NCBI GenBank assembly: GCA_963768835.1 | Contig: CAVYJB010000002.1 | Coordinates: forward strand, 298,466-362,465 | DNA length: 64,000 nt | Source of the DNA: an uncultured bacterium | GTDB lineage: Bacteria > Patescibacteriota > Minisyncoccia > UBA6257 > GWB1-50-10 | Direction of reading: 5' to 3' | The notes under the pieces: generated by a model | What the model saw: only the letters and a program-made list of their open reading frames with translations | What the model was told of the DNA's origin: nothing | Databases searched by the model: none | Program-made: the position numbers and the translations under genes | Part shown: positions 1 through 64,000 of the stretch, piece by piece | Layout: each line of letters starts with the position of its first letter | Position numbering within the stretch: the stretch's first letter is position 1

Positions 1-761
1 GTGGTCCCCGAGCCGACCGGCGACCGCGCGCTGGCGGACGGGGACAGCGGGTAGAACACCGGTCCGGAGAGCACCTCGCCCGTCGTCTCTCTCCACAGTT
101 CAGCGAACGCCCCCTGCGTGGCCTGCGCCATGGTACCGTCCACCTGGATCATAAAATCGTCCCACTGGCCGAAACCGTCCGCGTCCGTGATCCAGTAATC
201 CGCGATCCCCACGGAACCGAAGAACGCGGTCTTACCATCGAATACCAACGCGCGCATATGGTCGCGCTCATCGTATTGGATGGGGTCGCGCAACGAGAAC
301 GGATGATACTCGGCAACTTTCCCTCCCGACTGTTCCAGGGCCTGGATATTTTTCTTCGATAGATACGTGCTGCCGAACGAATCAAAGAGAACACGCACGG
401 CCACGCCGCGCTGGGCGGCGGCAATCAAGGTGGTGAAGACCTGGTCGCTGAAAGCGCCGTCCTTCCATGAATAGTCGGTGATATCGATGGAGCTGGAGGC
501 ATTCCGTATCGCGCCGAGAAGCGCCGGCAGAAAAGCGGTGTCGGGCACCAGCGTGACGGGGTCGCCCTGCCCCGACGGGGCATTCGTCAGATGGGACAGG
601 GCCGCGAGAAATTCCGGCGAGCCGACGGGAGCGGTGGCGCTGGTGAGCGTGAGCGGCGTGTTATTTCTTGTGCCGGGGATCACCAGGATACCGATGAGCG
701 TCAGAACGAAAATGACGCCGAGCGTCACGAGAATTACGAAGAACCCCCGAACGATTTTCAT
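1..761 (-). CDS. Phospholipase D / cardiolipin synthase-like protein. N-terminal ~253 aa; the gene continues beyond the window start.
   Basis: The minus-strand frame is open from ATG (revcomp at 759-761) to position 1 with no stop, and a stop lies 2 codons upstream of the ATG. The N-terminus is a signal/TM anchor (MKIVRGFFVILVTLGVIFVLTLIGILVIPG). An HKD-like motif reads DHMRALVFDGKTAFFGSVGIADYW (H-x-R-x4-D ... GS). Confidence 0.55.
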   Translation of the reverse strand, partial: MKIVRGFFVILVTLGVIFVLTLIGILVIPGTRNNTPLTLTSATAPVGSPEFLAALSHLTNAPSGQGDPVTLVPDTAFLPALLGAIRNASSSIDITDYSWKDGAFSDQVFTTLIAAAQRGVAVRVLFDSFGSTYLSKKNIQALEQSGGKVAEYHPFSLRDPIQYDERDHMRALVFDGKTAFFGSVGIADYWITDADGFGQWDDFMIQVDGTMAQATQGAFAELWRETTGEVLSGPVFYPLSPSASARSPVGSGT

Positions 762-1069
762 GCTATTTTATTGGTTTATTGTATCAGATTTGGGGCTCGC
801 GCAGGCTTATTTCTTGCCTCGCCCCACTCTAAGGCTCTAGAACCAATCTCGCAAGAACGCGGAGTATTCTTGACACCCCGCCCCATCCTTGTTAGACCGA
901 GGGTAGCTCGTTCCAACTAAAACAACCAGAAAGGAGATATGACGGTGGGAACCGAGAAAAGAGAATCTCGATTGACACATGGGCGACGCTCACGGCATTC
1001 GCCCTTGCGTTTTTGGTCGCGGTGGCACACCTGCAGGTTCACTGGTAATCACCATTCTAGGAGGGTGGC

Positions 1070-2136
1070 ATGAATAACAAGCTGCGTACGGCGCTTACCC
1101 TTATACCAGGGGTCCTGCTGCTCTTTGTGGTGGGATATGCCGGCAAGTTCTTGGAAGCGACGGTGAACGCCTATACCAAGGCGAACCAGTATCGGTGTTT
1201 CCGAATATCGAGTACGTTCTCTGGGCCATCGCGGTCGGTCTCGTCATCGCGAACACCATCGGTGGGTATCCCTTCTTCGCCCGTTTCTTTGGGCCCGGGG
1301 TGCGCACCTACGAGTTCTTCCTTAAGCTTGGCATCGTCCTCCTCGGCGCGCGCTTTCTTCCAGGCGACGTGCGCCAGATGGGAGCCCTAGGTCTCGTGCT
1401 GGTCCCTATAGAGATCGTGGGATCCTTGGTCCTTATGACGGTGCTCGGGCGATGGTTCGGACTCAATAAAAAACTCACCGATTTGCTTGCGGTGGGCTCG
1501 GGAATTTGCGGCGTCTCGGCGATCATCGCGACACAGGGAGCGATTGAGGCGGAAGAAAAGGACTCCGCGACTGCGATCGCAGCCATCCTTGCGATCGGAG
1601 CGTTCGAGTTATTCCTCTTCCCGGTGATCGGCGGTGCCCTGCATCTTTCGGATAAAGCGTTCGGGTTCTGGGCGGGGCTCGGTGTCGACAACACGGCGGA
1701 AGTGGTGGCGACGGGTGCCCTCTTCTCGGATGCGGCGGCCAAGTATGCGGCGCTTGTGAAGACCTTCCGGAACGCCACAATCGGCCTTGTCGTCCTCTAC
1801 TACGCCTATAAGTGGGCGAAACAAGGAGGGGCAAGGACGATTGCCAACAAAGGAGCGTTCCTGTGAAGCAAATTCCCCAAGTTTGTGATTGGATTCATCG
1901 TGATCTTGGGGCTTGCGGGCGTAAAAGCATTCGACCAAGCGCAGCTTGTGAGCCTTGGCAATCTGTCCCGCTGGGCATTCCTCTTTACCTTCGCGGGTGT
2001 CGGATTGCGCATCAATATCCGCGAGATGCTCAAGCAAGGTCTGCGGTCCTTCCTGGTCGGCGCCATCGGCATGGTGAGCATTGCCTTTCTCACTCTCCTT
2101 CTCGTGCTCGTTGCAGACAGATTTTTCGGTCTGTAG
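1070..2136 (+). pseudogene. yeiH: YeiH/UPF0324-family membrane protein (putative sulfate exporter), disrupted by a frameshift near 1190 and an in-frame TGA at 1864-1866.
   Basis: The YeiH-like N-terminus (MNNKLRTALTLIPGVLLLFVVGYAGKFLEATV...) is in frame 2. Homology continues in frame 1 from ~1195 (NTIGGYPFFARFF...LGIVLLGARF...VGSGICGVSAIIATQGAIEAEEKD...). After TGA at 1864-1866 the same frame continues with the YeiH C-terminus (SKFPKFVIGFIVILGLAG...). Confidence 0.6.
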
Positions 2137-2337
2137 TGTTTCCCGAGAACTACGAGAAGCATTGATTCGAGTGGGAGCGTGGCAGTTTATCGGTCATCTT
2201 GTAATCGCAGGGCGGTTTCCTTCGGGAGACCGCCCTATTTTTATTAGGATTCCAACGCGTCCACGCTTGACTTATTAGGCACGCTGCCATTCAATGGGGT
2301 TAGTTCCCAGTCATTCATTCCAAGAAGGAGGCAGTAC

Positions 2338-3537
2338 ATGAACAATACAATAGCAGCTATAGATTTGAAGGCATTCCTCTCTCCCGAGCCCGTTCCGGTT
2401 GAGGGGGTCGCGCGCGCGGTCCAGATCATGGAAAGCGGCGCAATGTTCCGGTATCTTGCAAAGAGCCCGGAGGATTCAGAGGTTTCGCTCCTCGAGCGAG
2501 ATTTTGCCAAGTTCATGGGAGTGCGATATGCGCTCGCGCTGAACTCGTGCACAAGCGCTATCATGATCGCACTCCGTGCCTGTGGCGCTGCGATAGGGGA
2601 GAAAATCCCCGTTCCGGCATTCACCTTCACTGCCGTGCCAAGCGCGATCCAAAACATCGGCGCAGTGCCGGTCCTTGTGGAGTGCAACGCCGCGTATCGC
2701 GTCGACCTTGAGGACCTGAGGCGGAGACTCACTCCCGAAGTGAAACTATTCCTCTTGTCTCATATGCGGGGGAATATCTCTGACATCGACGCCATCAAGG
2801 CGATCTGCAGCGTACGTGATATTACGCTTGTTGAGGATGCCGCTCATGGTCTCGGCGCTCAGTGGACGAACAAGCTCGTCGGCTCGTTCGGCGCAGTGGG
2901 CTGCTTCAGCTTCCAGTCCAACAAAATTGTGAACGCGGGAGAAGGCGGTATGCTCACGACGGACGACCCGGAAATCATGGCAAAGGCCGTGATCCTCTCC
3001 GGTGCCTACGAGCAGCTCCATGAAAAGCATTTCTGGAGCGGCGAACTTCGGGAGTACTTTATCCAGTGGCGAAAACGTCTTCCGCTCAACAACATGCGGA
3101 TGACGGAGTACGCTGCCGCAATCGTGCGACCGCAGCTCCCCCTCGTCCTCGAACGAGCGAAAACCTTCCAAGCGCATTACGCCTACCTTGCGGCGAGGCT
3201 CGCTGCCTCGGAGCGAATCGAGCTCCCCCCCGAAGATGCGAGGGAACTCCGAGCCCCCGACTCTATCCAGTTCCGCGTTAGGGGCTTCTCGCAACCGCAG
3301 ATGCAGCGCTTCGTGGAAAAGGTCAAGAAGGCCGGCTTCCCTCTTTCCGCATTCGGAGCGGACCCGGACAACGCGCGGGTGCCGTGGAACTGGGAATATC
3401 TCGGGAATGTCCCGGATGTACCCAAGACCAAGGCCTACCTCGCCGGCGCGTGCGATATGCGCCTTCCGTCGGTCCTCACCACCGAACACCTCGATCTCTT
3501 CGCGGACGCGGTCCTCGCGGCCGTCCGAGAGACCTAA
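2338..3537 (+). CDS. DegT/DnrJ/EryC1/StrS-family PLP-dependent sugar aminotransferase
   Basis: 399-aa ORF. The SFQSNKIVNAGEGG motif contains the PLP-lysine and is typical of DegT-family enzymes. SD AAGGAGG lies at 2323-2329. Confidence 0.85.
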   Translation: MNNTIAAIDLKAFLSPEPVPVEGVARAVQIMESGAMFRYLAKSPEDSEVSLLERDFAKFMGVRYALALNSCTSAIMIALRACGAAIGEKIPVPAFTFTAVPSAIQNIGAVPVLVECNAAYRVDLEDLRRRLTPEVKLFLLSHMRGNISDIDAIKAICSVRDITLVEDAAHGLGAQWTNKLVGSFGAVGCFSFQSNKIVNAGEGGMLTTDDPEIMAKAVILSGAYEQLHEKHFWSGELREYFIQWRKRLPLNNMRMTEYAAAIVRPQLPLVLERAKTFQAHYAYLAARLAASERIELPPEDARELRAPDSIQFRVRGFSQPQMQRFVEKVKKAGFPLSAFGADPDNARVPWNWEYLGNVPDVPKTKAYLAGACDMRLPSVLTTEHLDLFADAVLAAVRET

Positions 3538-3595
3538 GACGTGACATGTATCAAAAGCCGTCCCCAGCCTTGTTGCTGCGGACGGCTTCTTTTAA

Positions 3596-4282
3596 TCAGT
3601 GTTCCCTTCGGACGAGGATGAACGGCGTGAGTTCCCGGTCCTGCCCCATCGGGTTGTCGAGGAGAATGAGACGGACCGTCTTCGCGTCCACGGGCATGCC
3701 CGCGCTCATGGCGATTATTTTCACGTTGATATCGTTTCCATCGATGATGACCGCGGGCAGCCCCGTTTCTTTTTCAACCCGCTCACATTCCTTTCGGGGG
3801 TCGTGGGGGGGCAAGGCGGCCCACTCGTTATACGGGGGCATCACGACCGGGTTGAACCCGTCGATTTCCCCGAGTCGCTCGCCGACGATTCTCCAAAAGA
3901 TTCCGCGAATGCCGAAGAGCTTCCCGATACCGCCCACGATCATGGCGAGAACCACTCGGGGTTTGCCGGCGATGTCCACCACAAGCTGCATTTTCTCGGG
4001 GCTGTCCCATCCGCGATCGTCGCGGTATTTTCTGACACCCTTGACGACGAGCCGTGCGAGCCAGCCGATCTTCACCGTCGAGATGTGCCGCATGTTGTTC
4101 TGCGTGACCGAAACCACCTTCTCGGAAAGCGCGATCCAATCTTCTTTCTGAGATTGGGGGACCGCGTAGGTGTTGATGACCGAGACGAGATCCTCGCTGA
4201 ATTTAATAAGGTGGGTTTTCACCGCGATGCGCCGCCAGGCGACACCGTCCACCGTGCGAAGAGGGGAGAAGGAACGCGACAT
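3596..4282 (-). CDS. Conserved hypothetical protein. Weak similarity to the CofE / F420-0:gamma-glutamyl ligase-like family.
   Basis: 228-aa ORF. Segments such as GLPAVIIDGNDINVK and the C-terminal TPFILVRRE align loosely with CofE motifs (G..VIITDTNGR; IPAVVVRGL). The family assignment is tentative. Confidence 0.55.
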   Translation of the reverse strand: MSRSFSPLRTVDGVAWRRIAVKTHLIKFSEDLVSVINTYAVPQSQKEDWIALSEKVVSVTQNNMRHISTVKIGWLARLVVKGVRKYRDDRGWDSPEKMQLVVDIAGKPRVVLAMIVGGIGKLFGIRGIFWRIVGERLGEIDGFNPVVMPPYNEWAALPPHDPRKECERVEKETGLPAVIIDGNDINVKIIAMSAGMPVDAKTVRLILLDNPMGQDRELTPFILVRREH

Positions 4283-4352
4283 GGGCTTTATACGTACATA
4301 ATACCCAAAATCCCCTGTGATGCGAAGAGGGGACGTGGATCGGAATAAGGTT

Positions 4353-4387
4353 CTTCTGCAAATAGAAACCCTCCCAGAGGGAGGGTT
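4353..4387 (-). terminator. Putative terminator hairpin downstream of the GT2 gene
   Basis: Perfect 9-bp stem aaccctccc/gggagggtt with an aga loop at 4367-4387, followed on the minus strand by UUCUAUUUGCAG. Confidence 0.4.
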
Positions 4388-4408
4388 ATGCTGCGAGGTG
4401 ATTATAGG

Positions 4409-5128
4409 TTACTTCCAGTATTTCATATGCTCCTTTCGCCGGAAGTATGCCTGATCGTTTCCGTGAAGCGCCGTTTGGAGAAACATGTACGCCATTCTGC
4501 GGTATCCATTTTTCCGGAGCCGCCGATCGCTCGTCCATACGGTGCCTGGGACAATCGCGAACCGCCTCCGGGGGACTTGCCGCGTGAGCTGGTAATCCTC
4601 CGCGTAGAGCGCCTGTTCGTCGAATCCGCCGAGAGCACGAAATGCGGCCGTACGGAAAAGAAGAAACATCCCGATGCCGAACGGCTCTCCGAACCATCTC
4701 GAGAGACGCTGGGCGAGGTTGCTGAGCGCGAAAGCCCCGTTGTCGAAAGGGTATCCATTGCGGATCCATACGCAGGTGGAGACGCAGTCGAGTTTGCGAC
4801 GCGTGGCGAGCTCGACGGCGCGGCGGACAAGGGTCGGGTCGTGGAGTTCCACGTCCGCGTCGAGAAAAAGCACGAAGGTGCTGCATGCTTCAAACGCGCC
4901 TGCATTCCGTCCTACGCTCGGCAACCCTCCCGTGACCGCACGGATTTGAAGACGGTCGGAAAATGCTTTCACGATTTCCAGCGTTCCGTCGGTCGACCCG
5001 GCATCTGCCACAATGATGGGGGTGAGGGGGAGCGCGGGATAATCCTGCGCGTGGATCGAGCGGAGGAGCGCAGGAAGCAGTGCCGCTTCATTTTTCGCGG
5101 GTATGACGATTGTGAGTTCCTTTTCCAT
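4409..5128 (-). CDS. Family 2 glycosyltransferase (GT2)
   Basis: 239 aa. N-terminus TIVIPAKNEA with a DAD/DXD-type motif (LDADVEL). GT2 fold hallmarks. Confidence 0.85.
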   Translation of the reverse strand: MEKELTIVIPAKNEAALLPALLRSIHAQDYPALPLTPIIVADAGSTDGTLEIVKAFSDRLQIRAVTGGLPSVGRNAGAFEACSTFVLFLDADVELHDPTLVRRAVELATRRKLDCVSTCVWIRNGYPFDNGAFALSNLAQRLSRWFGEPFGIGMFLLFRTAAFRALGGFDEQALYAEDYQLTRQVPRRRFAIVPGTVWTSDRRLRKNGYRRMAYMFLQTALHGNDQAYFRRKEHMKYWK

Positions 5129-5235
5129 GCGCCCAAGCCTTCCGGAATTGGTGGACGAAGTTGGGATGAACTATCTATACCATATCGTCTCTCCGCGGGA
5201 AGTCAATTTCATAAACGGTTTGCTATCATTATTCT

Positions 5236-6084
5236 ATGAGTTCCTTCGTGGCCACGGTTCTACAGCTTGCCCTGTCCCTTCTCTTGGCGGTGCAAAACAA
5301 TCCATCGCTTCCGGCGGCGCAGCAGCAGCAGGCGATTGCAACGGCGATGCAGGCGATCCAGTTGGTGGCGCAAGTCGCGCAGCCCGGCTCCGGGCTTTTG
5401 CATACGCCGACAACCCCGCTCGCCGCGGCGGGTAGCCCCGTCATTGCAAGCTCCACGACTCAACTGCCGGCAATCAATAGCCCTGCGGTCTCAAGTTCGA
5501 TAACGAACCAAGCCATCGGCAGCCCAGTAGCTCCCGCGAGCGGAAGTTCTAGGGTCAGTGCAACGGCTATGGGCGTAAGCGTGAACCGGGTGAAGGCCGC
5601 GAACGACGACATCGGATCCCTTACCTTCCCCGCCAGTGCCGCGGGAGCGATCGCCTTGAACAAGATCGTGGTGACTTTCGGCGGCACCGCGCCCTCTTCC
5701 ACGACCTTCTTGTCCGCTGACAACATTATTCTCTTTGATCCCTCGATGGGTCTCCCGGCGGCCGGGTACGCACCGTCGTTCTCGGCGCCCTGCAACGGTT
5801 CGAATACCTGTACGGCGACCTTCGCCTTCGGCGCGGGCCCCGCGGGGTTTCAGATCTCCGCGGGCACGGCGAAAACCTTCACGGTCCGCATCGGAGATGA
5901 GAACTCGACCCTGCTCGCAGGTTCGGGCGGTGTGACGGAATCTCTCTCTGCGTCCATCCAGAATGTGGGCGATATCACGTTTACGGACGGGCTCGACAGC
6001 TCCGCCGCGACGAACGTCAGCGTGCCGGCGACGAACCCCCTCCCGCTCACGATCAACTCGGTAGGGTTCACGCAGGGCCAGTGA
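5236..6084 (+). CDS. Hypothetical secreted Ala/Ser/Thr-rich protein
   Basis: 282-aa ORF with a hydrophobic N-terminus (VATVLQLALSLLLAV). The antisense ORF 5491-6405 is Arg-rich and looks like a shadow. Confidence 0.45.
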   Translation: MSSFVATVLQLALSLLLAVQNNPSLPAAQQQQAIATAMQAIQLVAQVAQPGSGLLHTPTTPLAAAGSPVIASSTTQLPAINSPAVSSSITNQAIGSPVAPASGSSRVSATAMGVSVNRVKAANDDIGSLTFPASAAGAIALNKIVVTFGGTAPSSTTFLSADNIILFDPSMGLPAAGYAPSFSAPCNGSNTCTATFAFGAGPAGFQISAGTAKTFTVRIGDENSTLLAGSGGVTESLSASIQNVGDITFTDGLDSSAATNVSVPATNPLPLTINSVGFTQGQ

Positions 6085-6111
6085 CGGACTCTCCGCCCGA
6101 TTCTCGACATA

Positions 6112-6117
6112 GTATAA
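6112..6117 (+). promoter_or_regulatory. -10 box (TATAAT) upstream of the histidine kinase gene. SD AAGGAG lies at 6152-6157.
   Basis: cgacatagTATAATagacgg; AAGGAG lies 12 nt before ATG 6169. Confidence 0.4.
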
Positions 6118-6168
6118 TAGACGGTACGGAACCCTAAGAGCACCGACTTCAAGGAGATTCTCTGTAGT

Positions 6169-7842
6169 ATGGAACCAGCACCAATCCCGGAAAACGAAGA
6201 ACAGCGACTGGCATCGCTGCACAACCTGGCTCTTCTGGACACCGCTCCCGAGGAACGGTTTGACGTGATTACGCGGACTGCCACGAGGATTTTTCATGTT
6301 CCGATTTCCACGTTGACGCTGGTGGATTCGAAGCGAGAGTGGTTCAAGTCGTGCCAAGGCTTGCCCGCGCGGGAAGGGGACCGGGCGATCTCTTTTTGCG
6401 GGCACGCGCTCCTTTCGCCGGATATCATGGTGGTCCCCGACACTAAAAAGGATCCGAGGTTTGCAGATAATCCGATGGTTACCGGGGAGCCTTACCTGCG
6501 CTTCTATGCGGGCGTGCCGGTGGTGAGCGCGGATGGTGCGAGGGTCGGGGTCGTTTGCATCAAAGACACCAAACCGCGAAAGTTTTCAAAAGACGAGGAA
6601 GAGACCCTCAAGGGACTCGCCGTCTGGGCGGAGGTAGAGATCAACTCCCATAATTTGAGCCAGGCCCTGACCGAGGAGCGCAGAATGCGGATAGATCTGA
6701 AGGTGCAGACCGAGCAGTTGGAAAGACTGGATAAGGCCCAAGAAGAAACGAGCGCGAAAGAGGCGGCAATTTTGGCGAGCATCGCGGATGGGTGCATCGC
6801 GGTCAACGTGAACGGCGAGATCATCTTGATCAACCAGACGGCCCAGAAGATGCTCGGCTACACGACCGAAGAATCGATGGGGAAGAAGTGGTACGAGATA
6901 CTGCACCGCCAGGACGAGAACGGTAATCTGATATCGCCCGGGCAGGGGGCTATCAGCGCCGCGCTTTCCACCACCACCACTGTCGACGGCATCACCTCCT
7001 CCTATTATGTGAGAAAAGACGGGACGAGATTCCCTGTGTCGAGGACGGTGGCTCCCATAACTCTTCAAGGGAAGGTGATCGGAGCTGTGAATACGTTCCG
7101 AGACATCACCCATGAACAAGAGGTCGATCGCGCGAAAAGCGAATTCATTTCCATCGCTTCCCACCAAATGCGGACACCTCTTACCGGCATTCAGTGGGTC
7201 GTCGAGCGGTTTACAAAAAAAGAGAAGCTGACCCCGAAGGGGAAAGAGTACCTCGACGACATCCACACGTCTTCGAAGAAGCTTACCGAATTGGTGGACC
7301 TCATGTTAAACCTGTCCCGTATCGAAGCCGGCAAGGTCGGGGTGACGCCGGAGCCGATCGAGGTGGTGAGTTTTGTGAAAGGGTATCTCCAAGAGGTTGG
7401 GATGCTCTCCGAAAAGAAAGGGCTGAAGGTGGTTTTCGAGGATCACCCGGCGGAGCTTACCGCGAAAACCGACAAGAACAATCTGCGCAACATCGTTCAA
7501 AACCTGATCTCCAATGCGATCGAGTACACCCCCGAAAAGGGGAGGGTAGAAATCGCCATTCAAAAGAAGGCTGACACCTTCCTCATGAAAGTGAAAGACA
7601 CCGGCATCGGCATACCCAAGGCAGAGCAACACCAAATTTTCGAGAAGTTCGCGAGAGCAAACAATGCCAAACTTTATAAAACGGATGGAACCGGCATCGG
7701 CCTTTATATCGCCAGCCGCGCCGCCGACCTCTTGGGCGGGAAGATCTGGTTTGAGTCAGAAGAGAACAAGGGAAGCACGTTTTATGTTGAGCTGCCGCTA
7801 GAATTTAAGCCCAAAGAAGAGCGGAAACCCGTTGCCAGCTGA
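6169..7842 (+). CDS. Sensor histidine kinase with GAF and PAS domains
   Basis: 557 aa. N-terminal GAF domain (FCGHALLSPDIMVVPDTKKDPRFADNP...YAGVPV), PAS domain (ILASIADGCIAVNVNGEIILINQTAQKMLGY), HisKA H-box (SIASHQMRTPL) and HATPase_c G-boxes (GTGIGLYIASRAADLLGGKIWFESEENKGSTF). Confidence 0.9.
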   Translation: MEPAPIPENEEQRLASLHNLALLDTAPEERFDVITRTATRIFHVPISTLTLVDSKREWFKSCQGLPAREGDRAISFCGHALLSPDIMVVPDTKKDPRFADNPMVTGEPYLRFYAGVPVVSADGARVGVVCIKDTKPRKFSKDEEETLKGLAVWAEVEINSHNLSQALTEERRMRIDLKVQTEQLERLDKAQEETSAKEAAILASIADGCIAVNVNGEIILINQTAQKMLGYTTEESMGKKWYEILHRQDENGNLISPGQGAISAALSTTTTVDGITSSYYVRKDGTRFPVSRTVAPITLQGKVIGAVNTFRDITHEQEVDRAKSEFISIASHQMRTPLTGIQWVVERFTKKEKLTPKGKEYLDDIHTSSKKLTELVDLMLNLSRIEAGKVGVTPEPIEVVSFVKGYLQEVGMLSEKKGLKVVFEDHPAELTAKTDKNNLRNIVQNLISNAIEYTPEKGRVEIAIQKKADTFLMKVKDTGIGIPKAEQHQIFEKFARANNAKLYKTDGTGIGLYIASRAADLLGGKIWFESEENKGSTFYVELPLEFKPKEERKPVAS

Positions 7843-7868
7843 AAACGTTTATTGTAGCATTTAAAGTA

Positions 7869-8273
7869 ATGAGCAAAGCAAAAATCCTTTTAGTAGAAGA
7901 CGATGAGGTGCTGTCTAAGGTTGCCCACGAAGAGCTGACCGAAGCCGGCTTCGAGGTTTTCCAAGCTTATGACGGCGAAGCGGGCTTGGCGATGGCACAC
8001 GAGAAGAAACCGGACTTGATCCTGCTCGATATCCTGTTGCCCAAAAAGAACGGTTTTGATGTTTTGGAAACCCTGAAGAAAACTCCCGAAGCTCGTATCC
8101 CCGTCATCCTGCTTACGATGCTGGGGAGCGACGACGATATCAAGAAAGGCCTGCGTCTCGGGGCCAATGATTATATCGTAAAATCCCAACACGCCCTTCC
8201 TGAAATCGTGGAGAAAGTGAAGGATTTTTTCTCCCAAGAGCAGCACCCCCAGGCTACGCAGCCCAAGCTGTAG
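7869..8273 (+). CDS. Single-domain response regulator (CheY-like receiver, no output domain)
   Basis: 134 aa. KILLVEDDEV...LILLDILLP...ANDYIVKS receiver motifs. Lies 26 nt downstream of the kinase. Confidence 0.9.
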   Translation: MSKAKILLVEDDEVLSKVAHEELTEAGFEVFQAYDGEAGLAMAHEKKPDLILLDILLPKKNGFDVLETLKKTPEARIPVILLTMLGSDDDIKKGLRLGANDYIVKSQHALPEIVEKVKDFFSQEQHPQATQPKL

Positions 8274-8426
8274 AAGGTAACGAACCTCCGTTCTCGCAGC
8301 TCTCTTTTACCCGTGCGGCATACCAATATATCGTTCCATAACAATAAAACGAGGAGTAGGAATTTTTCTATATAACGTTGCCAGTCGCCGCGTTATTTTT
8401 CATATAGCACCGTACGTAATAATTCC

Positions 8427-11400
8427 ATGACGAAGGAGTCTTTTAAGAAAATCGTCGCCTCGGTCCTTGTGACCGTGGCAGCTTTTCTCTTTGCGACTCC
8501 GAGCGCGTTCGCTGCGGTCACGGTTACGGCGGCGACCGGGGGGAGCGCCATAAGCGCGGACACCAACACGACGAACGGCGTCGCCACGTGGACCACGCTT
8601 ACCGGGCCGACGATCACGGAAGCCACCAGCCGGGCCATAAGCACCGGCAGCGGGACGATCGTCTTGACCAGACCCTCGGGGTTTTCTTTCAGCACCAGTA
8701 CCGCAGTCACGGCAACTATTACGAGGGATGCGGGTTCCGGGAGCTGTTTTACCTTTTCTTCCAATACAGTGACGCCCACTTCGAGCACGATCACCTATAC
8801 CCTAACCGCAAGAGACAGCAACGGTAGCACACGATGCCATGTCACGTTTTCCAGTATCCAGGTCCGCCCGACCGCGGGCACACCCCTTGCTTCTGGGAAT
8901 ATCACCAACACTGGCTCCAATGCTTCAGTTCCGAGTGGGGCAACCGACTATGGAACACTGACCGAAGTCGCGGGCGCGAAGAATAAATTGGCCTATACGA
9001 CCCAACCCTCGACTACGGCGACCACGAGCGTGGACTTTACGACCAAGCCGGTCATCACGCTCCAGGATCAGTACGGAAATACAAGGATTTCAGACAGCGC
9101 ATCGACGATTACGTTGTCGCCCGTGCTCTCGAGCCAGGTCTGCGGAGGAACGGCCGGCAGCGGCACGCTCTCTTCAACCCCCGCAAGCGGCGCGGCAGTG
9201 ACCGCAGGGGTCATGACGTACACCGCCATGCAGTATTCCTTCGGCGAAGCGGTGAAAATCTGCGCCATATCTGCCGGAGTCACCTCTGCGCTGAGCAACA
9301 CAGTGACCGTTAACAACCCCATTCCCACCACCAGTAGTATTTCTCCTACCTCCACGGCCGCGGGCGGAACACAATTCACCTTGACAGTGAACGGCACGAA
9401 TTTCGTATCGAACTCTGTGGTGGACTGGAACGGATCGCCGCGAACCACGACCTTTGGTTCCGCGAACCAAGTCACCGCCACCATCACCGCCGCGGATATT
9501 GCAGCTGCGGGTATCGCCTCGGTCAAGGTGGTGAACCCTGCGCCCGGCGGAGGGACTTCGAATGTGCAAACCTTCACCGTTATCCACGCGGTCCCGACTC
9601 TCGCCTCCATTTCTCCGACGTCCACCAATCTCGGCGGAGGCAATTTCACCCTGACCCTTACCGGCAGCGGTTTCGACACGTCTTCCACTGTCGACTGGGG
9701 CGGGTCTTCAAGGGCAACTACATTTGTATCCTCAACCCAGCTCACAGCTACCATCCTATCTACGGATATCGCGGTCTCGGGTACCCATTCCGTGACCGTG
9801 GTGAACCCGACCCCGGGCGGAGGAACATCCGCCAGCCAGACATTCACCGTGGAGCACGCGGCACCGACCCTCACCTCTGTTTCTCCGACCTCGACGACTG
9901 CCGGAGGTTCCCAGTTCACGTTGACGCTGGTGGGCACCGGCTTCGATACCTCCTCGACCGTACAGTGGAACGGCTCTAGCCGCGCGACTACATTCGTATC
10001 TTCTGTCCAACTCACCGCGACGATTACTGCGGGGGATATCGCCTCGGCCGGAACTTCGACCGTAACCGTGGTGAACCCCACGCCCGGAGGAGGAACCTCC
10101 AACGCGCTGACGTTCACGATTCTCGCGGCCGCCTCGAAATTCGTGATTCTTAATCCGGGCGGTGACACGGCCGGCACTCCGCTCACGGTCACTGTTCAAG
10201 CGCAGGACAGCGGCAGCAATCTCGTATCGACCTACAACGGAGGCGTGACGCTCGTGGCGACGGGGACAAGCGTCACCGGGGGAGGGGTGGTGAATATTAT
10301 AAACGGGGTCGGTACGTCCACGGTTTCAACAAATGTTGCCCAAACGGTGGGGCTCACGCTTTCGGACACGCAAAGCACCGGTTTCAATGTTTCCTCGTCG
10401 CAGTTCGTGACATTCGCCCCGGGGCCGATTTCCGCCTTCACCCTCAACCATCCCGGTTCGATTTCGACCGGTGCGCGGGCCGCGTACGTGGTCGGCCGCA
10501 AAGACCAGTACAACAATCCCACGTCGGTGAGCAGCACCGTCGTGTATCTCTACTCCAACTCCACGAGCACCACCAAGTCGTTCTTTGACGCCGCAACCGG
10601 CGGCAACCAAATTTCCTCCACCACGATCCAGGCCGGCAGCACCTCCACTCTTTTCTGGTATTACGAGACCATCGGCGGGACCTATACCATCACCGCCTCC
10701 GACAATTCGACGGCTCCTGACGGTGCGGCGGGTATCGCCGATGCGACGGACAACGTGACGGTCGCTCCCGGTGCGGTCAAATTCGTCTTCGCCAATGCGC
10801 CTGCCTCCGCCAACGCCGGAGACACCGTCACGTTCAATGTGGAGGCGGTGGATTCTTTCGGAGCCGTCGACACCTCCTTCAACCAGGATGTGACGGTGAC
10901 GAAGACGGGGAGCGGGGCGCCGACGGGCGGAGGGCTCGTGACGATCATTAATGGTATGGGGACAAGCACGGTAAGCGACACGCTCGCCGAGACCGTTAGC
11001 CTCGCCCTGCAGGATACGCAGCTCACCGGGCTAAACGTAAGCTCGACGGCGTCGGTCGTCTTCTCGGCCGGACCGGCTACTCAATTTTCCCTCAACCACC
11101 CAGGCAACATGAACACGGGGACCCGTCTCGGCTATACGGTTTCCCGCAAAGACCAGTACAACAATCCCACGTCGGTGAGCAGCACCGTCGTGTATCTCTA
11201 CTCCAACTCCACGAGCACCACCAAGTCGTTCTTTGACGCCGCAACCGGCGGCAACCAAATTTCCTCCACCACGATCCAGGCCGGCAGCACCTCCACTCTT
11301 TTCTGGTATTACGAGACCATCGGCGGGACCTATACCATCACCGCCTCCGACAATTCGACGGCTCCTGACGGTGCGGCGGGTATCGCCGATGCGACGGACA

Positions 11401-12536
11401 ACGTGACGGTCGCTCCCGGTGCGGTCAAATTCGTCTTCGCCAATGCGCCTGCCTCCGCCAACGCCGGAGACACCGTCACGTTCAATGTGGAGGCGGTGGA
11501 TTCTTTCGGAGCCGTCGACACCTCCTTCAACCAGGATGTGACGGTGACGAAGACGGGGAGCGCGAGCGGAGGCGGACTCGTGAATCTCGTGAGCGGCGTC
11601 GCGACAGTCACCATTACGGATATCACGGCCGAAAATGTTGCGCTTGGCTTGCAGGATACGCAGTCAACCGGCCTCGGCGTGACAAGCGTTGCCACGATTG
11701 CGTTTCTCGCCGCGCCAACGCCGGCCTCGGCGTCGGCATCGGGAGCCGCGGCTCCGCAAGGCGCAGCGCAAGGCGTGAAGCCGGGGATCAACATCACCTT
11801 TTCGGGCTGGGTATATCCCGGAGCTTCCATTTCCCTCGTCCGCAAAGATCTGGGATTAGCACAGGCGCCCGTGCTGCAAACGGCGAGCGGAGCGTCCGAC
11901 GGAAGCTTCGCGGTAAATCTGAATAATATTACCCGGCTGACGGGGCAAACCTATCTCCTTATCTTCGCGGATGAGAACGGGACGGTCTCGGAGACAAAGG
12001 CATACAATATCGCGCAAGGGCTGGAGAATTTGGTTAACAACAACATGGTGATTGCCCCGACGGTAGGATTCAGCGGGAATTCCGTGGTGAGCAAGGGGAA
12101 ACCCATTGTCATACAAGGATATGCGACTCCCCAGGCCACAGTGACTGTTTCTGTCGACGGTACAAGCGTGGGCACGGTGACGGTAAACAATGTTTCCGGT
12201 CAGTATCGTTATGTGCTCGACACAAATAGCCTAGCAACGGGGCGGCATTCAGTTGGAGCCACCCAGACGTACGACAAAATCCAGAGCGACAACTCAAGCC
12301 AGCAATCGTTCACGGTGTCTCCTCTCGCCAATCCGAAACTCGACTTGAACGGCGACGGCGTGATTGACATCAAGGACGTAAGCATCTACCTGTCGTACCT
12401 TAAGAATCTTGCTGCGGATGCCACGGGTTACCACACGACCGACCCGAATCTCCTGCGAGTTCTGGATCTAAATGGAGACGGGAAGATCGACGCGCAAGAC
12501 ATTAGCATCTTGCTCCACGCGACTAAGCTGCAGTAG
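8427..12536 (+). CDS. Giant Ser/Thr-rich cell-surface protein with IPT/TIG repeats, 216-aa Ig-like repeats and a C-terminal dockerin module
   Basis: 1369 aa. Signal peptide (MTKESFKKIVASVLVTVAAFLFATPSAFA). At least 3 IPT/TIG-like repeats (SISPTSTAAGGTQFTLTVNGTNFVSNSVVDWNG...). A 648-nt repeat period includes a 419-nt perfect duplicate. The C-terminus has two canonical dockerin Ca-binding segments (DLNGDGVIDIKD ... DLNGDGKIDAQD). Confidence 0.9.
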   Translation: MTKESFKKIVASVLVTVAAFLFATPSAFAAVTVTAATGGSAISADTNTTNGVATWTTLTGPTITEATSRAISTGSGTIVLTRPSGFSFSTSTAVTATITRDAGSGSCFTFSSNTVTPTSSTITYTLTARDSNGSTRCHVTFSSIQVRPTAGTPLASGNITNTGSNASVPSGATDYGTLTEVAGAKNKLAYTTQPSTTATTSVDFTTKPVITLQDQYGNTRISDSASTITLSPVLSSQVCGGTAGSGTLSSTPASGAAVTAGVMTYTAMQYSFGEAVKICAISAGVTSALSNTVTVNNPIPTTSSISPTSTAAGGTQFTLTVNGTNFVSNSVVDWNGSPRTTTFGSANQVTATITAADIAAAGIASVKVVNPAPGGGTSNVQTFTVIHAVPTLASISPTSTNLGGGNFTLTLTGSGFDTSSTVDWGGSSRATTFVSSTQLTATILSTDIAVSGTHSVTVVNPTPGGGTSASQTFTVEHAAPTLTSVSPTSTTAGGSQFTLTLVGTGFDTSSTVQWNGSSRATTFVSSVQLTATITAGDIASAGTSTVTVVNPTPGGGTSNALTFTILAAASKFVILNPGGDTAGTPLTVTVQAQDSGSNLVSTYNGGVTLVATGTSVTGGGVVNIINGVGTSTVSTNVAQTVGLTLSDTQSTGFNVSSSQFVTFAPGPISAFTLNHPGSISTGARAAYVVGRKDQYNNPTSVSSTVVYLYSNSTSTTKSFFDAATGGNQISSTTIQAGSTSTLFWYYETIGGTYTITASDNSTAPDGAAGIADATDNVTVAPGAVKFVFANAPASANAGDTVTFNVEAVDSFGAVDTSFNQDVTVTKTGSGAPTGGGLVTIINGMGTSTVSDTLAETVSLALQDTQLTGLNVSSTASVVFSAGPATQFSLNHPGNMNTGTRLGYTVSRKDQYNNPTSVSSTVVYLYSNSTSTTKSFFDAATGGNQISSTTIQAGSTSTLFWYYETIGGTYTITASDNSTAPDGAAGIADATDNVTVAPGAVKFVFANAPASANAGDTVTFNVEAVDSFGAVDTSFNQDVTVTKTGSASGGGLVNLVSGVATVTITDITAENVALGLQDTQSTGLGVTSVATIAFLAAPTPASASASGAAAPQGAAQGVKPGINITFSGWVYPGASISLVRKDLGLAQAPVLQTASGASDGSFAVNLNNITRLTGQTYLLIFADENGTVSETKAYNIAQGLENLVNNNMVIAPTVGFSGNSVVSKGKPIVIQGYATPQATVTVSVDGTSVGTVTVNNVSGQYRYVLDTNSLATGRHSVGATQTYDKIQSDNSSQQSFTVSPLANPKLDLNGDGVIDIKDVSIYLSYLKNLAADATGYHTTDPNLLRVLDLNGDGKIDAQDISILLHATKLQ
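10496..10914 (+). repeat. Intragenic tandem repeat copy 1. 419 nt, 100% identical to 11144-11562.
   Basis: Identical nucleotide strings (aagaccagtacaacaatcccacgtcggtgagcagcaccgtcgtg ... gacggtgacgaagacggggagcg) sit at a 648-nt offset. Flanks are repeated at lower identity. Confidence 0.9.
11144..11562 (+). repeat. Intragenic tandem repeat copy 2
   Basis: See copy 1. Encodes KDQYNNPTSVSSTVVYLYSNSTSTTKSFFDAATGGNQ...VTVTKTGS twice. Confidence 0.9.
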
Positions 12537-12555
12537 GCTCCGGAACACTGCTATA

Positions 12556-14010
12556 ATGACTAGGATGCCAGGATATAAGAAGTTCATTGTTCTCCTTGCT
12601 GTCTTCTCCGCGTTTTCGTTTAGCGTTGCCAATGCAGCAACGACGCTCTTTTTGACATCGGACACGCCGCAGCCCGTCGTGGGCAATACGGTGAATGTGA
12701 CCGTTGATATCAATAGCGACCAACCTATCAACGCGGCGCAAGGAACCCTCTATTATCCGAGCGATATCCTCCAAGTGGAGCAGGTAACCCACGCAAGCTC
12801 CATCTTCGACATCTGGCTTGCGGAGCCGACCGTGAACGCATCCACCAGCCAGATCTCCTTTCTCGGCGGGAGCACCAACTCGTTCAGCGGTGGTTCGCTT
12901 CCGGTTTTTACCGTTGTGTTCCGGGTCCGCGGGGCCGGAAAGGGGACCGTCGGGTTCAATAGCGCCGAGGTGATAGCTGGCGACGGGACTGGTGCGAACA
13001 TCCTTTCCAGCTCAACCGACATGTCGGTTATGGCGGTTACGCCGGGCGCCACTTCGACGCCAGTGGCTGCCGCGCAAACACCCCCACCCCCGGTGCAGAT
13101 TAAGCGGCCCGCAGCACCCGCCGCAAAGTTGCCAGTCGCGCCGGTTCTTTCTGTGGGTCTATACCCGGACCAGAGCGGGTGGTACAACATCATCCGGAAT
13201 TTCTTGGTGCAGTGGCAATTGCCGCCGGACGTAAGCGACGTTGCGACCGCATTGAATCAGGATCCTCAATTCGACCCGACCGTTTCCGAGGGGCTATTCG
13301 ATAATAAAGTTTTTGGAGCCCTTCAGGAGGGTATTTGGTATCTGCATGTGCGCTTTAAGAACTCGGTCGGTTGGGGACCTACGACGCATTATCGGATCGG
13401 GATCGATACGACGCCTCCGCTACCGTTTATCGCCAAGATAAAAGAAGGGCCAGTGACGGAAGTATCGGCTCCGACGGTACAGTTTTCTACGCTGGCTCAG
13501 CCGTCGGGTATAGCTTTTTATCGGATACTGGTAGATGGAACCAGCGTAGGCATCTCCAGCAGCACCTCGTTTGTCCTCCCTTCGCTTTCTTTCGGTTTGC
13601 ATCAGGTTTCCGTACAAGCGGTGGACGATGCGGGGAACCTGACCGAGAGTCGGCTTTCGGTTACCATCTCCGAGCCGCCGTTCCTGGTGATTGCCGGCCT
13701 TAAGGTTACCGCTCCGATCTTTTTCCTGATCATTATCGGAGTTATTGTGATCGGAATTATCATCGGATGGGGGTTAGGGCGGAAGGTTAAGTCGCGGCGG
13801 CGAGCGCTTGAAACCATGGCGGTCCGAGACGTCGAACAATTGAGCAGTAATGTGATTAGCCAACTCGACGAGATTAAGAAACGGCTTGACGGTATGACGT
13901 CAACCGATTCCGCGCTGCGGATGGAAACGAGCAGTCTCGCCGAACAGGCGCGCGCCACCGCCGAGAAAATAAAGAAATATATCATGCAGGAGATTGAGAA
14001 ATTAAAATAG
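12556..14010 (+). CDS. Membrane-anchored cohesin-domain protein. Signal peptide, cohesin-like domain, one TM helix and a C-terminal cytoplasmic coiled coil.
   Basis: The ORF frame is open from 12472, but the likely start is ATG 12556 (MTRMPGYKKFIVLLAVFSAFSFSVANA). The cohesin-like region reads GNTVNVTVDINSDQPINAAQGTLYYPSDILQVEQV...ISFLGGSTNSFSGGSLPVFTVVFRVRGAGKGTVGFNSAEVIAGDG. TM helix: FLVIAGLKVTAPIFFLIIIGVIVIGIIIGWGLG. Coiled-coil tail. Starts 20 nt after the dockerin protein. Confidence 0.8.
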   Translation: MTRMPGYKKFIVLLAVFSAFSFSVANAATTLFLTSDTPQPVVGNTVNVTVDINSDQPINAAQGTLYYPSDILQVEQVTHASSIFDIWLAEPTVNASTSQISFLGGSTNSFSGGSLPVFTVVFRVRGAGKGTVGFNSAEVIAGDGTGANILSSSTDMSVMAVTPGATSTPVAAAQTPPPPVQIKRPAAPAAKLPVAPVLSVGLYPDQSGWYNIIRNFLVQWQLPPDVSDVATALNQDPQFDPTVSEGLFDNKVFGALQEGIWYLHVRFKNSVGWGPTTHYRIGIDTTPPLPFIAKIKEGPVTEVSAPTVQFSTLAQPSGIAFYRILVDGTSVGISSSTSFVLPSLSFGLHQVSVQAVDDAGNLTESRLSVTISEPPFLVIAGLKVTAPIFFLIIIGVIVIGIIIGWGLGRKVKSRRRALETMAVRDVEQLSSNVISQLDEIKKRLDGMTSTDSALRMETSSLAEQARATAEKIKKYIMQEIEKLK

Positions 14011-14038
14011 ACCCCTAAAACGTCCGTCGGCGGTCGGT

Positions 14039-14461
14039 TTGCCGGAGTGTGATATAATAAATCTGGTGAAAAAACTTAGTAGTGAAAAATACAAAATAGC
14101 TGTCATCGAGGACGATGAAGTCATGTCCAAATCGCTCGTGGGCGAGCTGGAGGACGCTGAATTCAAAGTGGTGACGGCCTTTAATGGGGAGGACGGATAT
14201 TCGCTGGTGCTGAGAGAGAAGCCCGATCTCGTTCTTCTTGATATCGTTATGCCCAAGATGGACGGGATGACGATGATGAAAAACCTGCGCGCGTCCGGTG
14301 AGTACGGCGAACACGTACCGATTATCCTCCTCACGAACTTGAACGCCGACGACAAGACCATGGCGGGCGTCGTTCAGAACGAACCATCCTACTATCTCGT
14401 GAAGTCGAATTGGACCGTTGCCGATGTCGTCCAGAAAGTCCAAGATCGGTTGAGTACGTAG
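14039..14461 (+). CDS. Single-domain response regulator, paralog of 7869-8273
   Basis: KIAVIEDDEV...LVLLDIVMPKMDG...SYYLVKS receiver motifs. The true start may be GTG ~14066. A TATAAT box at 14052-14057 lies inside the annotated 5' end. Confidence 0.85.
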   Translation: MPECDIINLVKKLSSEKYKIAVIEDDEVMSKSLVGELEDAEFKVVTAFNGEDGYSLVLREKPDLVLLDIVMPKMDGMTMMKNLRASGEYGEHVPIILLTNLNADDKTMAGVVQNEPSYYLVKSNWTVADVVQKVQDRLST

Positions 14462-14492
14462 GGGAGAGGAGCCTCAAGGAATCATTGAATAG

Positions 14493-14526
14493 AAAACCAC
14501 CTGTTGCGAGGTGGTTTTTGTTTTAT
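14493..14526 (+). terminator. Rho-independent terminator after the response regulator
   Basis: Stem aaaaccacc/ggtggtttt with an 8-nt loop, followed by a T-run (tttgtttta). Confidence 0.75.
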
Positions 14527-14579
14527 CCGTCCGCGCCGCATTAGCGGAGAGCTGTTTTTTTTGTTACCATTTTTCTGTG

Positions 14580-15206
14580 TATAAGGGATTTTTCACAAAA
14601 GAACACGTGAGGTCGCTCCTCGTCGCGTTCGTATTGCTGGGTCTCGCGATCGTATTCCAGTTCTATGCCTCCCTCTATTCCACGCGCGTCTCGAGCAATT
14701 TCGTGCATGACATCTTCCTTGATAACCTTCCCACCATCGACCTGAACGTGATTATTGTGGAAGGGGCGCTCTTAGCGATCGCCGGCACCGCCTTTCTCCT
14801 CGCCACAAAACCCCAGTATCTCATCTTCTCCCTGAAGGCGGTGGCGATTTTCATAGCGACCCGGGCGGTTTTCGTGTCCGTGACGCATCTCGGTATTTAT
14901 CCCGGACAAATCGGTCCCGATCCGACAGGGTTCTTCGACAACATCTACACCGGCCTAGGTCTTCAGGCGGGATACTTTTTCTCGGGCCATGTGGGGCTGC
15001 CGGTCCTGATGTCGCTCATCTTTTGGAAGGAACGGTTTTGGCGGTTCCTGTATATCGGGGCCGCGGTCGTCTTCGGCGCATCCGTCCTCATCGCCCACGT
15101 GCACTATTCTATCGATGTGCTCGCGGCCCCCTACATGACCTACTGCATCTTCAAGATATCACAGTACTTTTTCTCGGCGGACTATAAACTCATCACTGCG
15201 TCCTAA
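14580..15206 (+). CDS. PAP2-superfamily membrane protein (phosphatidic acid phosphatase type 2 / sphingomyelin-synthase-like)
   Basis: Polytopic. The SGHVG (PSGH-like) and HVHYSIDVLAAP (SRxxxxxHxxxD-like) motifs match PAP2 motifs 2 and 3. The start is uncertain (GTG 14580 or 14607), and the ORF frame overlaps the upstream terminator. Confidence 0.6.
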   Translation, partial: YKGFFTKEHVRSLLVAFVLLGLAIVFQFYASLYSTRVSSNFVHDIFLDNLPTIDLNVIIVEGALLAIAGTAFLLATKPQYLIFSLKAVAIFIATRAVFVSVTHLGIYPGQIGPDPTGFFDNIYTGLGLQAGYFFSGHVGLPVLMSLIFWKERFWRFLYIGAAVVFGASVLIAHVHYSIDVLAAPYMTYCIFKISQYFFSADYKLITAS

Positions 15207-15230
15207 GGGACCGCCATCGGAGCCACCACC

Positions 15231-15827
15231 ATGACGACCCTGTTGGCGAGAATTGGAGCGTACGCGGTCGCGTACCGGTACGGAGCCGTTTTCCTCCTCG
15301 CGGCCGTCGAGGGCCCGATGACGATGGTCGCCGGGGGCTTCCTGGTGCGACTCGGGGTTTTCAACCTGATCCCGCTCTACGCCTTCCTTTTGATGGGCGA
15401 CCTGACCGGCGACATCTTCTGGTATTGGGTGGGGCGCACGGGGGCACTCCCGTTCCTGGAGCGGTACGGGAGATTTCTCAGCGTCACGGACGAGATGGTG
15501 GAAAGAGTGAAGGGGATTTTTCAGCGGCACGGAGACAAGATCCTCTTTTTCTCGAAGATCACGATGGGGTTCGGATTCGCGCTCGTAACGCTTATGACCG
15601 CGGGTGCGACGCGGATTCCTCTGCGGAGATTCCTGTTTCTGAACTTCTCGGGAGGGCTTCTCTGGGTCGGGTTCCTCGTCGGTTTGGGCTATTTTCTCGG
15701 AAACCTGTATTCCTCGATCGAGGTCAGCTTCCAGTCACTTTCGATAGGAGCGCTCGTGGTCGTCCTGGGCGCGGCTCTCTACGGTTTCAGTCGGTTCATG
15801 CGCAGCTACTACGCGGTGCGTTTGTGA
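15231..15827 (+). CDS. DedA/SNARE-associated (TVP38) family membrane protein
   Basis: 198 aa. LLAAVEGPMTMVAGGFLVRLGVFNLIPLYAFLLMGDLTGDIFWYWVGR is typical of the DedA family. Confidence 0.8.
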   Translation: MTTLLARIGAYAVAYRYGAVFLLAAVEGPMTMVAGGFLVRLGVFNLIPLYAFLLMGDLTGDIFWYWVGRTGALPFLERYGRFLSVTDEMVERVKGIFQRHGDKILFFSKITMGFGFALVTLMTAGATRIPLRRFLFLNFSGGLLWVGFLVGLGYFLGNLYSSIEVSFQSLSIGALVVVLGAALYGFSRFMRSYYAVRL

Positions 15828-15905
15828 TTTCCGGGCGGTCGCGCAGAACCTTCTTCCGCGGGTGCCCGGCCCTTCGCCGAAGCAGCCGGCAGGGGAGCGA
15901 AGGCA

Positions 15906-15935
15906 TTGACAAATAGAGCACAAATATGCTATATT
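15906..15935 (+). promoter_or_regulatory. Sigma70-like promoter (ATTGACAAA -35, TATATT -10) with an embedded imperfect palindrome ATAGAGCA-N6-TGCTATAT
   Basis: ttgaca at 15906-15911 and tatatt at 15930-15935 with an 18-nt spacer. SD GGGAGG lies before ATG 15991. Very similar to the promoter at 45597. Confidence 0.6.
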
Positions 15936-15990
15936 CTGGCCAGCAGGGACATGATGGTTTCCATTCACAATTCCACCAGGGAGGTCTCCT

Positions 15991-16659
15991 ATGTACTTCC
16001 GAAGGAGGGTTCACACGAGTCCGCTCCGAGTCCGTGCCAAAAAGGTGCTCACGACGATTTGGAAATGCCTTCTTCTTTGCATCTGGCCCGTCCTGATCGG
16101 CGTCGCGGGTTCTCTTGCATGGTACCAGTGGCTTTTCAGAGCCGATATTCATTTCGAGGAAAAGCTCGAAGGCATCATCACGGCCGCGTGGATCCCCGAG
16201 TTCGGGATTCTCTACAGTTTGTTGGTGGCGATCGCCGTGAATACCGTATGGACGGAATACAAGTCTATGCGGACCGCGGTCAAACGGTACGATCTCGACA
16301 CGTTCATTGACCTCGTCGACGAAGACCTTTCCCCGCTGGTGCACACCATGGTGCTGGTTGCCTCATTCGCGGTGCTCGCGGGGTTTCTGCTCCTCAAGTA
16401 TCCCGGTCCATGGAGCGGGGGCATCCTCATCTTCGGCGTCACGTTTCTGCTCGCGCTCATGTACATCATGATTCTCGAGATCGATGATCCGTGCTCGGGG
16501 TTGTGGTACATCAAGAGCATTCCCGAGGAGTGGCTCGAAATCGACGCGAAAGAATACCGCAGGAAACGCTGCGAGGAAAGCCGCGCCCAGTACCTCAAGA
16601 AGAACGGCCACGCCAAACGGGACGGGGAGGCCCTCATGAAAGTCCTGCAGCACGGGTAA
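15991..16659 (+). CDS. Hypothetical membrane protein
   Basis: 222 aa with 4-5 predicted TM helices. Own promoter and SD. Confidence 0.6.
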   Translation: MYFRRRVHTSPLRVRAKKVLTTIWKCLLLCIWPVLIGVAGSLAWYQWLFRADIHFEEKLEGIITAAWIPEFGILYSLLVAIAVNTVWTEYKSMRTAVKRYDLDTFIDLVDEDLSPLVHTMVLVASFAVLAGFLLLKYPGPWSGGILIFGVTFLLALMYIMILEIDDPCSGLWYIKSIPEEWLEIDAKEYRRKRCEESRAQYLKKNGHAKRDGEALMKVLQHG

Positions 16660-16722
16660 CCCCTGCAGTTCTCCCAAACCATTCGGATGCGGCACGCCGC
16701 AGACCGACATTTTCTCACTATG

Positions 16723-16754
16723 AAGCCCAGCTTTGCTGGGCTTTTCCTTTGTGT
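16723..16754 (+). terminator. Rho-independent terminator
   Basis: aagcccagc-tttg-ctgggcttt followed by tcctttgtgtt. Confidence 0.7.
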
Positions 16755-16784
16755 TCCCCGCAGAAGTAACGTATTCTTTTGGTA

Positions 16785-17276
16785 ATGAGAACTCTCTCCG
16801 AAAAAACCTACCACCGCTTCTTCACCTGGGGCGTGGTCATTAAGGCGCTCATCAGCCTCGGTGAGATCGCGCTCGGCCTCCTATTCTACTTTTTCAGCCA
16901 GGAGGCCGTCCGCGCCACCATCCTGACGATCATCGGGACCGAGATGCACGAGGTGCCCCCCGATTTCTTTTCCAATCTGCTCCTTCGGGGGTTCCAGGAT
17001 TTCACGGTCACGTCCCAGTCGGTCTGGGCGTTCATCCTTCTCTCGCACGGCATCGTGAAAACATTTTTCATCGGAGGGCTTCTGCGCAACAAGGAATGGG
17101 CTTATCCCACATCCGCGGTCGTCTTCACCCTGTTCGTGTTCTACCAGCTCTACCAGCTGAGCTACGCGCCCTCCGTGTTCCTCTGGCTCATCACGATCTT
17201 CGATATCGTTCTCGTCGGGCTGATTGTACACGAGTACGTGCATCGGCGGAGACGCCGCGCGCTGGCGAGCGCGTAG
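16785..17276 (+). CDS. Small membrane protein (DUF2127-like)
   Basis: The ORF frame is open from TTG 16779; ATG 16785 gives MRTLSEKTYHRFFTWGVVIKALISLGEIALGLLFYF..., a 4-TM pattern resembling DUF2127. Confidence 0.5.
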   Translation: MRTLSEKTYHRFFTWGVVIKALISLGEIALGLLFYFFSQEAVRATILTIIGTEMHEVPPDFFSNLLLRGFQDFTVTSQSVWAFILLSHGIVKTFFIGGLLRNKEWAYPTSAVVFTLFVFYQLYQLSYAPSVFLWLITIFDIVLVGLIVHEYVHRRRRRALASA

Positions 17277-17361
17277 AGCGAGAAGCCGTGGAGCCCGTTG
17301 ACATTGCATGGGGGGTAGGGATAATCCAGAGAGAACATTCATAGACGAAGAAGGAGGGGCC

Positions 17362-17826
17362 ATGGGAAGGGTAGTGCGCATCTATATCGCCTCCGACAAA
17401 GGACAGCCGATGCAGGAGGTTTGGTCGGTGCGGGCGATTCCTGTACGAGGTCTCGAAGGCGATCGGTATATGCTCGGGCGCGGGATGTATTCCGATTCGA
17501 AGCGCCCAACGGTCCGGGACGTGTCGCTCATCGCGTTCGAGGCGATTGTGGCCGCAAACGCAGGACTCCCTCAACCGTTCTTGCCGAGCGAAACTCGGCG
17601 GAACATCGTGACGGAAGGCATCGACCTGAATCTTCTGGTCGAGAAGCGGTTCGTAGTGGGCGAGGTGCAGATGCGGGGCGTGGAGCTCTGCAGTCCCTGC
17701 AAACATCCCGAACGTCTCGTCGGGAAGGAAGGCTTCGAGAAGGCATTCGAGGGACGCGGCGGCCTGCGGGCAGCCATTCTTTCGAACGGAACCATTACCG
17801 TCGGCGATTCGGTTGACGTGGCATAA
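17362..17826 (+). CDS. MOSC-domain protein (YiiM-like)
   Basis: SD AGGAGG at 17348-17353 then ATG 17362. RNIVTEGIDLNLLVEKRFVVGEVQMRGVELCSPC matches the MOSC beta-barrel and conserved Cys. Confidence 0.8.
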   Translation: MGRVVRIYIASDKGQPMQEVWSVRAIPVRGLEGDRYMLGRGMYSDSKRPTVRDVSLIAFEAIVAANAGLPQPFLPSETRRNIVTEGIDLNLLVEKRFVVGEVQMRGVELCSPCKHPERLVGKEGFEKAFEGRGGLRAAILSNGTITVGDSVDVA

Positions 17827-17841
17827 CCACCCATTTTTAGA

Positions 17842-17873
17842 AGGGCCGAGCGGCAATGCTCGGCTCTTTTTAT
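17842..17873 (+). terminator. Rho-independent terminator after the MOSC gene
   Basis: 10-bp stem (agggccgagc/gctcggctct) with loop ggcaat, then tttttata. Confidence 0.75.
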
Positions 17874-17941
17874 ACCCCGCAGGGCTTGTAAGGCTTATTT
17901 TATTTATGTATTTAGGGGCTTGTGGCTCCGCGATTGGGGGA

Positions 17942-17950
17942 TGGTATAAT
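17942..17950 (+). promoter_or_regulatory. Extended -10 promoter element TGgTATAAT upstream of the peptidase gene
   Basis: atggTATAATaggt. The first ATG with a plausible signal peptide follows at 18000. Confidence 0.5.
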
Positions 17951-17999
17951 AGGTACTAAATTTACCAACAGTCGTCCATTAACCAACTTTTATAGTTCC

Positions 18000-19298
18000 A
18001 TGACCACATTTCAGAGAAGGTTCGTGTGCGGTGCGGTGGTGGTGGGTGCCCTTGCGCTCGTGGCGGGCGGGGCGGCGGCGTTCGGGAAGGGAGTCGATCC
18101 GACTCAACTTCTCGCGCAGGAACAGGCGCGATTTGCGCAGATACGCGAGGAGATTCAGGCGCGACTCGCCGGGCTCGCATCCGTGCAGCACCAGAGTGTC
18201 TGTGCGACCGCAGAGGCGGATGGCGTACGATGTCACGCGCGCGTCGTCGTGGATGCCGGCGGGTCACCCCACGTGAGCGTGGCTCCCAGCGGATACGGAC
18301 CTCAGCAGTTTGTCGGTGCGTACGGCCTTGGCGGCGTCGCCGCGTCGAATCCCGGTCCCGTCATCGGTATCGTGGATGCGTACGATGACCCGCGCGCCGC
18401 GAGCGACCTCGCGACCTACAGCTCCACCTTCGGCATCCCGAAGCTGCCGACCTGCAGCGGTTCCATTGCCGCGTCGGGGGCGCCCTGCTTCCAGAAGATG
18501 GGGGAAACCGGCAGCACCGTTTTTCTCCCGCGCTCGAACTCAGGGTGGGATCTTGAGATTTCCCTCGACATCGAGGCAGCGCATGCGGCGTGCCAGAACT
18601 GCCGCATCTTGCTCGTCGAGGCGAACTCCGCGAGCTATACAGATCTCATGAAAGCTGTCGACACGGCGGTCGCGAAAGGAGCGCAGGCGGTATCCGGCTC
18701 CTGGGGCTCGGGCGAGTTCTCGAGTGAGAGCTCCTACGACAGCCACTTCAATAAGAGCGGTGTCGCGTTCACCTTCAGCGCCGGGGACGGGGGCTACGGT
18801 GCTTCCTATCCCGCATCCTCTCCCTACGTCACGGCGGTAGGCGGTACGAGCCTGCTTCTGAACCCCGACGGCTCCTACCTCGGCGAGAGCGCCTGGAGCG
18901 GGACGGGGAGCGGCTGCAGCGCCTACGAGGGGAAGCCCACGTGGCAGAAAGACCCGGCGTGCGCCAAACGCACCGTCACGGACGTTTCGGCGGATGCGGA
19001 TCCGGCGACCGGAGCCGCGGTCTATGACAGCGTGTCGTACTACGGCCGATCCGGATGGTTCCAGGTGGGCGGTACGAGCCTTTCCTCTCCGCTCATTGCG
19101 GCAACCTACGCGCTTCGGGGCGTTCCCGCGGGAACCCACGGCAACTCGCTGCCCTATGCGCAGGGAACCGGGCTTAACCTGCACGACGTGATGACGGGTG
19201 CGAACGGCAGCTGCGGCGGGAGCTACCTTTGCACGGCCGCGGCGGGCTACGACGGGCCGACCGGGCTCGGTACGCCGAACGGGACCAGCGCCTTCTAG
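18000..19298 (+). CDS. Secreted S53 (sedolisin/kumamolisin-like) serine peptidase
   Basis: The frame is open from 17922, but ATG 18000 gives a signal/TM segment (MTTFQRRFVCGAVVVGALALVAGGAAAFG). GIVDAYDDPRAASDLATYSSTFGIPKL and GGTSLSSPLIAATYAL (GTSxxxP without His) fit S53 rather than S8. Confidence 0.8.
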   Translation: MTTFQRRFVCGAVVVGALALVAGGAAAFGKGVDPTQLLAQEQARFAQIREEIQARLAGLASVQHQSVCATAEADGVRCHARVVVDAGGSPHVSVAPSGYGPQQFVGAYGLGGVAASNPGPVIGIVDAYDDPRAASDLATYSSTFGIPKLPTCSGSIAASGAPCFQKMGETGSTVFLPRSNSGWDLEISLDIEAAHAACQNCRILLVEANSASYTDLMKAVDTAVAKGAQAVSGSWGSGEFSSESSYDSHFNKSGVAFTFSAGDGGYGASYPASSPYVTAVGGTSLLLNPDGSYLGESAWSGTGSGCSAYEGKPTWQKDPACAKRTVTDVSADADPATGAAVYDSVSYYGRSGWFQVGGTSLSSPLIAATYALRGVPAGTHGNSLPYAQGTGLNLHDVMTGANGSCGGSYLCTAAAGYDGPTGLGTPNGTSAF

Positions 19299-19321
19299 GT
19301 TCCCAAAGTCTTCGTTTAACA

Positions 19322-19363
19322 TAATCCCGCTCCAACGACCATTGGAGCGGGATTATTCATTTC
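19322..19363. terminator. Strong hairpin, probably a bidirectional terminator between convergent genes
   Basis: 14-bp perfect stem (taatcccgctccaa / ttggagcgggatta) with loop cgacca. T-rich sequence on the + side. Confidence 0.7.
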
Positions 19364-19393
19364 AGACTTTTGTTTTTCTTAAGAAGAGCGTTG

Positions 19394-19759
19394 TTAGTCG
19401 TCACCGGCGCCGGAATCATCACCTCCGCGTTCCCTCTCGTTTTCCCGGTTTGTCGGTTGTCCGCTCCCGGGGGTGAGAGGGATAGGGCGGGGGCTTCGGG
19501 TGACGGTGCTCGGCGGTACGGGGTTGGTCGCGGAGGAAGGAACCGGTGCTGCCGCAGTGGTGACTTTCCGAGGAACAAGCTTCGGTTTCTCTACTACGGG
19601 GGGAGCCTGGATGTGGGCCGCAGGTGCGCTGTCGGTCGCGGCGGTGGGGGTGGGGATGCCGGAAGGCCCGACGAGATAATAGTGAGCGGCTGCGCCGGTC
19701 CCAATAATGGTGGCACCGATGGCCGAGAAATATAATGCCTTGGTTATGATTTTGCGCAT
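19394..19759 (-). CDS. Hypothetical membrane-anchored Pro/Thr/Ala-rich protein
   Basis: 121 aa. N-terminal TM (MRKIITKALYFSAIGATIIGTGAAA) and a low-complexity tail. Overlapping ORFs in other frames make this uncertain. Confidence 0.35.
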   Translation of the reverse strand: MRKIITKALYFSAIGATIIGTGAAAHYYLVGPSGIPTPTAATDSAPAAHIQAPPVVEKPKLVPRKVTTAAAPVPSSATNPVPPSTVTRSPRPIPLTPGSGQPTNRENERERGGDDSGAGDD

Positions 19760-19802
19760 GGAGGGTGGTACGCAAACATCCTAGGAACGTTACGCCTTCT
19801 TA

Positions 19803-19830
19803 AAACAAAAGCGCCCCGGCGGGGCGCTTG
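19803..19830 (-). terminator. Rho-independent terminator (minus strand)
   Basis: On the minus strand: aagcgccccgccggggcgctt followed by ttgttttaa. Confidence 0.65.
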
Positions 19831-19848
19831 CTTGGAAGGGCCGTGGGT

Positions 19849-20097
19849 CTAGTGCATATGGTCCGCCTTTTCTCCGTCCCGCATGGAGTCCTTGTGGGCA
19901 CGGCACTTTTCGCAGTTTTCCTTGTTGCAGTGCCAGCACCACCATCCGCAGTGCCCATGGCGGCGCGACATGATGCCGAAGCCGATGGCAATGACGATGA
20001 GGGGCCAGAGAATGCTCCAGAGGTCCCCACTCAGGATTCCGAGGTTCTGGAGGAGAAGGGCGGCGCCCACGACGATAACGATGATTCCGAAGAACAT
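19849..20097 (-). CDS. Small membrane protein (LiaF-N/DUF5668-like two-TM segment) with a C-terminal Cys/His-rich tail
   Basis: MFFGIIVIVVGAALLLQNLGILSGDLWSILWPLIVIAIGFGIM then HGHCGWWCWHCNKENCEKCRAHKD. The frame is open up to a TTG at 20136; ATG 20097 is the likelier start. Confidence 0.55.
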   Translation of the reverse strand: MFFGIIVIVVGAALLLQNLGILSGDLWSILWPLIVIAIGFGIMSRRHGHCGWWCWHCNKENCEKCRAHKDSMRDGEKADHMH

Positions 20098-20205
20098 GGT
20101 GTTCGTTGACGTTCCGTTCAATACCCGACCTTTCAAGCGTTATTGTAACACGCTCCATGTTCGCCTCCAACGCCGGGGCGGGTTTGATAGAATAGTAGCA
20201 TAGAG

Positions 20206-20697
20206 ATGCCTATGGCCAAGGAAGAAAAGCTCGCGGCAAAATTCCTTCTCGTGATGACCGCGGTGGCAATCCCCGCGTTCCTCTACGGGGCTTATATCTG
20301 GCCGCCGACGCTTGCAACGACTCCGACCTCCGTCCAATATTTCATGTTGATGTTCATGGCGGTCTTGGACGCCTATGTTCTCGGCATCGGGGTCGCTTTC
20401 TTGATCTTTGGGTGGCCGCTCGTCCGAAACACCTCCGTCCTCTCACGCCGGGAAGCGATCGCGACGTTCCTCGCGATTGCGTGGATACTCCTTTCGTGGT
20501 GGCCGCATAACAATCTTCAGGCCATTATCGGGCAGCGGCTCGCGGGAGGAAATCTGGAGGGCGCCTCCTATATCTCTGCTCTCCTCTATATTGAATACGT
20601 GTTCCGGTTTCTGCTTACCATGGCCGGCGTTACGCTCTCCTTCGTTTTCTTTTCGGTCCTAAGACGGCACCCGCCGGATTCCGGGACCTTGCTCTAG
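20206..20697 (+). CDS. Hypothetical membrane protein
   Basis: 163 aa with 4 predicted TM helices. An extended -10-like TGaTAGAAT lies upstream. Confidence 0.5.
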   Translation: MPMAKEEKLAAKFLLVMTAVAIPAFLYGAYIWPPTLATTPTSVQYFMLMFMAVLDAYVLGIGVAFLIFGWPLVRNTSVLSRREAIATFLAIAWILLSWWPHNNLQAIIGQRLAGGNLEGASYISALLYIEYVFRFLLTMAGVTLSFVFFSVLRRHPPDSGTLL

Positions 20698-20701
20698 ACG
20701 C

Positions 20702-21037
20702 ATGCGGATAACGAACACGACGAACGGGGCGGTCCTTGCGGAGGACGCACGCGAGGCGCGCACGCTGAGCGAAAAGCTGGTCGGCCTGATCGGCACGGAA
20801 GCGCCCCACGCGCTTTTTTTTCGGACGCGGTGGGGAATCCACACGTTCGGGATGCGGTTTCCCATCGACTGCGTGGTGTTCGACCGTCACGGTGTGGTGC
20901 GCGCGCTCCGCGTGGAACTTCTTCCCCGGCGCTTCTTTTCATGGAACCCGTTCTGGGGGCAGGTCCTTGAACTTCCCGCGGGGACCCTCTCACGCACGGG
21001 GACGGAACGCGGGCACCGGCTCGCAGTTGCGCCCTAG
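20702..21037 (+). CDS. DUF192 (COG1430) family protein
   Basis: 111 aa. WGIHTFGMRFPIDCVVFD matches the DUF192 core. Confidence 0.7.
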   Translation: MRITNTTNGAVLAEDAREARTLSEKLVGLIGTEAPHALFFRTRWGIHTFGMRFPIDCVVFDRHGVVRALRVELLPRRFFSWNPFWGQVLELPAGTLSRTGTERGHRLAVAP

Positions 21038-21065
21038 AAATGGTAGAATGGGAAAATAAACCCTT

Positions 21066-21587
21066 ATGAACCTCGAGCGGCAGAGCACCCTCATCATCGG
21101 AATCCTTATTATCTTCGGTATCGGGATTGCCACGTACTTCATCTGGCCGAATAGCGCTCCGACGTCTACCAACCCGAATTCTACCTCCACCGTGTCCACC
21201 CCCAGCGCCAACCAATATCTCTACTCCGACCAGTCCGCCGGCTTTACGGTGACCGACGAGGTCGTGGGTACTGGAGCCGCCGCCACGGAGGGCAAGACCG
21301 TGACCGTGAACTACGTAGGAACCCTCACCGACGGCACGAAGTTCGACAGCAATACCGATCCCAAGTTCGGGCACGTGGAGCCGTTCACCTTTACGCTCGG
21401 AGAAAACAAGGTCATCCAAGGTTGGGAGCAGGGGATTCTGGGCATGCGGGTGGGCGGGAAGCGCCACCTCGTGATTCCTCCCGAGCTCGGCTACGGAGCG
21501 GCGGGGACGCCCGGCGGGCCCATCCCTCCGAACGCGACGCTTATTTTCGAGGTGCAACTCCTGGGAGTCAGTTCCACACAGCCGTAA
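21066..21587 (+). CDS. FKBP-type peptidyl-prolyl cis-trans isomerase, membrane-anchored
   Basis: 173 aa. [16 protein letters not shown]...[40 protein letters not shown] signature. N-terminal TM. Confidence 0.85.
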
Positions 21588-21591
21588 ACCA

Positions 21592-22800
21592 ATGACGGAT
21601 GCGTGGGTGGTCGCGGTGGACATGGGGTACGGGCACGAGCGCGCGGCCCTTCCGCTCCTCCCGATCGCGCATGGCGGTAAACTCGTTGTCGCGAACAACT
21701 TTCCCGGCATCTCTCGCGAGGACAAGCTGCGGTGGGAAGAGTCGGAGAACTCCTACTACCTTATCTCTCGCGCGAAGGAACGCGGCGGCCTTTTGGGCCG
21801 TCTTTCGTTTGCACTCTTCGACCGCTTCCAGCGCATCCGTCCGCTGCGCCCCGCAAGCGATGAGCGGCGTCCCACCGCACAGCTCCGGGAACTCCATGCG
21901 CTGATCGCGAAAGGATGGGGGAAGGGCCTCATCGAGCATCTCGCGGCCGACCCGCGTCCTCTCGTCACCACCTTCTTCACGGTCGCCCACATGGCGGAGC
22001 ACTGGGGTTACCCCGAGCCCATCTATGTGGTGACCACCGACACCGACATCTCGCGCGCGTGGGCGCCCCTCTACCCCGCGCGGACTCCCACGCATTATTT
22101 CGCTTCCACGGAAGCGGCGGCTCTGCACCTTGAGCGGTACGGCGTCGCACACGAGAACATCCTGCTTACGGGCTTCCCTCTGCCACAGGAGCTCACGCGG
22201 CGTGCCGCGCGCGACTTCGAGCGGCGCACGCGCGCTCTCCGGCCCGCATGGTTGGAGCCCGTGACCATCACGTTCTCCGTGGGCGGTGCGGGGGCTCAGG
22301 CCGCGATCGGCGATGTGCTGAGTGAAACCTTGCGGCCGCTCCTCAAGACCGGCAAGCTCCGGCTTTGTCTTGTCGCGGGCACGAACCGAGACGTGGAACG
22401 GGAATTCCACCGGGCGGTGCATGCCGCGGGGTTCGCCCACCATCTGGAGCGGGAGATCCGCATCTTCGCCGCTCCGACAAAGGAGGAGTACTTCAAGCGG
22501 TTCGATGCGCTCCTTACGGAAACCGATGTTCTCTGGACGAAGCCCTCGGAACTTTCCTTCTATGCGGCTCTCGGTCTCCCTATCCTCATGGCCGAGCCCG
22601 TCGGATCGCAGGAAGAACGGAACCGCGAGTGGCTGCTCCGTTCCGGCGCGGGCATCGATGCGGGAGATCCGCACGAAGCCTACCGCTCCATCGCCGACCG
22701 CATCACGGACGGGACCTTTCTCCGGGCCGCCGAACTCGGCTACCACCGCCTCGAGCGGCAGGGGACCGAGAAAATCCTCAAGGCTCTTCGGGACGCCTGA
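21592..22800 (+). CDS. GT28-family diacylglycerol glycosyltransferase (UgtP / MGDG-synthase-like)
   Basis: 402 aa. N-terminal VVAVDMGYGHERAALPL (cf. UgtP LILTANYGNGHVQVAKTL), central VVTTDTDISRAW...ILLTGFPL, and C-terminal TDVLWTKPSELSFYAALGLPILMAEPVGSQEERNREWL...GAGI (cf. UgtP TDCMITKPGG...GVPVILYKPVPGQEKENANF...GAAI). Confidence 0.7.
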   Translation: MTDAWVVAVDMGYGHERAALPLLPIAHGGKLVVANNFPGISREDKLRWEESENSYYLISRAKERGGLLGRLSFALFDRFQRIRPLRPASDERRPTAQLRELHALIAKGWGKGLIEHLAADPRPLVTTFFTVAHMAEHWGYPEPIYVVTTDTDISRAWAPLYPARTPTHYFASTEAAALHLERYGVAHENILLTGFPLPQELTRRAARDFERRTRALRPAWLEPVTITFSVGGAGAQAAIGDVLSETLRPLLKTGKLRLCLVAGTNRDVEREFHRAVHAAGFAHHLEREIRIFAAPTKEEYFKRFDALLTETDVLWTKPSELSFYAALGLPILMAEPVGSQEERNREWLLRSGAGIDAGDPHEAYRSIADRITDGTFLRAAELGYHRLERQGTEKILKALRDA

Positions 22801-22812
22801 TCCCCCTATCCC

Positions 22813-23754
22813 ATGCTTTGGTTTCTTGCTGCCGTTCTCGCGTATCTTCTCCTTGCCCTAGCCGCGCTCGGGGACAAGGCGCTCCTCGCGGGGCCGCTCC
22901 GGACGCCCGCGACTTACGCGGTCGCCGTGGGAGGGGCCGGGATCCTCGTCCCGCTCCTCACGCCCTTTCTCGGCTTCCCGTTGCCTTCCGGCACCGTCAT
23001 CGCGCTCGCGCTCGCTTCAGGGGCGGCGTTCATCACCGCGCTCCTTCCTTACTACCACGGCATCCAGGCGTTCGAGGTCTCCCGGATGGTGACGGCGACC
23101 GGCGGGCTCGTGCCCATCTTCACGCTGGTGCTCGGCCTCCTTCTTTTGCCGGGCGGGCAGGCGCTCACGCCCGGGAGCGTCCTCGCGCTCGCTCTTCTTA
23201 TCGTCGGGAGCGTCACGATGACCTATGACCGGACGAAGCGCGTGACGCGCAGGAGCTTCGTGCTCGCCACTCTCGCCTCGTTCCTCTTCGCATTCTCCTT
23301 CCTGCTCTTAAAGAGCGCCTATCTCCAGGCGCCGTTCTGGTCCGTGTTCTTCTGGGCGCAGCTCGGCGGCGCCTCGGGAGCCCTCATCCTTCTCGCGCTC
23401 TCCGCCCCCGCGCGGAGCGACGTGGCGGGGTTCCTCAGGGGGCGCCGCGCGCGGGGCGGGCGGCCGCTGCGCACCACGATGCTCTTTCTCCTTACCCAGG
23501 GAAGCGCCGCCGCCGGGTCCATTCTCCAGAGCGCTTCCTTCTATCTCGCGCCGGCTGCCGCCTTCGCGTTCGTGAACGCCCTCCAGGGGACGCAGTACGT
23601 GTTCCTGCTCCTGCTCGCGTCCGCGCTCTCCGCGCGCTACCCGCACGTCTTTCTCGAGATGAACTCCGGAAAGACCCTCGCGCAGAAGATTCTCGGCATT
23701 CTCCTCGTGGTCGCGGGGACGATCCTTCTTGTGGTGGCGCATCCTTCCGCATGA
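22813..23754 (+). CDS. EamA-like (DMT superfamily) polytopic membrane protein
   Basis: 313 aa with ~10 TM helices and two repeated halves. Confidence 0.55.
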   Translation: MLWFLAAVLAYLLLALAALGDKALLAGPLRTPATYAVAVGGAGILVPLLTPFLGFPLPSGTVIALALASGAAFITALLPYYHGIQAFEVSRMVTATGGLVPIFTLVLGLLLLPGGQALTPGSVLALALLIVGSVTMTYDRTKRVTRRSFVLATLASFLFAFSFLLLKSAYLQAPFWSVFFWAQLGGASGALILLALSAPARSDVAGFLRGRRARGGRPLRTTMLFLLTQGSAAAGSILQSASFYLAPAAAFAFVNALQGTQYVFLLLLASALSARYPHVFLEMNSGKTLAQKILGILLVVAGTILLVVAHPSA

Positions 23755-24788
23755 AAGAGGAAACAAGCATTCCCAGAAAAAGAGTCTTTATCCGCGTGCT
23801 CCGGTGGGCCGGGTTCGTTCTGCTGGTTCTCGTCGTGGCCCTTCTTCTCTTCTTTTTCGTCGGGCCGGAGATTCCCGCGCCCCACATCGCGTGGGGGGTG
23901 AACTTCTCCGCGATGCAGGCGGAGGGGCTGAAGCTCGACCCGCGCGAGGTGTACAACGCGCTCGTGGAGGACCTCCATGCGCCCCGGATCAAAATTCTCG
24001 CGGACTGGGACCGGCTCGAGCCCTCGCGCGGCACCTTCGCGTTCAACGAACTCGACCAGGAGGTCGCGGAGGCAACCTCGCATGGCACGAAGCTCGTGGT
24101 GGTGCTGGGGATGAAGACCGGCCGCTGGCCGGAGTGCCACATCCCGGGGTGGGCGACGGGGCTCTCCGAAGCGGACCAGCAGGCGGAGGTGATGAAGCTT
24201 CTGGATGCCGCCGTGCCGCACTACGCGACCGCCTCCGCCATTATCGCGTGGCAGGTGGAGAACGAAGCGCTCTTCCCGTTCGGCACGTGCCCCTGGAGCG
24301 ACCAGGCCTTCCTCGCGCGCGAGATCGCGGAGACGAAACGGCTGGATCCCACGCGGCCCGTCGTGGTCACCGATTCCGGCGAGGATTCCCTCTGGTTCAC
24401 GGCCGCGCGCCTCGGCGACATCGTGGGGACCACCCTCTACCGCACCGTCTGGCTCTCGCAGCTTCATCTGTATCTCACCTATCCCTTGCCGCCGACCTAC
24501 TACGGCCGGAAAGCGTGGCTGGAGGAGCTTCTCTTCGGCAAACCCGTCTGGAACGTGGAGCTCCAGGCCGAGCCGTGGGGGCCGACGCTCCTTTACGATT
24601 CGCCGCTCTCCGAACAGCGGAAATCCTTCGATCTGCCGCGCTTCCGCTCGACCGTGGAGTACGCGCGCCGCACCGGCCTCGACACGTTCTACCTCTGGGG
24701 CGGGGAGTGGTGGTACTGGATGAAGGTGAAGCAGAACGACCCCTCCTTCTGGGAGGAGGCGCGTCAGTTGTTCCAGTCCTCAATTTAG
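23751..24788 (+). CDS. Membrane-anchored TIM-barrel glycoside hydrolase-like protein (WQVENE motif)
   Basis: 345 aa. N-terminal TM. The WQVENEALFPF catalytic acid-type motif is typical of clan GH-A enzymes. The 4-nt ATGA overlap with the upstream gene suggests an operon. Confidence 0.6.
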   Translation: MKEETSIPRKRVFIRVLRWAGFVLLVLVVALLLFFFVGPEIPAPHIAWGVNFSAMQAEGLKLDPREVYNALVEDLHAPRIKILADWDRLEPSRGTFAFNELDQEVAEATSHGTKLVVVLGMKTGRWPECHIPGWATGLSEADQQAEVMKLLDAAVPHYATASAIIAWQVENEALFPFGTCPWSDQAFLAREIAETKRLDPTRPVVVTDSGEDSLWFTAARLGDIVGTTLYRTVWLSQLHLYLTYPLPPTYYGRKAWLEELLFGKPVWNVELQAEPWGPTLLYDSPLSEQRKSFDLPRFRSTVEYARRTGLDTFYLWGGEWWYWMKVKQNDPSFWEEARQLFQSSI

Positions 24789-24801
24789 GTATGATGAAAG
24801 C

Positions 24802-25914
24802 ATGACGTTGCGGATCATTCCGTTCATTCTCCTCGGCGCACTCGTGTTCCTGGGCGCGCATCTGGCGCTCTTCTACTCGGCCGTCGGTCTCTTTTCCATC
24901 ACGGATCAGGGGGTCCGCACGTTCCTTCTTATCCTCACCGCCGTCCTCGCGGTGAGCTTCTTTCTCGCCTCGCTCCTCACGCACTGGACGGACAATCCCT
25001 TCACCCGGACCGTCTATGTCGCCTCCGGCTTCTGGCTGGGGCTCCTCGTGAACCTCCTCCTCGCCTCCGCGATCGTCTGGGTGGCTCTCGGCATCGCGCA
25101 CGCCCTGGGCGGCGGGTTCGACCCCGCGGCTCCCGCCGCGATCCTCTTCGTTCTCGGCGCGGCCTACTCCGTCTACGGCGCGTGGAACGCCGAGCGCCCG
25201 CGCGTGAAGGAGGTCCGCATCGTGATCCCGGGACTCCCGGATTTCTGGAAGGGGAGGCGCATCGTGCATCTTTCGGACGTGCACCTCGGGCACGTCCACC
25301 ACCGTCCCTTCATGGAGGAGGTGGCGCTCCGCACGAACGAGCTCAAGCCCGACCTCCTTCTCATCACGGGCGACCTCTTCGACGGGATGGACGGGAACCT
25401 CAAGACCTTCATCGAGCCTCTGGGGAAGCTCGCGGCTCCGATGGGCATCTACTTCGTGACCGGGAACCACGAGACCTACCTCGGCCTCGACAAGGCGTTC
25501 GCGGTGCTCCGGCAGACTCCGATCCAGATCATCGACGGCGAGGCGCGCGATCTCGCGGGCCTCCAGATCGTGGGCGTGGGCTACGCGCCGAAGCTCGGGA
25601 AGGGGACGCTCCAGAACGCCATCGAGGCCACGCGCGGGTTTGTGAAGGGGAAGCCGACCATCTTTCTCTACCACGTGCCGGAGCGCATCCCGGAGGCCAA
25701 GGCGGCGGGCGTCCACCTCATGCTCTCGGGCCACACGCACCGGGGCCAGCTCTTCCCGTTCGCGCTCCTTACGAAGCTCATCTTCCGCGGCTACGACTAC
25801 GGCCTCCACACGGAGGGGGATTTCTCCATCTATACCTCGACGGGCGTCGGTACCTGGGGCCCGCCGCTGCGGACCGGGAATCACCCGGAGATTGTCGTCA
25901 TCACGCCCCACTAA
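24802..25914 (+). CDS. Membrane-anchored calcineurin-like metallophosphoesterase
   Basis: 370 aa. 3 N-terminal TM helices, then HLSDVHLGH, ITGDLFDG, GNHE and SGHTHRGQ phosphoesterase motifs. Confidence 0.85.
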   Translation: MTLRIIPFILLGALVFLGAHLALFYSAVGLFSITDQGVRTFLLILTAVLAVSFFLASLLTHWTDNPFTRTVYVASGFWLGLLVNLLLASAIVWVALGIAHALGGGFDPAAPAAILFVLGAAYSVYGAWNAERPRVKEVRIVIPGLPDFWKGRRIVHLSDVHLGHVHHRPFMEEVALRTNELKPDLLLITGDLFDGMDGNLKTFIEPLGKLAAPMGIYFVTGNHETYLGLDKAFAVLRQTPIQIIDGEARDLAGLQIVGVGYAPKLGKGTLQNAIEATRGFVKGKPTIFLYHVPERIPEAKAAGVHLMLSGHTHRGQLFPFALLTKLIFRGYDYGLHTEGDFSIYTSTGVGTWGPPLRTGNHPEIVVITPH

Positions 25915-25932
25915 CGTGGGGCGCGTGATATA

Positions 25933-27252
25933 ATGGAGGCGATGAAAGGTCCGCGCGGGTTCGCAACGCTACCGCTTCTCCTCGTGATTCTCGCGGGGGC
26001 TGTCGTGTTGAGTGCGGTCGGGTACTGGGCCGTGCGGTCGGGGACGTACACAACCTTTCTCTCCCAGGACCTTACACCCCCGCTCGGGAGGAACCGCACA
26101 CCCGCCCTTCCGCAGCCGCTGTCTCCTGCGCCCGTTGCAGATAGTATTAACCAGTTTGCTTTCGATTTTCTTCCTCACATCGACAACCCCGACGTGAACG
26201 TTTTTTTCTCCCCCTACAGTATCGCGATGGCGTTCGCGATGGTGGACGAGGGGGCGAGCGGGACGACGGCGCGTGAAATAGAATCAACCTTTCATTTCCC
26301 GGCTGACGCAGGCGCCAGGCGCAGCGCGTTCCAGGAAAGCTACACTGCCCTCAATCAGCCGAGCAACGCCTACACGCTCCACACCGCGAACGCGCTGTGG
26401 GCGCAAAAGGATTATCTTTTCCGCGGCGACTATCTTACCACGGTCGCCACTTTCTATGGCGGGAAAGCGACTAACCTCGACATCGCGGGCGATCCCGAAG
26501 GAGCAAAGAACACTATCAATGCGTGGGTTGCGGGTCAGACACAGGGCAAGATTACGGATTTAATCGGGTCTCTCGACCGCACGACCCGCCTCGTGATCAC
26601 GAACGCGATCTACTTCAAGGGCAAATGGCTCACCCCGTTCAATCCCGGAGCGACCCACCCGGCGGTTTTCCATGTGAACGCGGGGAAAACCGTGGAAGCT
26701 CAGATGATGTCCGGGGGCGAAGACATCCAAGCCCGCTATCTGGAGAACAGCGATTTGCAGGCGCTCTGGCTCCCCTATGAGGGCAAGGACCTCTCGATGC
26801 TGATCCTCCTCCCGAAGCAGAGCGATCTCCCGGCGCTTGAGCGGTCACTCACGCTGCAAACGCTCGCAAATATTCGGACGAACCTTGCCAGCGAGAGACT
26901 CCAAGAGATTGATATTCCGAAGTTCACAATGCGCACTGACTATTCTCTAAAGAACCCCCTCCAACAGCTCGGGATGACCTCGGCGTTCGATTCTTCGGTA
27001 GCCGACTTCTCCGGGATGACAGGGAACAAGGATTTGTTTGTGGGGGACGCCGTACATAAGGCATACGTCACCGTGGACGAGGAGGGGACCGAGGCGGCTG
27101 CTGCGACGGGAGTGGTTGTGTCGGCGGGCGCCGTTGCTGTCCCCAACCCCAAGATTTTCAATGCCGACCATCCCTTTCTGTTTATGATTCAGCAGAATGC
27201 GACCGGCAACATCCTTTTCCTTGGGAAGGTCGTCGACCCTACTCTTCAATGA
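25933..27252 (+). CDS. Serpin (serine protease inhibitor) family protein, secreted
   Basis: 439 aa. N-terminal TM/signal. The C-terminal serpin signature FNADHPFLFMIQQNATGNILFLGKV and a reactive-centre-loop-like EEGTEAAAATGVVVSAGA. Confidence 0.9.
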   Translation: MEAMKGPRGFATLPLLLVILAGAVVLSAVGYWAVRSGTYTTFLSQDLTPPLGRNRTPALPQPLSPAPVADSINQFAFDFLPHIDNPDVNVFFSPYSIAMAFAMVDEGASGTTAREIESTFHFPADAGARRSAFQESYTALNQPSNAYTLHTANALWAQKDYLFRGDYLTTVATFYGGKATNLDIAGDPEGAKNTINAWVAGQTQGKITDLIGSLDRTTRLVITNAIYFKGKWLTPFNPGATHPAVFHVNAGKTVEAQMMSGGEDIQARYLENSDLQALWLPYEGKDLSMLILLPKQSDLPALERSLTLQTLANIRTNLASERLQEIDIPKFTMRTDYSLKNPLQQLGMTSAFDSSVADFSGMTGNKDLFVGDAVHKAYVTVDEEGTEAAAATGVVVSAGAVAVPNPKIFNADHPFLFMIQQNATGNILFLGKVVDPTLQ

Positions 27253-27267
27253 CGGCGGATTTGGCAG

Positions 27268-27298
27268 CCCGCTCCTGCCGACGGGAGCGGTTTTTTTT
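27268..27298 (+). terminator. Rho-independent terminator after the serpin gene
   Basis: ccgctcc-tgccgacg-ggagcgg followed by tttttttt. Confidence 0.8.
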
Positions 27299-27340
27299 CC
27301 GTCATCTGGGCCCGGTACCCCGCACGTTCCCGCCTACGGC

Positions 27341-27382
27341 GGGAAATAAAAAGCGGCGGCGCTGCATAACGCAGGCCGCCGC
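27341..27382 (-). terminator. Rho-independent terminator (minus strand) for gene 27404-28018
   Basis: GC-rich stem gcggcggc...gccgccgc. On the minus strand it is followed by tttttatttcc. Confidence 0.7.
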
Positions 27383-27403
27383 CGGGTTCGGCGCACACCG
27401 CCC

Positions 27404-28018
27404 TCAATCGTCGGTCGTCATCGCCGCGCGCTGGCAGACGACGTCGAGGCTCCCGAAGGAGGTGTTCTCACAGAGGAAGCTGATCGCCACGTCCAGGGCA
27501 TCCTTTTTCTCCCTCCCGTCCCTCCCATGGGTCGCCTCTCCGAGTTTGCCCTTGGCGGCCCAGAAGCCCGGGAGAAACCAGATCTCCCAGTACTTTCCGT
27601 CGATGCCGCGGTGCGAGCGCATGCACTGGAAGCCGTAGCTCTCCAGGAGCTCCGTCTGCCGCTTGTACTTCGCAGTGGTGTAGTTGTATCCGCAGAGGCT
27701 CTGAACGAGGAGGCTCGGCGAGTACGGAGGCCAGTGCGCGTGGGTGTCGATGAGCTTTGTCACGAGGCTGTACTCCCGCTGGTCCGAACGGCTCCAATAC
27801 GGCAGCATCTCCGTGTCTTCCGCGGGCGCAGGCAACCTTTCGTGCGTCGGATGAACCTGCAGGCGTCCTTCTACGACGGTCACGTGATAGTGGCCCACCA
27901 TCATGCCTTCGATCTGCGCAAGCTCTTTTTCCGTGAGATTTGAGAGCGTGATCGAGTACTCTCCCAATCCGTGCTTGGAGCTCGAGATTCTGACACCTTT
28001 CGGTTCAGTCTGGTCCAT
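27404..28018 (-). CDS. Hypothetical protein
   Basis: SD AAGGAGG is 5 nt upstream of ATG (revcomp at 28016-28018). 204 aa with no recognisable family (MDQTEPKGVRISSSKHGLGEYSITLSN...). Confidence 0.65.
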   Translation of the reverse strand: MDQTEPKGVRISSSKHGLGEYSITLSNLTEKELAQIEGMMVGHYHVTVVEGRLQVHPTHERLPAPAEDTEMLPYWSRSDQREYSLVTKLIDTHAHWPPYSPSLLVQSLCGYNYTTAKYKRQTELLESYGFQCMRSHRGIDGKYWEIWFLPGFWAAKGKLGEATHGRDGREKKDALDVAISFLCENTSFGSLDVVCQRAAMTTDD

Positions 28019-28097
28019 GGGGACCTCCTTGGGTTTATGACGGATGATATGTGTATGAGGAACTGTCCCCACGCTACCACCCGCCGTGGTATTGCGT

Positions 28098-28133
28098 CAA
28101 ATAAAATCGGCGCACTCCGATGAGAAGTGCGCC
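28098..28133 (-). terminator. Rho-independent terminator of typA
   Basis: On the minus strand: ggcgcact-loop-agtgcgcc followed by gauuuuauuug. Confidence 0.7.
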
Positions 28134-28138
28134 GCGGC

Positions 28139-29938
28139 CTAGGCGGCGTCCCGCTCGGCGCGCTCGGCGCGCGTGCGGTCGTTGCGCGTGAGGTACCGCT
28201 TCCGCAGACGGACATGCGCGGGCGTGACCTCGAGGTACTCGTCCTCGGCCATCACCTCGAGGCCCCGTTCGATCGTGAGCGTGAACGGAGGTTCCAGCTG
28301 GATGGCGTCGTCGTTGCGCGAGGAGCGCACGTTCGTGAGATGCTTGCCCTTCACGGGGTTCGCCTCCATGTCATGTCCCTTCGCGGCATTGCCGATGACC
28401 ATGCCTTCGTAGACCTCGGTGCCCGGGCCGATGTAGAGCATGCCGCGCTCCTGCAGGTTCCAGAGCGAGAAGGCGAGCGCGGTGCCGCTGGCCATCGAGA
28501 CCATCGAGCCCACGGTGCGCCGTTCGATGTCGCCCGCGTGCGGGCGGAAGCCGATGAAGCGGCTGCAGAGGATGCCCTCGCCGCGGGTCTCGATGAGGAA
28601 CTGGTTGCGGTACCCGAGGAGGCCCCGCGTCGGTATCTCGAAGGTCAGCCGCAGGCGGTCGTGCTCGCGGTTCATGTGCATGAGGATGCCCCGCCGCGCC
28701 CCGAGGGTCTGGATGATGCTGCCGGACATGGGCTCCGGAACGTCAATCACCGCCTCCTCGTACGGCTCGAGGACCTTCCCGCCCTCGTGCTTCAGGATGA
28801 CCTGGGGCTGGGAGACCTGGAGCTCATACCCTTCCCTGCGCATGTTCTCCAGCAGGATCCCGATGTGGAGCTCGCCGCGGCCGTACACTTTGAAGGCGTC
28901 GTTCGCGGAGAACTCGATGCGGAGTCCGACGTTCACCTCGAGCTCACGTTCCAGCCGCTCGCGGATCTGGCGCGACGTGACGAACTTGCCGTCGCGGCCC
29001 GCGAGAGGAGAATCGTTGATGCGGAACTCGAGCGCGATGGTGGGCTCGTCGATGGCGATGGCCGGGAGCGCGTCCTGGTCCGGGCCCGCGCAGAGCGTCT
29101 CTCCGATGTCGATGTCGGGCAAGCCCGCGGCGAGCACGATGTCGCCGGCGGGCGCCTTCTCCACTTCCTTCCGCTCGATCCCTTCGAAGGTGAAAAGTTT
29201 CGTGAGTTTCCCCGTCCGGGTGACGCCCGTGTGCGGGTTTTTCACCACGACCGGCTCGCCGGTATAGAGCTCTCCCTCGTAGATGCGGCAGATGGCGAGG
29301 CGGCCGAGGAAATTGTCGTAACCAAGATTAAACGGCTGCGCGCGCAACGGGGCTTTAGTGTCCGAGGGCGCCGGGGGCACGTGGGAGAGGATGGTGTCGA
29401 GGAGGGGCGTGAGGGTCTCCGACTCGTCCGTCGGGTGGAGCTTCGCGATGCCCTTGCGCCCCACGGCGTAGACGACGGGGAACTCGAGCTGCGCGTCGGT
29501 CGCGCCGAGCTCGAGGAAAAGCTCATATACCAGCTCCTTCGATCGCTCGGCGTCCGCGGCCGGCTTGTCCATCTTGTTCAGGACCACGATGGGCCGGATC
29601 CCGAGCTCCAGGGATTTCTTGAGCACGAAGCGCGTCTGCGGCATCGGGCCCTCCTGGGCGTCCACGACGAGCAGCACACAGTCGATGGACCGGAGCACGC
29701 GCTCCACCTCCGAGCCGAAGTCCGCATGGCCGGGCGTATCCACCAGGTTGATCTTGGTTCCCTTATAGAAAATAGAGGCGTTTTTGGAATAAATCGTAAT
29801 CCCACGCTCCCGTTCCAGGGCGTTCGAGTCCATCGTGACGCCCTCGAGCGTCATCCCCGTCTGGCGCATCAAGGCGTCCGTGATGGTCGTCTTGCCGTGG
29901 TCGACGTGGGCGATAATGGCGATGTTGCGGATTTCCAT
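28139..29938 (-). CDS. typA: Translational GTPase TypA/BipA
   Basis: Start [28 protein letters not shown] (G1 box), then [16 protein letters not shown] and LNKMDK. EF-G-like domains II/III/V follow. The listed ORF extends upstream to an unlikely M. A sigma70-like promoter (TTGACG-17-TTAAAT) lies at 29972-30000 on the minus strand. Confidence 0.95.
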
Positions 29939-30312
29939 ATAAATAGGCGCACGGCGGGCCGTGCAGGGTCTATTTAAGCAGTAAATGCCCCCATCGTCAA
30001 AGAGAGATTCCGACTCGGGGGATTGGTGGCGGGAAAAGAGAACCCCCGCAGGTCGGAAAGACCCGCGGGGTATTGACAAACACTCAATCTTCTTATAAAA
30101 GGAATTAACCCTATCCCCAGGCTGCATCGGACGCAGGGATAGGGGCGTCAGTCTGGAAGTCGTTCTAACCCAATGGCTTCGTTTCCCCCTTGACTGGCGC
30201 CCCTGTTCTTGCGTCGGCTATCCCCAGGTGGTCGGCTCTTGACTCTCTACCCTTATATAATACTATATCCCTAAGGCATCTGTTACAGATTCTCTCGCCT
30301 CTCCGGGGAAAC

Positions 30313-30360
30313 GGAAGCGGGGGACCTACAGCCTTATGCAAGTTTCCCCGCTTTTTATTT
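30313..30360 (+). terminator. Terminator-like hairpin with U-tract (agcgggg...ccccgct-ttttatttt)
   Basis: Seen in the intergenic region. Plus-strand orientation. Confidence 0.55.
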
Positions 30361-30421
30361 TAGGAGTACGAGTTAACGTTTCCGTGCATGCGGCGGGGGA
30401 GCAGTGCGCCTACAATTCGGG

Positions 30422-30467
30422 CCTAAGGAGCTTTATAGCTCTTTAGGCCCGAAGTTTTTTTCCGGTG
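30422..30467 (+). terminator. Rho-independent terminator (12-bp stem with 2 G-U pairs, UUAU loop, then 7 U)
   Basis: gcctaaggagct-ttat-agctctttaggc followed by ccgaagttttttt. Confidence 0.65.
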
Positions 30468-30533
30468 CAAGCTTGACTGGAAAACGACGGTAGGGGACAA
30501 AGGTCGAACAATGTACAGTACAGAAATATTCTT

Positions 30534-31079
30534 ATGAAGAAAGTTATGTTTGCAGGTGCGGTTATCTCCGTGCTTGCGCTCGGTCTTTCAGCGGTTCCGG
30601 CGTTTGCGTCGTACCACTACCAGCAGTCCGGCAGCACCGTCAGCATCACGAGCTCGAACAGCGCGTTCGTCTCGAATACGGTGAACGGTTCAGCCTCGAC
30701 GGGTGACAACACCGCAAATGGTGGTAACGGCAAGAACGGTGGGGCCGGTGGCCTCGTCGAAACTGGCAATGCCAACGCTGGTGCGTTTGTCTCCAACGTT
30801 GTCAATTCCAACAAGACGACCACCGGTGACTGCCTCTGCAACGGCAAGGTGAAGTCGATCACTGTTAAGAGCACGAACAGCGCGTTCGTCTCGAACACGG
30901 TGACCGGTTCGGCCTCGACGGGCGACAACACCGCGAATGGCGGTAACGGTTCCACCTCCAAGTCCGAACGGGACTCGAAGGGTGGGAACGGTGGTGATGG
31001 CGGACTGATCGAGACTGGCAACGCGGGGACGGGGGCTGGTGTGAGCAATTACATCAACTCGAACGTTACCTCGCTCTAG
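30534..31079 (+). CDS. Secreted repeat protein (TGDNTANGGNG ... GGLVETGNAxAGAFVSNVVNSN repeats)
   Basis: 181 aa. Signal peptide MKKVMFAGAVISVLALGLSAVPAFA. Two internal repeats. Confidence 0.6.
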   Translation: MKKVMFAGAVISVLALGLSAVPAFASYHYQQSGSTVSITSSNSAFVSNTVNGSASTGDNTANGGNGKNGGAGGLVETGNANAGAFVSNVVNSNKTTTGDCLCNGKVKSITVKSTNSAFVSNTVTGSASTGDNTANGGNGSTSKSERDSKGGNGGDGGLIETGNAGTGAGVSNYINSNVTSL

Positions 31080-31192
31080 TTCCTTGCGGGAGGGAAACGG
31101 GTCTCACGATCCGTCTTCCCCTCCCCAAAGCGCGGGCGACCACCGCGCTTTGGGGAGGGGAGAGAGGGGATGCTCTCCTCCACTACGAATTC

Positions 31193-31780
31193 ATGCGAGT
31201 GAAAATCCAGCTCCTTGTGTTATTCATACCACTTGTCTTCGGAGGGCTTGCGTCTTCTGTCTCGGCCGATGACGTGCAGATATCGAACGACGTGCATGTC
31301 TCGGCTTCGGCGGGCGGGAACTCCGGCGCAAACGTCACAACAGGCGGAGCCTCGGTGAACGTCTCTATCCACAGCAGCGTGAACGGTACCCCGCTCCTGC
31401 CCGTGGATATCGTGACAACCTCACTTTCCGGAGAGGCCCGCGTGGATGTCCAGAACGACTTCACGAGCGGGACACCCTCTTCAAGCGTCCAGGTTCAGCT
31501 CGGTAATGGGGCTCCACATGTTTTCTGGGGTTTCCCGACTGGCACGCCCCCTATTGCCTCTTCCGGCCTTCCGCGAATATTCCGCCAAAAACCCTCCGTT
31601 CACGCCGTATCAACCTCCACCCCGACCTCTACAGTCCCCGCACCGCAGTTCCACCGCTCTTTTTCTTCCACCACCGGTACGTCGACCCAGTCCCACGGTT
31701 TTCTAGGAGAGTTCCCTCACCTTGCAGACTCTCTCCTCCGTTCTATATGGAACGGCCTCGGTTCCATATTTAAGTTTTAA
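31193..31780 (+). CDS. Secreted hypothetical protein, paralogous motif (SASAGGNSGANVTTGGASVNV)
   Basis: 195 aa. Signal peptide MRVKIQLLVLFIPLVFGGLASSVSA. Confidence 0.5.
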   Translation: MRVKIQLLVLFIPLVFGGLASSVSADDVQISNDVHVSASAGGNSGANVTTGGASVNVSIHSSVNGTPLLPVDIVTTSLSGEARVDVQNDFTSGTPSSSVQVQLGNGAPHVFWGFPTGTPPIASSGLPRIFRQKPSVHAVSTSTPTSTVPAPQFHRSFSSTTGTSTQSHGFLGEFPHLADSLLRSIWNGLGSIFKF

Positions 31781-31790
31781 CCCAACTACC

Positions 31791-34481
31791 ATGACCCATT
31801 TCAATTTCAAGGACATTTTCCGCCGATCTATGACCGTCGGTTTTGCCGCGCTTCTCGCGGTCGCGCTCGTCATTCGGATGCCGGCGCCGCTTGTGCGTGC
31901 GGATGACACCTCTTCCACCCCGCAGGCTCCCGCCGATACCACGACGTCGGCGACTTCCTCGAACGACGCCAGCGCTTCGAATGACGCAAGCGGTTCGGCG
32001 AATACGGGTGGCAACACGACGGATGTAAGCCCTTCCACGGGCGACGCGCAAACGCCGCCCTCCGGAGGTCCTGATGCGTCCTCCACCGGCGGGCAGGTCA
32101 CATCAAATACCACATCGACCACGTCGGACACTACCTCGACGTCCCCGGATACCTCCTCGACATCCGTGGGCGACGCCACTTTGAACACGACGACAACCGA
32201 TGCGTCCTCCACGTCTCCGAGCTCGAGTTCCACAGATTCCTCGGCGACTTCTACTTCCTCCGACACATCCTCCACTCCTGCGGACACGTCTTCTTCCAAT
32301 ACTACGGGTAGCGGTGGAGCCGACACGGGCGCCATCATCACGACGGGGAACGCCGCGGCGGCCGCGAACGTGGTGAACGTGGTGAACACGAACATTTTCG
32401 ACTCGACGGGATTTCTCTCGCTCCTGAACCTCTTTGACCCGCAGATCGGAGATGTAAGCACCGACGGGCTTTCCTTCCCGCTTTCGGGGTGCACGAGCGA
32501 CGGTTGCAGCCTCGGGAACCTTTCGGTGGACAGCCAGAACTCAGGCACTGTCACGAATGATGTCACGGTGGGCGCCACGACGGGGGGCAATACCGCGAGC
32601 GGGACGAGCACGATTACGACGGGGGATGCCGCGGCGGCCGCGAACGTGGTGAACGTCGTGAATTCGAATTTTGTGGATTCGAACTACCTCCTTATGGTGG
32701 TCAACAACTTCAGCCAGTGGATCGGCGACCTCGTGTTCCCCGGAAAATCCTTCTTCACGGGGCTTACGGACGGGAGCGCCTTGCCCGACAACTCCGGGAC
32801 GGGCGGTAGTACGACCATCTCGAACGCGAATGACGCCACCGTGGTCAATAACACGGAGACGACGGCCGCGACGGGTGGGAACACCGTGGACGCCTCGGGA
32901 ACGGCGACCGTAACGACCGGGGATGCGGCCGCGGTCACGAACACCGCGAATCTCGTGAATACGAATCTCGTGAACAGCGACCAGGTTTATATCGTGGTCC
33001 GCGTCTTCGGGAACTGGGCGGGAAATATCTTCAGCACGCCGCCCGGCCTCACGTGGGAGCAAACGCCCTACGGTCTCGTACTGCATAATTCCGATTCCAG
33101 TCCGCTTTTCACGACCGACGCGAGTTCCAGTTCCTGCTGCGATCTTCCCGGGTCCACGTCCAACACAAACACGGCGGATGTCCAGAACAACGTCAAGGTG
33201 TATGCGCTCACGGGCGGGAACCAGGTCAGCGGAGGCGGCGGTTCCATCACGACCGGGAACGCGGGCGCGGTGAGCAACGTGATCAATCTTGTGAACACCA
33301 ATGTGGTGGGGCGGAACGTACTCCTCGCATTCGTGAACATCTTCGGGGACTGGCAGGGGAATCTGGCGTTCGGGAAACCGGATCTCTGGACCGGTATCCG
33401 CGCGGAACTCTCCTCGAACCCGCTTACCGAGAACACGGAGGTGACCTACCATGTGACAATCGCGAACCGGGGCACCGCTGATGCCACCGACGTGGCGGTC
33501 CAAAGCGGCCACAGCGTGACGGGGCTCATGAACGTCTCGGACGCGGGCGGAGGCACGCCGAGCGGTGACGGCGTGGGGTGGACGATTCCCGTGATCCCCG
33601 CGGGTGCCTCGACCACGCTTACTTTCTCTGAGCGCACCTCCGACAATCTTCCCATCGGGCTCACCCCGCTCGTGACGACCGTGACGGCCACTCCCAAGGA
33701 GGACGATGCGGATTCCACCGACAACACGGATGCCGTGAGTCTTCCTCTCGAGCGGACTATCCCGCTCCCCATCGCTTCCCACCTCTCGCTCAAGGAAACG
33801 AACAGCGCGACCGCACCGATAGGACCGGACAGCGATGTGAAGTTCCACTTCACCGTCCGGAACAACGGGGCTGTCCCCGCGACGAGCGTGCTCCTGCACG
33901 AGAAGTTCTACGATCCATGGGGCACGCTTCTTGGCGAGAACACGTGGACCTTGGGGAGCATCGATCCGGGCCACGGGTACGCTGTGGACTATGACACGCA
34001 TTTCGACGCGACCGCCCGCACGGGATACTACACGAGCTTCTCCTCTCTTGAGGGGGCCGATGCCGTGGGTACGATCCAGTCACAGAGCGACATGATCTCG
34101 GGAAGCAGCGTCTACCTCGTGAACCCCGCCGACGCCACACCGCCACCCTCCGCACCGCCTACCGTGCACTTCGTCGCTCCGCAGACGCCCAACCTTCCGA
34201 ACGCCGTGCAGCAGGTGAGTCCGAAGGTCCAACATCTGGTGATTCAGAAGCTCCTTTCCCGCCGGACCCCGCCCGTGCCCATCGGAGGACTCACGGTACT
34301 CGCAGCAGGAGGTACCCCGCCTCCGAAGTCTTTCCAGGATGCGCTTCCGGCGCCCCACGGAATCTTCACCGATTCGACGCTACCGACGGGGAGTATTCTC
34401 CTCGCGTCTCTGCAGCCGGTCCTTCCCACCGATCTCTGGGGGCACTTCACGGATTTCGTCCACTCCATCCTGCAACCCTAG
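31791..34481 (+). CDS. Large secreted protein with TGGNT...TTGDAAAAANVVNVVN repeats and C-terminal DUF11/CARDB-like Ig-fold domains
   Basis: ATG 31791 gives the signal peptide MTHFNFKDIFRRSMTVGFAALLAVALVIRMPAPLVRA. At least 4 repeats follow (ATTGGNTASGTSTITTGDAAAAANVVNVVNSN..., TGGNTVDASGTATVTTGDAAAVTNTANLVNTN..., TGGNQVSGGGGSITTGNAGAVSNVINLVNTN...). Two domains resemble DUF11 (TYHVTIANRGTADATDVAV...; KFHFTVRNNGAVPATSVLL...). Confidence 0.7.
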   Translation: MTHFNFKDIFRRSMTVGFAALLAVALVIRMPAPLVRADDTSSTPQAPADTTTSATSSNDASASNDASGSANTGGNTTDVSPSTGDAQTPPSGGPDASSTGGQVTSNTTSTTSDTTSTSPDTSSTSVGDATLNTTTTDASSTSPSSSSTDSSATSTSSDTSSTPADTSSSNTTGSGGADTGAIITTGNAAAAANVVNVVNTNIFDSTGFLSLLNLFDPQIGDVSTDGLSFPLSGCTSDGCSLGNLSVDSQNSGTVTNDVTVGATTGGNTASGTSTITTGDAAAAANVVNVVNSNFVDSNYLLMVVNNFSQWIGDLVFPGKSFFTGLTDGSALPDNSGTGGSTTISNANDATVVNNTETTAATGGNTVDASGTATVTTGDAAAVTNTANLVNTNLVNSDQVYIVVRVFGNWAGNIFSTPPGLTWEQTPYGLVLHNSDSSPLFTTDASSSSCCDLPGSTSNTNTADVQNNVKVYALTGGNQVSGGGGSITTGNAGAVSNVINLVNTNVVGRNVLLAFVNIFGDWQGNLAFGKPDLWTGIRAELSSNPLTENTEVTYHVTIANRGTADATDVAVQSGHSVTGLMNVSDAGGGTPSGDGVGWTIPVIPAGASTTLTFSERTSDNLPIGLTPLVTTVTATPKEDDADSTDNTDAVSLPLERTIPLPIASHLSLKETNSATAPIGPDSDVKFHFTVRNNGAVPATSVLLHEKFYDPWGTLLGENTWTLGSIDPGHGYAVDYDTHFDATARTGYYTSFSSLEGADAVGTIQSQSDMISGSSVYLVNPADATPPPSAPPTVHFVAPQTPNLPNAVQQVSPKVQHLVIQKLLSRRTPPVPIGGLTVLAAGGTPPPKSFQDALPAPHGIFTDSTLPTGSILLASLQPVLPTDLWGHFTDFVHSILQP

Positions 34482-34505
34482 AACGCAAGCCGTCTGAGAA
34501 AATCT

Positions 34506-34537
34506 CCCGCCCCGAGAAATCGGGGCGGGGTTTTTCT
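34506..34537 (+). terminator. Rho-independent terminator
   Basis: cccgccccga-gaaa-tcggggcggg followed by ttttt. Confidence 0.8.
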
Positions 34538-34566
34538 CCGCTGCCGCATCGTCTATACTGGGAGAG

Positions 34567-34785
34567 ATGACGCCCCCGTTCCTTAGCGACAATCCGTACC
34601 TTTGGGCCATCGCAATCCTCTGGACGCTGCCCTGGAAAGGAGTGGCGCTCTGGAGGGCCGCCCATGCCGAGCGGAAAGGCTGGTTCATCGCGCTCCTTGT
34701 GGTGAACACCTTCGGGCTTCTTGAGATCCTCTATATCTTCGTTTTCAGTCGGAATACGACGAAGCCTCCCGACCCTACGTCCTAG
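34567..34785 (+). CDS. Small two-TM membrane protein (PLDc_N/DUF5652-like)
   Basis: 72 aa. [59 protein letters not shown] -10 and a GGGAGAG SD lie upstream. Confidence 0.45.
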
Positions 34786-34810
34786 CGCAGCGGCGCGACG
34801 TCTTCCTCCG

Positions 34811-36751
34811 ATGACAAAGGACCACAAGCGCTACAGTCGGTTCAAGGCGTTCCTGACGCCCGACGGCGCCCTCTTCGTAGCGCTTCTCCTCGTCCTCTTC
34901 GTCCACTACCTCCACCTCGCCCCGGAGAACGGGACGCAGGACGTGCTTGTAGTCCTCGGTCTCCTGGGAACAATCCCCGTCCTTTTTTCGGCGGTGGCAG
35001 CTCTGCGGAACAAAAGGGTCTCGGTGGACCTCCTCGCGTCCATCGCCCTCGTGGCGTCCCTCCTCGCGGCCCAGTGGGAGTCCGTCGCGTTCATCGATCT
35101 TATGCTCGTCTCCGCGCGCATTCTGGGACGCTCGACCGAGGACCGGGCGCGCCACGCCATCGAGGGGCTTCTGAAATATCGCCCGCAGCGCATCAAGGTA
35201 CGGCGCGGCGACCGGGTCGTGGAAGAGTCCATTGCCGAACTCAAAGCGGGGGACGTGGTGGTCATCGAGGCGGGTGAGCGCATTCCCGTCGACGGCACGG
35301 TGGTGGAAGGGGAGGCGAGCGTGGACAACTCGACTCTCACGGGAGAATCCGTCCCCGTCGCGCGCAAGGTCGGAGATACGGCCCTGAGCTCCACGCTCGT
35401 GGTCTCCGGGTCCCTCACCATCAAGGCGTCGAAAGTCGGGGAGGATACGACGCTCGAACGCATCGTCCGCCTCGTGGAAGAAGCGCAGACCAACAAGGCG
35501 GATATCCGAACCACGGCGGAGCGGTTCGCCTCCTGGTACGTGGCTCTGACGCTTGTCGGCGGGGTCGCGATCTTTACGGTGACGCGGAACATGCTCTTTC
35601 TGCTCTCGGTGCTCCTGGTCGCATGCGCCGATGACATCGCGGTGGCGGTTCCGATCGCCTTCATAGCCTCCGTGGTGCGCGCCGCCCGGCGGGGCATTCT
35701 CATCAAGGGCGGCAGTTTCGTGGAAGCGCTCGCCAAGGTGCGGACGGCCGTGGTGGACAAGACCGGGACCCTGACGCGCGGGATGATGAAGGTGGAGGGG
35801 ATCCTACCCTTCGGTGCCCACACGCGCGACGAGCTTCTCCGGTTCGCGGCGGTGACGAATTTCTTCTCCAACCACCCCGCCGCGCGGGCGATCCTCGCCT
35901 ATACCGAACAGAGCGGGTTGTCGCTCCGCCCGCCGGTGAAATTCGAGGAGATGCCGGGGCACGGGAGCACCGCGGAGGACGGGCCCCACCATCTCGTGGT
36001 CGGAAAACTCTCCTTTCTCGAGGAGCGCGGGGTTGCCGTCACGGAGGAGGAACGGGCGGCCATCGACGCGGAGAAGGCGAAAGGGGAAAACGTGACGCTC
36101 ATCGGCGCCGACGGGGGGCTCATCGGCATGATCACGCTCTCCGACGCGGTCCGCCACGGCGTCCGGGAGGCCATCGCGCATCTGAAGGGCCTCGGGATCG
36201 AACGCTGGGTCATGCTCACGGGTGACAATGAGCGCGCGGCGGAGAAGGTGGCGGTGCAGGTGGGAGTGACCGAGTACCACGCCAACCTCCTGCCGGAAGA
36301 CAAGCTGGCGTTCATCCAGAGCGCGATCAGCCCCGCGGGCAAGGTGATGATGGTGGGCGACGGAGTGAACGACGCCGCGGCGCTGGCGCTCGCGGATGTG
36401 GGTATCGCGATGGGAGCCGTCGGGTCGGATACCGCCATTGAAGCCGCGGATGTGGCCCTCATGCACGACAACTTTGCGCGCATCCCCGAGGTCGTGGAGA
36501 TCGCACACCGCACGATGCGCGTGATCCGGCAGGACTTCTGGATCTGGGGCGTCACGAACGCCGTCGGCTTCCTCCTGGTTTTTCTCGGGGTCATCGGTCC
36601 GGAGGGCGCCGCGGCCTTCAACTTCGTAACGGACTTCTTTCCGCTCATGAACTCCTTGCGGCTCTTCCGCCCGCCTCTCAATCTCCACAACGGACGCTTG
36701 GGGTCTGCCCCCGCATCTGGTAAAGTAGATAGCAGGTCGCAGCGTCCCTGA
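34811..36751 (+). CDS. P-type cation-transporting ATPase (P1B-like architecture without an N-terminal metal-binding domain)
   Basis: DKTGTLT phosphorylation motif, TGES actuator motif (LTGESVPV) and [22 protein letters not shown] hinge. TM6 carries ACADD rather than a CPC/CPx motif. The frame is open from 34721; ATG 34811 is the likely start. Confidence 0.9.
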
Positions 36752-36854
36752 CCCCGCGGTCACTTCTCATGTTCAAAAAAATCGAGTTTTTCATCTTTCT
36801 CGTGATTGCCATCTTCCTCGTGTGGCTGGGGTACAACTATTTCCGCTAGTTCCT

Positions 36855-37535
36855 ATGGCGGATTTTCTCATGGGCCCCGTGCTCATTTGGCTGCCCAAAC
36901 TGGCATGGGGCGCGCTTGTGGTGCTCGCCTTAGGCCGCTACATCGCGGAGCATGCGCCGGAGGCTCGGGAGTCCCGCTTCTTTCTGCGCTTCGACTACCG
37001 CACGCTCGCGTGGGCGGCGATCGGAGTCCGTATCCTCTTCGCGCTTCTTTTTTCCGTGGGGCAGTATTATGTGTGGACGACCGACGCGTTTACGCAGACC
37101 TTCCTGCACGCGGCGGTGAACCCTCAGGTGCGCGAAGTCCTTGTGCAGTGGTTCCCGTGGATTTTCGGGTCTCCCCTCGGATATTTCTTTTTCTACAGCT
37201 GGGGACGGTTCTGGTTCAATGTCGTGATTTCGGTGGGCGTGGCCGCGCTTTTCCGATGGTTCCTCATGGGCCTGCAGCGTTACCGGGAACGTTTCTTTGA
37301 GCCGGGAGAGGTGGATCTGGGATTTCTCGCGGCCCTCGCGGCCGGCTGGCCGAACGTCGTGATCTTTCTCCCCATCGCATTTGTGAGCGTCCTTCTGCTC
37401 TCCGTGGCGAGAGGAATCGTGTGGCACAAGGCGTACACGACGCTCGGCGCGCCGTTCCTTCTCGCGATGCTCGTGACCCTCGCCTGGGGTTCGGAACTTA
37501 TCGGAACATTCGGTCTTACGGTTCTGCATATCTGA
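36855..37535 (+). CDS. Hypothetical polytopic membrane protein
   Basis: The frame is open from 36822; ATG 36855 (MADFLMGPVLIWLPK...) is likely. 6-7 TM helices with no recognised family. Confidence 0.5.
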   Translation: MADFLMGPVLIWLPKLAWGALVVLALGRYIAEHAPEARESRFFLRFDYRTLAWAAIGVRILFALLFSVGQYYVWTTDAFTQTFLHAAVNPQVREVLVQWFPWIFGSPLGYFFFYSWGRFWFNVVISVGVAALFRWFLMGLQRYRERFFEPGEVDLGFLAALAAGWPNVVIFLPIAFVSVLLLSVARGIVWHKAYTTLGAPFLLAMLVTLAWGSELIGTFGLTVLHI

Positions 37536-37645
37536 CCGCGGAGGAAGGATTGTTGCGCGCAGGCGCCATCATTCGTACACAGTATCTACTTGTGGGCGTC
37601 TTTCGGCGCGGTTACAATGGGTATGGTTAGAACTGTCTCGTTTGT

Positions 37646-39214
37646 ATGTCCAGAATCAAGTTATTTCTCGCTTTTCTGAAGCGTCCTTGGGGCATCGTTC
37701 TCGTCGTTGTGGTACTCGGGACGGCAGCGTACATCGTTTTCGGCGCGGGGAAGAAGGCGGCGCCCGAGATCGTGGTGGTGAAGCGGGGGAACATCGCCCA
37801 GGAGGTTTCGGTGACGGGGCAGGTGAAGCCCATCCAGAGCGTGGATCTCGGATTCGATATCGCGGGGAGGGTGGCGCGCGTGCCGGTCGCGGTGGGGGAC
37901 CATGTGAACCGCGGAGACCTTCTGGTGGCTCTCGATGCGGGGGACCTGCAGGCGCAGCTCGCGGAAGCACAGGCGAACGTGGATGCCGAACAAGCGAATC
38001 TCGATTCCCTGGAGGCCGGCACGCGGCCGGAGGAGCTCCAGCTCTCGGCGGCGAAGGTGACGAGCGCCCAAGTGGCGGTGGGCCAGTCCCTCCAGGCGTT
38101 CACCGACGCCCTGCGGGACGCGCAGGTGAAGGCGGACGACGCCATCCGCAACAAGGTGGACCCTTTCTTCACGACGCCTCAGACGAATCCCCAGCTCGTG
38201 TTCTCCATCACGGACCCCCAGCTCCAGTTGGACCTTGAATCCATGCGGCTTTCGCTCGAGGGACGCCTCACGGCCTGGAGGGCCGCGGTCGCGAGTTTCA
38301 CGACCTCCACGGATCCCACCGCGCTCGACACGATGACGCAGGCGGACCTCGCGCTCGTGCAGACATTCCTCGGCAAGGTCACACTCGCCCTCAACAATCT
38401 CACGCCGTACGGGGGTCTCGCGCAGGCGACCATCGACGGCTGGCGCGCGAACGTTTCGACGGCGCGGGCGAACATCGGGCTTGCGATCACGGACCTCACG
38501 ACCGCGCGCGAGGCGTACCTGAACGCGGAGACCGCGGTCACGGTCGCGGAGAACCAGTACGCCCTGGATGCCGCGAGTTCCACGCCGGAGGACATCGCGG
38601 CGCAGACCGCGCGCGTGGAGCAGGCGCAAGGGAGCGTCGATTCCATCCGTGCGCAGATCGCGAAGACCTACATTCTCTCGCCCCTCGCGGGCGTGGTGAC
38701 GCAGCAGGACGCGAAGGTGGGCCAGGCGGCCACGCCGAACACGCCTCTCACGGGCGTGATGGGGGATGGGGGGCTCGAGATCGAGGCGGACATCGCGGAG
38801 GCGGACATCGCGAAGGTCGCGGTGGGGCAGTCCGCCGCGGTGACCCTCGACGCCTACGGGCCGGGGGTGCAGTTCCCCGCGACGGTCGTGAAGATCGACC
38901 CCGCGGAGACGATCCTCGAAGGAGTGGCCACCTACAAGACCACGCTTCAGTTCGTACAGAAGGACGACCGGGTGAAGTCGGGGATGACGGCGAACGTGGA
39001 TATCACGACGGCCGAGCACGACAATGTCCTGGTTCTGCCCCAGTACGCGGTCACGAACGCGAACGGCGTGCATACGGTGCAGGTGGAGCGCGGAGCAAAG
39101 GTGGAAACCGTGACGGTGACGACCGGGCTCCGCAGCCTGGACGGCACGACCGAGATTCTGAGCGGTCTTGCGGAGGGCGATCAGGTCGTGGTGGCGGGCT
39201 CCGCGACCCCCTAG
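37646..39214 (+). CDS. HlyD/MacA-type periplasmic adaptor (membrane fusion protein) with a long coiled coil
   Basis: 522 aa. N-terminal TM, then a biotinyl/lipoyl-like beta-hairpin (GQVKPIQSVDLGFDIAGRVARVPVAVGDHVNRGDLLVALD), an extended coiled coil and a C-terminal beta-barrel. Confidence 0.8.
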   Translation: MSRIKLFLAFLKRPWGIVLVVVVLGTAAYIVFGAGKKAAPEIVVVKRGNIAQEVSVTGQVKPIQSVDLGFDIAGRVARVPVAVGDHVNRGDLLVALDAGDLQAQLAEAQANVDAEQANLDSLEAGTRPEELQLSAAKVTSAQVAVGQSLQAFTDALRDAQVKADDAIRNKVDPFFTTPQTNPQLVFSITDPQLQLDLESMRLSLEGRLTAWRAAVASFTTSTDPTALDTMTQADLALVQTFLGKVTLALNNLTPYGGLAQATIDGWRANVSTARANIGLAITDLTTAREAYLNAETAVTVAENQYALDAASSTPEDIAAQTARVEQAQGSVDSIRAQIAKTYILSPLAGVVTQQDAKVGQAATPNTPLTGVMGDGGLEIEADIAEADIAKVAVGQSAAVTLDAYGPGVQFPATVVKIDPAETILEGVATYKTTLQFVQKDDRVKSGMTANVDITTAEHDNVLVLPQYAVTNANGVHTVQVERGAKVETVTVTTGLRSLDGTTEILSGLAEGDQVVVAGSATP

Positions 39215-39224
39215 CCCGGTTCCT

Positions 39225-39950
39225 ATGGCGCTCATCGAGGTAAAGGACCTCGTAAAAACCTACCAGGAGGAGGGGGGCAGTGTGGGGACGCAGGCGCTCG
39301 CCGGCGTCTCCTTTTCGATTGAGAAAGGCGAGTTTGTCGCGGTGATGGGCCCGTCGGGCTCGGGCAAATCGACGCTCCTCCACGTGCTGGGGTTCCTCGA
39401 CCGCCAGACCAGCGGCACCTACCGGTTCGACGGACGCTCGAGCGACGAGTACACGGGGGACGAGCTCGCCGCCGTGCGGAACGAGAAGATGGGGTTCGTC
39501 TTCCAGTCGTTCAACCTCCTCCCGCGGGCCTCGGTCCTCGAGAACGTACAGCTCCCGTTCCTCTATTCGGGCGTCTCGGATCGCGAGTGGGAGAAGCGCG
39601 CCACGACGGCCATCGAGCGGGTCGGACTTTCCCCTCGGCTGCGGTTCCCGACCTCCCAGCTCTCGGGCGGGGAGCGCCAGCGCGTCGCGATCGCGCGCGC
39701 CCTGGTTCTGAATCCCCAGATCATCTTCGCCGACGAACCCACCGGCAACCTCGACTCGAAGTCGGGCGAGACCGTGATCGAAATTCTGCAGAGGCTGAAC
39801 GAAGAGGAGGGGCACACGGTGGTTCTGATTACCCACGAGACGCACACCGCGGAGCACGCGGAGCGCATCCTTCACATCATCGACGGAGCCCTCGACCGCG
39901 ACGTCAAGGTGGCGCAGCGCCGCAAGATCGGCGACGCGTTACTTAAATAA
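39225..39950 (+). CDS. ABC transporter ATP-binding protein (MacB/LolD type)
   Basis: MALIEVKDLVKTY...GPSGSGKSTLL (Walker A), LSGGERQRVAIARAL (signature), IIFADEPTGNLD (Walker B). The frame is open from 39168; ATG 39225 is the likely start. Confidence 0.9.
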   Translation: MALIEVKDLVKTYQEEGGSVGTQALAGVSFSIEKGEFVAVMGPSGSGKSTLLHVLGFLDRQTSGTYRFDGRSSDEYTGDELAAVRNEKMGFVFQSFNLLPRASVLENVQLPFLYSGVSDREWEKRATTAIERVGLSPRLRFPTSQLSGGERQRVAIARALVLNPQIIFADEPTGNLDSKSGETVIEILQRLNEEEGHTVVLITHETHTAEHAERILHIIDGALDRDVKVAQRRKIGDALLK

Positions 39951-39954
39951 TCCC

Positions 39955-41193
39955 ATGCATCTCCGCCATCTCGTGAAAACCTCGATCTCCAGCCTCTCCG
40001 TGCACCGGTCCCGGACGCTCCTCACGATTCTGGGGATCGTCATCGGTATCGCGGCCATCATGATCGTGATGTCCCTGGGCACCGGCGCGCAGGGCATCAT
40101 CCTGGGGCAGATCCAGGGCATCGGCGCGAAGACCATCGCGGTCTTGCCGGGGCGGGAACCCACGAGCCCGACCGATGTCACCTCGCTCTTCTCGGATTCG
40201 CTCAAACAGCGCGATCTGGACGAGCTCCGCAACCGCTCGAACGTGCCGACCGCGACCCGCGTCGAACCCATCGTCCTCGGCTCGGAGCCCGTGAACTACC
40301 AGTCGAACGTCTACCAGACGACCATCATCGGCGGGACAAGCTATCTGTTCGACATTTACAACATTGATGTGACCGACGGCCGGGCGTTCACCGACGACGA
40401 GGTCCAGTCGAACGCGCCCGTGGCCATCATCGGCGAGACGATCCGGGAGAAGCTTTTCGGGACCGACGACCCCATCGGGCAGAAGGTCCGCGTCAAGGGG
40501 CAGAATCTCACGGTGATCGGGCTCATCCCGCAGAAGGGCCAGTTTTCCTTCCTGAACTTCGACGAGATCATGCTCGTCCCCTACACCACGGCGCAGCAGT
40601 ACATCTTCGGCATCAAGTACTTCAACCGGCTGATCGTGGAAGCGGACACCGAGGCGCACGTGAACCGGACCGTGACGGATATCCAGACGACGCTCCGGGA
40701 AGCGCACAACATTACCGACCCCTCGAAGGACGATTTCTTCATCCAGACCCAGCAGGGGATCCTGCAGCAGGTGTCGACCATCACGAACGCCATGAAGCTC
40801 TTCATCGCCGCGGTCGCGGCCATCTCCCTCATCGTGGGCGGCGTCGGCATCATGAATATCATGCTGGTCGCCGTGACGGAGCGGACCCGCGAGATCGGCC
40901 TCCGGAAGGCCCTGGGCGCGCGGGACCGGGACATCCTGCTCCAGTTCCTCCTCGAGGCCACGATGCTCACCTCGACGGGCGGCGCCTTGGGCATCGGTCT
41001 GGGGACGCTCTTTTCCTTCGCGACCTCCTTCGTTTTGACGAAGTACCTGAACACTGCCTGGCCCTTCGACTTCCCGGTCGTCGCGGCGCTCCTCGGGCTC
41101 GGGGTCGCGGCGGCGGTCGGATTCCTGTTCGGCATCTATCCCGCGCGCCAGGCGGCGAAGAAGAGCCCCATCGAAGCGCTGCGCTATGAGTGA
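39955..41193 (+). CDS. ABC transporter permease (FtsX/MacB family)
   Basis: 412 aa. N-terminal TM, a large periplasmic domain, and a C-terminal 3-TM FtsX domain with GIMNIMLVAVTERTREIGLRKALGA. Confidence 0.85.
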   Translation: MHLRHLVKTSISSLSVHRSRTLLTILGIVIGIAAIMIVMSLGTGAQGIILGQIQGIGAKTIAVLPGREPTSPTDVTSLFSDSLKQRDLDELRNRSNVPTATRVEPIVLGSEPVNYQSNVYQTTIIGGTSYLFDIYNIDVTDGRAFTDDEVQSNAPVAIIGETIREKLFGTDDPIGQKVRVKGQNLTVIGLIPQKGQFSFLNFDEIMLVPYTTAQQYIFGIKYFNRLIVEADTEAHVNRTVTDIQTTLREAHNITDPSKDDFFIQTQQGILQQVSTITNAMKLFIAAVAAISLIVGGVGIMNIMLVAVTERTREIGLRKALGARDRDILLQFLLEATMLTSTGGALGIGLGTLFSFATSFVLTKYLNTAWPFDFPVVAALLGLGVAAAVGFLFGIYPARQAAKKSPIEALRYE

Positions 41194-41253
41194 CTCCGCG
41201 TCTTCCGTTCCTGCGTGGTACTATATAGAAGCATAACGCGATTCTAGGCTCCC

Positions 41254-42300
41254 ATGGATCGATTCTTTCTTGGAATGCTCGTGTTCATCCCGCTCGCAGC
41301 GGGAGCTGCCCTGCTGCACGCCGCGCCGACCGCGGTGTTCTTCCTTTCGGCCCTCGCCATCGTGCCGCTCGCGAAGTACATCGGGGAAGCGACCGATGAG
41401 CTTTCCGCCCACACGGGCCCCGGCCTCGGCGGCATTCTGAACGCCACCTTCGGGAACGCCACGGAGCTCATCATCGGCATCATGGCCTTGCAGGCGGGGC
41501 TCCTCGACGTGGTCAAGGCTTCCATCACGGGCTCCATTATCGGGAACCTGCTCCTTGTTCTGGGCACCGCGATGCTCGCGGGCGGCATGAAGTACAAGGA
41601 ACAGGAGTTCAACCGTACGGCAGCCCTCGCGAGCGCCGCGACGATGCTCCTCGCGGTCATCGCGCTCGTTGTGCCCGCGATCTTCATTCAGACGTCCCCC
41701 CAGGTGACCAGCTACACGGTCGAGGAGCTTTCACTCTTCGTGGCCGCCCTCATGGCGGTCGTCTACATCGGGCAGATCCTTTTCACTCTCTGGACCCACC
41801 GCCACCTCTATGTGCAGGAGGTGGGGAAGTTCGAAGCGCGGTGGAGCAAGACGAAGGGCATTCTCGTGCTTCTCGTCGCGACCGTCGCCGTCGCCTTTAT
41901 GAGCGAGATCCTCGTGGGGGCCATCCAGCCCCTGGTGGCGCAGTTTGGCTGGACGGAGCTTTTTATCGGGGTCATCTTCGTCGCCATCATCGGGAATGCC
42001 GCCGAGCACACCTCCGCAGTCGTGATGGCCCTCAAAAACAAGATGGACCTCGCGCTCCAGATCGCCATCGGATCGACGACCCAAGTCGCGATGCTCGTGG
42101 TGCCCGTCCTCGTGTTCGTGGGAGTCCTCGTCGGGCACCCCATGAACCTCATCTTCGACACGTTCGAGCTTATCGCCATCGTCCTTGCGGTCCTCGTCGC
42201 GAACCTCGTCGTCGAGGACGGGAAATGCAACTGGCTTGAGGGGGTCCAGCTTCTCGTCGCCTACGCCATCATGGGTATCGGGTTCTTCTTCCACCCCTAA
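41254..42300 (+). CDS. Ca2+/H+ antiporter (CaCA family, ChaA/CAX-like)
   Basis: 348 aa. Two alpha-repeat signatures, GNATELIIGIMAL and GNAAEHTSAVVMA. Confidence 0.85.
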   Translation: MDRFFLGMLVFIPLAAGAALLHAAPTAVFFLSALAIVPLAKYIGEATDELSAHTGPGLGGILNATFGNATELIIGIMALQAGLLDVVKASITGSIIGNLLLVLGTAMLAGGMKYKEQEFNRTAALASAATMLLAVIALVVPAIFIQTSPQVTSYTVEELSLFVAALMAVVYIGQILFTLWTHRHLYVQEVGKFEARWSKTKGILVLLVATVAVAFMSEILVGAIQPLVAQFGWTELFIGVIFVAIIGNAAEHTSAVVMALKNKMDLALQIAIGSTTQVAMLVVPVLVFVGVLVGHPMNLIFDTFELIAIVLAVLVANLVVEDGKCNWLEGVQLLVAYAIMGIGFFFHP

Positions 42301-42310
42301 CGCGCTCTCC

Positions 42311-42634
42311 ATGATTGAATTTCCGGATTTTCAGAAGGTGGAGCTGAAGGTGGGGAAGATCCTCACCGCGGAGCGCGTCGAAGGCTCCGACAAGCTCGTG
42401 AAGCTCTCGGTGGACCTCGGCGGCGAGACCCGGCAGATTGTGGCGGGCATCGGGAAGAAATACACCCCCGAGGAGCTCGTGGGCCGGCAGATTATCGTGG
42501 TCGCGAACCTCGCCCCTCGCATGCTCTTGGGGCTCGAATCGAACGGGATGCTCCTCGCCGCGCACGACGCGGAGGGCGGCCCCATCCTCCTCATGCCCGA
42601 CAAGGAGGCTCCGCCTGGAAGCACTGTGAGTTAG
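42311..42634 (+). CDS. csaA: tRNA-binding domain protein (CsaA/Trbp111-like OB fold)
   Basis: ATG 42311 (MIEFPDFQKVELKVGKILTAERVEGSDKLVKLSVDLGGE..QIVAGI) matches the EMAP/CsaA tRNA-binding domain. Confidence 0.8.
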   Translation: MIEFPDFQKVELKVGKILTAERVEGSDKLVKLSVDLGGETRQIVAGIGKKYTPEELVGRQIIVVANLAPRMLLGLESNGMLLAAHDAEGGPILLMPDKEAPPGSTVS

Positions 42635-42648
42635 AAGGATTGGGAGAG

Positions 42649-42666
42649 TTCGAATCCAAGGCCCCC
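42649..42666 (+). repeat. Truncated copy (TTCGAA-TCCAAGGCCCCC) of the cassette-associated direct repeat, 15 nt after the csaA stop
   Basis: Shares TTCGAA and TCCAAGGCCCCC with the four full repeats downstream. Confidence 0.6.
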
Positions 42667-42678
42667 ACGCCGACCAGG

Positions 42679-42686
42679 TGTATAAT
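42679..42686 (+). promoter_or_regulatory. Extended -10 element (TGTATAAT) 14 nt upstream of cassette gene A
   Basis: caggTGTATAATaagc then ATG at 42701 with a very short leader. Confidence 0.5.
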
Positions 42687-42700
42687 AAGCTTAATTCACT

Positions 42701-43384
42701 ATGACTGTAGTTCTGACGATTGCTTTTCTAATTGTAGGCTGCCTCATCGGATACATATACGCGAGCCGTAGATTTCAGGAAGAGAAAAATCAGGCACTAA
42801 GAGATTTAGGACTACAGAAAGAAGAAGCGCAAAGGGTCTTAGCGCAGCAGAAAGAACAACTACTAAAGGAAGCGGAGCAGGCGAAAGAACAAGAGCTGAG
42901 AGAATTAGGACAACAGAAAGAGGAGGCACAGAAGGAATTGGCGCGTCTAAAGGAAGAGCTGCAAAAAGAAGCCGAGCTGCAGAAAAAAAGGACGCTCGAA
43001 GGTTCGAGAGCTGGCATCAAGGGAAGGGTTGCTGAAAACCTTGCTTTGCTCATCCCTGATTTTCAAGAACAACATCCTGATTTAAAGATCTCTGAGGCGA
43101 GGTTCACAGGAGAGCCGATTGACTATCTATTCTTTGAAGGAATCGACGAAAAGAACATTACGAAAGTCATTTTTCTCGAAGTTAAGTCTGGGAAACATCC
43201 TCAACTAAACCCGACCGAAGCCAGCCTAAAAAATGTCATAGATGACGCGGAGACCAAGGGCGCGAATGTGATTTGGCGAGAATACATAGTTCATGAGCCA
43301 GAGATTCAGGCTATTCCGCCACCGGAAGTTCCAGGAGAAAGCACTGAAGCTCCTACCTCAATACCCCCTACCGAAAAAGCCTAG
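42701..43384 (+). CDS. Membrane-anchored coiled-coil protein with a C-terminal Hjc-like PD-(D/E)xK nuclease domain (COG4741 / Endonuc_Holl-like)
   Basis: 227 aa. N-terminal TM (VVLTIAFLIVGCLIGYIYA), a heptad/charged coiled coil, and a C-terminus (GRVAENLALLIPDF...PIDYLFFEGIDEKNITKVIFLEVKSGKHPQLNPTEASLKNVIDDAETKGANVI) that fits the Hjc catalytic D...E.K arrangement. Low-GC region. Confidence 0.65.
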   Translation: MTVVLTIAFLIVGCLIGYIYASRRFQEEKNQALRDLGLQKEEAQRVLAQQKEQLLKEAEQAKEQELRELGQQKEEAQKELARLKEELQKEAELQKKRTLEGSRAGIKGRVAENLALLIPDFQEQHPDLKISEARFTGEPIDYLFFEGIDEKNITKVIFLEVKSGKHPQLNPTEASLKNVIDDAETKGANVIWREYIVHEPEIQAIPPPEVPGESTEAPTSIPPTEKA

Positions 43385-43401
43385 CTCACCGAAGCCTCCA
43401 A

Positions 43402-43429
43402 AATCGTTCGAACATCGTCCAAGGCCCCC
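43402..43429 (+). repeat. Cassette-associated direct repeat copy 1 (AATCGTTCGAACATCGTCCAAGGCCCCC)
   Basis: 17 nt after the gene A stop and 4 nt before the gene B start. Confidence 0.9.
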
Positions 43430-43432
43430 AAC

Positions 43433-44227
43433 ATGGAATCTTATAACCCACAAGACTTCAAGAATTTGGCAATTTCCGCGGCGGAACAAGCCGGAGATGT
43501 TTTAATGCGTCACTATGGCAATGTCGTCACGGAATTTAAAGAAGGGGGCTTTGATATGGTATCGATAGTTACCAAAGCTGACCGAGAATCTGAGGACTGT
43601 ATCGCCGGGGCTATTAGAAAGCACTTTCCCGCTCACGGCATTTATGGAGAAGAGGGAACTGACGAGAAAAGTGGAGCTGAGTATATCTGGTATATAGATC
43701 CACTTGATGGTACTTCAAATTTCACAAGAAACATTCCACTTTTTGGCATATCAATTGGTCTCATAAAGAACGGCCGTCCCATCGTTGGTGTTTTGCACTT
43801 TCCGGCACTTAAGCTTCTGCTTAGCGCCGAAGATGGGAAGGGTGCTTTTGCAAATGGCACAAAAATTAAGGTTTCGACGCGGTCTCTGGAACAATCCTTG
43901 TACTACTCTGGGGGAAAGTATAAATCAGACTTCTTGAACCAACTTCAACCTGATATTGCATCGGCTGTTGGGTTGATAAAAATTATTGATGCCAGCAGCT
44001 ACGAATTCGCACAAATCGCTATGGGTGATGCCGAGATATATTTCCTGAAAAATGTACCGTATGATGTCGTTGCCGGCATCTGCGTTGTTCGTGAAGCTGG
44101 AGGGGTCGTAAGCGATGCTGAAGGAAATGAATGGCAGCTCTCTTCAAAAGAAATCTTAGCTACCACCCCAAGCTTGCATCCAAAGATATTATCCCTCCTT
44201 CGCGGCCGAGAGTCTACGAATTCATAG
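43433..44227 (+). CDS. Inositol monophosphatase / SuhB / CysQ-family phosphatase
   Basis: 264 aa. GEEGTDEK...WYIDPLDGTSNF and the C-terminal DVVAGICVVREAGGVVSD IMPase-family motifs. Confidence 0.85.
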   Translation: MESYNPQDFKNLAISAAEQAGDVLMRHYGNVVTEFKEGGFDMVSIVTKADRESEDCIAGAIRKHFPAHGIYGEEGTDEKSGAEYIWYIDPLDGTSNFTRNIPLFGISIGLIKNGRPIVGVLHFPALKLLLSAEDGKGAFANGTKIKVSTRSLEQSLYYSGGKYKSDFLNQLQPDIASAVGLIKIIDASSYEFAQIAMGDAEIYFLKNVPYDVVAGICVVREAGGVVSDAEGNEWQLSSKEILATTPSLHPKILSLLRGRESTNS

Positions 44228-44231
44228 CCAG

Positions 44232-44257
44232 AATCGTTCGAACATCGTCCAGGCCCC
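44232..44257 (+). repeat. Cassette-associated direct repeat copy 2 (one-base deletion variant)
   Basis: AATCGTTCGAACATCGTCCAGGCCCC, 4 nt after the gene B stop. Confidence 0.9.
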
Positions 44258-44271
44258 GCAATGATACGAAC

Positions 44272-44859
44272 ATGAATTGGCACCTCCTACTGGGAATAAT
44301 TGGCGGCGTCATCGCTCTGCTCGCCGTCATTCCCTACATCAGAGACATTCTCAAAAAAACGACTCGCCCTAACACCGTTTCCTGGTCTATCTGGGCATTC
44401 CTTCTGCTAATTTCGATCCTGGCCCAAATGAGTGCTGGCGCATCATGGTCGATCATTCTTCTCGTTGGAGACTTCATCGGAACAGGCACGATAGTCATAT
44501 TTTGTTTAATTGGCTACGGATACAGGAAATATGGGTGGATCGAATGGGCATGCCTTACTCTCGCAATCCTCGCAATCATTTCTTGGCAAACCACCCAGCA
44601 ACCCCTTCTGGCTATCGCTTTCGCGGTTGTGGCCGATGCGATGGCTGCCATACCGACCCTGGTTAAGGCATACCGCGATCCTTGGTCGGAACATCCGACC
44701 ATGTGGCTCATCATCGCGCTCGGAGCTCTGCTTAGCATTCTCTCTACTACAATTCTTAATCCGCCCAATCTTTTGTTCCCCGCCTACCTCCTTGCTATGA
44801 ATGGAGCCATCGGTATTGTGGCGCTCGCTGGCAGAGGGGTTAATAGGCCAAACCCCTAA
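44272..44859 (+). CDS. Hypothetical 6-TM membrane protein
   Basis: The frame is open from 44131, but that stretch overlaps gene B and the repeat. ATG 44272 gives MNWHLLLGIIGGVIALLAVIPY... (195 aa), all hydrophobic helices. Confidence 0.55.
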   Translation: MNWHLLLGIIGGVIALLAVIPYIRDILKKTTRPNTVSWSIWAFLLLISILAQMSAGASWSIILLVGDFIGTGTIVIFCLIGYGYRKYGWIEWACLTLAILAIISWQTTQQPLLAIAFAVVADAMAAIPTLVKAYRDPWSEHPTMWLIIALGALLSILSTTILNPPNLLFPAYLLAMNGAIGIVALAGRGVNRPNP

Positions 44860-44860
44860 G

Positions 44861-44885
44861 AATCGTTCGAACATCGTCCAAGGCC
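44861..44885 (+). repeat. Cassette-associated direct repeat copy 3
   Basis: AATCGTTCGAACATCGTCCAAGGCC, 1 nt after the gene C stop. Confidence 0.9.
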
Positions 44886-44958
44886 TGGGAAATGCGTTTT
44901 AACAGGCGATGATACTTGCTTGATAGGAGATCTAGGTTGGTATACTATTTGCATATAA

Positions 44959-45282
44959 ATGAAGTATAAGAACACGCTTCAAAAAGGGTCCGTCCGCTAT
45001 ATCGTTTTTAAAGACGACGGTGTTTGGTATGCGGTAGCCTTGGAATTCAATATTGTAGAGGCGGGAGACGACCCGCGTGAAGCTCTGAACCTGCTCTTTG
45101 AAGCGATCCAGGGTTATGTGAGGTCGGCGCGGAAAATTAAGGCGCGGCCACAGATTCTAAATCAACGAGCCGATTCGGAATACGAGGACCTATGGCAGAG
45201 CCTACAAGAGCGTAAACGAAGCCTTGCGTCGCGTTCCATGCCTGTTTTTACGTTCGGCGAACGGTCACTAGCAGCGGCCTAG
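44959..45282 (+). CDS. hicB: HicB-family (UPF0150) antitoxin-like protein
   Basis: 107 aa. YIVFKDDGVWYAVALEFNIVEAGDDPREALNLLFEAIQGYV matches the HicB N-terminal domain. A TATACT box lies upstream. Confidence 0.6.
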   Translation: MKYKNTLQKGSVRYIVFKDDGVWYAVALEFNIVEAGDDPREALNLLFEAIQGYVRSARKIKARPQILNQRADSEYEDLWQSLQERKRSLASRSMPVFTFGERSLAAA

Positions 45283-45288
45283 AGCGAT

Positions 45289-45522
45289 ATGCCGCGAGGT
45301 GTTTTTAACTGGACCTTCGACGACATTGTCCGGTTTCTTAAGGACAATCGGTTTACCTTGAATCATGTGGAGGGGAGCCATTATTTTTATATTGGAACAT
45401 CTGGCGGGAGCCTACGCCAGGTCTGTGTGCCCTTCCACGGAAAGCGAGTAATTAATCCGCGAACCCTGAAAGGTATTATTCGACAGTCGGGGATTGCAAA
45501 AGATCGCTGGTTGAGACGTTAG
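45289..45522 (+). CDS. hicA: HicA-family (YcfA-like) mRNA interferase toxin
   Basis: 77 aa. IVRFLKDNRFTLNHVEGSHYFY...QVCVPFHGKRVINPRTLKGIIRQSGI matches the HicA fold motifs (GSH..., PxH, tl..il.q.g). Starts 6 nt after hicB. Confidence 0.7.
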   Translation: MPRGVFNWTFDDIVRFLKDNRFTLNHVEGSHYFYIGTSGGSLRQVCVPFHGKRVINPRTLKGIIRQSGIAKDRWLRR

Positions 45523-45544
45523 TTTTCTTGGATATAATCCCAAA

Positions 45545-45572
45545 AATCGTTCGAACATCGTCCAAGGCCCCC
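45545..45572 (+). repeat. Cassette-associated direct repeat copy 4
   Basis: AATCGTTCGAACATCGTCCAAGGCCCCC, 22 nt after the hicA stop. Confidence 0.9.
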
Positions 45573-45596
45573 AGCTAAGGTTTGCCTGGCAAAAGA

Positions 45597-45625
45597 TTGA
45601 CAAATAGCACTAAATAGTGCTATTT
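45597..45625 (+). promoter_or_regulatory. Sigma70-like promoter (TTGACA-17-TATTTT) overlapped by a perfect 9-bp inverted repeat ATAGCACTA-aa-TAGTGCTAT (operator-like)
   Basis: ttgacaaatagcactaaatagtgctattttact. SD AAGGAG lies before ATG 45686. Confidence 0.65.
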
Positions 45626-45685
45626 TACTTTTCAGTCATTTACCAGCGGTATTTTATCCATGAACACTAGAGAAAGGAGTTCGGT

Positions 45686-46432
45686 ATGTGCGGATTCATC
45701 AGCTGGATCGAAACATCTCTAATCTCTCCGAAGTCGGGCCTCTTTTACCTGACCGACGCGCAGGCCTACTCGGACCGAGGGAAGGAGGTTCTTGCGGGAG
45801 CCCAGGACAACGACATTCTGGGCCACGGGGCGATCCGCGCGTTCTACGACCTGGGGCAAGTGGGGAAAGAGCACGAGGTGACGGATTTCTGGAACCTCGA
45901 GAAGCTCCCCTCCGAGCTCCAGGAAAAGATCAGGAATTTTGATCTGTACTGGGGCAGGATGTTCCGGAGCGGCTGCTTTCAGGACGATGATCTCCGTCAT
46001 ATTCTATTGCATGCCCCTTCCGGTTGGAGAGAGAAAGCATGGACGCAGCTTCTCATGCAGCATCCCACGAACAGCGATTTCCTTATCATCGTGCGGGATG
46101 CCCCCGCCGAGTGGAAAGAGAGGGCGTCTGCGCAACTCTTTGAGCAGGATCTCTCGAATGAAGATCTCCGCTACATCATGGCGTACGGCACTCCCGAGTT
46201 GCAGGAGAAAGCCTGGAAGCGTCTGATGGAACAGGGTCCTTCCAGCGGCGAACTCTGCGCAGTCGTTGCGTTCACTCCCCAGCAATGGAAAGAGAGGGCA
46301 TGGGATATGCTCACGACACGGGAGCTCTCAGACGAAAACCTTCGTTTCCTGGAGATGCACGCCCCCCATGCATGGGCGCAGAAGGTTCGCGTGGAGCTTG
46401 TGAAGAGGGGGAAGGGAAGTCTCGGCCTCTGA
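45686..46432 (+). CDS. Hypothetical repeat protein (four ~36-aa DLR..I....P..WKERAW..L repeats)
   Basis: 248 aa. The repeats are DDLRHILLHAPSGWREKAWTQLL / APAEWKERASAQLF..EDLRYIMAYGTPELQEKAWKRLM / TPQQWKERAWDMLT..ENLRFLEMHAPHAWAQKV. Confidence 0.6.
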   Translation: MCGFISWIETSLISPKSGLFYLTDAQAYSDRGKEVLAGAQDNDILGHGAIRAFYDLGQVGKEHEVTDFWNLEKLPSELQEKIRNFDLYWGRMFRSGCFQDDDLRHILLHAPSGWREKAWTQLLMQHPTNSDFLIIVRDAPAEWKERASAQLFEQDLSNEDLRYIMAYGTPELQEKAWKRLMEQGPSSGELCAVVAFTPQQWKERAWDMLTTRELSDENLRFLEMHAPHAWAQKVRVELVKRGKGSLGL

Positions 46433-46474
46433 ACGAAGTTTCGAACATACACTCACCACTCAAGGAGGCAACCA

Positions 46475-46738
46475 ATGGCAACCCCAGACAATGCTTCCAC
46501 GGAGGCTAAGGCGTGGTCGCTGGACGTTCCGCAGTCGAACCAAGAGTTCGTCCGGAAGTGCCTTGCCCTGAAGATGGCGACTCCGTCGCTCGCGGATCTG
46601 ACGCGAGCGCAGAAGCTCAAGCTACTGACGGATTTCTTTGTGTCCGTGCTGGCCGAAAGCTATTTCGATGGGAGCGGCTTTGATGTCGCGGTCATCGCGG
46701 CCATGTTCAAGCTTCAGGAAAGATTCAAGGATGAGTAG
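46475..46738 (+). CDS. Small hypothetical protein
   Basis: 87 aa. Strong SD (CAAGGAGG) 7 nt before the ATG. Confidence 0.6.
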   Translation: MATPDNASTEAKAWSLDVPQSNQEFVRKCLALKMATPSLADLTRAQKLKLLTDFFVSVLAESYFDGSGFDVAVIAAMFKLQERFKDE

Positions 46739-46761
46739 TCCGCATATCTGTATCCACACCA

Positions 46762-46799
46762 ACGCCGCCACGCTTAACAGCTGAAGCGGCGTTTTTATT
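46762..46799 (+). terminator. Rho-independent terminator closing the + strand cassette array
   Basis: acgccgc...gcggcgt hairpin followed by tttttatt. Confidence 0.55.
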
Positions 46800-46983
46800 C
46801 ACAGAAGCGCCGATATCCAGTTTTAGCCTCTTGGGCTTGGATATCCCAAGTGATTTGGCAGCTGAACGGATTGTAACGTAGGAGCGGCGCACTGCTGACT
46901 CTGGGGCCTTGTGTGTGCGAATCTGTCGAGGACACGGTCTTCGCTGACACGCTCAGCTGCTTGCGAGTAGCAAGCGCAGAACG

Positions 46984-47247
46984 CTATTTCGGAACCCTAA
47001 TTATAGGAGAGTCACACATCACATCAGGATCAGGCCTCCCTCCAGACCAGGGTGTTCCGTTGCCGCCTCGCTCCTCTATAGAAGCGACGCTCTCGAACAT
47101 CATCTTCGTGTTCTTGAGGTTCCTGCTAGGCCGGGCCAGTTCCGCCGCGAGGACCACAGGAAAGCAGAGAGGGTAGATTCGTTCGGGAACATCCCGAAGA
47201 AGGTACTCAACCCACTCAATGGCTGCTTTCAGCCTTTTTTCTGTCAT
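46984..47247 (-). CDS. Small hypothetical protein (phage-associated?)
   Basis: 87 aa. Its ATG overlaps the stop of the upstream small ORF (ATGA). Confidence 0.3.
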   Translation of the reverse strand: MTEKRLKAAIEWVEYLLRDVPERIYPLCFPVVLAAELARPSRNLKNTKMMFESVASIEERGGNGTPWSGGRPDPDVMCDSPIIRVPK

Positions 47248-47414
47248 AAGTATTTTCTGCTGTTTTGCACGACCTTTGTTTCCGATGGATAGATGCTTGT
47301 GAGTGATCCATTGCTCCCAGCCCCGTGTATATCAGCGTCCGTCATAGAACCCAGTGAGGCGTCTCCTTCTCGGTCGGCATATTCGACGATGATAAGCTGT
47401 GGAATATACGTCAT
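47244..47414 (-). CDS. Small hypothetical ORF (56 aa) immediately downstream of terL
   Basis: MTYIPQLIIVEYADREGDASLGSM... Not in the ORF track (<60 aa). Sits between terL and ORF 46984-47247. Confidence 0.25.
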   Translation of the reverse strand: MTYIPQLIIVEYADREGDASLGSMTDADIHGAGSNGSLTSIYPSETKVVQNSRKYL

Positions 47415-47417
47415 GTT

Positions 47418-49049
47418 TCAACAAATGAAGCCTCCTTTCCGCGGCCCGTTCCGCCTTGGCCAAGGCCCGCTGCGACCGGACATCCTTTGTCCCTCGGACT
47501 CCTGGCTCACGTCCCGGTCCGCCTCATCCTCGTACGGTTTGCGGAGCACAGGGTCCTTCAGCATAGCGAGCGTCTCTTCGTTGCTCAGGCCGGATTCGGG
47601 GCCGCGGTACGGACCCTTCGGAAAGATGAACCCCGGTACCGTGTTCCGAAGGACGGCGAACGCCGCGAGACATAGCGCATCGCACAAATCGTCTCGAGAC
47701 TCCTTCCCGAACCCCACGAGCTGCTCGATCACAGTCTCGCAGCCCTTCCTCGGGAACAGGATCTTCCCCTCCCGGATCAGGTATCCGAGAATAGCGAACC
47801 GGGTGCGCTTGTCGTATGGCAGCTTGTCCGCCGTGGCCTTCATGCGGCCCAGGGAATTCACCTGCTCCGGCAGGGATTTCTGGTACCCGATCGCCTCGAT
47901 CCGCACATCCACCGGCCGATAGCCGGTCATGAGGTGGTTGTACCGCCGCTCGAGCTCGTCCACGGTCTCCGGGAAGTTGACGTGGTCGTTGAAAGGGTCG
48001 GGATAGAGGAAAAGTTTCGTCTCCTCCCCGGAATTGCAGACGATCCCGCTCACGATGGCAGTGCAGTCCGAGGTCTGCTTCTTGGAAATCGCGGGGTCGC
48101 ACCCCATCACGAACCCGCGCACGTACCCCGCGTCCGGGAGCCTGTCGTAGTACTGGATCCATTCCCGTTCCACCACCGATTCCTGGGTGGAGATGAACTT
48201 CAGGTTCATCTCGCGCTGGTAGTCGGCCTCGTCGAGAAACTTCTTCCGCTCCGCTGCGAGGACCTCGGGAGTGTACCGCTCGGGCCAGGCGATCGATCCG
48301 TCCTCCCGCTCGAGCGGGTAGGCGCGGAAGACCCCGCTCATCTGTCCGGACTCAATCGCGCCCCCGAGGCGCATGAGGGTGGAGAGAGGGTGGAGGAGAT
48401 TCCCGACCACAACGATTCGCGTCTCCTTCCCCACGCCTCCGAGGAAGAGGATCTCGCTCTGAAAGTAATGAAAGTCTTTCTCCCTGCCGTCATCGCTGCG
48501 GACCGACTTCATGTCCTGGATGTCATCTGCGATTATTAGCTGCGGCCGATAGTGCTTGTATTTCAAACCGCGGACGGATTGTCCCGCCGAGACGGCCAGA
48601 ATCTTCGTGTCGTAGCGGGGGATGATAATCTCGTTCTGGGCCCACTTCTTGAACTCTTCCCGGGATAACCCGAAGTCCTTGCGGAGGAGCCCATCCCGTT
48701 CGAGGACGTCCCGGATATTCGCGAGATGCTGCTCCGCCTGTTGCTGGGTGTCGCTGAAGATGACGATGAAATGTATTCCCTGAGCCATCGCAGCGTAGAG
48801 GGGATAGCACTGCGTGAAGACGAATGATTTTCCGCAGCCTCTGAATCCCGAGACGACAAGCAGAGGCGCGTCGCCGGCCGCCAGTTTGAACATCTCTCTA
48901 TGAAAATTCGCGGTCGGCGCGAACATGGCTTCCGGGAAATAGGTCCGGGCGAAGAGGTAGAGATTCTTCGTCACGAGGGCTTTCCGGAACGTCCGGCTCT
49001 CCTGCGCGCGCCGGATGATGTCGTCTAAGGAATCATTGTTCATGGTCAT
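47418..49049 (-). CDS. terL: Phage terminase large subunit (TerL) homolog
   Basis: 543 aa. ATPase Walker A LLVVSGFRGCGKSF and Walker B-like LIIADD. C-terminal RNaseH-like nuclease region (GFVMGCDPAISK...DCTAIVSG...). Confidence 0.8.
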   Translation of the reverse strand: MTMNNDSLDDIIRRAQESRTFRKALVTKNLYLFARTYFPEAMFAPTANFHREMFKLAAGDAPLLVVSGFRGCGKSFVFTQCYPLYAAMAQGIHFIVIFSDTQQQAEQHLANIRDVLERDGLLRKDFGLSREEFKKWAQNEIIIPRYDTKILAVSAGQSVRGLKYKHYRPQLIIADDIQDMKSVRSDDGREKDFHYFQSEILFLGGVGKETRIVVVGNLLHPLSTLMRLGGAIESGQMSGVFRAYPLEREDGSIAWPERYTPEVLAAERKKFLDEADYQREMNLKFISTQESVVEREWIQYYDRLPDAGYVRGFVMGCDPAISKKQTSDCTAIVSGIVCNSGEETKLFLYPDPFNDHVNFPETVDELERRYNHLMTGYRPVDVRIEAIGYQKSLPEQVNSLGRMKATADKLPYDKRTRFAILGYLIREGKILFPRKGCETVIEQLVGFGKESRDDLCDALCLAAFAVLRNTVPGFIFPKGPYRGPESGLSNEETLAMLKDPVLRKPYEDEADRDVSQESEGQRMSGRSGPWPRRNGPRKGGFIC

Positions 49050-49587
49050 CGGTATCCGGTTCTTGTTGTGCGGGAAGCGCGTCCCTGATCGCCCGTTCGA
49101 TGATGTCCTTCTCCTCTTCGGTAAGAGGCTCCTCCGCGATAGCGACGCGTCCCGCGAGTTCCAGTTTATGCGAGTACGTGGCGCTGTGAGATTGTAACCA
49201 AAAACGGATGGCCGGAAAGTAGCCGGCCTTAATGAGTCTTATGATTTTCGATTCGCTCAGGTCGTTGACGGCCAAGATGCCTTGCGCCATGGCTTCGCCC
49301 GCGGCGGTTTTGAAGGCCGGGTCTGAATTGCACATGCGATAAAAAGTCGTGCGGCCCACGCGAGCATTCTTGCACGCGTAACTGATCACGGGGCGTTGCT
49401 GCAGGAAACCAAGAATCACTTCCTTCTTGGCCTTCTGTCGGATCGCCACCGCATCCGTATCTATCTCATCCGGTCCGACGACGCTGACATTAATGGATTC
49501 AGCGATGACAACATGATCGAATGCCATAACAGGTAAGCACTCGCTCGTCGCAGTGTTTTGGGGGGCGCTGATGAGGTATACACTCAT
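49033..49587 (-). CDS. terS: Putative phage terminase small subunit (HTH protein)
   Basis: 184 aa. HTH-like ISYACKNARVGRTTFYRMCNSDPAF. Overlaps the terL start by 17 nt. A TATAAT box lies 7 nt upstream of the ATG (near-leaderless). Confidence 0.5.
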   Translation of the reverse strand: MSVYLISAPQNTATSECLPVMAFDHVVIAESINVSVVGPDEIDTDAVAIRQKAKKEVILGFLQQRPVISYACKNARVGRTTFYRMCNSDPAFKTAAGEAMAQGILAVNDLSESKIIRLIKAGYFPAIRFWLQSHSATYSHKLELAGRVAIAEEPLTEEEKDIIERAIRDALPAQQEPDTDDHEQ

Positions 49588-49996
49588 ACCTAATTATACT
49601 GATTTTTAGGCCTTTATTTCGTCCAGGACGCTCCCCAACTTTCTGCTGCTGAACGCCATGCGAAAAGCCATCCTTCTTCTCAACTTTCCTTCGGTGGCGG
49701 AACCGGGGCCGAAGCCGTACGTCAGGAGGAGGGAAGCAGAGAAGCACCTATGTGGTACCCGGGACACGCGGAACAGGACGCTGTTCCACGGAATTCTCCT
49801 TATTTCTCAAGTGAAAACGGCCGTCTGGGCCTGAGGATGGAACACGATGCCGACATGCTCTTTCCGTGTACAGATTTTCCAAGGCCGTAGGGATATTACT
49901 GTACGGTTAATCGCGATGGAGGGTAACGATGTCTCACGATGGCCCTCCCCGCTCCTAGGGGTCGCCAAAGAAGCGACCTTCTGGTAAGCTCTTCGC

Positions 49997-51106
49997 ATGA
50001 AGAAATGGGAGGCACCGGTCTACCTTACGCTGGTTGTCGCATCTATCCTGCTCCTAGTCTATGAGTTCTCTGGAGTGACGCGTCCGCCGACCCGTCTCAT
50101 AGCACGTAGAGAGAGCAGCCCCCGCACGGAGGCGGCGTCCTCGACGGACCATTTTCCGCCCCTCGCGGTCTCCTCTCCGCGGGATGTGCGTGCGGTGTAC
50201 CTTACGGCGGCGGTTGCCTCGGTGCCGTCCCGTGTGGAGGGAATCATCCAGCTCATCCATTCCACGCGCCTGAACGCCGTCGTGGTGAACGTGAAGGACG
50301 GTGACGGCACCTATCTCGGGGAGGGGATGGCGCGGGTCGTCCAGAAGTTCCGCGCCGAGGGCATCTACCCCATCGCGCGGGTGGTGGTGTTCCAGGACAA
50401 CGCGCTCGCGCGCGCGCGGCCCGACCTCGCGCTCCACGATGCGTCGGGGACCCTCTGGGTAGCCGCCAAGGCCTATCTCTGGGTGGATCCCGCGAGCCGC
50501 GAGGTATGGGACCGCACGGTCGCAGTCGCAGAGCGGGCGCTCGACCTCGGTTTCCGCGAGGTGAACTTCGACTACGTGCGCTTTCCTTCGGACGGCGACA
50601 CAAAAGGCATTGTCTTTCCTATCTACGATGGCAAGCACCCTGCGTCAGCCGTCATGAGCGATTTCTATCGCTATCTGACCGATCGCATCCACAAGGACCG
50701 ACCAGGCGCGGTGCTCTCTGTGGATCTCTTCGCATACAGTTTTCTGATAAATGATGGTTTGGGAGTCGGTCAGCGGCTGCCTGACGCGGCCGCCGCGTTC
50801 GATGTCGTTTCCCCGATGGTTTACCCATCCCATTATACATCTGGTGACTTTGGCTATCCGAACCCGGCCACGGAACCCTACAATGTCATCCTAAAGACGC
50901 TTGAGGCGGGGAAGGCGCTCCTCTCCGCAAGTTCGACTGTTATTATCCGGCCCTGGATACAGGATTTTAACCTCGGCGCCATCTACGATGCCGCGATGGT
51001 GGAGGAGGAGATTCGGGCGGTGCAGGATGCCGGATACGGGGACACGTGGATGGATTGGAATCCCGCGAACATCTACGACCCTGTGAAGTTTCCACTCTCC
51101 AGTTAA
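49997..51106 (+). CDS. Membrane-anchored putative glycoside hydrolase (DUF4015/COG1306-like TIM barrel)
   Basis: 369 aa. N-terminal TM, then NAVVVNVKDGDG...GFREVNFDYVRFP motifs reminiscent of the DUF4015 family. Confidence 0.6.
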   Translation: MKKWEAPVYLTLVVASILLLVYEFSGVTRPPTRLIARRESSPRTEAASSTDHFPPLAVSSPRDVRAVYLTAAVASVPSRVEGIIQLIHSTRLNAVVVNVKDGDGTYLGEGMARVVQKFRAEGIYPIARVVVFQDNALARARPDLALHDASGTLWVAAKAYLWVDPASREVWDRTVAVAERALDLGFREVNFDYVRFPSDGDTKGIVFPIYDGKHPASAVMSDFYRYLTDRIHKDRPGAVLSVDLFAYSFLINDGLGVGQRLPDAAAAFDVVSPMVYPSHYTSGDFGYPNPATEPYNVILKTLEAGKALLSASSTVIIRPWIQDFNLGAIYDAAMVEEEIRAVQDAGYGDTWMDWNPANIYDPVKFPLSS

Positions 51107-51120
51107 GCAGCGTGTTTTGG

Positions 51121-52557
51121 CTAGTATGCCTCGTGGACATCGACTCCGTGCACGACAATCTCGGCGTTGTTCGGTGTCGGGTCCCAAATCGTGAAGCCGA
51201 TAGCACCAGTAAACGGTGGGTTCAGGGTCCAGCTGTTGATGAAGTTTAGGTTCGAGATGACGTGGTTGTTGAACGAGCAAACTCCGTTGGCTCCCGAAAC
51301 CTTGATATAGGCCGTCGCATCCGAACGGTATGGCAGGGTGTAGTCCAGGATGTCGCCCGCGGCCAGCGTGTGCTCATCTCCATTTATGATTTGTTGGAGC
51401 TCGATGTGGACGTCACCGAAGGACGTTTCGGTGAATTCGCAGGCCACGTAGTTGTTGTCGTTCACATAGCGCGCTACAAGCCCTAAGCTCTGGCCTTTCG
51501 GCCAATCAAAGGTTGCTCCGAACTGGAGATCGCCCCAACTATCCGAGTTCTTGAGATGCGCATTTGCGCCGGTTGTGGAAGCGTCAGCATGCAGATCCAG
51601 AGCGCCCATAGCGTCAATCGCCAAGGTCCCCCAGGTCGCACTCCAGTTCCCATCTCCTCGGAAAGCGGACTCCGTGTAGGGGAAAGCGAGTGCTTGTATG
51701 ACAGGTGCGGGAGGCAGAGGTTTCGGCGCCGCAGGCTTTGCCTGTCCCGGGCTAGCCGAGGGAGTCGAGGTAACTGTAATAAGGGAAGGGGTGGCCACTG
51801 CTAGAGGGAAGGGGAAGACCACCGTGTTCTTCGTAAGCGCCGTGACACGTACGTTCTTAACAACCCCCCTACTTGTGTTCTCTTTTGAGTCCCAGAAGAT
51901 GAAACCAATACCGCCCGTGGGAGCTGGGTCTTTCACAAGGTGTGCCCCCACCGCCTCCTTCCTAGCGATGGTACAGCCGACGTCGCTCCCATAGATGCTC
52001 ATCCCAAAGTCCCCGTTGGTACCCGGACCGCCTGCGACCGCGTCAGCACTCGTGATAAGAACATCATTGTTGTGTGTGCGCTCAAAGATGCCCACAGCAT
52101 TGGGGCCGAACTCGCAGTAGATGAAGTCCTGGGTATTGCTCGCGACGCGTGCCGCGATATCGAACCATCCGCCGCCGAGCCAACTCACATTCGCGCGCAC
52201 GGTGTAGTTCTTCCAGGAGGAGGCTCCACTAACGAACGTGTGGTCGCTCCGAGTGCTCGAGCTTGCTCCGAGAACCAGTGCGCCGCCCGTCGTAGGGTTT
52301 GTGTCCAAATATTTCGGCCAATACGCCCGGCTTGAAGTAGTGAGAGCATAGGGGAGCGAGAGAGGTACCAGGGTGGAGCTTGAAGAGGCGATGACGGTAA
52401 CGGGCGCGACCGTGGGGATGGTCGTCGTGGCAGCCGTGGTCGCGAGGATGGCAGCCTGTTCCTCCTGTCCCCTGAGGTAGAAGACACCGCCAGCAAAGGT
52501 TGTTCCGACAAGGATGAGTATAACGATAAAGACGGTCAGGTCTCGCTTGTTTTTCAT
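51121..52557 (-). CDS. Secreted protein with two tandem DUF1080/LamG-like jelly-roll domains
   Basis: The frame is open to 52599, but ATG at 52557 (MKNKRDLTVFIVILILVGTTFAGGVFYL) is the likely start. Two ~200-aa repeats both end in G.GF.FWD...N...V..V.V. Confidence 0.65.
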   Translation of the reverse strand: MKNKRDLTVFIVILILVGTTFAGGVFYLRGQEEQAAILATTAATTTIPTVAPVTVIASSSSTLVPLSLPYALTTSSRAYWPKYLDTNPTTGGALVLGASSSTRSDHTFVSGASSWKNYTVRANVSWLGGGWFDIAARVASNTQDFIYCEFGPNAVGIFERTHNNDVLITSADAVAGGPGTNGDFGMSIYGSDVGCTIARKEAVGAHLVKDPAPTGGIGFIFWDSKENTSRGVVKNVRVTALTKNTVVFPFPLAVATPSLITVTSTPSASPGQAKPAAPKPLPPAPVIQALAFPYTESAFRGDGNWSATWGTLAIDAMGALDLHADASTTGANAHLKNSDSWGDLQFGATFDWPKGQSLGLVARYVNDNNYVACEFTETSFGDVHIELQQIINGDEHTLAAGDILDYTLPYRSDATAYIKVSGANGVCSFNNHVISNLNFINSWTLNPPFTGAIGFTIWDPTPNNAEIVVHGVDVHEAY

Positions 52558-52718
52558 TTGACTTATAGGAAGATATGTATTACAAGTACTAGACTTCAAG
52601 CAATGTCCTCAGGGTCTAGTAGGCCCTACCATACCACATTGTCCCGGGACAGGCCAACATCAGTGCTAAAAGTCCGAATGGTATACTAGGATATCGTTTG
52701 AAAATTTAACAACAATGT

Positions 52719-53180
52719 ATGGATGAACCAACGGAAGTTAAGAAGAATACGTTTATCCTTTTTGCGGCGCTTGCAATTCTTATTGTGGGCGGGGTCCTTG
52801 TATATAAGAACGTAGATCCTGTGGTTGTGGAGCTCAATACACTGAAACTTCTTCCTAAGGCCGAGACGTTTACCGAGCTCTATTTCAATAATCAAACCGC
52901 GCTGCCCAATAGGGTCGTTCCGGGGACGGCCATCGCATTTTCCTTCACCATCCACAATCTCGAAGGTGTAACGACCACCTATCCCTACACCGTATACTTT
53001 GTACAAACTAATGGAGATCAGTTTGTCTTCGCGAATGGGAACGTAACGCTTTCCGACACCACCTCGACCAGCATCGCCATTTCGCAGTACTTTCCCTCAC
53101 CGGGGGTGACCGGAACCGTGGTGGTGAATCTAACTGGGCGGAGCCAAAAAATTGATTTCTTGATTTCAAACACTAAGTAA
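52719..53180 (+). CDS. Hypothetical membrane-anchored protein
   Basis: 153 aa. N-terminal TM (NTFILFAALAILIVGGVLVY). Heads the glycosyltransferase island. Confidence 0.5.
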   Translation: MDEPTEVKKNTFILFAALAILIVGGVLVYKNVDPVVVELNTLKLLPKAETFTELYFNNQTALPNRVVPGTAIAFSFTIHNLEGVTTTYPYTVYFVQTNGDQFVFANGNVTLSDTTSTSIAISQYFPSPGVTGTVVVNLTGRSQKIDFLISNTK

Positions 53181-53191
53181 CCATCCCCATT

Positions 53192-53953
53192 ATGTCGAGC
53201 GCTAAACTCAAAAAAATAACCGTCCTCATCCCGTGTCACAACGAGGAGAGCGGTATCGCGCATGTCATCGCGGATATCCCGAACACTCGTCTGAAGCAGC
53301 TCGGGTTCACGACTGAAGCTATTGTTATTGACAATAACTCGACCGACCGGACGGCGGAAGTTGCGCGGGCGGCGGGTGCGCGCGTCATCGAGGAGCCGAG
53401 GAAAGGGAAGGGGAACGCCATGCGTACGGGTTTCAGCGCTGTGAGCCCGGATACCGAGTACGTTATCATGCTGGACGGTGACCACACCTACAAGCCATAT
53501 GAGATTCCGCGACTCGTAGAGCCGCTCATAAGCGGCTTCTGCGACGTGGTGGTGGGCTCTCGGCTCGGGGGGAAGATGAACAAAGGCGCGTTTTGCTTTG
53601 AGAACCGCGTGGTGAACTGGGGATTCACATTCTTGGTGCGTCTGATTTATCGGGCGAATGTCACAGACGTCCTGAGCGGTTTCTTCGCCTGGGATAAGGA
53701 GGTGGTGGACGAACTGAACCACCACCTGGTTTCGGAAGGTTTTTCCATCGAGATGGAGATGATCACGAAGACAGAGAAGCTCGGATTCGAAGCATACTCT
53801 GTGCCCATCACCTACGACGTGCGCAAAGGCGAGACGAAGATCAATGCCGTGAGGGATGGCATCATCATTCTCTCGGTGCTCATTCGGAACCTGTTCTGGC
53901 ACCCCGATGCACCCGTAAGCTCCCGCAGGGTGAAGCGGGTGGCCATCGACTAA
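53192..53953 (+). CDS. GT2 glycosyltransferase (dolichyl-phosphate sugar transferase-like)
   Basis: VLIPCHNEESGI...IVIDNNSTDRT...MLDGDHTY DXD motif. Confidence 0.85.
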   Translation: MSSAKLKKITVLIPCHNEESGIAHVIADIPNTRLKQLGFTTEAIVIDNNSTDRTAEVARAAGARVIEEPRKGKGNAMRTGFSAVSPDTEYVIMLDGDHTYKPYEIPRLVEPLISGFCDVVVGSRLGGKMNKGAFCFENRVVNWGFTFLVRLIYRANVTDVLSGFFAWDKEVVDELNHHLVSEGFSIEMEMITKTEKLGFEAYSVPITYDVRKGETKINAVRDGIIILSVLIRNLFWHPDAPVSSRRVKRVAID

Positions 53954-53955
53954 CA

Positions 53956-55098
53956 ATGAAGGAGTCGGGCTGCAAGCGCATCGCCATCGTAGCTGACGCT
54001 GTTTATCCCTGGAACAAAGGGGGAAAGGAGAAGCGTATCTACGAAATCACGAAGCGGCTTGCCGCGCGCGGCTATCTCGTCACTGTCTACTGCATGCAGT
54101 GGTGGAAAGGTGAGCGGGAGATTGTACGCGAGGATGTTACCTATCACGCCATCAGTGCGTACCACCCACTCTACGCGGGAAGTCGCCGGTCTTTCACACA
54201 GGCAATGTTTTTTGCACTGTCCTGCCTCCGCCTTTTAGGGGCGGAGTTCGACGTTGTGGATGTGGACCAGGTTCCTCATCTTGTACTTTTTACAATGAGG
54301 CTCGTCTGTCTTCTAAAGCGGAAGAAAATGTTTGCGACCTGGCTTGAGGTGTGGGGTGAGAAATATTGGAAAGGGTACGTTGGGACGTTCCGGGGAGAGA
54401 TTGCTTATCATATTGAGAAAATAAGTGCGAAACTTCCAGATATCATCGTATCCATCTCGGCCCGCACCACGGAAGGGCTTCGGACTATACTAGGAAGGGA
54501 AAATGGGGTTTTTACAGTACCCATCGGGATTGATGTGGAGCCCATCTTGAGAATTCCGCCCGATGCGCGTTCTTCGGACATTGTGTATGCAGGGCGGTTG
54601 CTGGCGCATAAAAATGTGGATGTCTTGCTCGGCGCCGTTAGCATTCTGAAGAAAAGCCATCCGGAAATTTCCCTGATGATTGTGGGTGATGGACCGGAAA
54701 AAGAAAATCTCGAAAGGCTTGCTCTTGAACTGGGAATTCAAGGGAACGTGTTATTCCTCGGTTTCCTAGAAGACCACGATACGCTCTACGGCCTCATGAA
54801 GGCGTCCAAGGTTTTCGTTACACCTTCTACCAGGGAAGGATTTGGTATCGTCGTGATTGAGGCGAACGCTTGCGGCCTGCCAGCTATTGCGGTTACGCAT
54901 GACCAAAATGCGGCAGGGGACTTAGTGACCCCGAATGAAAACGGTGTGCTCTGTATGATGTTGGGCAAGCAAGGGCTCGCGGATGCCATTGGAAAATTAT
55001 TGAGTACCCGGAATGAGCCTGACCGGTATGTACAATATGCCAAACGGTATGATTGGGATAGTATCATACAGAAGATAGAGAGTGTATACAGAGCATGA
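53956..55098 (+). CDS. GT4 glycosyltransferase
   Basis: 380 aa. The C-terminal EGFGIVVIEANACGLPAIAV EX7E motif is characteristic of retaining GT4 enzymes. Confidence 0.85.
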   Translation: MKESGCKRIAIVADAVYPWNKGGKEKRIYEITKRLAARGYLVTVYCMQWWKGEREIVREDVTYHAISAYHPLYAGSRRSFTQAMFFALSCLRLLGAEFDVVDVDQVPHLVLFTMRLVCLLKRKKMFATWLEVWGEKYWKGYVGTFRGEIAYHIEKISAKLPDIIVSISARTTEGLRTILGRENGVFTVPIGIDVEPILRIPPDARSSDIVYAGRLLAHKNVDVLLGAVSILKKSHPEISLMIVGDGPEKENLERLALELGIQGNVLFLGFLEDHDTLYGLMKASKVFVTPSTREGFGIVVIEANACGLPAIAVTHDQNAAGDLVTPNENGVLCMMLGKQGLADAIGKLLSTRNEPDRYVQYAKRYDWDSIIQKIESVYRA

Positions 55099-55793
55099 AT
55101 TCTATTCGTGTAACAACTAGTTGGGACGATGGGCACATTCTAGATTTGAGACTCGCCGAACTACTCCGCAAATATGGCTTAGCGGGCACTTTTTATATTG
55201 CACCGAAGGACCGGCAGATTGAGCAGGGCAAGCGGTTGAGTAAGGAACAGGTGCGTGAACTAGGGAATAGTTTTGAGATTGGGGCGCACACAATGACGCA
55301 CCCCAAACTATCAACAATAGACAGCGAGATAGCCGTACAAGAGATAAGGGAATCTAAGAAAACGCTCGAGGAGTGGACCGGAAAAGAAGCCTCGAGTTTT
55401 TGCTACCCAAGCGGGGACTATACGGAAGTTCATAAGGAGTTGGTCAAGAGTTTAGGGTTTAAGCTGGCGCGAACTGTTCAGCGGTTTAAAACGGAAATTG
55501 GGGATGACCCGTTCGAACTACCGACCACGGTGCATGCATACCGACATTGGGCGGACGCTGGACCAATCTTAAACGAAGCTGGAGCCCTCAGCTTTATACA
55601 GCAGTATCTGAACTGGGATAAACTCGCGATTGCGTTGTTCGATAAGGTCCTTGTGGGCGGAGGAATATTCCATCTGTGGGGCCACTCTTGGGAAATTGAT
55701 AAGAATAAGGATTGGGGCCGCTTGGAGCAGGTATTTAAGTACATTGGACGACGTTCTAATATTCAGTACGTTATAAACCGCCAACTGGTATGA
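55095..55793 (+). CDS. Polysaccharide deacetylase (CE4 / NodB homology)
   Basis: TTSWDDGH (motif 1), GAHTMTHP (motif 2), FCYPSGDY (motif 3). Confidence 0.75.
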   Translation: MNSIRVTTSWDDGHILDLRLAELLRKYGLAGTFYIAPKDRQIEQGKRLSKEQVRELGNSFEIGAHTMTHPKLSTIDSEIAVQEIRESKKTLEEWTGKEASSFCYPSGDYTEVHKELVKSLGFKLARTVQRFKTEIGDDPFELPTTVHAYRHWADAGPILNEAGALSFIQQYLNWDKLAIALFDKVLVGGGIFHLWGHSWEIDKNKDWGRLEQVFKYIGRRSNIQYVINRQLV

Positions 55794-58123
55794 ACCCTAA
55801 ACAACTCACTATTGCTATCGTCGCTCCCTACTTTCCCCCAGGCGGTGGAGGGTTAGAGCGCTACGCCTACGAGATCGCCAAACGCCTGCAGGGTGAATAC
55901 AGATGGCGTGTTGTTGTTATTACCTCCGGAGAACGCTATGGCAAGGATAGCAAAGATGAACTAGACGGTCTTACGGTTTATCGTTTGGGATATCAATTTA
56001 AATTCTCCAACACCCCCTTCTCGTTCGGCTGGTTCAAGACGGTAAGGCACGTTTTAAAAATTGAGAACCCGGATATCATCAACGTTCATATGCCAGTGCC
56101 CGGCATTGGCGATATTGCTTCATTATTCGCAGACAAAAAGCCAATTATTGTGACTTATCATGCTGGCAGCATGCATAAAGGTAGGCCCCTACCCGATTTC
56201 TTTATCTGGCTCTATGAACATGGGCCGATGCGCCTATTGCTTTCGCGTGCCACCCGCATCGTATGTTCCTCCGACTTTACTCGCTTCCGATTCCTACAGC
56301 CCTATCTTTCGAAAAGCCTGACAATAACACCGGGCGTTGATATGGAAATATTCACGCCGAATATGGAGAATAGGGCCGACAAGCCAACCGTACTATTTGT
56401 GGGGATGCTGAATAAATCCCACCGCCATAAAGGACTAGGCGTGCTTATTAATGCCGTCGATATTTTGAGGGCCAGAATTCAAAATCTTCAACTCGTTATT
56501 GTGGGTGACGGTGATATGAGGCCCGAGTATGAAGCGAGTGTTCGGAAGCGAGGCATGGAGAAAATGACGACGTTTAGGGGCCGACTGAGTGGTGGTGCAC
56601 TAGTGGATGCATATCAGAGAAGCAACGTTCTTTGTCTTCCTTCTCTTGAGCCAGCCGAAAGTTTTGGGATGGTTCTCATAGAAGCAATGGCCGTGGGTTG
56701 TCCTGTTATTGGTTCCAGGGCGGGAGGAATACCCGGGGTTATCGATCATGGGAGGAATGGACTTTTGGTGCTGCCTGGTGACTTACAGGGACTCGTTGCC
56801 GCGATTGCACGCGTATTAGGAGACAAGGACTTGTCGCGCAAGATGGGAGAGGATGGGCTTAGGAGGGTCAGGGAGGATTTTACATGGGGTGAAAAAGTAA
56901 AAGAAACCCAGCTCCTATTTCAGAAAGTGCTGGTTGATTCTAAGCGACCAACGGTTGAAAGAAAGAGGCTGTCCGTGCTTATAATTTGCAAAGAATACCT
57001 CCCGCATGTCGCAGGGGGATTAGGAGTCCACTACTTTGAACTGATTCAAGAACTTAAGAAATATTGCAAAATCGATCTTATTTGTGCGAGAGAAAAAGAA
57101 AGCGCAGAGGATGAAGAGATTTTCGACAATTTGCATATACACCGAATGAAAATCCCATCCTCCTTCCCTCTCAATCACATAGTCTTTAACCTCAAGGCTT
57201 TTTCACGGAGTCTTGGGATTAAACGAGATATCGTGCACCTCTGTTCTCCGTTTGGATTAATAAACGTTTTGATAAAGACCTCACCGGTTGTGGTAAAGAT
57301 CCACACTGTATATGCAGCTCAAAGAGGCGCCCGTCTATATAACCGAATTTATTTTCCTATAGCCTCGCTCATTGATAGGTTCATCATTTTTAGGAGCGAT
57401 TATGTGATGACGACCTCTAATTTCATGAAGAAAGACATACATAAGATGTATGGGATTGAGCCGTCAAAAATCTCGGTGATATTTAATGGAATCAACAAAA
57501 AGTTCTTTGTCGGTGATGCCTACAACAAAAAGTCGCTTCGAGAGAAGATGAAATTACCGGTTGAGGCGAAGATTGTTCTTTATGTTGGCAGATTTGTCCA
57601 GAGGAAGGGCGCCTTGAATCTAGTGCGGGCCGCATCTACGGTTCTCCAAAAATTCCCAAAGACCCTCTTCGTATTTATTGGCGGCGGTTTTACGGAGGGA
57701 ACAGAGTACGAAGGTCTTATACATTCTTCCATCACCGCTCTTGGACTACGTAATAATGTATTGATATTGCCGTGGGTCACCCATGATCAAGTTCTGGAGT
57801 ATTACAAAGTGGCGGATATTTTTGTACACCCGGCAACATATGAGCCATTTGGCAACAACATTGTTGAAGCGATGGCTGCGGGGCTGCCTGTAATTTCTAC
57901 CAAATCAGGTGGGCCGGAAGAAATTATTCAAGACAATGGGATAATTCTTGAGAGCAACGAACCATCCCTGATCTCTGAAAGTATTATCAGTCTCTGTGCC
58001 AACGAAGAGAGGAGCAGGCACTTTTCGTATTTATCAAAAAAAAGAGCTGCAGAATTTTCTTGGGATTCTGCAGCAAAAGAAACAGTTAAGATATATAACA
58101 AGGTTTTATCCTCAAATAAATGA
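55790..58123 (+). CDS. Tandem double-GT4 glycosyltransferase
   Basis: 777 aa. Two complete GT4 units with C-terminal motifs ESFGMVLIEAMAVGCPVIGS and EPFGNNIVEAMAAGLPVIST. Confidence 0.85.
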   Translation: MNPKQLTIAIVAPYFPPGGGGLERYAYEIAKRLQGEYRWRVVVITSGERYGKDSKDELDGLTVYRLGYQFKFSNTPFSFGWFKTVRHVLKIENPDIINVHMPVPGIGDIASLFADKKPIIVTYHAGSMHKGRPLPDFFIWLYEHGPMRLLLSRATRIVCSSDFTRFRFLQPYLSKSLTITPGVDMEIFTPNMENRADKPTVLFVGMLNKSHRHKGLGVLINAVDILRARIQNLQLVIVGDGDMRPEYEASVRKRGMEKMTTFRGRLSGGALVDAYQRSNVLCLPSLEPAESFGMVLIEAMAVGCPVIGSRAGGIPGVIDHGRNGLLVLPGDLQGLVAAIARVLGDKDLSRKMGEDGLRRVREDFTWGEKVKETQLLFQKVLVDSKRPTVERKRLSVLIICKEYLPHVAGGLGVHYFELIQELKKYCKIDLICAREKESAEDEEIFDNLHIHRMKIPSSFPLNHIVFNLKAFSRSLGIKRDIVHLCSPFGLINVLIKTSPVVVKIHTVYAAQRGARLYNRIYFPIASLIDRFIIFRSDYVMTTSNFMKKDIHKMYGIEPSKISVIFNGINKKFFVGDAYNKKSLREKMKLPVEAKIVLYVGRFVQRKGALNLVRAASTVLQKFPKTLFVFIGGGFTEGTEYEGLIHSSITALGLRNNVLILPWVTHDQVLEYYKVADIFVHPATYEPFGNNIVEAMAAGLPVISTKSGGPEEIIQDNGIILESNEPSLISESIISLCANEERSRHFSYLSKKRAAEFSWDSAAKETVKIYNKVLSSNK

Positions 58124-59241
58124 GTAACAATCAACATCAAGAGGTGTGTATCGCGCAAGTTTGTGCATATTATCCGCCTCATGTCGGTGGGTTAGAGCGT
58201 GTTGCAAAAATGTGCGCCGAGGAACTTTCCAAACGGAGATATTCGGTCCGTGTCATCACATCTTCCGACGCCGGTATTAAAAAGGGTATGAAGAAAGACG
58301 GGAACCTTCAAGTCACGGCATTGTGGAATTTTGAATTTGCTCATACGCCCGTCGCACCAACGCTCTTGTGGCACCTATTGAGGCTTCCACGTAATTCTCT
58401 TATTCATTTGCACCTAGCACACGCGTACTATCCTGAATTAGTGCTGCTGGCCTCAAAACTCCGTGGTATCCCATATGTTGCGCACTTTCATCTCGATGTT
58501 GGCCCCTCGGGATTCTTTGGCCCGATATTTTTAGCCTACAAAAGACTTTTGTGGGGGCCGGTTTTACAATATGCTCGCCGTGTAATCACCTGCTCACAAG
58601 ATCAGGCTAGCGTAGTGGAAAGGAAATTTGGGGTCAAAAAAGAAAACATCGTCGTTATCCCTAATGCAGTGAGCGACGACTTCTTTTCTAATCGTGTGTA
58701 TATACCTCCGATCAAAACATTTCACCTTCTTTATATCGGCCGACTTTCCGTGCAAAAGCGGGTTGAACACCTTATAGAGGCGGTGTCCAGGCTTTCCATT
58801 CCTGCCCACCTTACTATTGTTGGTGACGGAGAAGAGCGTTCAAAATTGGAAGAATTCGTCCGAAAACTGAAGCTTACTAATGTTTCTTTTGAAGGAAGAA
58901 AAAATGATGTGGAAATGCAGGAGTACCATCGGAAAAACGACGTCTTCCTTATATCTTCGGATAAAGAGGGAGGTACCCCTCTCGTTGCACTCGAAGCGAT
59001 GGCATCAGGCCTCCCAGTTATAGGGACAAATGTCTCTGGTATTCGGGAGTTTCTTCAGGGAGTCGGAGTTTTAGTAGATAAACCGTACGTAGAAAACTTT
59101 GCAGAAGCAGTAGAAATGCTTTGGTTTGCGCCGGAGAAGCTGGTCGCACTTTCCAGACAAAGCGTCGAAAAGGCAAAAAAGTATGGATGGTCGCGATTTA
59201 CTGACCAACTTGAAGAGGTGTATAGACAAGCGCTCAAGTGA
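58120..59241 (+). CDS. GT4 glycosyltransferase
   Basis: 373 aa. GGTPLVALEAMASGLPVIGT. Confidence 0.85.
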   Translation: MSNNQHQEVCIAQVCAYYPPHVGGLERVAKMCAEELSKRRYSVRVITSSDAGIKKGMKKDGNLQVTALWNFEFAHTPVAPTLLWHLLRLPRNSLIHLHLAHAYYPELVLLASKLRGIPYVAHFHLDVGPSGFFGPIFLAYKRLLWGPVLQYARRVITCSQDQASVVERKFGVKKENIVVIPNAVSDDFFSNRVYIPPIKTFHLLYIGRLSVQKRVEHLIEAVSRLSIPAHLTIVGDGEERSKLEEFVRKLKLTNVSFEGRKNDVEMQEYHRKNDVFLISSDKEGGTPLVALEAMASGLPVIGTNVSGIREFLQGVGVLVDKPYVENFAEAVEMLWFAPEKLVALSRQSVEKAKKYGWSRFTDQLEEVYRQALK

Positions 59242-61700
59242 AAACGTTCAATCTTACACGATGGCAGATTATACTTCCTATCCTCGGTTGGGGAATTATG
59301 TTTTCTGCGCTTTCTCTTAACAACTTCAACAACTTTCAACTTTTAAACATTTTTGGTTTCTTATTCCTTACTATCGCCCCCGGATTCCTGACGGTCCTTA
59401 ACCTTTCCGCCAGATGCGAATCAGTCTCCGGTGGGAAACTTCAGAGCCTAAACTTTTGGGGGAAACTTGCGCTCGTGGTAGGATTCAGCCTACTTGAGTT
59501 GATGCTCGTTGCTCTCTTGGGCAACACGCTTCTCCCGCTCGTCGGGATAGTGCGGCCGCTCGACAAGTCGGTACTATTGCTCGAACTCTATCTCTTGATA
59601 GCAGTACTCTTGTCTGTAACTTGGTTACGCATAAGGAGTGTTGAAGTAACCATCAAACGTTACGTGTTCTTCAGCACCCTCAAGGACCTCTTTCTCTCGC
59701 TTATCCCGATCGTTTTTGTGGCGTTAAGCATTTTAGGTGCAATTAGTTTGAATAACGGAGGCAGTGATATTTGGACTATGACGATGCTGGGTGGGGTAGG
59801 CGCCTACATCCTCTTTTTATCGTTCTACCGGAAGAAAGTAGACGAAAACGTCATTCTAATTACACTGTTCCTCGTATCGCTCGCACTTCTTTTTATGACG
59901 AGCCTGCGTGGTTGGTATATCACAGGCCATGACATTCAAACCGAGTACAAGGTTTTCGAGCTGACAAAGAATGCCGGGGTTTGGAGTATGGATTTTTATC
60001 GTGATGCCTACAATGCATGTTTAAGTATCACGGTACTTCCTACAATATTTTTTAACCTCCTAAAGATTTCCGATCCCTATGTGTACAAGTTTTTTTTCCA
60101 ATTATTTTTTGCACTTTGTCCAGGCCTTACATATTTAACCAGCCGACACTGGGCGGGCAGGCAAATCTCCCTTCTTGCCGGATTTTATTTCATGGCCTTT
60201 CCCACCTTCTTCATTGACATGCCATTTCTTATTCGGCAGGAGATTGCCTTTTTGTTCTATGGCCTGATGCTCTATATCATCTTTTCCTCTGACCTCAGTC
60301 TTACGTTACGCCGATGGCTATTTATGTTGATGGGGGTTGGAGTCATTTTGTCGCACTATTCTACGACGTACACCGTTCTCCTGATCTTTGTGTTCGCAGC
60401 TGTCTTGCGACCGCTGTTCCTTAGACTTATCGAGAAATTAAATGGTAAAGGAGCATTTAAAGATTCTGCGCTTATTCAGGCAACGGAATTTGTGGGCACA
60501 AAACCAAAAGCGAAGATCGCTCTTTGGATGGTGGCCATTCTCCTCGTGCTGAGTTTTTTATGGACATCGATCATAACAGATACTGGGGGACATGTAATGG
60601 TTGTCCTGGATGAAACGATATCTGCTGTTAAAGATGGGTTCACTGAAAATAGTCGCTCTACTGACGCCGTGAACCTGCTAAGTTTCAGAACACCAAGTCA
60701 GCAAGAGGAGCTCCAGAGTTATATAGAAAAAGTTATCAATCCCATTAGAAGTGCCGCGCCAGCAGGCGTATATTTTGATGCGTCGACATACGAGAAATAT
60801 AAATTTACAGCTTTACCCGATGAGCAACTGCCATTGACCGCGCTGGGGAATCTTGTGCAAAGATTTGACATCAACTTTGTCACATCAATTACCCTCGTTG
60901 GTCGGGCGCTCGCGAAATTAATGGAGTTTCTGGCTCCGTTGGGGATTTTATATTTATTGCTCAGAAAAAACCGATTAAAATATATTGATGATGAATTTTA
61001 CCTTCTCTCTTTCTTTGCCCTTCTCTCCGTATTCTTAATAATCGTTATCCCCGTTTTATCAACTGAGTATGGGATTTTTAGGGCGTTGCAACAGTCGATG
61101 TTTATATTAGCACTCCCGATGGTATTGGGGAGCGTATGGCTGGGCGTGTGGATTAGGGGGGTAGGAAATTCTATTCGCAAGCTTTGGTTCAAAGTGTGGG
61201 GGATTCGAATGCCAGGCATTTCGGCCGCCACTACTGGCCGAGCTCTCCCTGTCGTCTTCGCGTTCTTGTTTTTCCTCTATTCCACATCATTCATACTGCA
61301 ACTATTCGGCGGAAATCCGGCTCTGCTTTATTTGAACAACACGGGCAGGTATTACGATAATTATTTAATCAAGGCCCCTGAAGTATCGGCAGTTGAATGG
61401 TTGAGCACCGTTACTAGCGGAAATTCTGAAGAAGCGAACGGTGTCACACTTCAAATCCAGACAGATAGATTTTCACAAAAAAAGCTCGCATCGCTATCAT
61501 CCCTTGATGCGTACAACGATATTTTCCCAGGAGTAGTTCGAAAGGACTCATATGTGTTTCTTGGGCAAGCGACGGTCAAAAAGCAAAGAGCAACCCTAGT
61601 GTATGGAGGAGACCAGATAACCTATACCTATCCGGTACAGTTCTTAGATGAGAATAAGAATCTCATATACAATAATGGGAGCGCAAAAATCTACCGATGA
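59238..61700 (+). CDS. Large polytopic membrane protein (putative glycan polymerase/oligosaccharyltransferase-like, DUF2206-like)
   Basis: 820 aa. Many TM helices in the N-terminal half and a soluble C-terminal domain. Embedded in the glycosyltransferase operon with 4-nt overlaps. Confidence 0.7.
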   Translation: MKTFNLTRWQIILPILGWGIMFSALSLNNFNNFQLLNIFGFLFLTIAPGFLTVLNLSARCESVSGGKLQSLNFWGKLALVVGFSLLELMLVALLGNTLLPLVGIVRPLDKSVLLLELYLLIAVLLSVTWLRIRSVEVTIKRYVFFSTLKDLFLSLIPIVFVALSILGAISLNNGGSDIWTMTMLGGVGAYILFLSFYRKKVDENVILITLFLVSLALLFMTSLRGWYITGHDIQTEYKVFELTKNAGVWSMDFYRDAYNACLSITVLPTIFFNLLKISDPYVYKFFFQLFFALCPGLTYLTSRHWAGRQISLLAGFYFMAFPTFFIDMPFLIRQEIAFLFYGLMLYIIFSSDLSLTLRRWLFMLMGVGVILSHYSTTYTVLLIFVFAAVLRPLFLRLIEKLNGKGAFKDSALIQATEFVGTKPKAKIALWMVAILLVLSFLWTSIITDTGGHVMVVLDETISAVKDGFTENSRSTDAVNLLSFRTPSQQEELQSYIEKVINPIRSAAPAGVYFDASTYEKYKFTALPDEQLPLTALGNLVQRFDINFVTSITLVGRALAKLMEFLAPLGILYLLLRKNRLKYIDDEFYLLSFFALLSVFLIIVIPVLSTEYGIFRALQQSMFILALPMVLGSVWLGVWIRGVGNSIRKLWFKVWGIRMPGISAATTGRALPVVFAFLFFLYSTSFILQLFGGNPALLYLNNTGRYYDNYLIKAPEVSAVEWLSTVTSGNSEEANGVTLQIQTDRFSQKKLASLSSLDAYNDIFPGVVRKDSYVFLGQATVKKQRATLVYGGDQITYTYPVQFLDENKNLIYNNGSAKIYR

Positions 61701-62806
61701 AGAAATTAAAAGTCAGCATACTTTCCCACAATCTTTCCAGCAATTGCCTCGGTCGCGCATATATCTTGGCCAAAGCGCTCTCGGATGTCTACGATGTTGA
61801 GATTGTTGGTCCCGTGCTATCGTCTGGAATCTGGGAACCGGTTTCCGGTGATACGACGATAATCTACAAAAAGTTAGGGAAGAGCTTGAACCCGTTTAGG
61901 CTTATGAGCGCCGTCGACGGCGATATAGTATATGCGGTTAAGCCCCGTACCGCAAGCCTTGGGACCGGTTTATTGGTTAAATTGTTTAAACGAAAGAAAC
62001 TAGTTCTCGATGTTGATGACTGGGAAGTTGGTTTTGGAAAAGATTTTGGAATTTTGGGAATAGGGTACGGTATTCTAAGCTTCTGGGACTTAGACAGCAT
62101 AATCCCAACCTGGCTTATGGAGAAAATGATTCCGTTTGCCGATGCTATCACCGTATCAAGCTCGTTTCTGCAGAAAAAATTCGGTGGCACGCTCATTCCT
62201 CATTTCCGCGATACTGATGTGTTTAACCCAAGAAGATTCGACCGCAAGGCGCTACGGGGAAAACTTGGCGTAGAGGGGAAGAGGGTTGTCATGTTCTTAG
62301 GGAGCATTGAGCCATATAAAGGCATTGATACGCTCCTGTCTGCTTTCGACGCTATACGAAGGGATGATGCAATACTTATGCTTGTAGGTGCGAGTGATAA
62401 AGCAAGAGCATCGCTCCCCCAAAGAGGATACCTCAGGGTTATCGGCCCCCAACCTTTTGAGAAAGTTCCTGAGTTCCTAGCTGCCGCCGACGTTGTTGCT
62501 CTCATGCAAAGACAAAATTCTGCATCAACTCAGGGGCAATTGCCGGCGAAGATCTTTGATGCAATGTCTATGGAAAAACCAATTATTGCAACGCGAGTAT
62601 CGGATATTCCAAGGATTTTGAATGGGTGTGGGATTGTTATCGAAGATACCCCTGAGGAGCTAGCATCTGCCATACGGTGGCTTTTCGATCATCCGGAACA
62701 AGCCGCGGTTATGGGAAGGGCCGCGCGGGAGCGCTGCATAGAAGAGTACAGCTATTCGGCCATGCGCCCGAAGCTGGAGAAGGTTTTCGAGAGCTTGAAG
62801 TATTAG
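61697..62806 (+). CDS. GT4-like glycosyltransferase
   Basis: 369 aa. Glycos_transf_1-like C-terminal domain (VVMFLGSIEPYKGIDTLL...KPIIATRVSDIP). Confidence 0.8.
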   Translation: MKKLKVSILSHNLSSNCLGRAYILAKALSDVYDVEIVGPVLSSGIWEPVSGDTTIIYKKLGKSLNPFRLMSAVDGDIVYAVKPRTASLGTGLLVKLFKRKKLVLDVDDWEVGFGKDFGILGIGYGILSFWDLDSIIPTWLMEKMIPFADAITVSSSFLQKKFGGTLIPHFRDTDVFNPRRFDRKALRGKLGVEGKRVVMFLGSIEPYKGIDTLLSAFDAIRRDDAILMLVGASDKARASLPQRGYLRVIGPQPFEKVPEFLAAADVVALMQRQNSASTQGQLPAKIFDAMSMEKPIIATRVSDIPRILNGCGIVIEDTPEELASAIRWLFDHPEQAAVMGRAARERCIEEYSYSAMRPKLEKVFESLKY

Positions 62807-62812
62807 GGGGTC

Positions 62813-64000
62813 CTAGGTTTTGTGAGTGGCGAGTTGAGAAGTCAGGAAGCGCCGGTGGGAGCGGAATATAAGAAAAGATGAGATAGTTCCTGCAATCAGA
62901 TTGCCTACCAGCCATGCTCCCGCCACCCAAGCAAGTCCACGACTTGCCCAGAGAATAGCCAAACCACTAGTAGCAAGAAGATAAACGATACTCACGATAA
63001 TGAGTGAGCGAAGTTTATGCTGGATGCGTAATATGGCGGACCCTAACGAATACGCAACGATGGCGGGAGCGGCAAGAGCAAGAATAATAATAACATTAGC
63101 GCCGCCCTCACTGTATGATTTCCCGAAGATTTGGAGAACCCAAGGACCAAACACCGCGAGTACAATGCCTGCTGGGACCGTGATAGCTCCGAGGATGAGC
63201 ACTGAACGCCCCACTAATTTTTTCAGCGCAACCTCCCCATAGGAACCTTCCGCAAAAAAAGATTGAGAAACGGAGTATGTCACGGCGTAGAGGAGGTTTG
63301 CCATCATAAACGCGAGGTAGTAATAGGCAGTGGCCGATGGACCAAGACGGCTGATGATGATAAGGGGCAGGACAAGCGTCGGCGCAAGATTTAGGAGGTT
63401 CACCACATAATTTTTGAATGAATAATGAAAAACATCCTTCAGTGTTTGTAGGTGGATCCTTACTTTTGGCCTGTACCCAAATTTATGGGCCAAGAATATG
63501 ATACTTGCAACCATTCCGATGGCTGCAGCAACTCCCGCAGAGGTGAATATGCCATATGCGCCAAGGCCAACGAATACCAAGGGCAAGAGGACCTTAGCAC
63601 CTCCCATAATCCATCCATCGATTAAAAGGTTATATTTTGCTGCACGGTAGGCAATAAAAATACTGTCGGTTAATAAGTTTATTGCTGCTAACGCTACCAT
63701 CATGACAAATCCAAGCGCATACAGAGCATTTTCGTGGATTATGCCGAGAGCGGGAGTGAGGTAAGGTATCGTAAAAATATATGCCGTTGCAATTAGCGCC
63801 GCCGCACAGATGACTAAAACCAAGCCCGTGTTGATTTCGTTGTTCCTGTTTTCCGAAGTTGGCAGAACTCGTACGAACGTGGTGTTAAAACCGAGAGCGC
63901 TAGCATAGGAAATGAGCGACATGGCCGAGATAAGTGAAGTTGCCACACCAATCTGGTCTGGTCGAAAAAGATGAGCGCAGATGAGCCAGAACACGAAACC
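62813..64000 (-). CDS. wzx: Wzx-type polysaccharide flippase (MOP superfamily), 5'-truncated by the window end
   Basis: The minus-strand frame is open to position 64000 with no stop. The ~395 aa seen contain ≥10 TM helices, typical of the oligosaccharide flippase family. Confidence 0.7.
   Translation of the reverse strand, partial: GFVFWLICAHLFRPDQIGVATSLISAMSLISYASALGFNTTFVRVLPTSENRNNEINTGLVLVICAAALIATAYIFTIPYLTPALGIIHENALYALGFVMMVALAAINLLTDSIFIAYRAAKYNLLIDGWIMGGAKVLLPLVFVGLGAYGIFTSAGVAAAIGMVASIIFLAHKFGYRPKVRIHLQTLKDVFHYSFKNYVVNLLNLAPTLVLPLIIISRLGPSATAYYYLAFMMANLLYAVTYSVSQSFFAEGSYGEVALKKLVGRSVLILGAITVPAGIVLAVFGPWVLQIFGKSYSEGGANVIIILALAAPAIVAYSLGSAILRIQHKLRSLIIVSIVYLLATSGLAILWASRGLAWVAGAWLVGNLIAGTISSFLIFRSHRRFLTSQLATHKT

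Follow-up and report, generated by a model that had tools for sequence, protein, structure and literature searches.

Much of bacterial diversity falls within the Patescibacteria (CPR), most of which have not been cultivated and presumably live attached to host cells. To our knowledge, the means by which they attach and sense attachment are largely unknown. Within the window, i.e., the whole 64-kb stretch of DNA analysed here, which comes from an ultra-small bacterium of this group, a giant secreted protein ending in a dockerin is encoded next to a membrane protein with a cohesin-like domain, which raises the question of what such a pair does outside a cellulolytic context. We consider it fairly probable that the locus (Table 1) encodes a fibrillar adhesin or coat that is tethered, by way of its dockerin, to a transmembrane cohesin anchor; the dockerin would bind the cohesin, the fibre would act at the surface and a phosphorelay would probably be coupled to the anchor.

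Table 1. Features of the locus, with positions in the window
Feature	Position	Strand	Basis
Soluble histidine kinase, GAF-PAS-HisKA-HATPase_c, 557 aa	6169..7842	+	Pfam
RR1, receiver-only response regulator, 134 aa, 'post-kinase' type	7869..8273	+	Pfam Response_reg, E 2e-25
Giant dockerin cargo, secreted fibrillar surface protein, 1369 aa	8427..12536	+	ORF; Pfam/NCBIfam; composition
Giant, 'tip' domain, aa 30-190, clade-specific	8514..8996	+	jackhmmer
Giant, three IPT/TIG-like CoaZ_rpt_PGGG repeats, about aa 298-561	9318..10109	+	NCBIfam NF058597, E 7e-89, 3 stretches
Giant, stalk repeat region	10496..11562	+	419-nt exact direct duplication inside
Giant, two Big_6-like beta-sandwich domains, base preceding dockerin	11784..12320	+	AF2; Foldseek; locus survey
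Giant, dockerin, aa 1306-1362, two Ca-binding loops each followed by a helix	12342..12512	+	Pfam Dockerin_1; motifs; AF2
Type I membrane anchor protein, 484 aa	12556..14010	+	ORF; Pfam; AF2; Foldseek; hydropathy
Anchor, cohesin domain, aa 28-161	12637..13038	+	Pfam Cohesin; AF2; Foldseek
Anchor, middle beta-sandwich, aa 198-283	13147..13404	+	Invariant columns of family alignment; AF2
Anchor, FN3/Big_13-like domain, about aa 290-372	13423..13671	+	Pfam Big_13/PKD (weak); profile; AF2
Anchor, single TM helix, aa 386-408	13711..13779	+	Hydropathy; AF2 helix 386-446
Anchor, cytoplasmic helical tail, aa 409-484	13780..14007	+	Family alignment; AF2
RR2, receiver-only response regulator, 140 aa, 'post-cohesin' position	14039..14461	+	Pfam
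Terminator-like hairpin, 11-bp stem and T-run	14492..14519	+	Consensus scan only

The giant carries a signal peptide at its N-terminus, which is its sole hydrophobic feature by hydropathy, and Thr, Ser, Ala, Gly and Val account for 60% of an acidic sequence that is low in Cys. A scan against Pfam and NCBIfam found no catalytic or CBM domain. The N-terminal tip domain recurs in only 3 of the 81 loci surveyed (jackhmmer). The original prediction described an IPT/TIG-repeat protein, which is accurate for the three repeats of Table 1, whereas the rest of the stalk is built from other Ig-like modules. The two copies of the stalk duplication (10496–10914 and 11144–11562) are offset by 648 nt, or 216 aa, and modules related to the stalk occur in 52 loci with variable copy number. 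The two Big_6-like domains of the base (strands 80–168 and 180–258 of a 329-aa fragment in the AF2 model) have Foldseek matches to Ig-like adhesin modules and are kept in 77–79 of the 81 loci.

The giant ends in a true type I dockerin, as had been proposed from its duplicated C-terminal segment. Dockerin_1 (PF00404) scores 34.3 bits on the full-length protein and 39.5 bits on the isolated C-terminal 100 residues, against a Pfam cutoff of 22.9 bits. The Ca-loop pattern DxNxDGxxxxxD occurs only twice in all six frames of the window, as DLNGDGVIDIKD (12342–12377) and DLNGDGKIDAQD (12465–12500), 41 residues apart; in the AF2 model a helix follows each loop, and the four loop aspartates are invariant in 78 of 78 aligned sequences. 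The family profile matches the solved dockerins 4fl4_A, 2y3n_B, 2jnk and 2vn6, and also generic EF-hand Ca-binding proteins.

The anchor gene follows directly at the coordinates first assigned to both reading frames, with a gap of 19 nt in place of the 20 nt reported. Its product is ordered as signal peptide, cohesin, linker, beta-sandwich, FN3-like domain, TM helix and cytoplasmic helical tail. The Pfam Cohesin (PF00963) match over residues 41–158 scores 24.1 bits against a gathering cutoff of 24.1, so that the cohesin call is borderline from sequence alone; other family members reach 37.3 bits (L036) and 44.9 bits (P0262), and about half of the family has a precomputed PF00963 match. The borderline call is rescued by the AF2 model (mean pLDDT 85.5, about 85–96 over residues 29–161), because the predicted fold superposes on solved cohesins. 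In the Foldseek search the anchor is matched best by a cohesin-FN3 construct from C. perfringens, 2w1n (E 1e-10), and its cohesin domain aligns with 2vo8 (TM 0.76, rmsd 3.3 Å), 6kge_A (TM 0.73, rmsd 2.8 Å), 4dh2_A (TM 0.70, rmsd 2.8 Å) and 6kgf_C (TM 0.70), the rmsd of all single cohesin modules lying between 2.8 and 3.4 Å. According to the model, the domain thus has the cohesin-type beta-sandwich fold. Four polar residues, Asn59, Gln62, Asp143 and Asn148, are invariant in the family alignment, which suggests a conserved, predicted binding site.

Two beta-sandwich domains that the original prediction did not mention separate the cohesin from the membrane. The middle one, with the motif GIWYLHVRFKNxVGWGP, is the most conserved part of the anchor family, and the FN3/Big_13-like domain gives profile matches to the chitinase FnIII domains 6bt9 and 1k85. 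Topology and AF2 agree on the arrangement first proposed for the anchor, a signal peptide, a cohesin-like domain and one TM helix; the positive cluster RKVKSRRR right after the helix defines an N-out/C-in orientation. The segment that follows, previously read as a cytoplasmic coiled coil, is indeed cytoplasmic and all-helical in the AF2 model, and is predicted to form a helical hairpin in which Asp425 and Tyr475 are nearly invariant. A tail HMM finds it in 74 of the 81 loci. In three species (L034, L040 and L068) a cytoplasmic PAS domain takes its place, giving cohesin-Ig-TM-PAS fusions. Some family anchors carry a wall-binding SH3_3 domain.

Relatives of the anchor are encoded in at least 148 species genomes, nearly all of Patescibacteria and apparently in single copy each. 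The family spans many 50%-identity clusters, and among more than 120 full-length homologues every named one carries a Patescibacteria name. We retrieved 80 loci, each from a different assembly; most locus counts are given per 81. A homologue of the giant's C-terminal region lies directly upstream of the anchor in 76 of the 81 loci, and a divergent or one-gene-removed dockerin protein in three more. A protein ending in Ig-Ig-dockerin thus stands directly or one gene upstream in 79 of the 80 evaluable loci, the exception (L063) having kinase, receiver and anchor without the upstream dockerin gene. Dockerin_1 is detected in 77 of 78 C-termini of the upstream proteins. Reciprocally, all four metagenome loci with a family-type Ig-dockerin have the anchor and a receiver downstream. 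Each of the homologous loci, 1.27 Mb in all, holds exactly one dockerin and one cohesin, and so does the window, where no second dockerin was found. This pattern, together with the lack of enzymes in the pair, greatly strengthens the view of the two genes as a self-contained anchoring pair, in which the dockerin would bind the cohesin. One anchor might nevertheless serve several cargos, the dockerins being counted per locus.

The same survey bears on two other readings of the pair. A minimal cellulosome, in which a scaffoldin organises dockerin-bearing polysaccharide-degrading enzymes, shares with this locus the presence of cohesin and dockerin modules and nothing else, and we give it hardly any credence. 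The anchor has a single cohesin and is not a multi-cohesin scaffoldin; it is attached by its TM helix and not by SLH or sortase, with no SLH domain detected by Pfam; and neither protein of the pair is an enzyme (Pfam), in agreement with the non-cellulolytic, hydrolase-free setting first noted. The nine giants scanned, from the window and eight other species, contain no CAZyme or other catalytic domain and no CBM. It is also quite improbable that the two proteins cooperate without cohesin–dockerin contact, with the EF-hand pair binding Ca2+, the wall or a host ligand and the cohesin-like domain being structural or carbohydrate-binding. The threshold cohesin score and the EF-hand matches of the dockerin profile are what such a reading would expect, but strict 1:1 adjacency of the two domain types in about 80 species, the invariant cohesin residues, and nearest structures that are bona fide dockerin-binding cohesins all speak for contact. 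So does covariation, which for the cohesin is strongest with the partner's C-terminus: cohesin-domain distances correlate with those of the giant's dockerin (r 0.62) and Ig base (r 0.70) better than with those of the anchor's own domains (r 0.39–0.55), a hint of co-evolution from mirror-tree correlations in which shared phylogeny and unequal rates act as confounders.

If the dockerin is tethered as we propose, the fibre would be a Sec-secreted, non-enzymatic protein whose N-terminal tip varies, whose repeat stalk differs in length and whose Ig-Ig-dockerin base is universal. A non-covalent, Ca-dependent contact with the single cohesin of the type I protein encoded directly downstream would keep it on the cell. 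The anchor stalk, a Pro-rich linker plus the two beta-sandwich domains, would lift the cohesin, presumably through the cell wall, and the protein would cross the membrane once to end in the conserved cytoplasmic tail. The fibre likely serves to attach the cell to a host or substrate, or else to build a coat on its surface. An envelope or S-layer-like coat, with the cohesin anchor as the membrane tether of a surface lattice, would accord with the single copy per genome and very broad conservation, with the composition of the giant, with Foldseek matches of the Ig-domain arrays that include the S-layer structures 7ptp and 8cka, and with the SH3_3 domains. We nonetheless think it unlikely that the fibre is solely such a coat. 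The giants range from 474 to more than 3300 aa, with a clade-specific tip that varies above a constant base, which is the pattern of a fibrillar adhesin and not of a lattice; Pfam finds no SLH or other known lattice domain in the giant of the window or the other giants; and linkage to a sensory kinase would be unexpected for a constitutive coat.

That linkage involves the genes on either side of the pair. The GAF-PAS kinase and two receivers said to flank it are all present; only the description of both receivers as orphans needs amending, as RR1 starts 27 nt past the kinase gene and is paired with it. RR2 starts 28 nt past the anchor gene. The kinase (HisKA E 1e-16, HATPase_c E 2e-29) has no hydrophobic segment, and hence no TM segment, by hydropathy. 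Both receivers keep the acidic pocket, the phospho-acceptor Asp, the Thr/Ser and the Lys, and are CheY-like in that Pfam finds no output domain; 83 of 93 receivers sort by gene position. The hairpin after RR2 is the strongest terminator-like hairpin of the region in the consensus scan and suggests a giant-anchor-RR2 transcription unit, in which giant and anchor would probably be co-transcribed. Counting many incomplete contigs, histidine kinase-type genes are found no more than 5 kb from the pair in 52 of about 80 loci, upstream or downstream, and receiver genes recur beside it in 70 of about 80, directly 3′ of the anchor in 51 of the 77 loci with downstream DNA. The kinase is a conserved accessory member of the module. 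Of 13 neighbouring window genes checked in about 80 loci, the kinase and receiver recur and the other 11 do not.

Through its tail the anchor probably exchanges signals with the soluble PAS kinase and the CheY-like receivers, whereby occupancy of the fibre or load on it could be sensed, or its display controlled. Such coupling of the tail to the cell interior, raised as a possibility in the original prediction, gains indirect support from the kinase and receiver genes being the sole other conserved neighbours and from the replacement of the tail by PAS in three species. More specifically, the anchor may be a transmembrane transducer that relays fibre occupancy or mechanical load, for example upon host-cell contact, through the TM helix and tail to the PAS kinase and receivers, with the fused PAS standing in for the tail in some species; we put this forward tentatively. 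If true, attachment would be sensed by a two-component system based on cohesin and dockerin, and such a system would be a hallmark of Paceibacteria-type CPR bacteria. We think it rather unlikely that the kinase and receivers adjoin the pair for regulatory or historical reasons only, the anchor being a passive tether whose tail makes no physical contact with them. In favour of such a reading, the adjacency is incomplete and gene order varies, the kinase is soluble and owns its GAF/PAS sensors, and in Southlakia Tn-seq the kinase is non-essential and the dockerin protein essential (PMC10633639). Against this stand the conserved tail sequence with its near-invariant residues, the PAS fusions, the lack of any other recurring neighbour, and receivers that, having no DNA-binding output, cannot directly regulate transcription of the pair.

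In sum, the pair and its two-component set recur in some 80 further species among those examined, and we take this as a sign of a device for attachment, and possibly for sensing, that is shared across the lineage. The module has clear boundaries and offers a testable cohesin–dockerin interface, a plausible route into intracellular signalling, and a variable tip, facing outward, in which host specificity could reside. With it, cohesin–dockerin biology would reach beyond enzyme scaffolding to a surface tether that is anchored in the membrane and may signal. As the modules are small and easily expressed, assays of binding, specificity and mechanostability would not require cultivation.

We found no description of this module in the searchable literature; several known systems resemble parts of it. 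SEML1_0315 of the cultivated Saccharibacterium Southlakia epibionticum is an essential dockerin-domain envelope protein from a Patescibacteria-enriched core family, with Ig-like domains and a dockerin domain; its gene comes immediately after those for a PAS histidine kinase and a receiver-only regulator of 130 aa (PMC10633639). The order kinase, receiver and dockerin protein is that of the window, the comparison being of description and gene order only. An adjacent cohesin gene is absent there, and 'cohesin' is missing from that genome's annotation tables (PMC10633639).

The cohesin and dockerin modules of C. perfringens likewise operate in a non-cellulolytic setting. The GH84C construct 2w1n, the anchor's top structural match, has a cohesin followed by FN3, and the NagH dockerin (2jnk/2ozn) is matched by our dockerin profile. 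However, those modules belong to secreted glycoside hydrolases, whereas the present pair contains no enzyme and has its cohesin anchored in the membrane.

In R. flavefaciens, the type III XDoc-cohesin pair CttA-ScaE holds the cell on its substrate under mechanical load (PMC4266597). The present pair would work alike, and the conserved Ig-like beta-sandwich preceding its dockerin, whose divergence tracks that of the cohesin as given above, stands in the position of the X-module. Unlike ScaE, which is described as cell-wall anchored and also binds ScaB in the cellulosome, the anchor here crosses the membrane by a TM helix and ends in a conserved tail in the cytoplasm, and its relation to the giant appears to be 1:1. 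CBMs and a cellulose context are absent, the kinase and receiver linkage has no counterpart in that system, and the hosts of the two systems are Firmicutes and Patescibacteria, respectively.

Fibrillar adhesins such as SiiE and Bap, both represented among the Foldseek matches (SiiE and the Bap BSP domain), resemble the giant in layout: the tip varies, the repeats of the stalk differ in copy number and the anchoring end stays constant. Such adhesins typically depend on covalent attachment or on a secretion apparatus for their anchoring, whereas the anchor here is a separate cohesin membrane protein. As judged from sequence, the giant and its anchor together have the architecture of a fibrillar adhesin and would presumably mediate adhesion.

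Both open reading frames lie where the original prediction had placed them, separated by 19 nt, the first encoding a giant secreted protein (hereafter the giant) and the second a membrane protein (the anchor). At the C-terminus of the giant, a six-frame regex scan located two Ca-loop motifs, DLNGDGVIDIKD at 12342–12377 and DLNGDGKIDAQD at 12465–12500, and no further motif of this kind anywhere in the 64-kb window. Against a cutoff of 22.9, the Pfam Dockerin_1 profile gives the full-length giant 34.3 bits and its C-terminus taken alone 39.5 bits, and a search of PDB sequences with the dockerin family profile returned solved cellulosomal and C. perfringens dockerins as best matches. The Pfam Cohesin match on the anchor (residues 41–158) reaches 24.1 bits, exactly the gathering cutoff, so the cohesin call is borderline from sequence alone. 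The AlphaFold2 model of the anchor, for which an alignment of 34 family members was used, has high confidence (mean pLDDT 85.5); its top Foldseek match in the PDB is a C. perfringens cohesin-FN3 construct (2w1n, E 1e-10), and single cohesin modules (2vo8, 6kge_A, 4dh2_A and 6kgf_C) align with TM 0.70–0.76 and rmsd 2.8–3.4 Å. The profile and structure results thus uphold both the dockerin and the cohesin fold, and family HMMs find one of each within the window. The pair, proposed as a possible self-contained surface anchoring system, is confirmed as an observation, and its interpretation is supported and extended.

Coordinates of the pair, its neighbors, variant loci and other window genes
Feature	Coordinates	Strand	Remarks
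GAF-PAS-HisKA-HATPase kinase	6169-7842		soluble; Pfam and hydropathy
Receiver-only protein, after kinase	7869-8273		Pfam
Giant gene	8427-12536	+	1369 aa
Anchor gene	12556-14010	+	484 aa; 19 nt 3' of giant gene
Receiver-only protein, after anchor	14039-14461		Pfam
S8 subtilase	17922-19298
Serpin	25933-27252	+	full-length; Pfam E 3e-116
Second large predicted surface protein	31722-34481	+	919 aa; DUF11 repeat; without dockerin
Terminase-like ORF	47418-49049		weak, sub-threshold match
L063 anchor locus	8820-11623		kinase-receiver-anchor; only evaluable locus without a dockerin-ended gene upstream
L034 anchor PAS variant	5166-7121		cohesin-Ig-TM-PAS
L040 anchor PAS variant	1693-3675		cohesin-Ig-TM-PAS
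L068 anchor PAS variant	2739-4646		cohesin-Ig-TM-PAS

By hydropathy and model, the giant and the anchor each carry a signal peptide, and the anchor has one transmembrane (TM) helix (residues 386–408); RKVKSRRR and a cytoplasmic tail made up entirely of helices come after it. Two further domains of the anchor are an FN3-like one and, in the middle, a beta-sandwich that is highly conserved; in its cohesin, N59, Q62, D143 and N148 are invariant. Sequence conservation extends to the tail, in which D425 and Y475 are nearly invariant and whose HMM matches 74 of 81 loci; in three species (L034, L040 and L068), a PAS domain (PAS_9, E 1e-15 to 1e-17) stands in place of the tail, after the TM helix. Among anchor relatives, P0204, P0208 and P0222 have an SH3_3 domain inserted in the extracellular stalk; bacterial SH3_3 is a typical peptidoglycan binder. 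Six others of 800–900 aa (P0223, P0237, P0252, P0261, P0262 and P0270) comprise two tandem cohesin-TM units, a short signal peptide-cohesin-FN3-TM unit and then a full anchor, rather than a dockerin-cohesin fusion; they could be genuine proteins with two TM helices or the result of gene calls run together.

The giant had been described as an IPT/TIG-repeat protein; such repeats are present, although there are only three of them (NCBIfam CoaZ_rpt_PGGG, E 7e-89). Two beta-sandwich domains plus the dockerin form the universal base of the giants, found in 77–79 loci, whereas the stalk modules, which recur across loci, differ in copy number, only three loci have the N-terminal domain seen in the window giant, and total length runs from 474 aa to beyond 3300 aa. 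In the model of the giant C-terminus, the two sandwiches are followed by helix-loop-helix segments; Foldseek matched this model to generic Ig-like arrays only, without picking out the small dockerin. Pfam scans of nine giants detected only Ig-like, InlB-B-repeat or similar domains, and no catalytic or carbohydrate-binding module. This layout, with a variable tip, an extensible stalk and a constant anchoring end, is that of a fibrillar adhesin. Within the giant gene, a 419-nt direct duplication (10496–10914 and 11144–11562, 100% identical, offset by 648 nt or 216 aa) could stem from the copying of a module very recently, or from a collapse or expansion during assembly; L001, a second assembly, made independently, of the genome that the window comes from, breaks inside this gene.

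The pairing was followed across 80 homologous loci, taken as 20-kb loci, plus the window (81 in all). Judged against the C-terminal 330 aa of the giant, a homologue lies directly upstream of the anchor on the same strand in 76 of the 81, and 74 of these 76 have two Ca-loops within their last 90 aa; Dockerin_1 was found in 77 of 78 upstream C-termini. The dockerins include two subtypes, SIYLSYL and WSIFLSRW. Five loci are exceptions: at L026 and L045, the upstream dockerin-ended giant is more divergent, at L066 a receiver gene sits between the two genes, L070 comes without upstream DNA, and L063 alone truly has no upstream gene of this kind. The cargo gene of L063 may have been lost or be located elsewhere. 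Throughout 1.27 Mb of loci, family HMMs detect a single dockerin and a single cohesin at each locus. Reciprocally, in a small and arbitrary metagenome sample whose listed matches are mostly generic dockerins of other bacteria, all four family-type Ig-dockerin loci (E <= 1e-26) have an anchor and a receiver downstream; the generic dockerins lack this arrangement. We note that two metagenome contigs outside the family (L116:4593-5838 and L126:1-1081) carry a generic dockerin-ended ORF and, directly after it, one that matches the cohesin HMM weakly (E 6e-4 and 4e-7, respectively); both contigs may hold more remote dockerin-then-cohesin pairs of other lineages.

Across 67 genome-paired sets, distances between cohesin domains track those of the dockerin (r 0.62) and the Ig base (r 0.70) of the partner, and correlate more weakly with those of the middle, FN3 and tail domains of the anchor itself (0.39–0.55); the dockerin-cohesin correlation survives partialling out of the latter three (0.46–0.56). 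These values, confounded as they are by shared phylogeny and unequal rates, fit a dockerin-cohesin interface and offer a hint of one.

The anchor family is large: when 1.84 billion representatives were searched with a profile, most of the best 150, which each represent a 50%-identity cluster, matched over the full length, at 470–610 aa. More than 120 full-length relatives share 35–67% identity, and their source names are all Patescibacteria (Paceibacterota, Minisyncoccia, Parcubacteria, Magasanikbacteria and others); several already bear the name ‘cohesin domain-containing protein’. With each species represented by one genome, a scan found relatives in at least 148 genomes, and no two of the 80 retrieved loci share an assembly, suggesting a single anchor copy per genome. 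The dockerin/cohesin pair is a conserved module rather than an oddity. Some loci of the family (L023, L057, L058 and many ‘binchicken’ loci) are labelled Methylococcaceae, Gammaproteobacteria or ‘Candidatus Saccharibacteria’, labels that, because of the gene content there, are probably binning or label artefacts.

Elsewhere in the window, a serpin, an uncommon protein in bacteria, is encoded a few kb from an S8 subtilase, and there is a second large predicted surface protein. GC content drops from 0.55–0.66 to 0.44–0.51 at 42000–47000 and 53900–64000, stretches that may be horizontally acquired islands; a glycosyltransferase/DUF2206 cluster fills 53.9–62.8 kb, and a terminase-like ORF was also noted.

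When 13 window genes surrounding the pair were compared, the kinase type was found near the pair in 52 of 80 homologous loci and the receiver type in 70, the other eleven genes each scoring 0 or 1. The anchor is immediately followed by a receiver gene in 51 of the 77 loci with downstream DNA. Receivers group by position, post-anchor versus post-kinase (nearest-neighbour concordance 83/93), and both groups keep all phospho-acceptor residues and have no output domain. In a consensus scan, the strongest terminator-like hairpin of the region (14492–14519) follows the post-anchor receiver, which fits an operon of giant, anchor and that receiver. At the PAS-fused L040, the 9 kb available downstream contain no separate kinase or receiver. 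The PAS fusions and the synteny form the main argument that the cytoplasmic end of the anchor may communicate with PAS-type signalling.

Taken together, secretion signals, domain identities, the N-out/C-in topology of the anchor and the conserved operon-like pairing are shown, as are a cargo without detected enzymes and the conserved association with kinase and receivers. In the proposed mechanism, Ca-dependent dockerin-cohesin binding would tether the fibre, a Pro-rich linker and two sandwich domains would raise the cohesin through the wall (a step alongside which the stalk SH3_3 of some relatives may be cited), the fibre would mediate attachment or form a coat, and the anchor tail would couple to a phosphorelay. 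We regard the tether by itself as likely and the mechanism as a whole as fairly probable; the signalling part is tentative, and an attachment-sensing two-component system built on cohesin-dockerin is rather unlikely.

A cellulosome was rejected, as there is one cohesin and no enzyme was detected in the cargo, and none of the three defining features tested was found. In its way of working, the closest analogue is CttA-ScaE of R. flavefaciens, in which the gene of a non-catalytic dockerin protein adjoins that of an anchoring protein with a single cohesin, and the two proteins in complex keep the cell on its substrate under load (PMC2721979, PMC4266597). Unlike that system, the present one has an apparent 1:1 relation, linked kinase and receivers and no cellulose context, and its anchor has a TM helix and a cytoplasmic tail, whereas ScaE is described as cell-wall anchored. 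In gene order, the window is paralleled by SEML1_0315-0318 of Southlakia epibionticum, a cultivated Saccharibacterium with a genetic system, where SEML1_0315, a Patescibacteria-enriched dockerin-domain protein essential by Tn-seq (PMC10633639), is encoded immediately 3' of the genes for a PAS kinase, a 130-aa receiver-only regulator and a tRNA (PMC10633639, Table S1); no cohesin is annotated in that genome, whereas here a cohesin anchor adjoins. A literature search yielded, for CPR, one line on this essential Southlakia protein and no other description of the module, which, coverage being incomplete, is absence of evidence only. Cohesin-dockerin anchoring is already known; what appears new here is a transmembrane, possibly signalling anchor that is conserved across a major uncultivated radiation.

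Follow-up and report, generated by a model that had tools for sequence, protein, structure and literature searches.

CIMEs (cis-mobilizable elements) are integrase-less decay products of one specific ICE, found beside that ICE and few per genome; in the accretion-mobilization model of streptococcal ICEs, reportedly set out by Pavlovic et al. in 2004 and Bellanger et al. in 2011, such att-bounded segments lie in tandem and the integrase is thought to be supplied in trans. Tycheposons, multi-gene elements of Prochlorococcus that each bring along an integrase and replication genes, insert into the 3' part of tRNA genes, and neighboring elements are separated solely by a partial tRNA copy; new arrivals displace older ones into the island, where degenerate remnants and extra partial tRNAs build up (bioRxiv 10.1101/2020.12.28.424599). 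The array described here resembles tycheposons in that its repeats have tails that are tRNA 3' ends and in that arrays of this kind begin at tRNA-Gln, tRNA-Tyr, or tRNA-Leu genes. However, its units measure 0.2 to 1.5 kb and mostly hold one gene, no integrase was found in 491 kb, and the repeat has a non-tRNA arm of 17 to 21 nt and a 5-nt T-loop insertion.

Site copies and genes in the window

In the window (the whole stretch of 64,000 nucleotides analyzed, from a candidate-phyla-radiation, or Patescibacteria, genome), the first-pass annotation had described a repeat-delimited array of mobile, mostly single-gene units that was more AT-rich than its flanks, and both descriptions were borne out. 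The 28-mer AATCGTTCGAACATCGTCCAAGGCCCCC occurred on the + strand without mismatches at 43402 and 45545 and with three mismatches each, confined to the last 9 nt, at 44232 and 44861; the first 20 nt were invariant among the four copies, and 100 dinucleotide shuffles gave 0 matches. The spacing from stop codon to 28-mer was 17, 4, 1, and 22 nt. A short copy, GTTCGAATCCAAGGCCCCCA (42648-42667), lay 13 nt past the csaA stop codon, and its TCCAAGGCCCCC part occurred three times in the window versus 0.5 times expected. The five sites in the window were thus this csaA-side fragment and the four cassette-end copies. GC content was 0.455 to 0.509 across 43 to 46 kb versus 0.60 to 0.68 upstream, across 35 to 42 kb.

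Five units had each been credited with a terminal repeat; four of them ended in one, but no copy followed the fifth (ORFs 45686-46432 and 46475-46738). A weak degenerate copy near 47176, proposed as the distal edge, was at chance level, with an edit distance to the 21-mer of >6 on the + strand, and shuffled windows contained 11 to 22 matches at an edit distance of ≤6. A second look-alike, at 46437, was rejected on the same measure (>6 to the 21-mer, + strand; chance level). The four copies in the 64-kb window all fell within 3 kb, which argues against a ubiquitous genome-wide intergenic motif, the case that the annotation had itself set against its reading. The OY970216.1 chromosome (805 kb) contained five exact 19-mer matches at three loci, and these loci held seven site copies when ≤2 mismatches were allowed.

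Table 1. Features along the array, with positions in the window
Feature	Position	Strand	Evidence or detail
csaA-like tRNA-binding-domain gene	42311..42634	+	Pfam tRNA_bind 3.1e-29; last high-GC gene ahead of array (GC profile)
L-type site, tRNA-Gln 3' fragment, proximal array boundary	42648..42667	+	Sequence; tRNA-Gln comparison
Cassette 1	42668..43398	+	TATAAT box 42682-42687, then gene 42701-43384
Hjc-like endonuclease, membrane-anchored, coiled-coil	42701-43384	+	Pfam Endonuc_Holl 1e-21
Full site F1	43399..43430	+	Repeat search; CAAAATCGTTCGAACATCGTCCAAGGCCCCCA
Cassette 2, inositol-monophosphatase-family gene 43433-44227	43431..44228	+	Pfam Inositol_P 3.4e-56
Full site F2	44229..44260	+	Repeat search; CAGAATCGTTCGAACATCGTCCAGGCCCCGCA
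Cassette 3, 195-aa multi-pass membrane protein gene 44272-44859	44261..44857	+	ORF list, Pfam run
Full site F3, diverged tail	44858..44889	+	Repeat search; AAGAATCGTTCGAACATCGTCCAAGGCCTGGG
Cassette 4	44890..45541	+	Own promoter-like TTGATA-N17-TATACT, HicB-like gene, hicA
HicB-like small ORF	44959-45282	+	Precedes hicA
hicA	45289-45522	+	Pfam HicA_toxin 1.4e-10
Full site F4, last detectable site	45542..45573	+	Repeat search; CAAAAATCGTTCGAACATCGTCCAAGGCCCCCA
Distal unit without terminal site	45574..46800	+	248-aa repeat protein 45686-46432, 87-aa ORF 46475-46738, terminator-like hairpin
Terminase large subunit gene, lone	47418-49049	-	PHROG phrog_38 1.5e-64
HTH protein gene	49033-49587	-	Pfam

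The cassette 2 gene, whose start codon lies 2 nt past F1, has no promoter of its own; its homolog in L022/L037 (handles beginning with L denote loci that carry the site) has the reverse orientation and is flanked by an L-type site on one side and the first full site on the other. The distal unit opens with a promoter/operator-like block, TTGACAAAT-AGCACT-AAATA-GTGCT-ATTTT, similar to positions 2705-2740 of L002, where the block directly follows a site. This unit is either the last cassette minus its lost site or the original flank. The minus-strand terminase and HTH pair (47418..49587) is a phage or satellite remnant adjoining the array.

Site anatomy, distribution, and breakpoints

The full site (32 to 34 bp) consisted of a left arm of 17 to 21 bp, yA-rAATCGTTCGAACATCG, which is element-specific and almost invariant across Patescibacteria, and a right part of about 15 bp that copies a tRNA gene 3' end: TCCnn, the 7-nt acceptor 3' strand, the discriminator, and C. 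A logo of 123 unique instances showed a sharply delimited 34-nt block with unconserved positions outside it. Tail identity varied by lineage, being tRNA-Gln in this one and some others and tRNA-Tyr or tRNA-Leu elsewhere: the ..CCCCCA-G-C tail matched the tRNA-Gln genes in L012, L017, and L034, and L062, L009, and L021 had tRNA-Tyr and tRNA-Leu genes that matched the CCYGYGC-A-C tail. The non-tRNA arm and the 5-nt T-loop insertion were conserved across tRNA targets and across classes. No inverted partner of the 34-nt block and no inverted-repeat arms of the simple tyrosine-recombinase type were present; folding of the site DNA gave no hairpin (z of -0.67 to +0.57 versus shuffled sequence), and neither an Rfam match nor a 5' acceptor partner was found for the site.

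The short copy comprised G53, the T-loop TTCGAAT, the T-stem 3' strand CCAAG, and the acceptor 3' strand GCCCCCA. It agreed with the tRNA-Gln 3' ends of L012, L017, and L034 at 16 to 17 of 20 positions, versus 8 to 13 of 20 for other tRNAs. Its earlier designation as the proximal array boundary held, and it is now identified as a tRNA-Gln 3' fragment running from the T-loop to the acceptor strand; what had been called a palindromic GTTCGAAC core is recast as the tRNA T-loop. ARAGORN detected no complete tRNA gene in the window, which has the tRNA fragment only.

The 19-mer core was found at 13 genome loci, the named genomes being almost all Patescibacteria (Minisyncoccia and Saccharibacteria), and at 60 metagenome loci on contigs that carry no taxon label. 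Sites usually lay 0 to 25 nt past a stop codon, in arrays of ≤5 copies spaced 195 to 4515 nt apart (median, 489). The non-redundant inter-site units (n = 66) spanned the same range, 195 to 4515 nt with a median of 489 nt; 60 of the 66 contained an ORF of ≥50 aa, the median coding fraction was 0.78, and the longest ORF lay on the site strand in 41 of 60 cassettes and on the other strand in 19 (32%). The cargo comprised toxin-antitoxin pair, nuclease, phosphatase, NUDIX, and nucleotidyltransferase genes and IS elements; such cargo is typical of accessory genes, and the GC content is low. A same-strand tRNA gene lay ≤600 nt upstream of the array start in 7 of the 47 arrays with enough upstream sequence, and an opposite-strand tRNA adjoined none of those 47. 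In seven arrays away from tRNA genes, the present one included, the left edge was a bare tRNA 3' fragment with a 15-nt tail nearly the same as that of the following full site. A 35-nt spacer in a type III CRISPR array of an unrelated bacterium was identical to the entire site.

Homologous cassettes had different neighbors, and the breakpoints coincided with the site. Between L063 and L064, 49 nt upstream and the entire site were 100% identical, and divergence began immediately past GCAC; between L030 and L055, 299 nt downstream were 92% identical from the site edge on, and the upstream sequences were unrelated. An insertion polymorphism was seen in L006, where a 1.24-kb unit with these sites separates the L25 and SLT genes, which lie side by side in L019 and L070; a left-edge tRNA fragment had come together with the insertion. 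For the csaA site, no close relative with an empty version was found among the sequences available. At the terminal sites of L063 and L073, the junction may instead lie after CCTG, not after GCAC.

Explanations for the array

The first-pass annotation saw no recombinase in the window, in agreement with a phmmer search of 2,881 ORFs (491 kb, window plus loci), in which the seeds XerC, lambda Int, Mu Gin, and phiC31 Int had no matches at E ≤ 1. Pfam assignments for 94 flanking ORFs included only IS3 transposases and no recombinase, and an all-against-all BLAST of flanking ORFs turned up nothing recurrent near arrays beyond housekeeping families, IS3 transposases, and a Cys-rich protein. The evidence favors serial site-specific integration, as first proposed, here with small integrase-less cassettes inserted at tRNA 3' ends through an unlinked recombinase (probability, roughly 0.6). 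The array would be an accretion of miniature integrative gene cassettes of 0.2 to 1.5 kb, each usually one gene, often with its own promoter, and each carrying a 32- to 34-bp attachment site, F, at its 3' end. We infer a circular intermediate, the order of insertion, and the enzyme class as follows. A circular cassette would recombine via the tRNA-like block of F, its partner being a tRNA 3' end, either in a resident gene or as a fragment, or else the site of an earlier cassette; the target would persist unchanged to the left of the new cassette, whose own site would land on the right, and repeated insertions would yield target, cassette-F, cassette-F, and so on. The recombinase, most likely a tyrosine recombinase with crossover at the tRNA 3' end, would be encoded elsewhere and act in trans, and the array would therefore function like an integron or CALIN, even though its sites would descend from tRNA-type att sites. 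This simple model leaves unexplained how, at non-tRNA sites, the left edge came to be a fragment that begins precisely at G53/T54 and has neither the AAAATC arm nor the CATCG insertion.

Those G53/T54 starts, seen in seven independent arrays, hint at a second cleavage about 21 to 26 nt from the 3' edge, as with staggered-cut integrases. They also fit mobile cassettes moved by a non-canonical enzyme (an HUH nuclease or relaxase-like protein, a casposase-like Cas1, or a target-specific transposase) instead of a tyrosine or serine recombinase, neither of which was found in the 491 kb; the asymmetric site, which has two 11-nt direct units (ATCGTTCGAAC and ATCGTCCAnnC) in place of inverted arms, would then be the element end, and the tRNA segment from T-loop to 3' end the target. 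Such an enzyme seems unlikely: no gene of this kind recurs beside the arrays in the BLAST comparison, terminal inverted repeats and subterminal hairpins are absent, and the left fragment lacks the 5-nt CATCG of the full site, so this is not a plain target-site duplication. Exchange without a dedicated recombinase, in which the 34-mer and tRNA ends serve as portable homology for RecA to swap in cassettes from natural transformation, is more doubtful still. Patescibacteria have competence and pilus genes, with ComEC, PilB, and RecO adjoining several arrays, and lineage-specific site variants, such as GAAAATCG with gtcgggtgcac common to different cassettes of L030, L045, and L048, are as expected under gene conversion. 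However, homologous exchange could neither generate the site beside a new cassette nor place DNA at a naive position like that in L006; a 34-bp homology is borderline short for RecA-dependent exchange; unlike uptake sequences, the motif is rare and clustered; and base-for-base conservation of the non-tRNA arm across classes points to protein recognition.

A purely regulatory or RNA-level role after accessory genes (terminator, processing signal, operator, REP-like repeat, or tRNA-like 3' tag) would suit the tRNA 3' strand mimicry and the many copies 0 to 25 nt past stop codons on the coding strand. It is nevertheless very improbable, given that the site has no hairpin or T-run, lacks both a 5' acceptor partner and an Rfam match, is not dispersed genome-wide, marks exact synteny breaks, and is a CRISPR target; the A-run and hairpin 3' of 20 of 124 copies are terminators belonging to convergent minus-strand genes. 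The integron alternative raised in the annotation, with attC-type sites folded as single strands and recombined by an IntI-like integrase, is largely refuted and has scarcely any probability left, despite small, mostly one-gene units with the site just past the stop codon, toxin-antitoxin cargo, and CALIN-like arrays without integrase at several places per genome. The site DNA folds no better than shuffled sequence, the 34-nt block has no inverted partner, and R''/L''-L'/R' inverted repeats are absent; conservation across classes is of sequence and not of structure, the opposite of attC; no IntI-like gene was found among the 2,881 ORFs, nor was any integrase found nearby; and in nearly a third of cassettes the longest ORF runs opposite to the site.

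Comparison with described systems

Casposons depend on Cas1, target tRNA 3' ends, can be tandem, and duplicate a target segment of 14 to 15 bp; they are large and carry Cas1, a polymerase, and terminal inverted repeats. The arrays share the tRNA 3'-end target and tandem occurrence with them but have none of that size, those genes, or those repeats. For integrases with crossover at the extreme tRNA or tmRNA 3' end, attP adjoins the element's integrase gene in phages and islands; sublocation classes were reportedly described by Williams in 2002 (Nucleic Acids Res 30:866). The arrays resemble these in the asymmetric flanks and in that element and target are identical over ~15 nt at the very end of the tRNA gene, whereas no integrase is linked to them. 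Like CIMEs, they are tandem integrase-less segments bounded by att-like sites, with an integrase presumably supplied in trans, yet their cassettes are tiny, numerous, and diverse and share a uniform site phylum-wide, and no master element was found. Integrons and CALINs likewise have small, mostly one-gene cassettes, a site immediately 3' of the ORF, a breakpoint at the site's 3' edge, toxin-antitoxin cassettes with their own promoters, and arrays away from an integrase, but here attC structure, IntI, and attI are absent, sequence is conserved instead of structure, the site is tRNA-derived, and a third of cassettes are reversed. Shuffled cassettes with this same site between them occur in dozens of uncultured bacterial relatives, and the array therefore looks like a so far undescribed system of miniature integrase-less cassettes built on tRNA-end integration, a new variant of tRNA-island accretion with integron-like behavior.

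Repeat copies in the window and the tRNA likeness of the site

The + strand sequence AATCGTTCGAACATCGTCCA, followed by a G/C-rich tail, occurred in the window in four copies (full sites), all confined to 3 kb of the 64 kb and identical over their first 20 nt. A search with the 28-mer, allowing up to three mismatches, returned just these four copies and none in 100 dinucleotide-preserving shuffles, in agreement with the first-pass annotation, which had listed near-identical repeats at the same places. The distances from the stop codons of the + strand genes to the full copies were 17, 4, 1, and 22 nt, and GC content, 0.60-0.68 across 35-42 kb, dropped to 0.455-0.509 in the 43-46 kb segment, in line with the AT-richness that had been noted. 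The earlier count of five units each ending in a repeat held for four; no copy stood behind the unit at 45686-46738. A weak distal copy proposed near 47176 was at chance level, since an edit distance of ≤6 was not reached on the + strand and shuffled windows gave 11 to 22 such matches; a look-alike at 46437 was rejected on the same grounds. The truncated copy reported behind csaA was present as GTTCGAATCCAAGGCCCCCA, 13 nt after the stop codon of the csaA-like (tRNA_bind) gene, and its identity was recast as a tRNA 3'-end fragment.

In standard tRNA numbering, this short copy comprised G53, the T-loop TTCGAAT, the T-stem 3' strand CCAAG, and the acceptor 3' strand GCCCCCA. It matched the tRNA-Gln 3' ends of three related loci (L012, L017, and L034) at 16 to 17 of 20 positions, against 8 to 13 of 20 for other tRNAs. 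Neither a tRNA/tmRNA gene (ARAGORN) nor an Rfam match was found in the 64-kb window, and the short copy is therefore a mere fragment; the tRNA link emerged through comparison with the tRNA genes of related loci, after the window scans had come up empty.

The sequence logo of 123 unique instances showed a sharply bounded 34-nt block, yA-rAATCGTTCGAACATCGTCCA-skCCyGyGCaC, with information at background on either side; some lineages, the window included, had the tail nnnCCCCCA(GC) in place of the logo tail. The tail of the full site, TCCnn followed by an acceptor 3' strand, a discriminator, and C, matched tRNA-Gln, tRNA-Tyr, or tRNA-Leu genes of the same loci. Thus TCCnn+CCYGYGC+A+C corresponded to the T-stem 3' strand, acceptor 3' strand, discriminator, and first C of tRNA-Tyr and tRNA-Leu genes (for example, ...GGTTCGAATCCTGCCCTGCGCAC in L062 and ...TCCTGTCCCGCGCAC in L009), and the tail ...CCCCCA-G-C equaled that of tRNA-Gln. 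At the Y positions of the tail, C/T changes preserve G-C or G-U pairing with a fixed 5' strand. The full site differed from a tRNA in two respects, AAATC(G) in place of the T-stem 5' strand and a CATCG insertion between TTCGAA and TCC; these non-tRNA parts were the most conserved positions and were constant whichever tRNA the tail copied. In one locus (L004), AAAATCG-CATTTG preceded a short tRNA fragment (AAAATCGCATTTGTTCGAATCCTGGCCTGTGCAC), as if the element arm and the CAT..G block stood before the T-loop and not after it, which may be a clue to the relation of the two site types. In addition, a 45-nt block, AATCTAAGCTCATAACCTGCTTACGATCCTAGATTTGG, with hairpin potential (TAAGC/GCTTA or ATCTAAG/CTTAGAT) lay directly upstream of the site in three loci whose cassettes were otherwise unrelated; block and site together may form a subfamily with an extended site.

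Three further features of the window were recorded. Similar promoter/operator-like blocks, TTGACAAAT-(A)GC(A)CT-AAATA-AGTGCT-ATT, in which an inverted repeat lies between -35 and -10, stood behind a site both in the window and in a related genome (L002), the downstream ORFs being unrelated. A lone terminase large subunit gene and the HTH protein gene next to it had no further phage genes in their vicinity; they are the remnant of a phage or satellite adjoining the cassette array. The low-GC cluster at the end of the window, containing glycosyltransferases, a polysaccharide deacetylase, a DUF2206 membrane protein, and a flippase-like protein, forms a second island of distinct composition.

Coordinates of the features in the window and in the compared loci (L-handles denote genome or metagenome loci with the conserved core of the site, and related loci)
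Feature	Location	Strand	Basis or remark
Full sites	window 43402, 44232, 44861, 45545	+	28-mer search
Short tRNA 3'-end fragment	window 42648-42667
Endonuc_Holl protein with N-terminal membrane/coiled-coil part	window, before site at 43402	+	Pfam
Inositol-monophosphatase-family protein	window, before site at 44232	+	Pfam
Multi-pass membrane protein	window, before site at 44861	+
HicB-like/HicA pair	window, before site at 45545	+
Promoter/operator-like block	window 45590-45640; L002 2705-2740
Terminase large subunit and HTH protein genes	window 47418-49587	-	terminase, phrog_38, 1.5e-64
Low-GC cluster	window 53000-64000		GC 0.43-0.51
Arm-like sequence before short tRNA fragment	L004 2710-2750
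45-nt block upstream of site	L028 ~500-545; L063 ~240-200; L073 ~650-605	L063 and L073, -
Cys-rich zinc-ribbon protein	L007 2370-4121; L012/L047 2269-4044; L042 3393-5171 and 5038-5583	site strand
IS transposase genes	L002 95-2284; L007 7323-8000; L074 1-558; L003 5928-6728
tRNA-like sequence past last site	L006 3590-3680	-	no ARAGORN call
Site-identical CRISPR spacer	L075 1863-1897; L091 10912-10946		arrays ~1690-3940 and ~10760-13000

Distribution, cargo, and chromosomal surroundings of the arrays

Public collections were scanned with an exact 19-mer from the conserved part of the site, following the earlier suggestion that related genomes be searched for the repeat, and matches were obtained in 13 stretches among one-genome-per-species contigs and in 60 metagenome contigs. 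The former were nearly all from Patescibacteria MAGs (Minisyncoccia, Saccharibacteria, and "Patescibacteria group"), and the latter were mostly from JGI metagenomes, with a few from Hainich groundwater. Three of the 13 stretches belonged to the 805-kb Patescibacteria chromosome OY970216.1, which had five exact matches in these three loci and seven copies at ≤2 mismatches. Viral, phage, and plasmid collections gave chance-level matches only. Allowing four mismatches raised the total to 152 site instances, which stood alone or formed arrays of at most five copies in one orientation. The 66 nonredundant inter-site units had a spacing of 195 to 4515 nt (median, 489 nt); 60 contained an ORF of at least 50 amino acids, with a median coding fraction of 0.78, and in 41 of these 60 the longest ORF was on the site strand. 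Stop codons were concentrated 0 to 25 nt before the site.

The cargo was a miscellany of accessory genes, including HAD and NUDIX hydrolases, 6-phosphogluconolactonase, RpiB, DJ-1, a nucleotidyltransferase, a TIR-like protein, toxin-antitoxin genes, and IS elements. The genes recurring around the arrays were housekeeping genes (those for PilB, SecD, L25, SLT, RecO, and ComEC), indicating that the arrays lie at many different chromosomal places. Homologs of the Hjc-like cassette protein with 57 to 64% identity had no site adjacent. IS3-family transposase genes flanked arrays in three loci and an IS1595-family transposase filled one inter-site unit; the arrays thus appear to collect insertion sequences. 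A Cys-rich protein of 583 to 592 amino acids with treble-clef zinc-ribbon modules at both ends adjoined or lay inside three arrays, always on the site strand, and Pfam and PDB searches with it returned nothing informative; in one of these loci (L007), a short tRNA fragment followed the stop codon of its gene by 80 nt.

Among the 47 arrays preceded by 600 nt or more of sequence, 7 started no farther than 600 nt behind a tRNA gene of the same strand (Gln, Tyr, or Leu), six of them independent since L012 and L047 are one locus, and none of the 47 had an opposite-strand tRNA at its upstream end. Seven other arrays (those of the window, L004, L006, L007, L013, L022, and L042) opened with a bare tRNA 3' fragment that started exactly at G53/T54, with unrelated sequence before it and a 15-nt tail nearly that of the next full site. 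Past the last site of some arrays, convergent tRNA genes were found at 38 to 57 nt (tRNA-Asn in L023 and tRNA-Gly in L049/L061), and a tRNA-like sequence occupied the same position in L006. An A-run and hairpin behind some sites, considered as terminators of cassette genes, were in fact the terminators of convergent genes.

One of the 60 metagenome matches (L075) was not a cassette array. There, and in an independent assembly (L091), AAAATCGTTCGAACATCGTCCAGTCCTGTGCACTA was a 35-nt CRISPR spacer identical to the entire 34-nt site, located near the cas-proximal end of an array with 37-nt repeats and approximately 27 spacers, immediately behind a type III cas operon (Cas6, Cas10, Csm2, and RAMP; DUF6602 was also in the locus). 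This contig does not look like one from CPR, because its GC content is 0.58 and it encodes 875-amino-acid MacB-type permeases. The spacer has the sense of the + strand of the site, so that a type III crRNA would pair with antisense RNA, and the targeted strand is not told by a single case. The spacer independently supports the view that the site is part of an invading element; it suggests that other community members see the cassettes, or the CPR cells carrying them, as invaders, and it bears on DNA exchange between episymbionts and hosts.

Evidence for movement of cassettes and the mechanisms considered

Pairs of loci differed abruptly at the site. In L063 and L064, 49 nt upstream and the entire site were 100% identical and the sequences were unrelated directly after GCAC; in L030 and L055, 299 nt were 92% identical from right behind the site, with unrelated upstream sequences and different site tails. 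The genes for L25 and SLT were neighbors in L019 (gap, 26 nt) and L070 (gap, 167 nt), and in L006 there lay between them 1.24 kb with a tRNA fragment on the left, a methyltransferase-like gene, and a full site. L006 was taken as the occupied state and L019 and L070 as the empty one, and these loci and the shuffled neighbors are indirect evidence on excision to a circle and an empty attB in part of a population. The inositol-monophosphatase gene, the second cassette of the window, recurred in L022 between a short fragment and the first full site, in the opposite orientation. These comparisons put the junctions among the final few bases of the site or at its very end, and two terminal sites, L063@198 and L073@217, point to a junction that follows CCTG. 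For the window itself, the closest backbone relative was OY970216.1, with a 76% identical ChaA, no synteny, and no site near ChaA, and the only other contig found with csaA was identical to the window.

The data are most economically explained by Campbell-type site-specific recombination. In this model, a circular cassette would carry the full site, composed of an element-specific arm and an identity block of approximately 15 bp resembling a tRNA; this block would recombine with a tRNA gene 3' end, a tRNA fragment, or a resident full site to give target|cassette-site, and repeated rounds would build an array. Serial site-specific integration, as first proposed, agrees with the breaks of homology at the site and with the comparison of L006 with L019 and L070; the circular form, the class of the enzyme, and the insertion order are steps that we infer. 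Three observations speak against the model in its simple form. No XerC-, lambda Int-, Gin-, or phiC31-type protein was linked to the arrays in phmmer searches with these four seeds (none at E≤1 among 2,881 ORFs in 491 kb of window and loci, the sensitivity of single seeds being limited), which agrees with the earlier statement that the window contains no recombinase; the site has no inverted arms; and the arrival of T-loop-to-3'-end fragments, along with the inserted unit, at positions other than tRNA genes is left unaccounted for. Pfam and phmmer likewise revealed no integrase in the window, in the 8- to 14-kb loci, or in the stretch from the tRNA to the first site, and the wider hunt (all-against-all BLAST of flanking ORFs and Pfam on single ORFs and on 94 ORFs together) returned just IS3 and IS1595 transposases and housekeeping genes. 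Movement of the cassettes by a noncanonical enzyme is kept as the main rival because the enzyme is unlinked, inverted arms are absent, and fragments occur at non-tRNA positions. Recombination by homology only and a purely regulatory role of the site are less likely.

An integron-type mechanism is also less likely. The layout is in part that of an array of short co-oriented cassettes, with a median unit of 489 nt and the site behind stop codons, but the longest ORF was on the site strand in only 41 of 60 units. The first-pass annotation had considered an integron-like array with attC-like bulged hairpins. Folded as single-stranded DNA, the five window sites with their flanks did no better than shuffles (z = 0.25, 0.57, -0.54, -0.67, and 0.57), no inverted partner in the manner of attC (R''-L''...L'-R') was found for the sharply edged 34-nt block, and the XerC and lambda Int seeds gave no IntI-type match at E≤1 in the 491 kb of window and loci. 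An IntI-type recombinase with attI beside the array is needed for an integron and not for a CALIN. A ubiquitous intergenic motif, of the REP/BIME or terminator type, did not fit copies within 3 kb of 64 kb in the window and exact matches in three loci on OY970216.1, without a hairpin. CRISPR arrays, in which repeats of 28 to 37 nt alternate with noncoding spacers of 30 to 40 nt, were dismissed on the unit spacing and ORF content. Xer/dif modules (IMEX and pdif) have a site of 28 to 31 bp in which two inverted arms of ~11 bp enclose a center of 6 to 8 bp; here, the palindromic core described earlier was confined to the 8-bp GTTCGAAC, and the flanks were direct and not inverted. GTGCGCA and ATGTT, which resemble E. 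coli dif, were discounted because the inner inverted arms are missing.

Taken together, the arrays can be read, tentatively and with a probability of about 0.4, as a phylum-wide cassette platform of Patescibacteria analogous to integrons, in which hundreds of one-gene cassettes with a 34-bp site mimicking a tRNA 3' end would be inserted and shuffled at tRNA ends and existing sites by a single unlinked recombinase (or a noncanonical enzyme), and would travel between cells often enough for an unrelated type III CRISPR system to acquire the site as a spacer. There is a substantial chance that they will stand as a distinct platform once the enzyme is found. CPR/Patescibacteria have tiny genomes with few recognizable mobile elements, and their gain of accessory genes is poorly understood. 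The 34-bp site flags their variable genes directly in raw sequence, gives cassette boundaries to the base, and offers a handle on the enzyme via a gene co-occurring with it; an enzyme acting on this site and a tRNA end could be a compact tool for site-specific insertion.

Relation to known systems

As in tRNA-targeting tandem elements, direct repeats that copy part of a tRNA 3' end stand between the units. In tycheposons, just a partial tRNA lies between neighbors, and older elements are pushed inwards by newcomers (bioRxiv 10.1101/2020.12.28.424599). The arrays share this logic of tRNA-island accretion. They differ from tRNA-targeting tandem elements in that those elements encode an integrase beside the att site, and none was found here in the window and loci. 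Those elements also have an intact proximal tRNA gene; such a gene was present in 7 of 47 arrays, the window having a 3' fragment only. CIMEs are integrase-less elements, and their logic matches that of the arrays. The likeness to integrons and CALINs lies in the small, mostly one-gene cassettes and in breakpoints that coincide with the 3' edge of the site; the features that define integrons, the attC fold and an IntI-type match, were both looked for in the sites and ORFs here and neither was found. A literature search, subscription journals lying outside it, returned no paper with the sequence or such arrays, nor one on Patescibacteria cassettes. Three features are apparently new: units of miniature size without an integrase; the uniform non-tRNA arm of 17 to 21 nt with the T-loop insertion, common to different tRNA targets and Patescibacteria classes; and the CRISPR spacer matching the cassette site.
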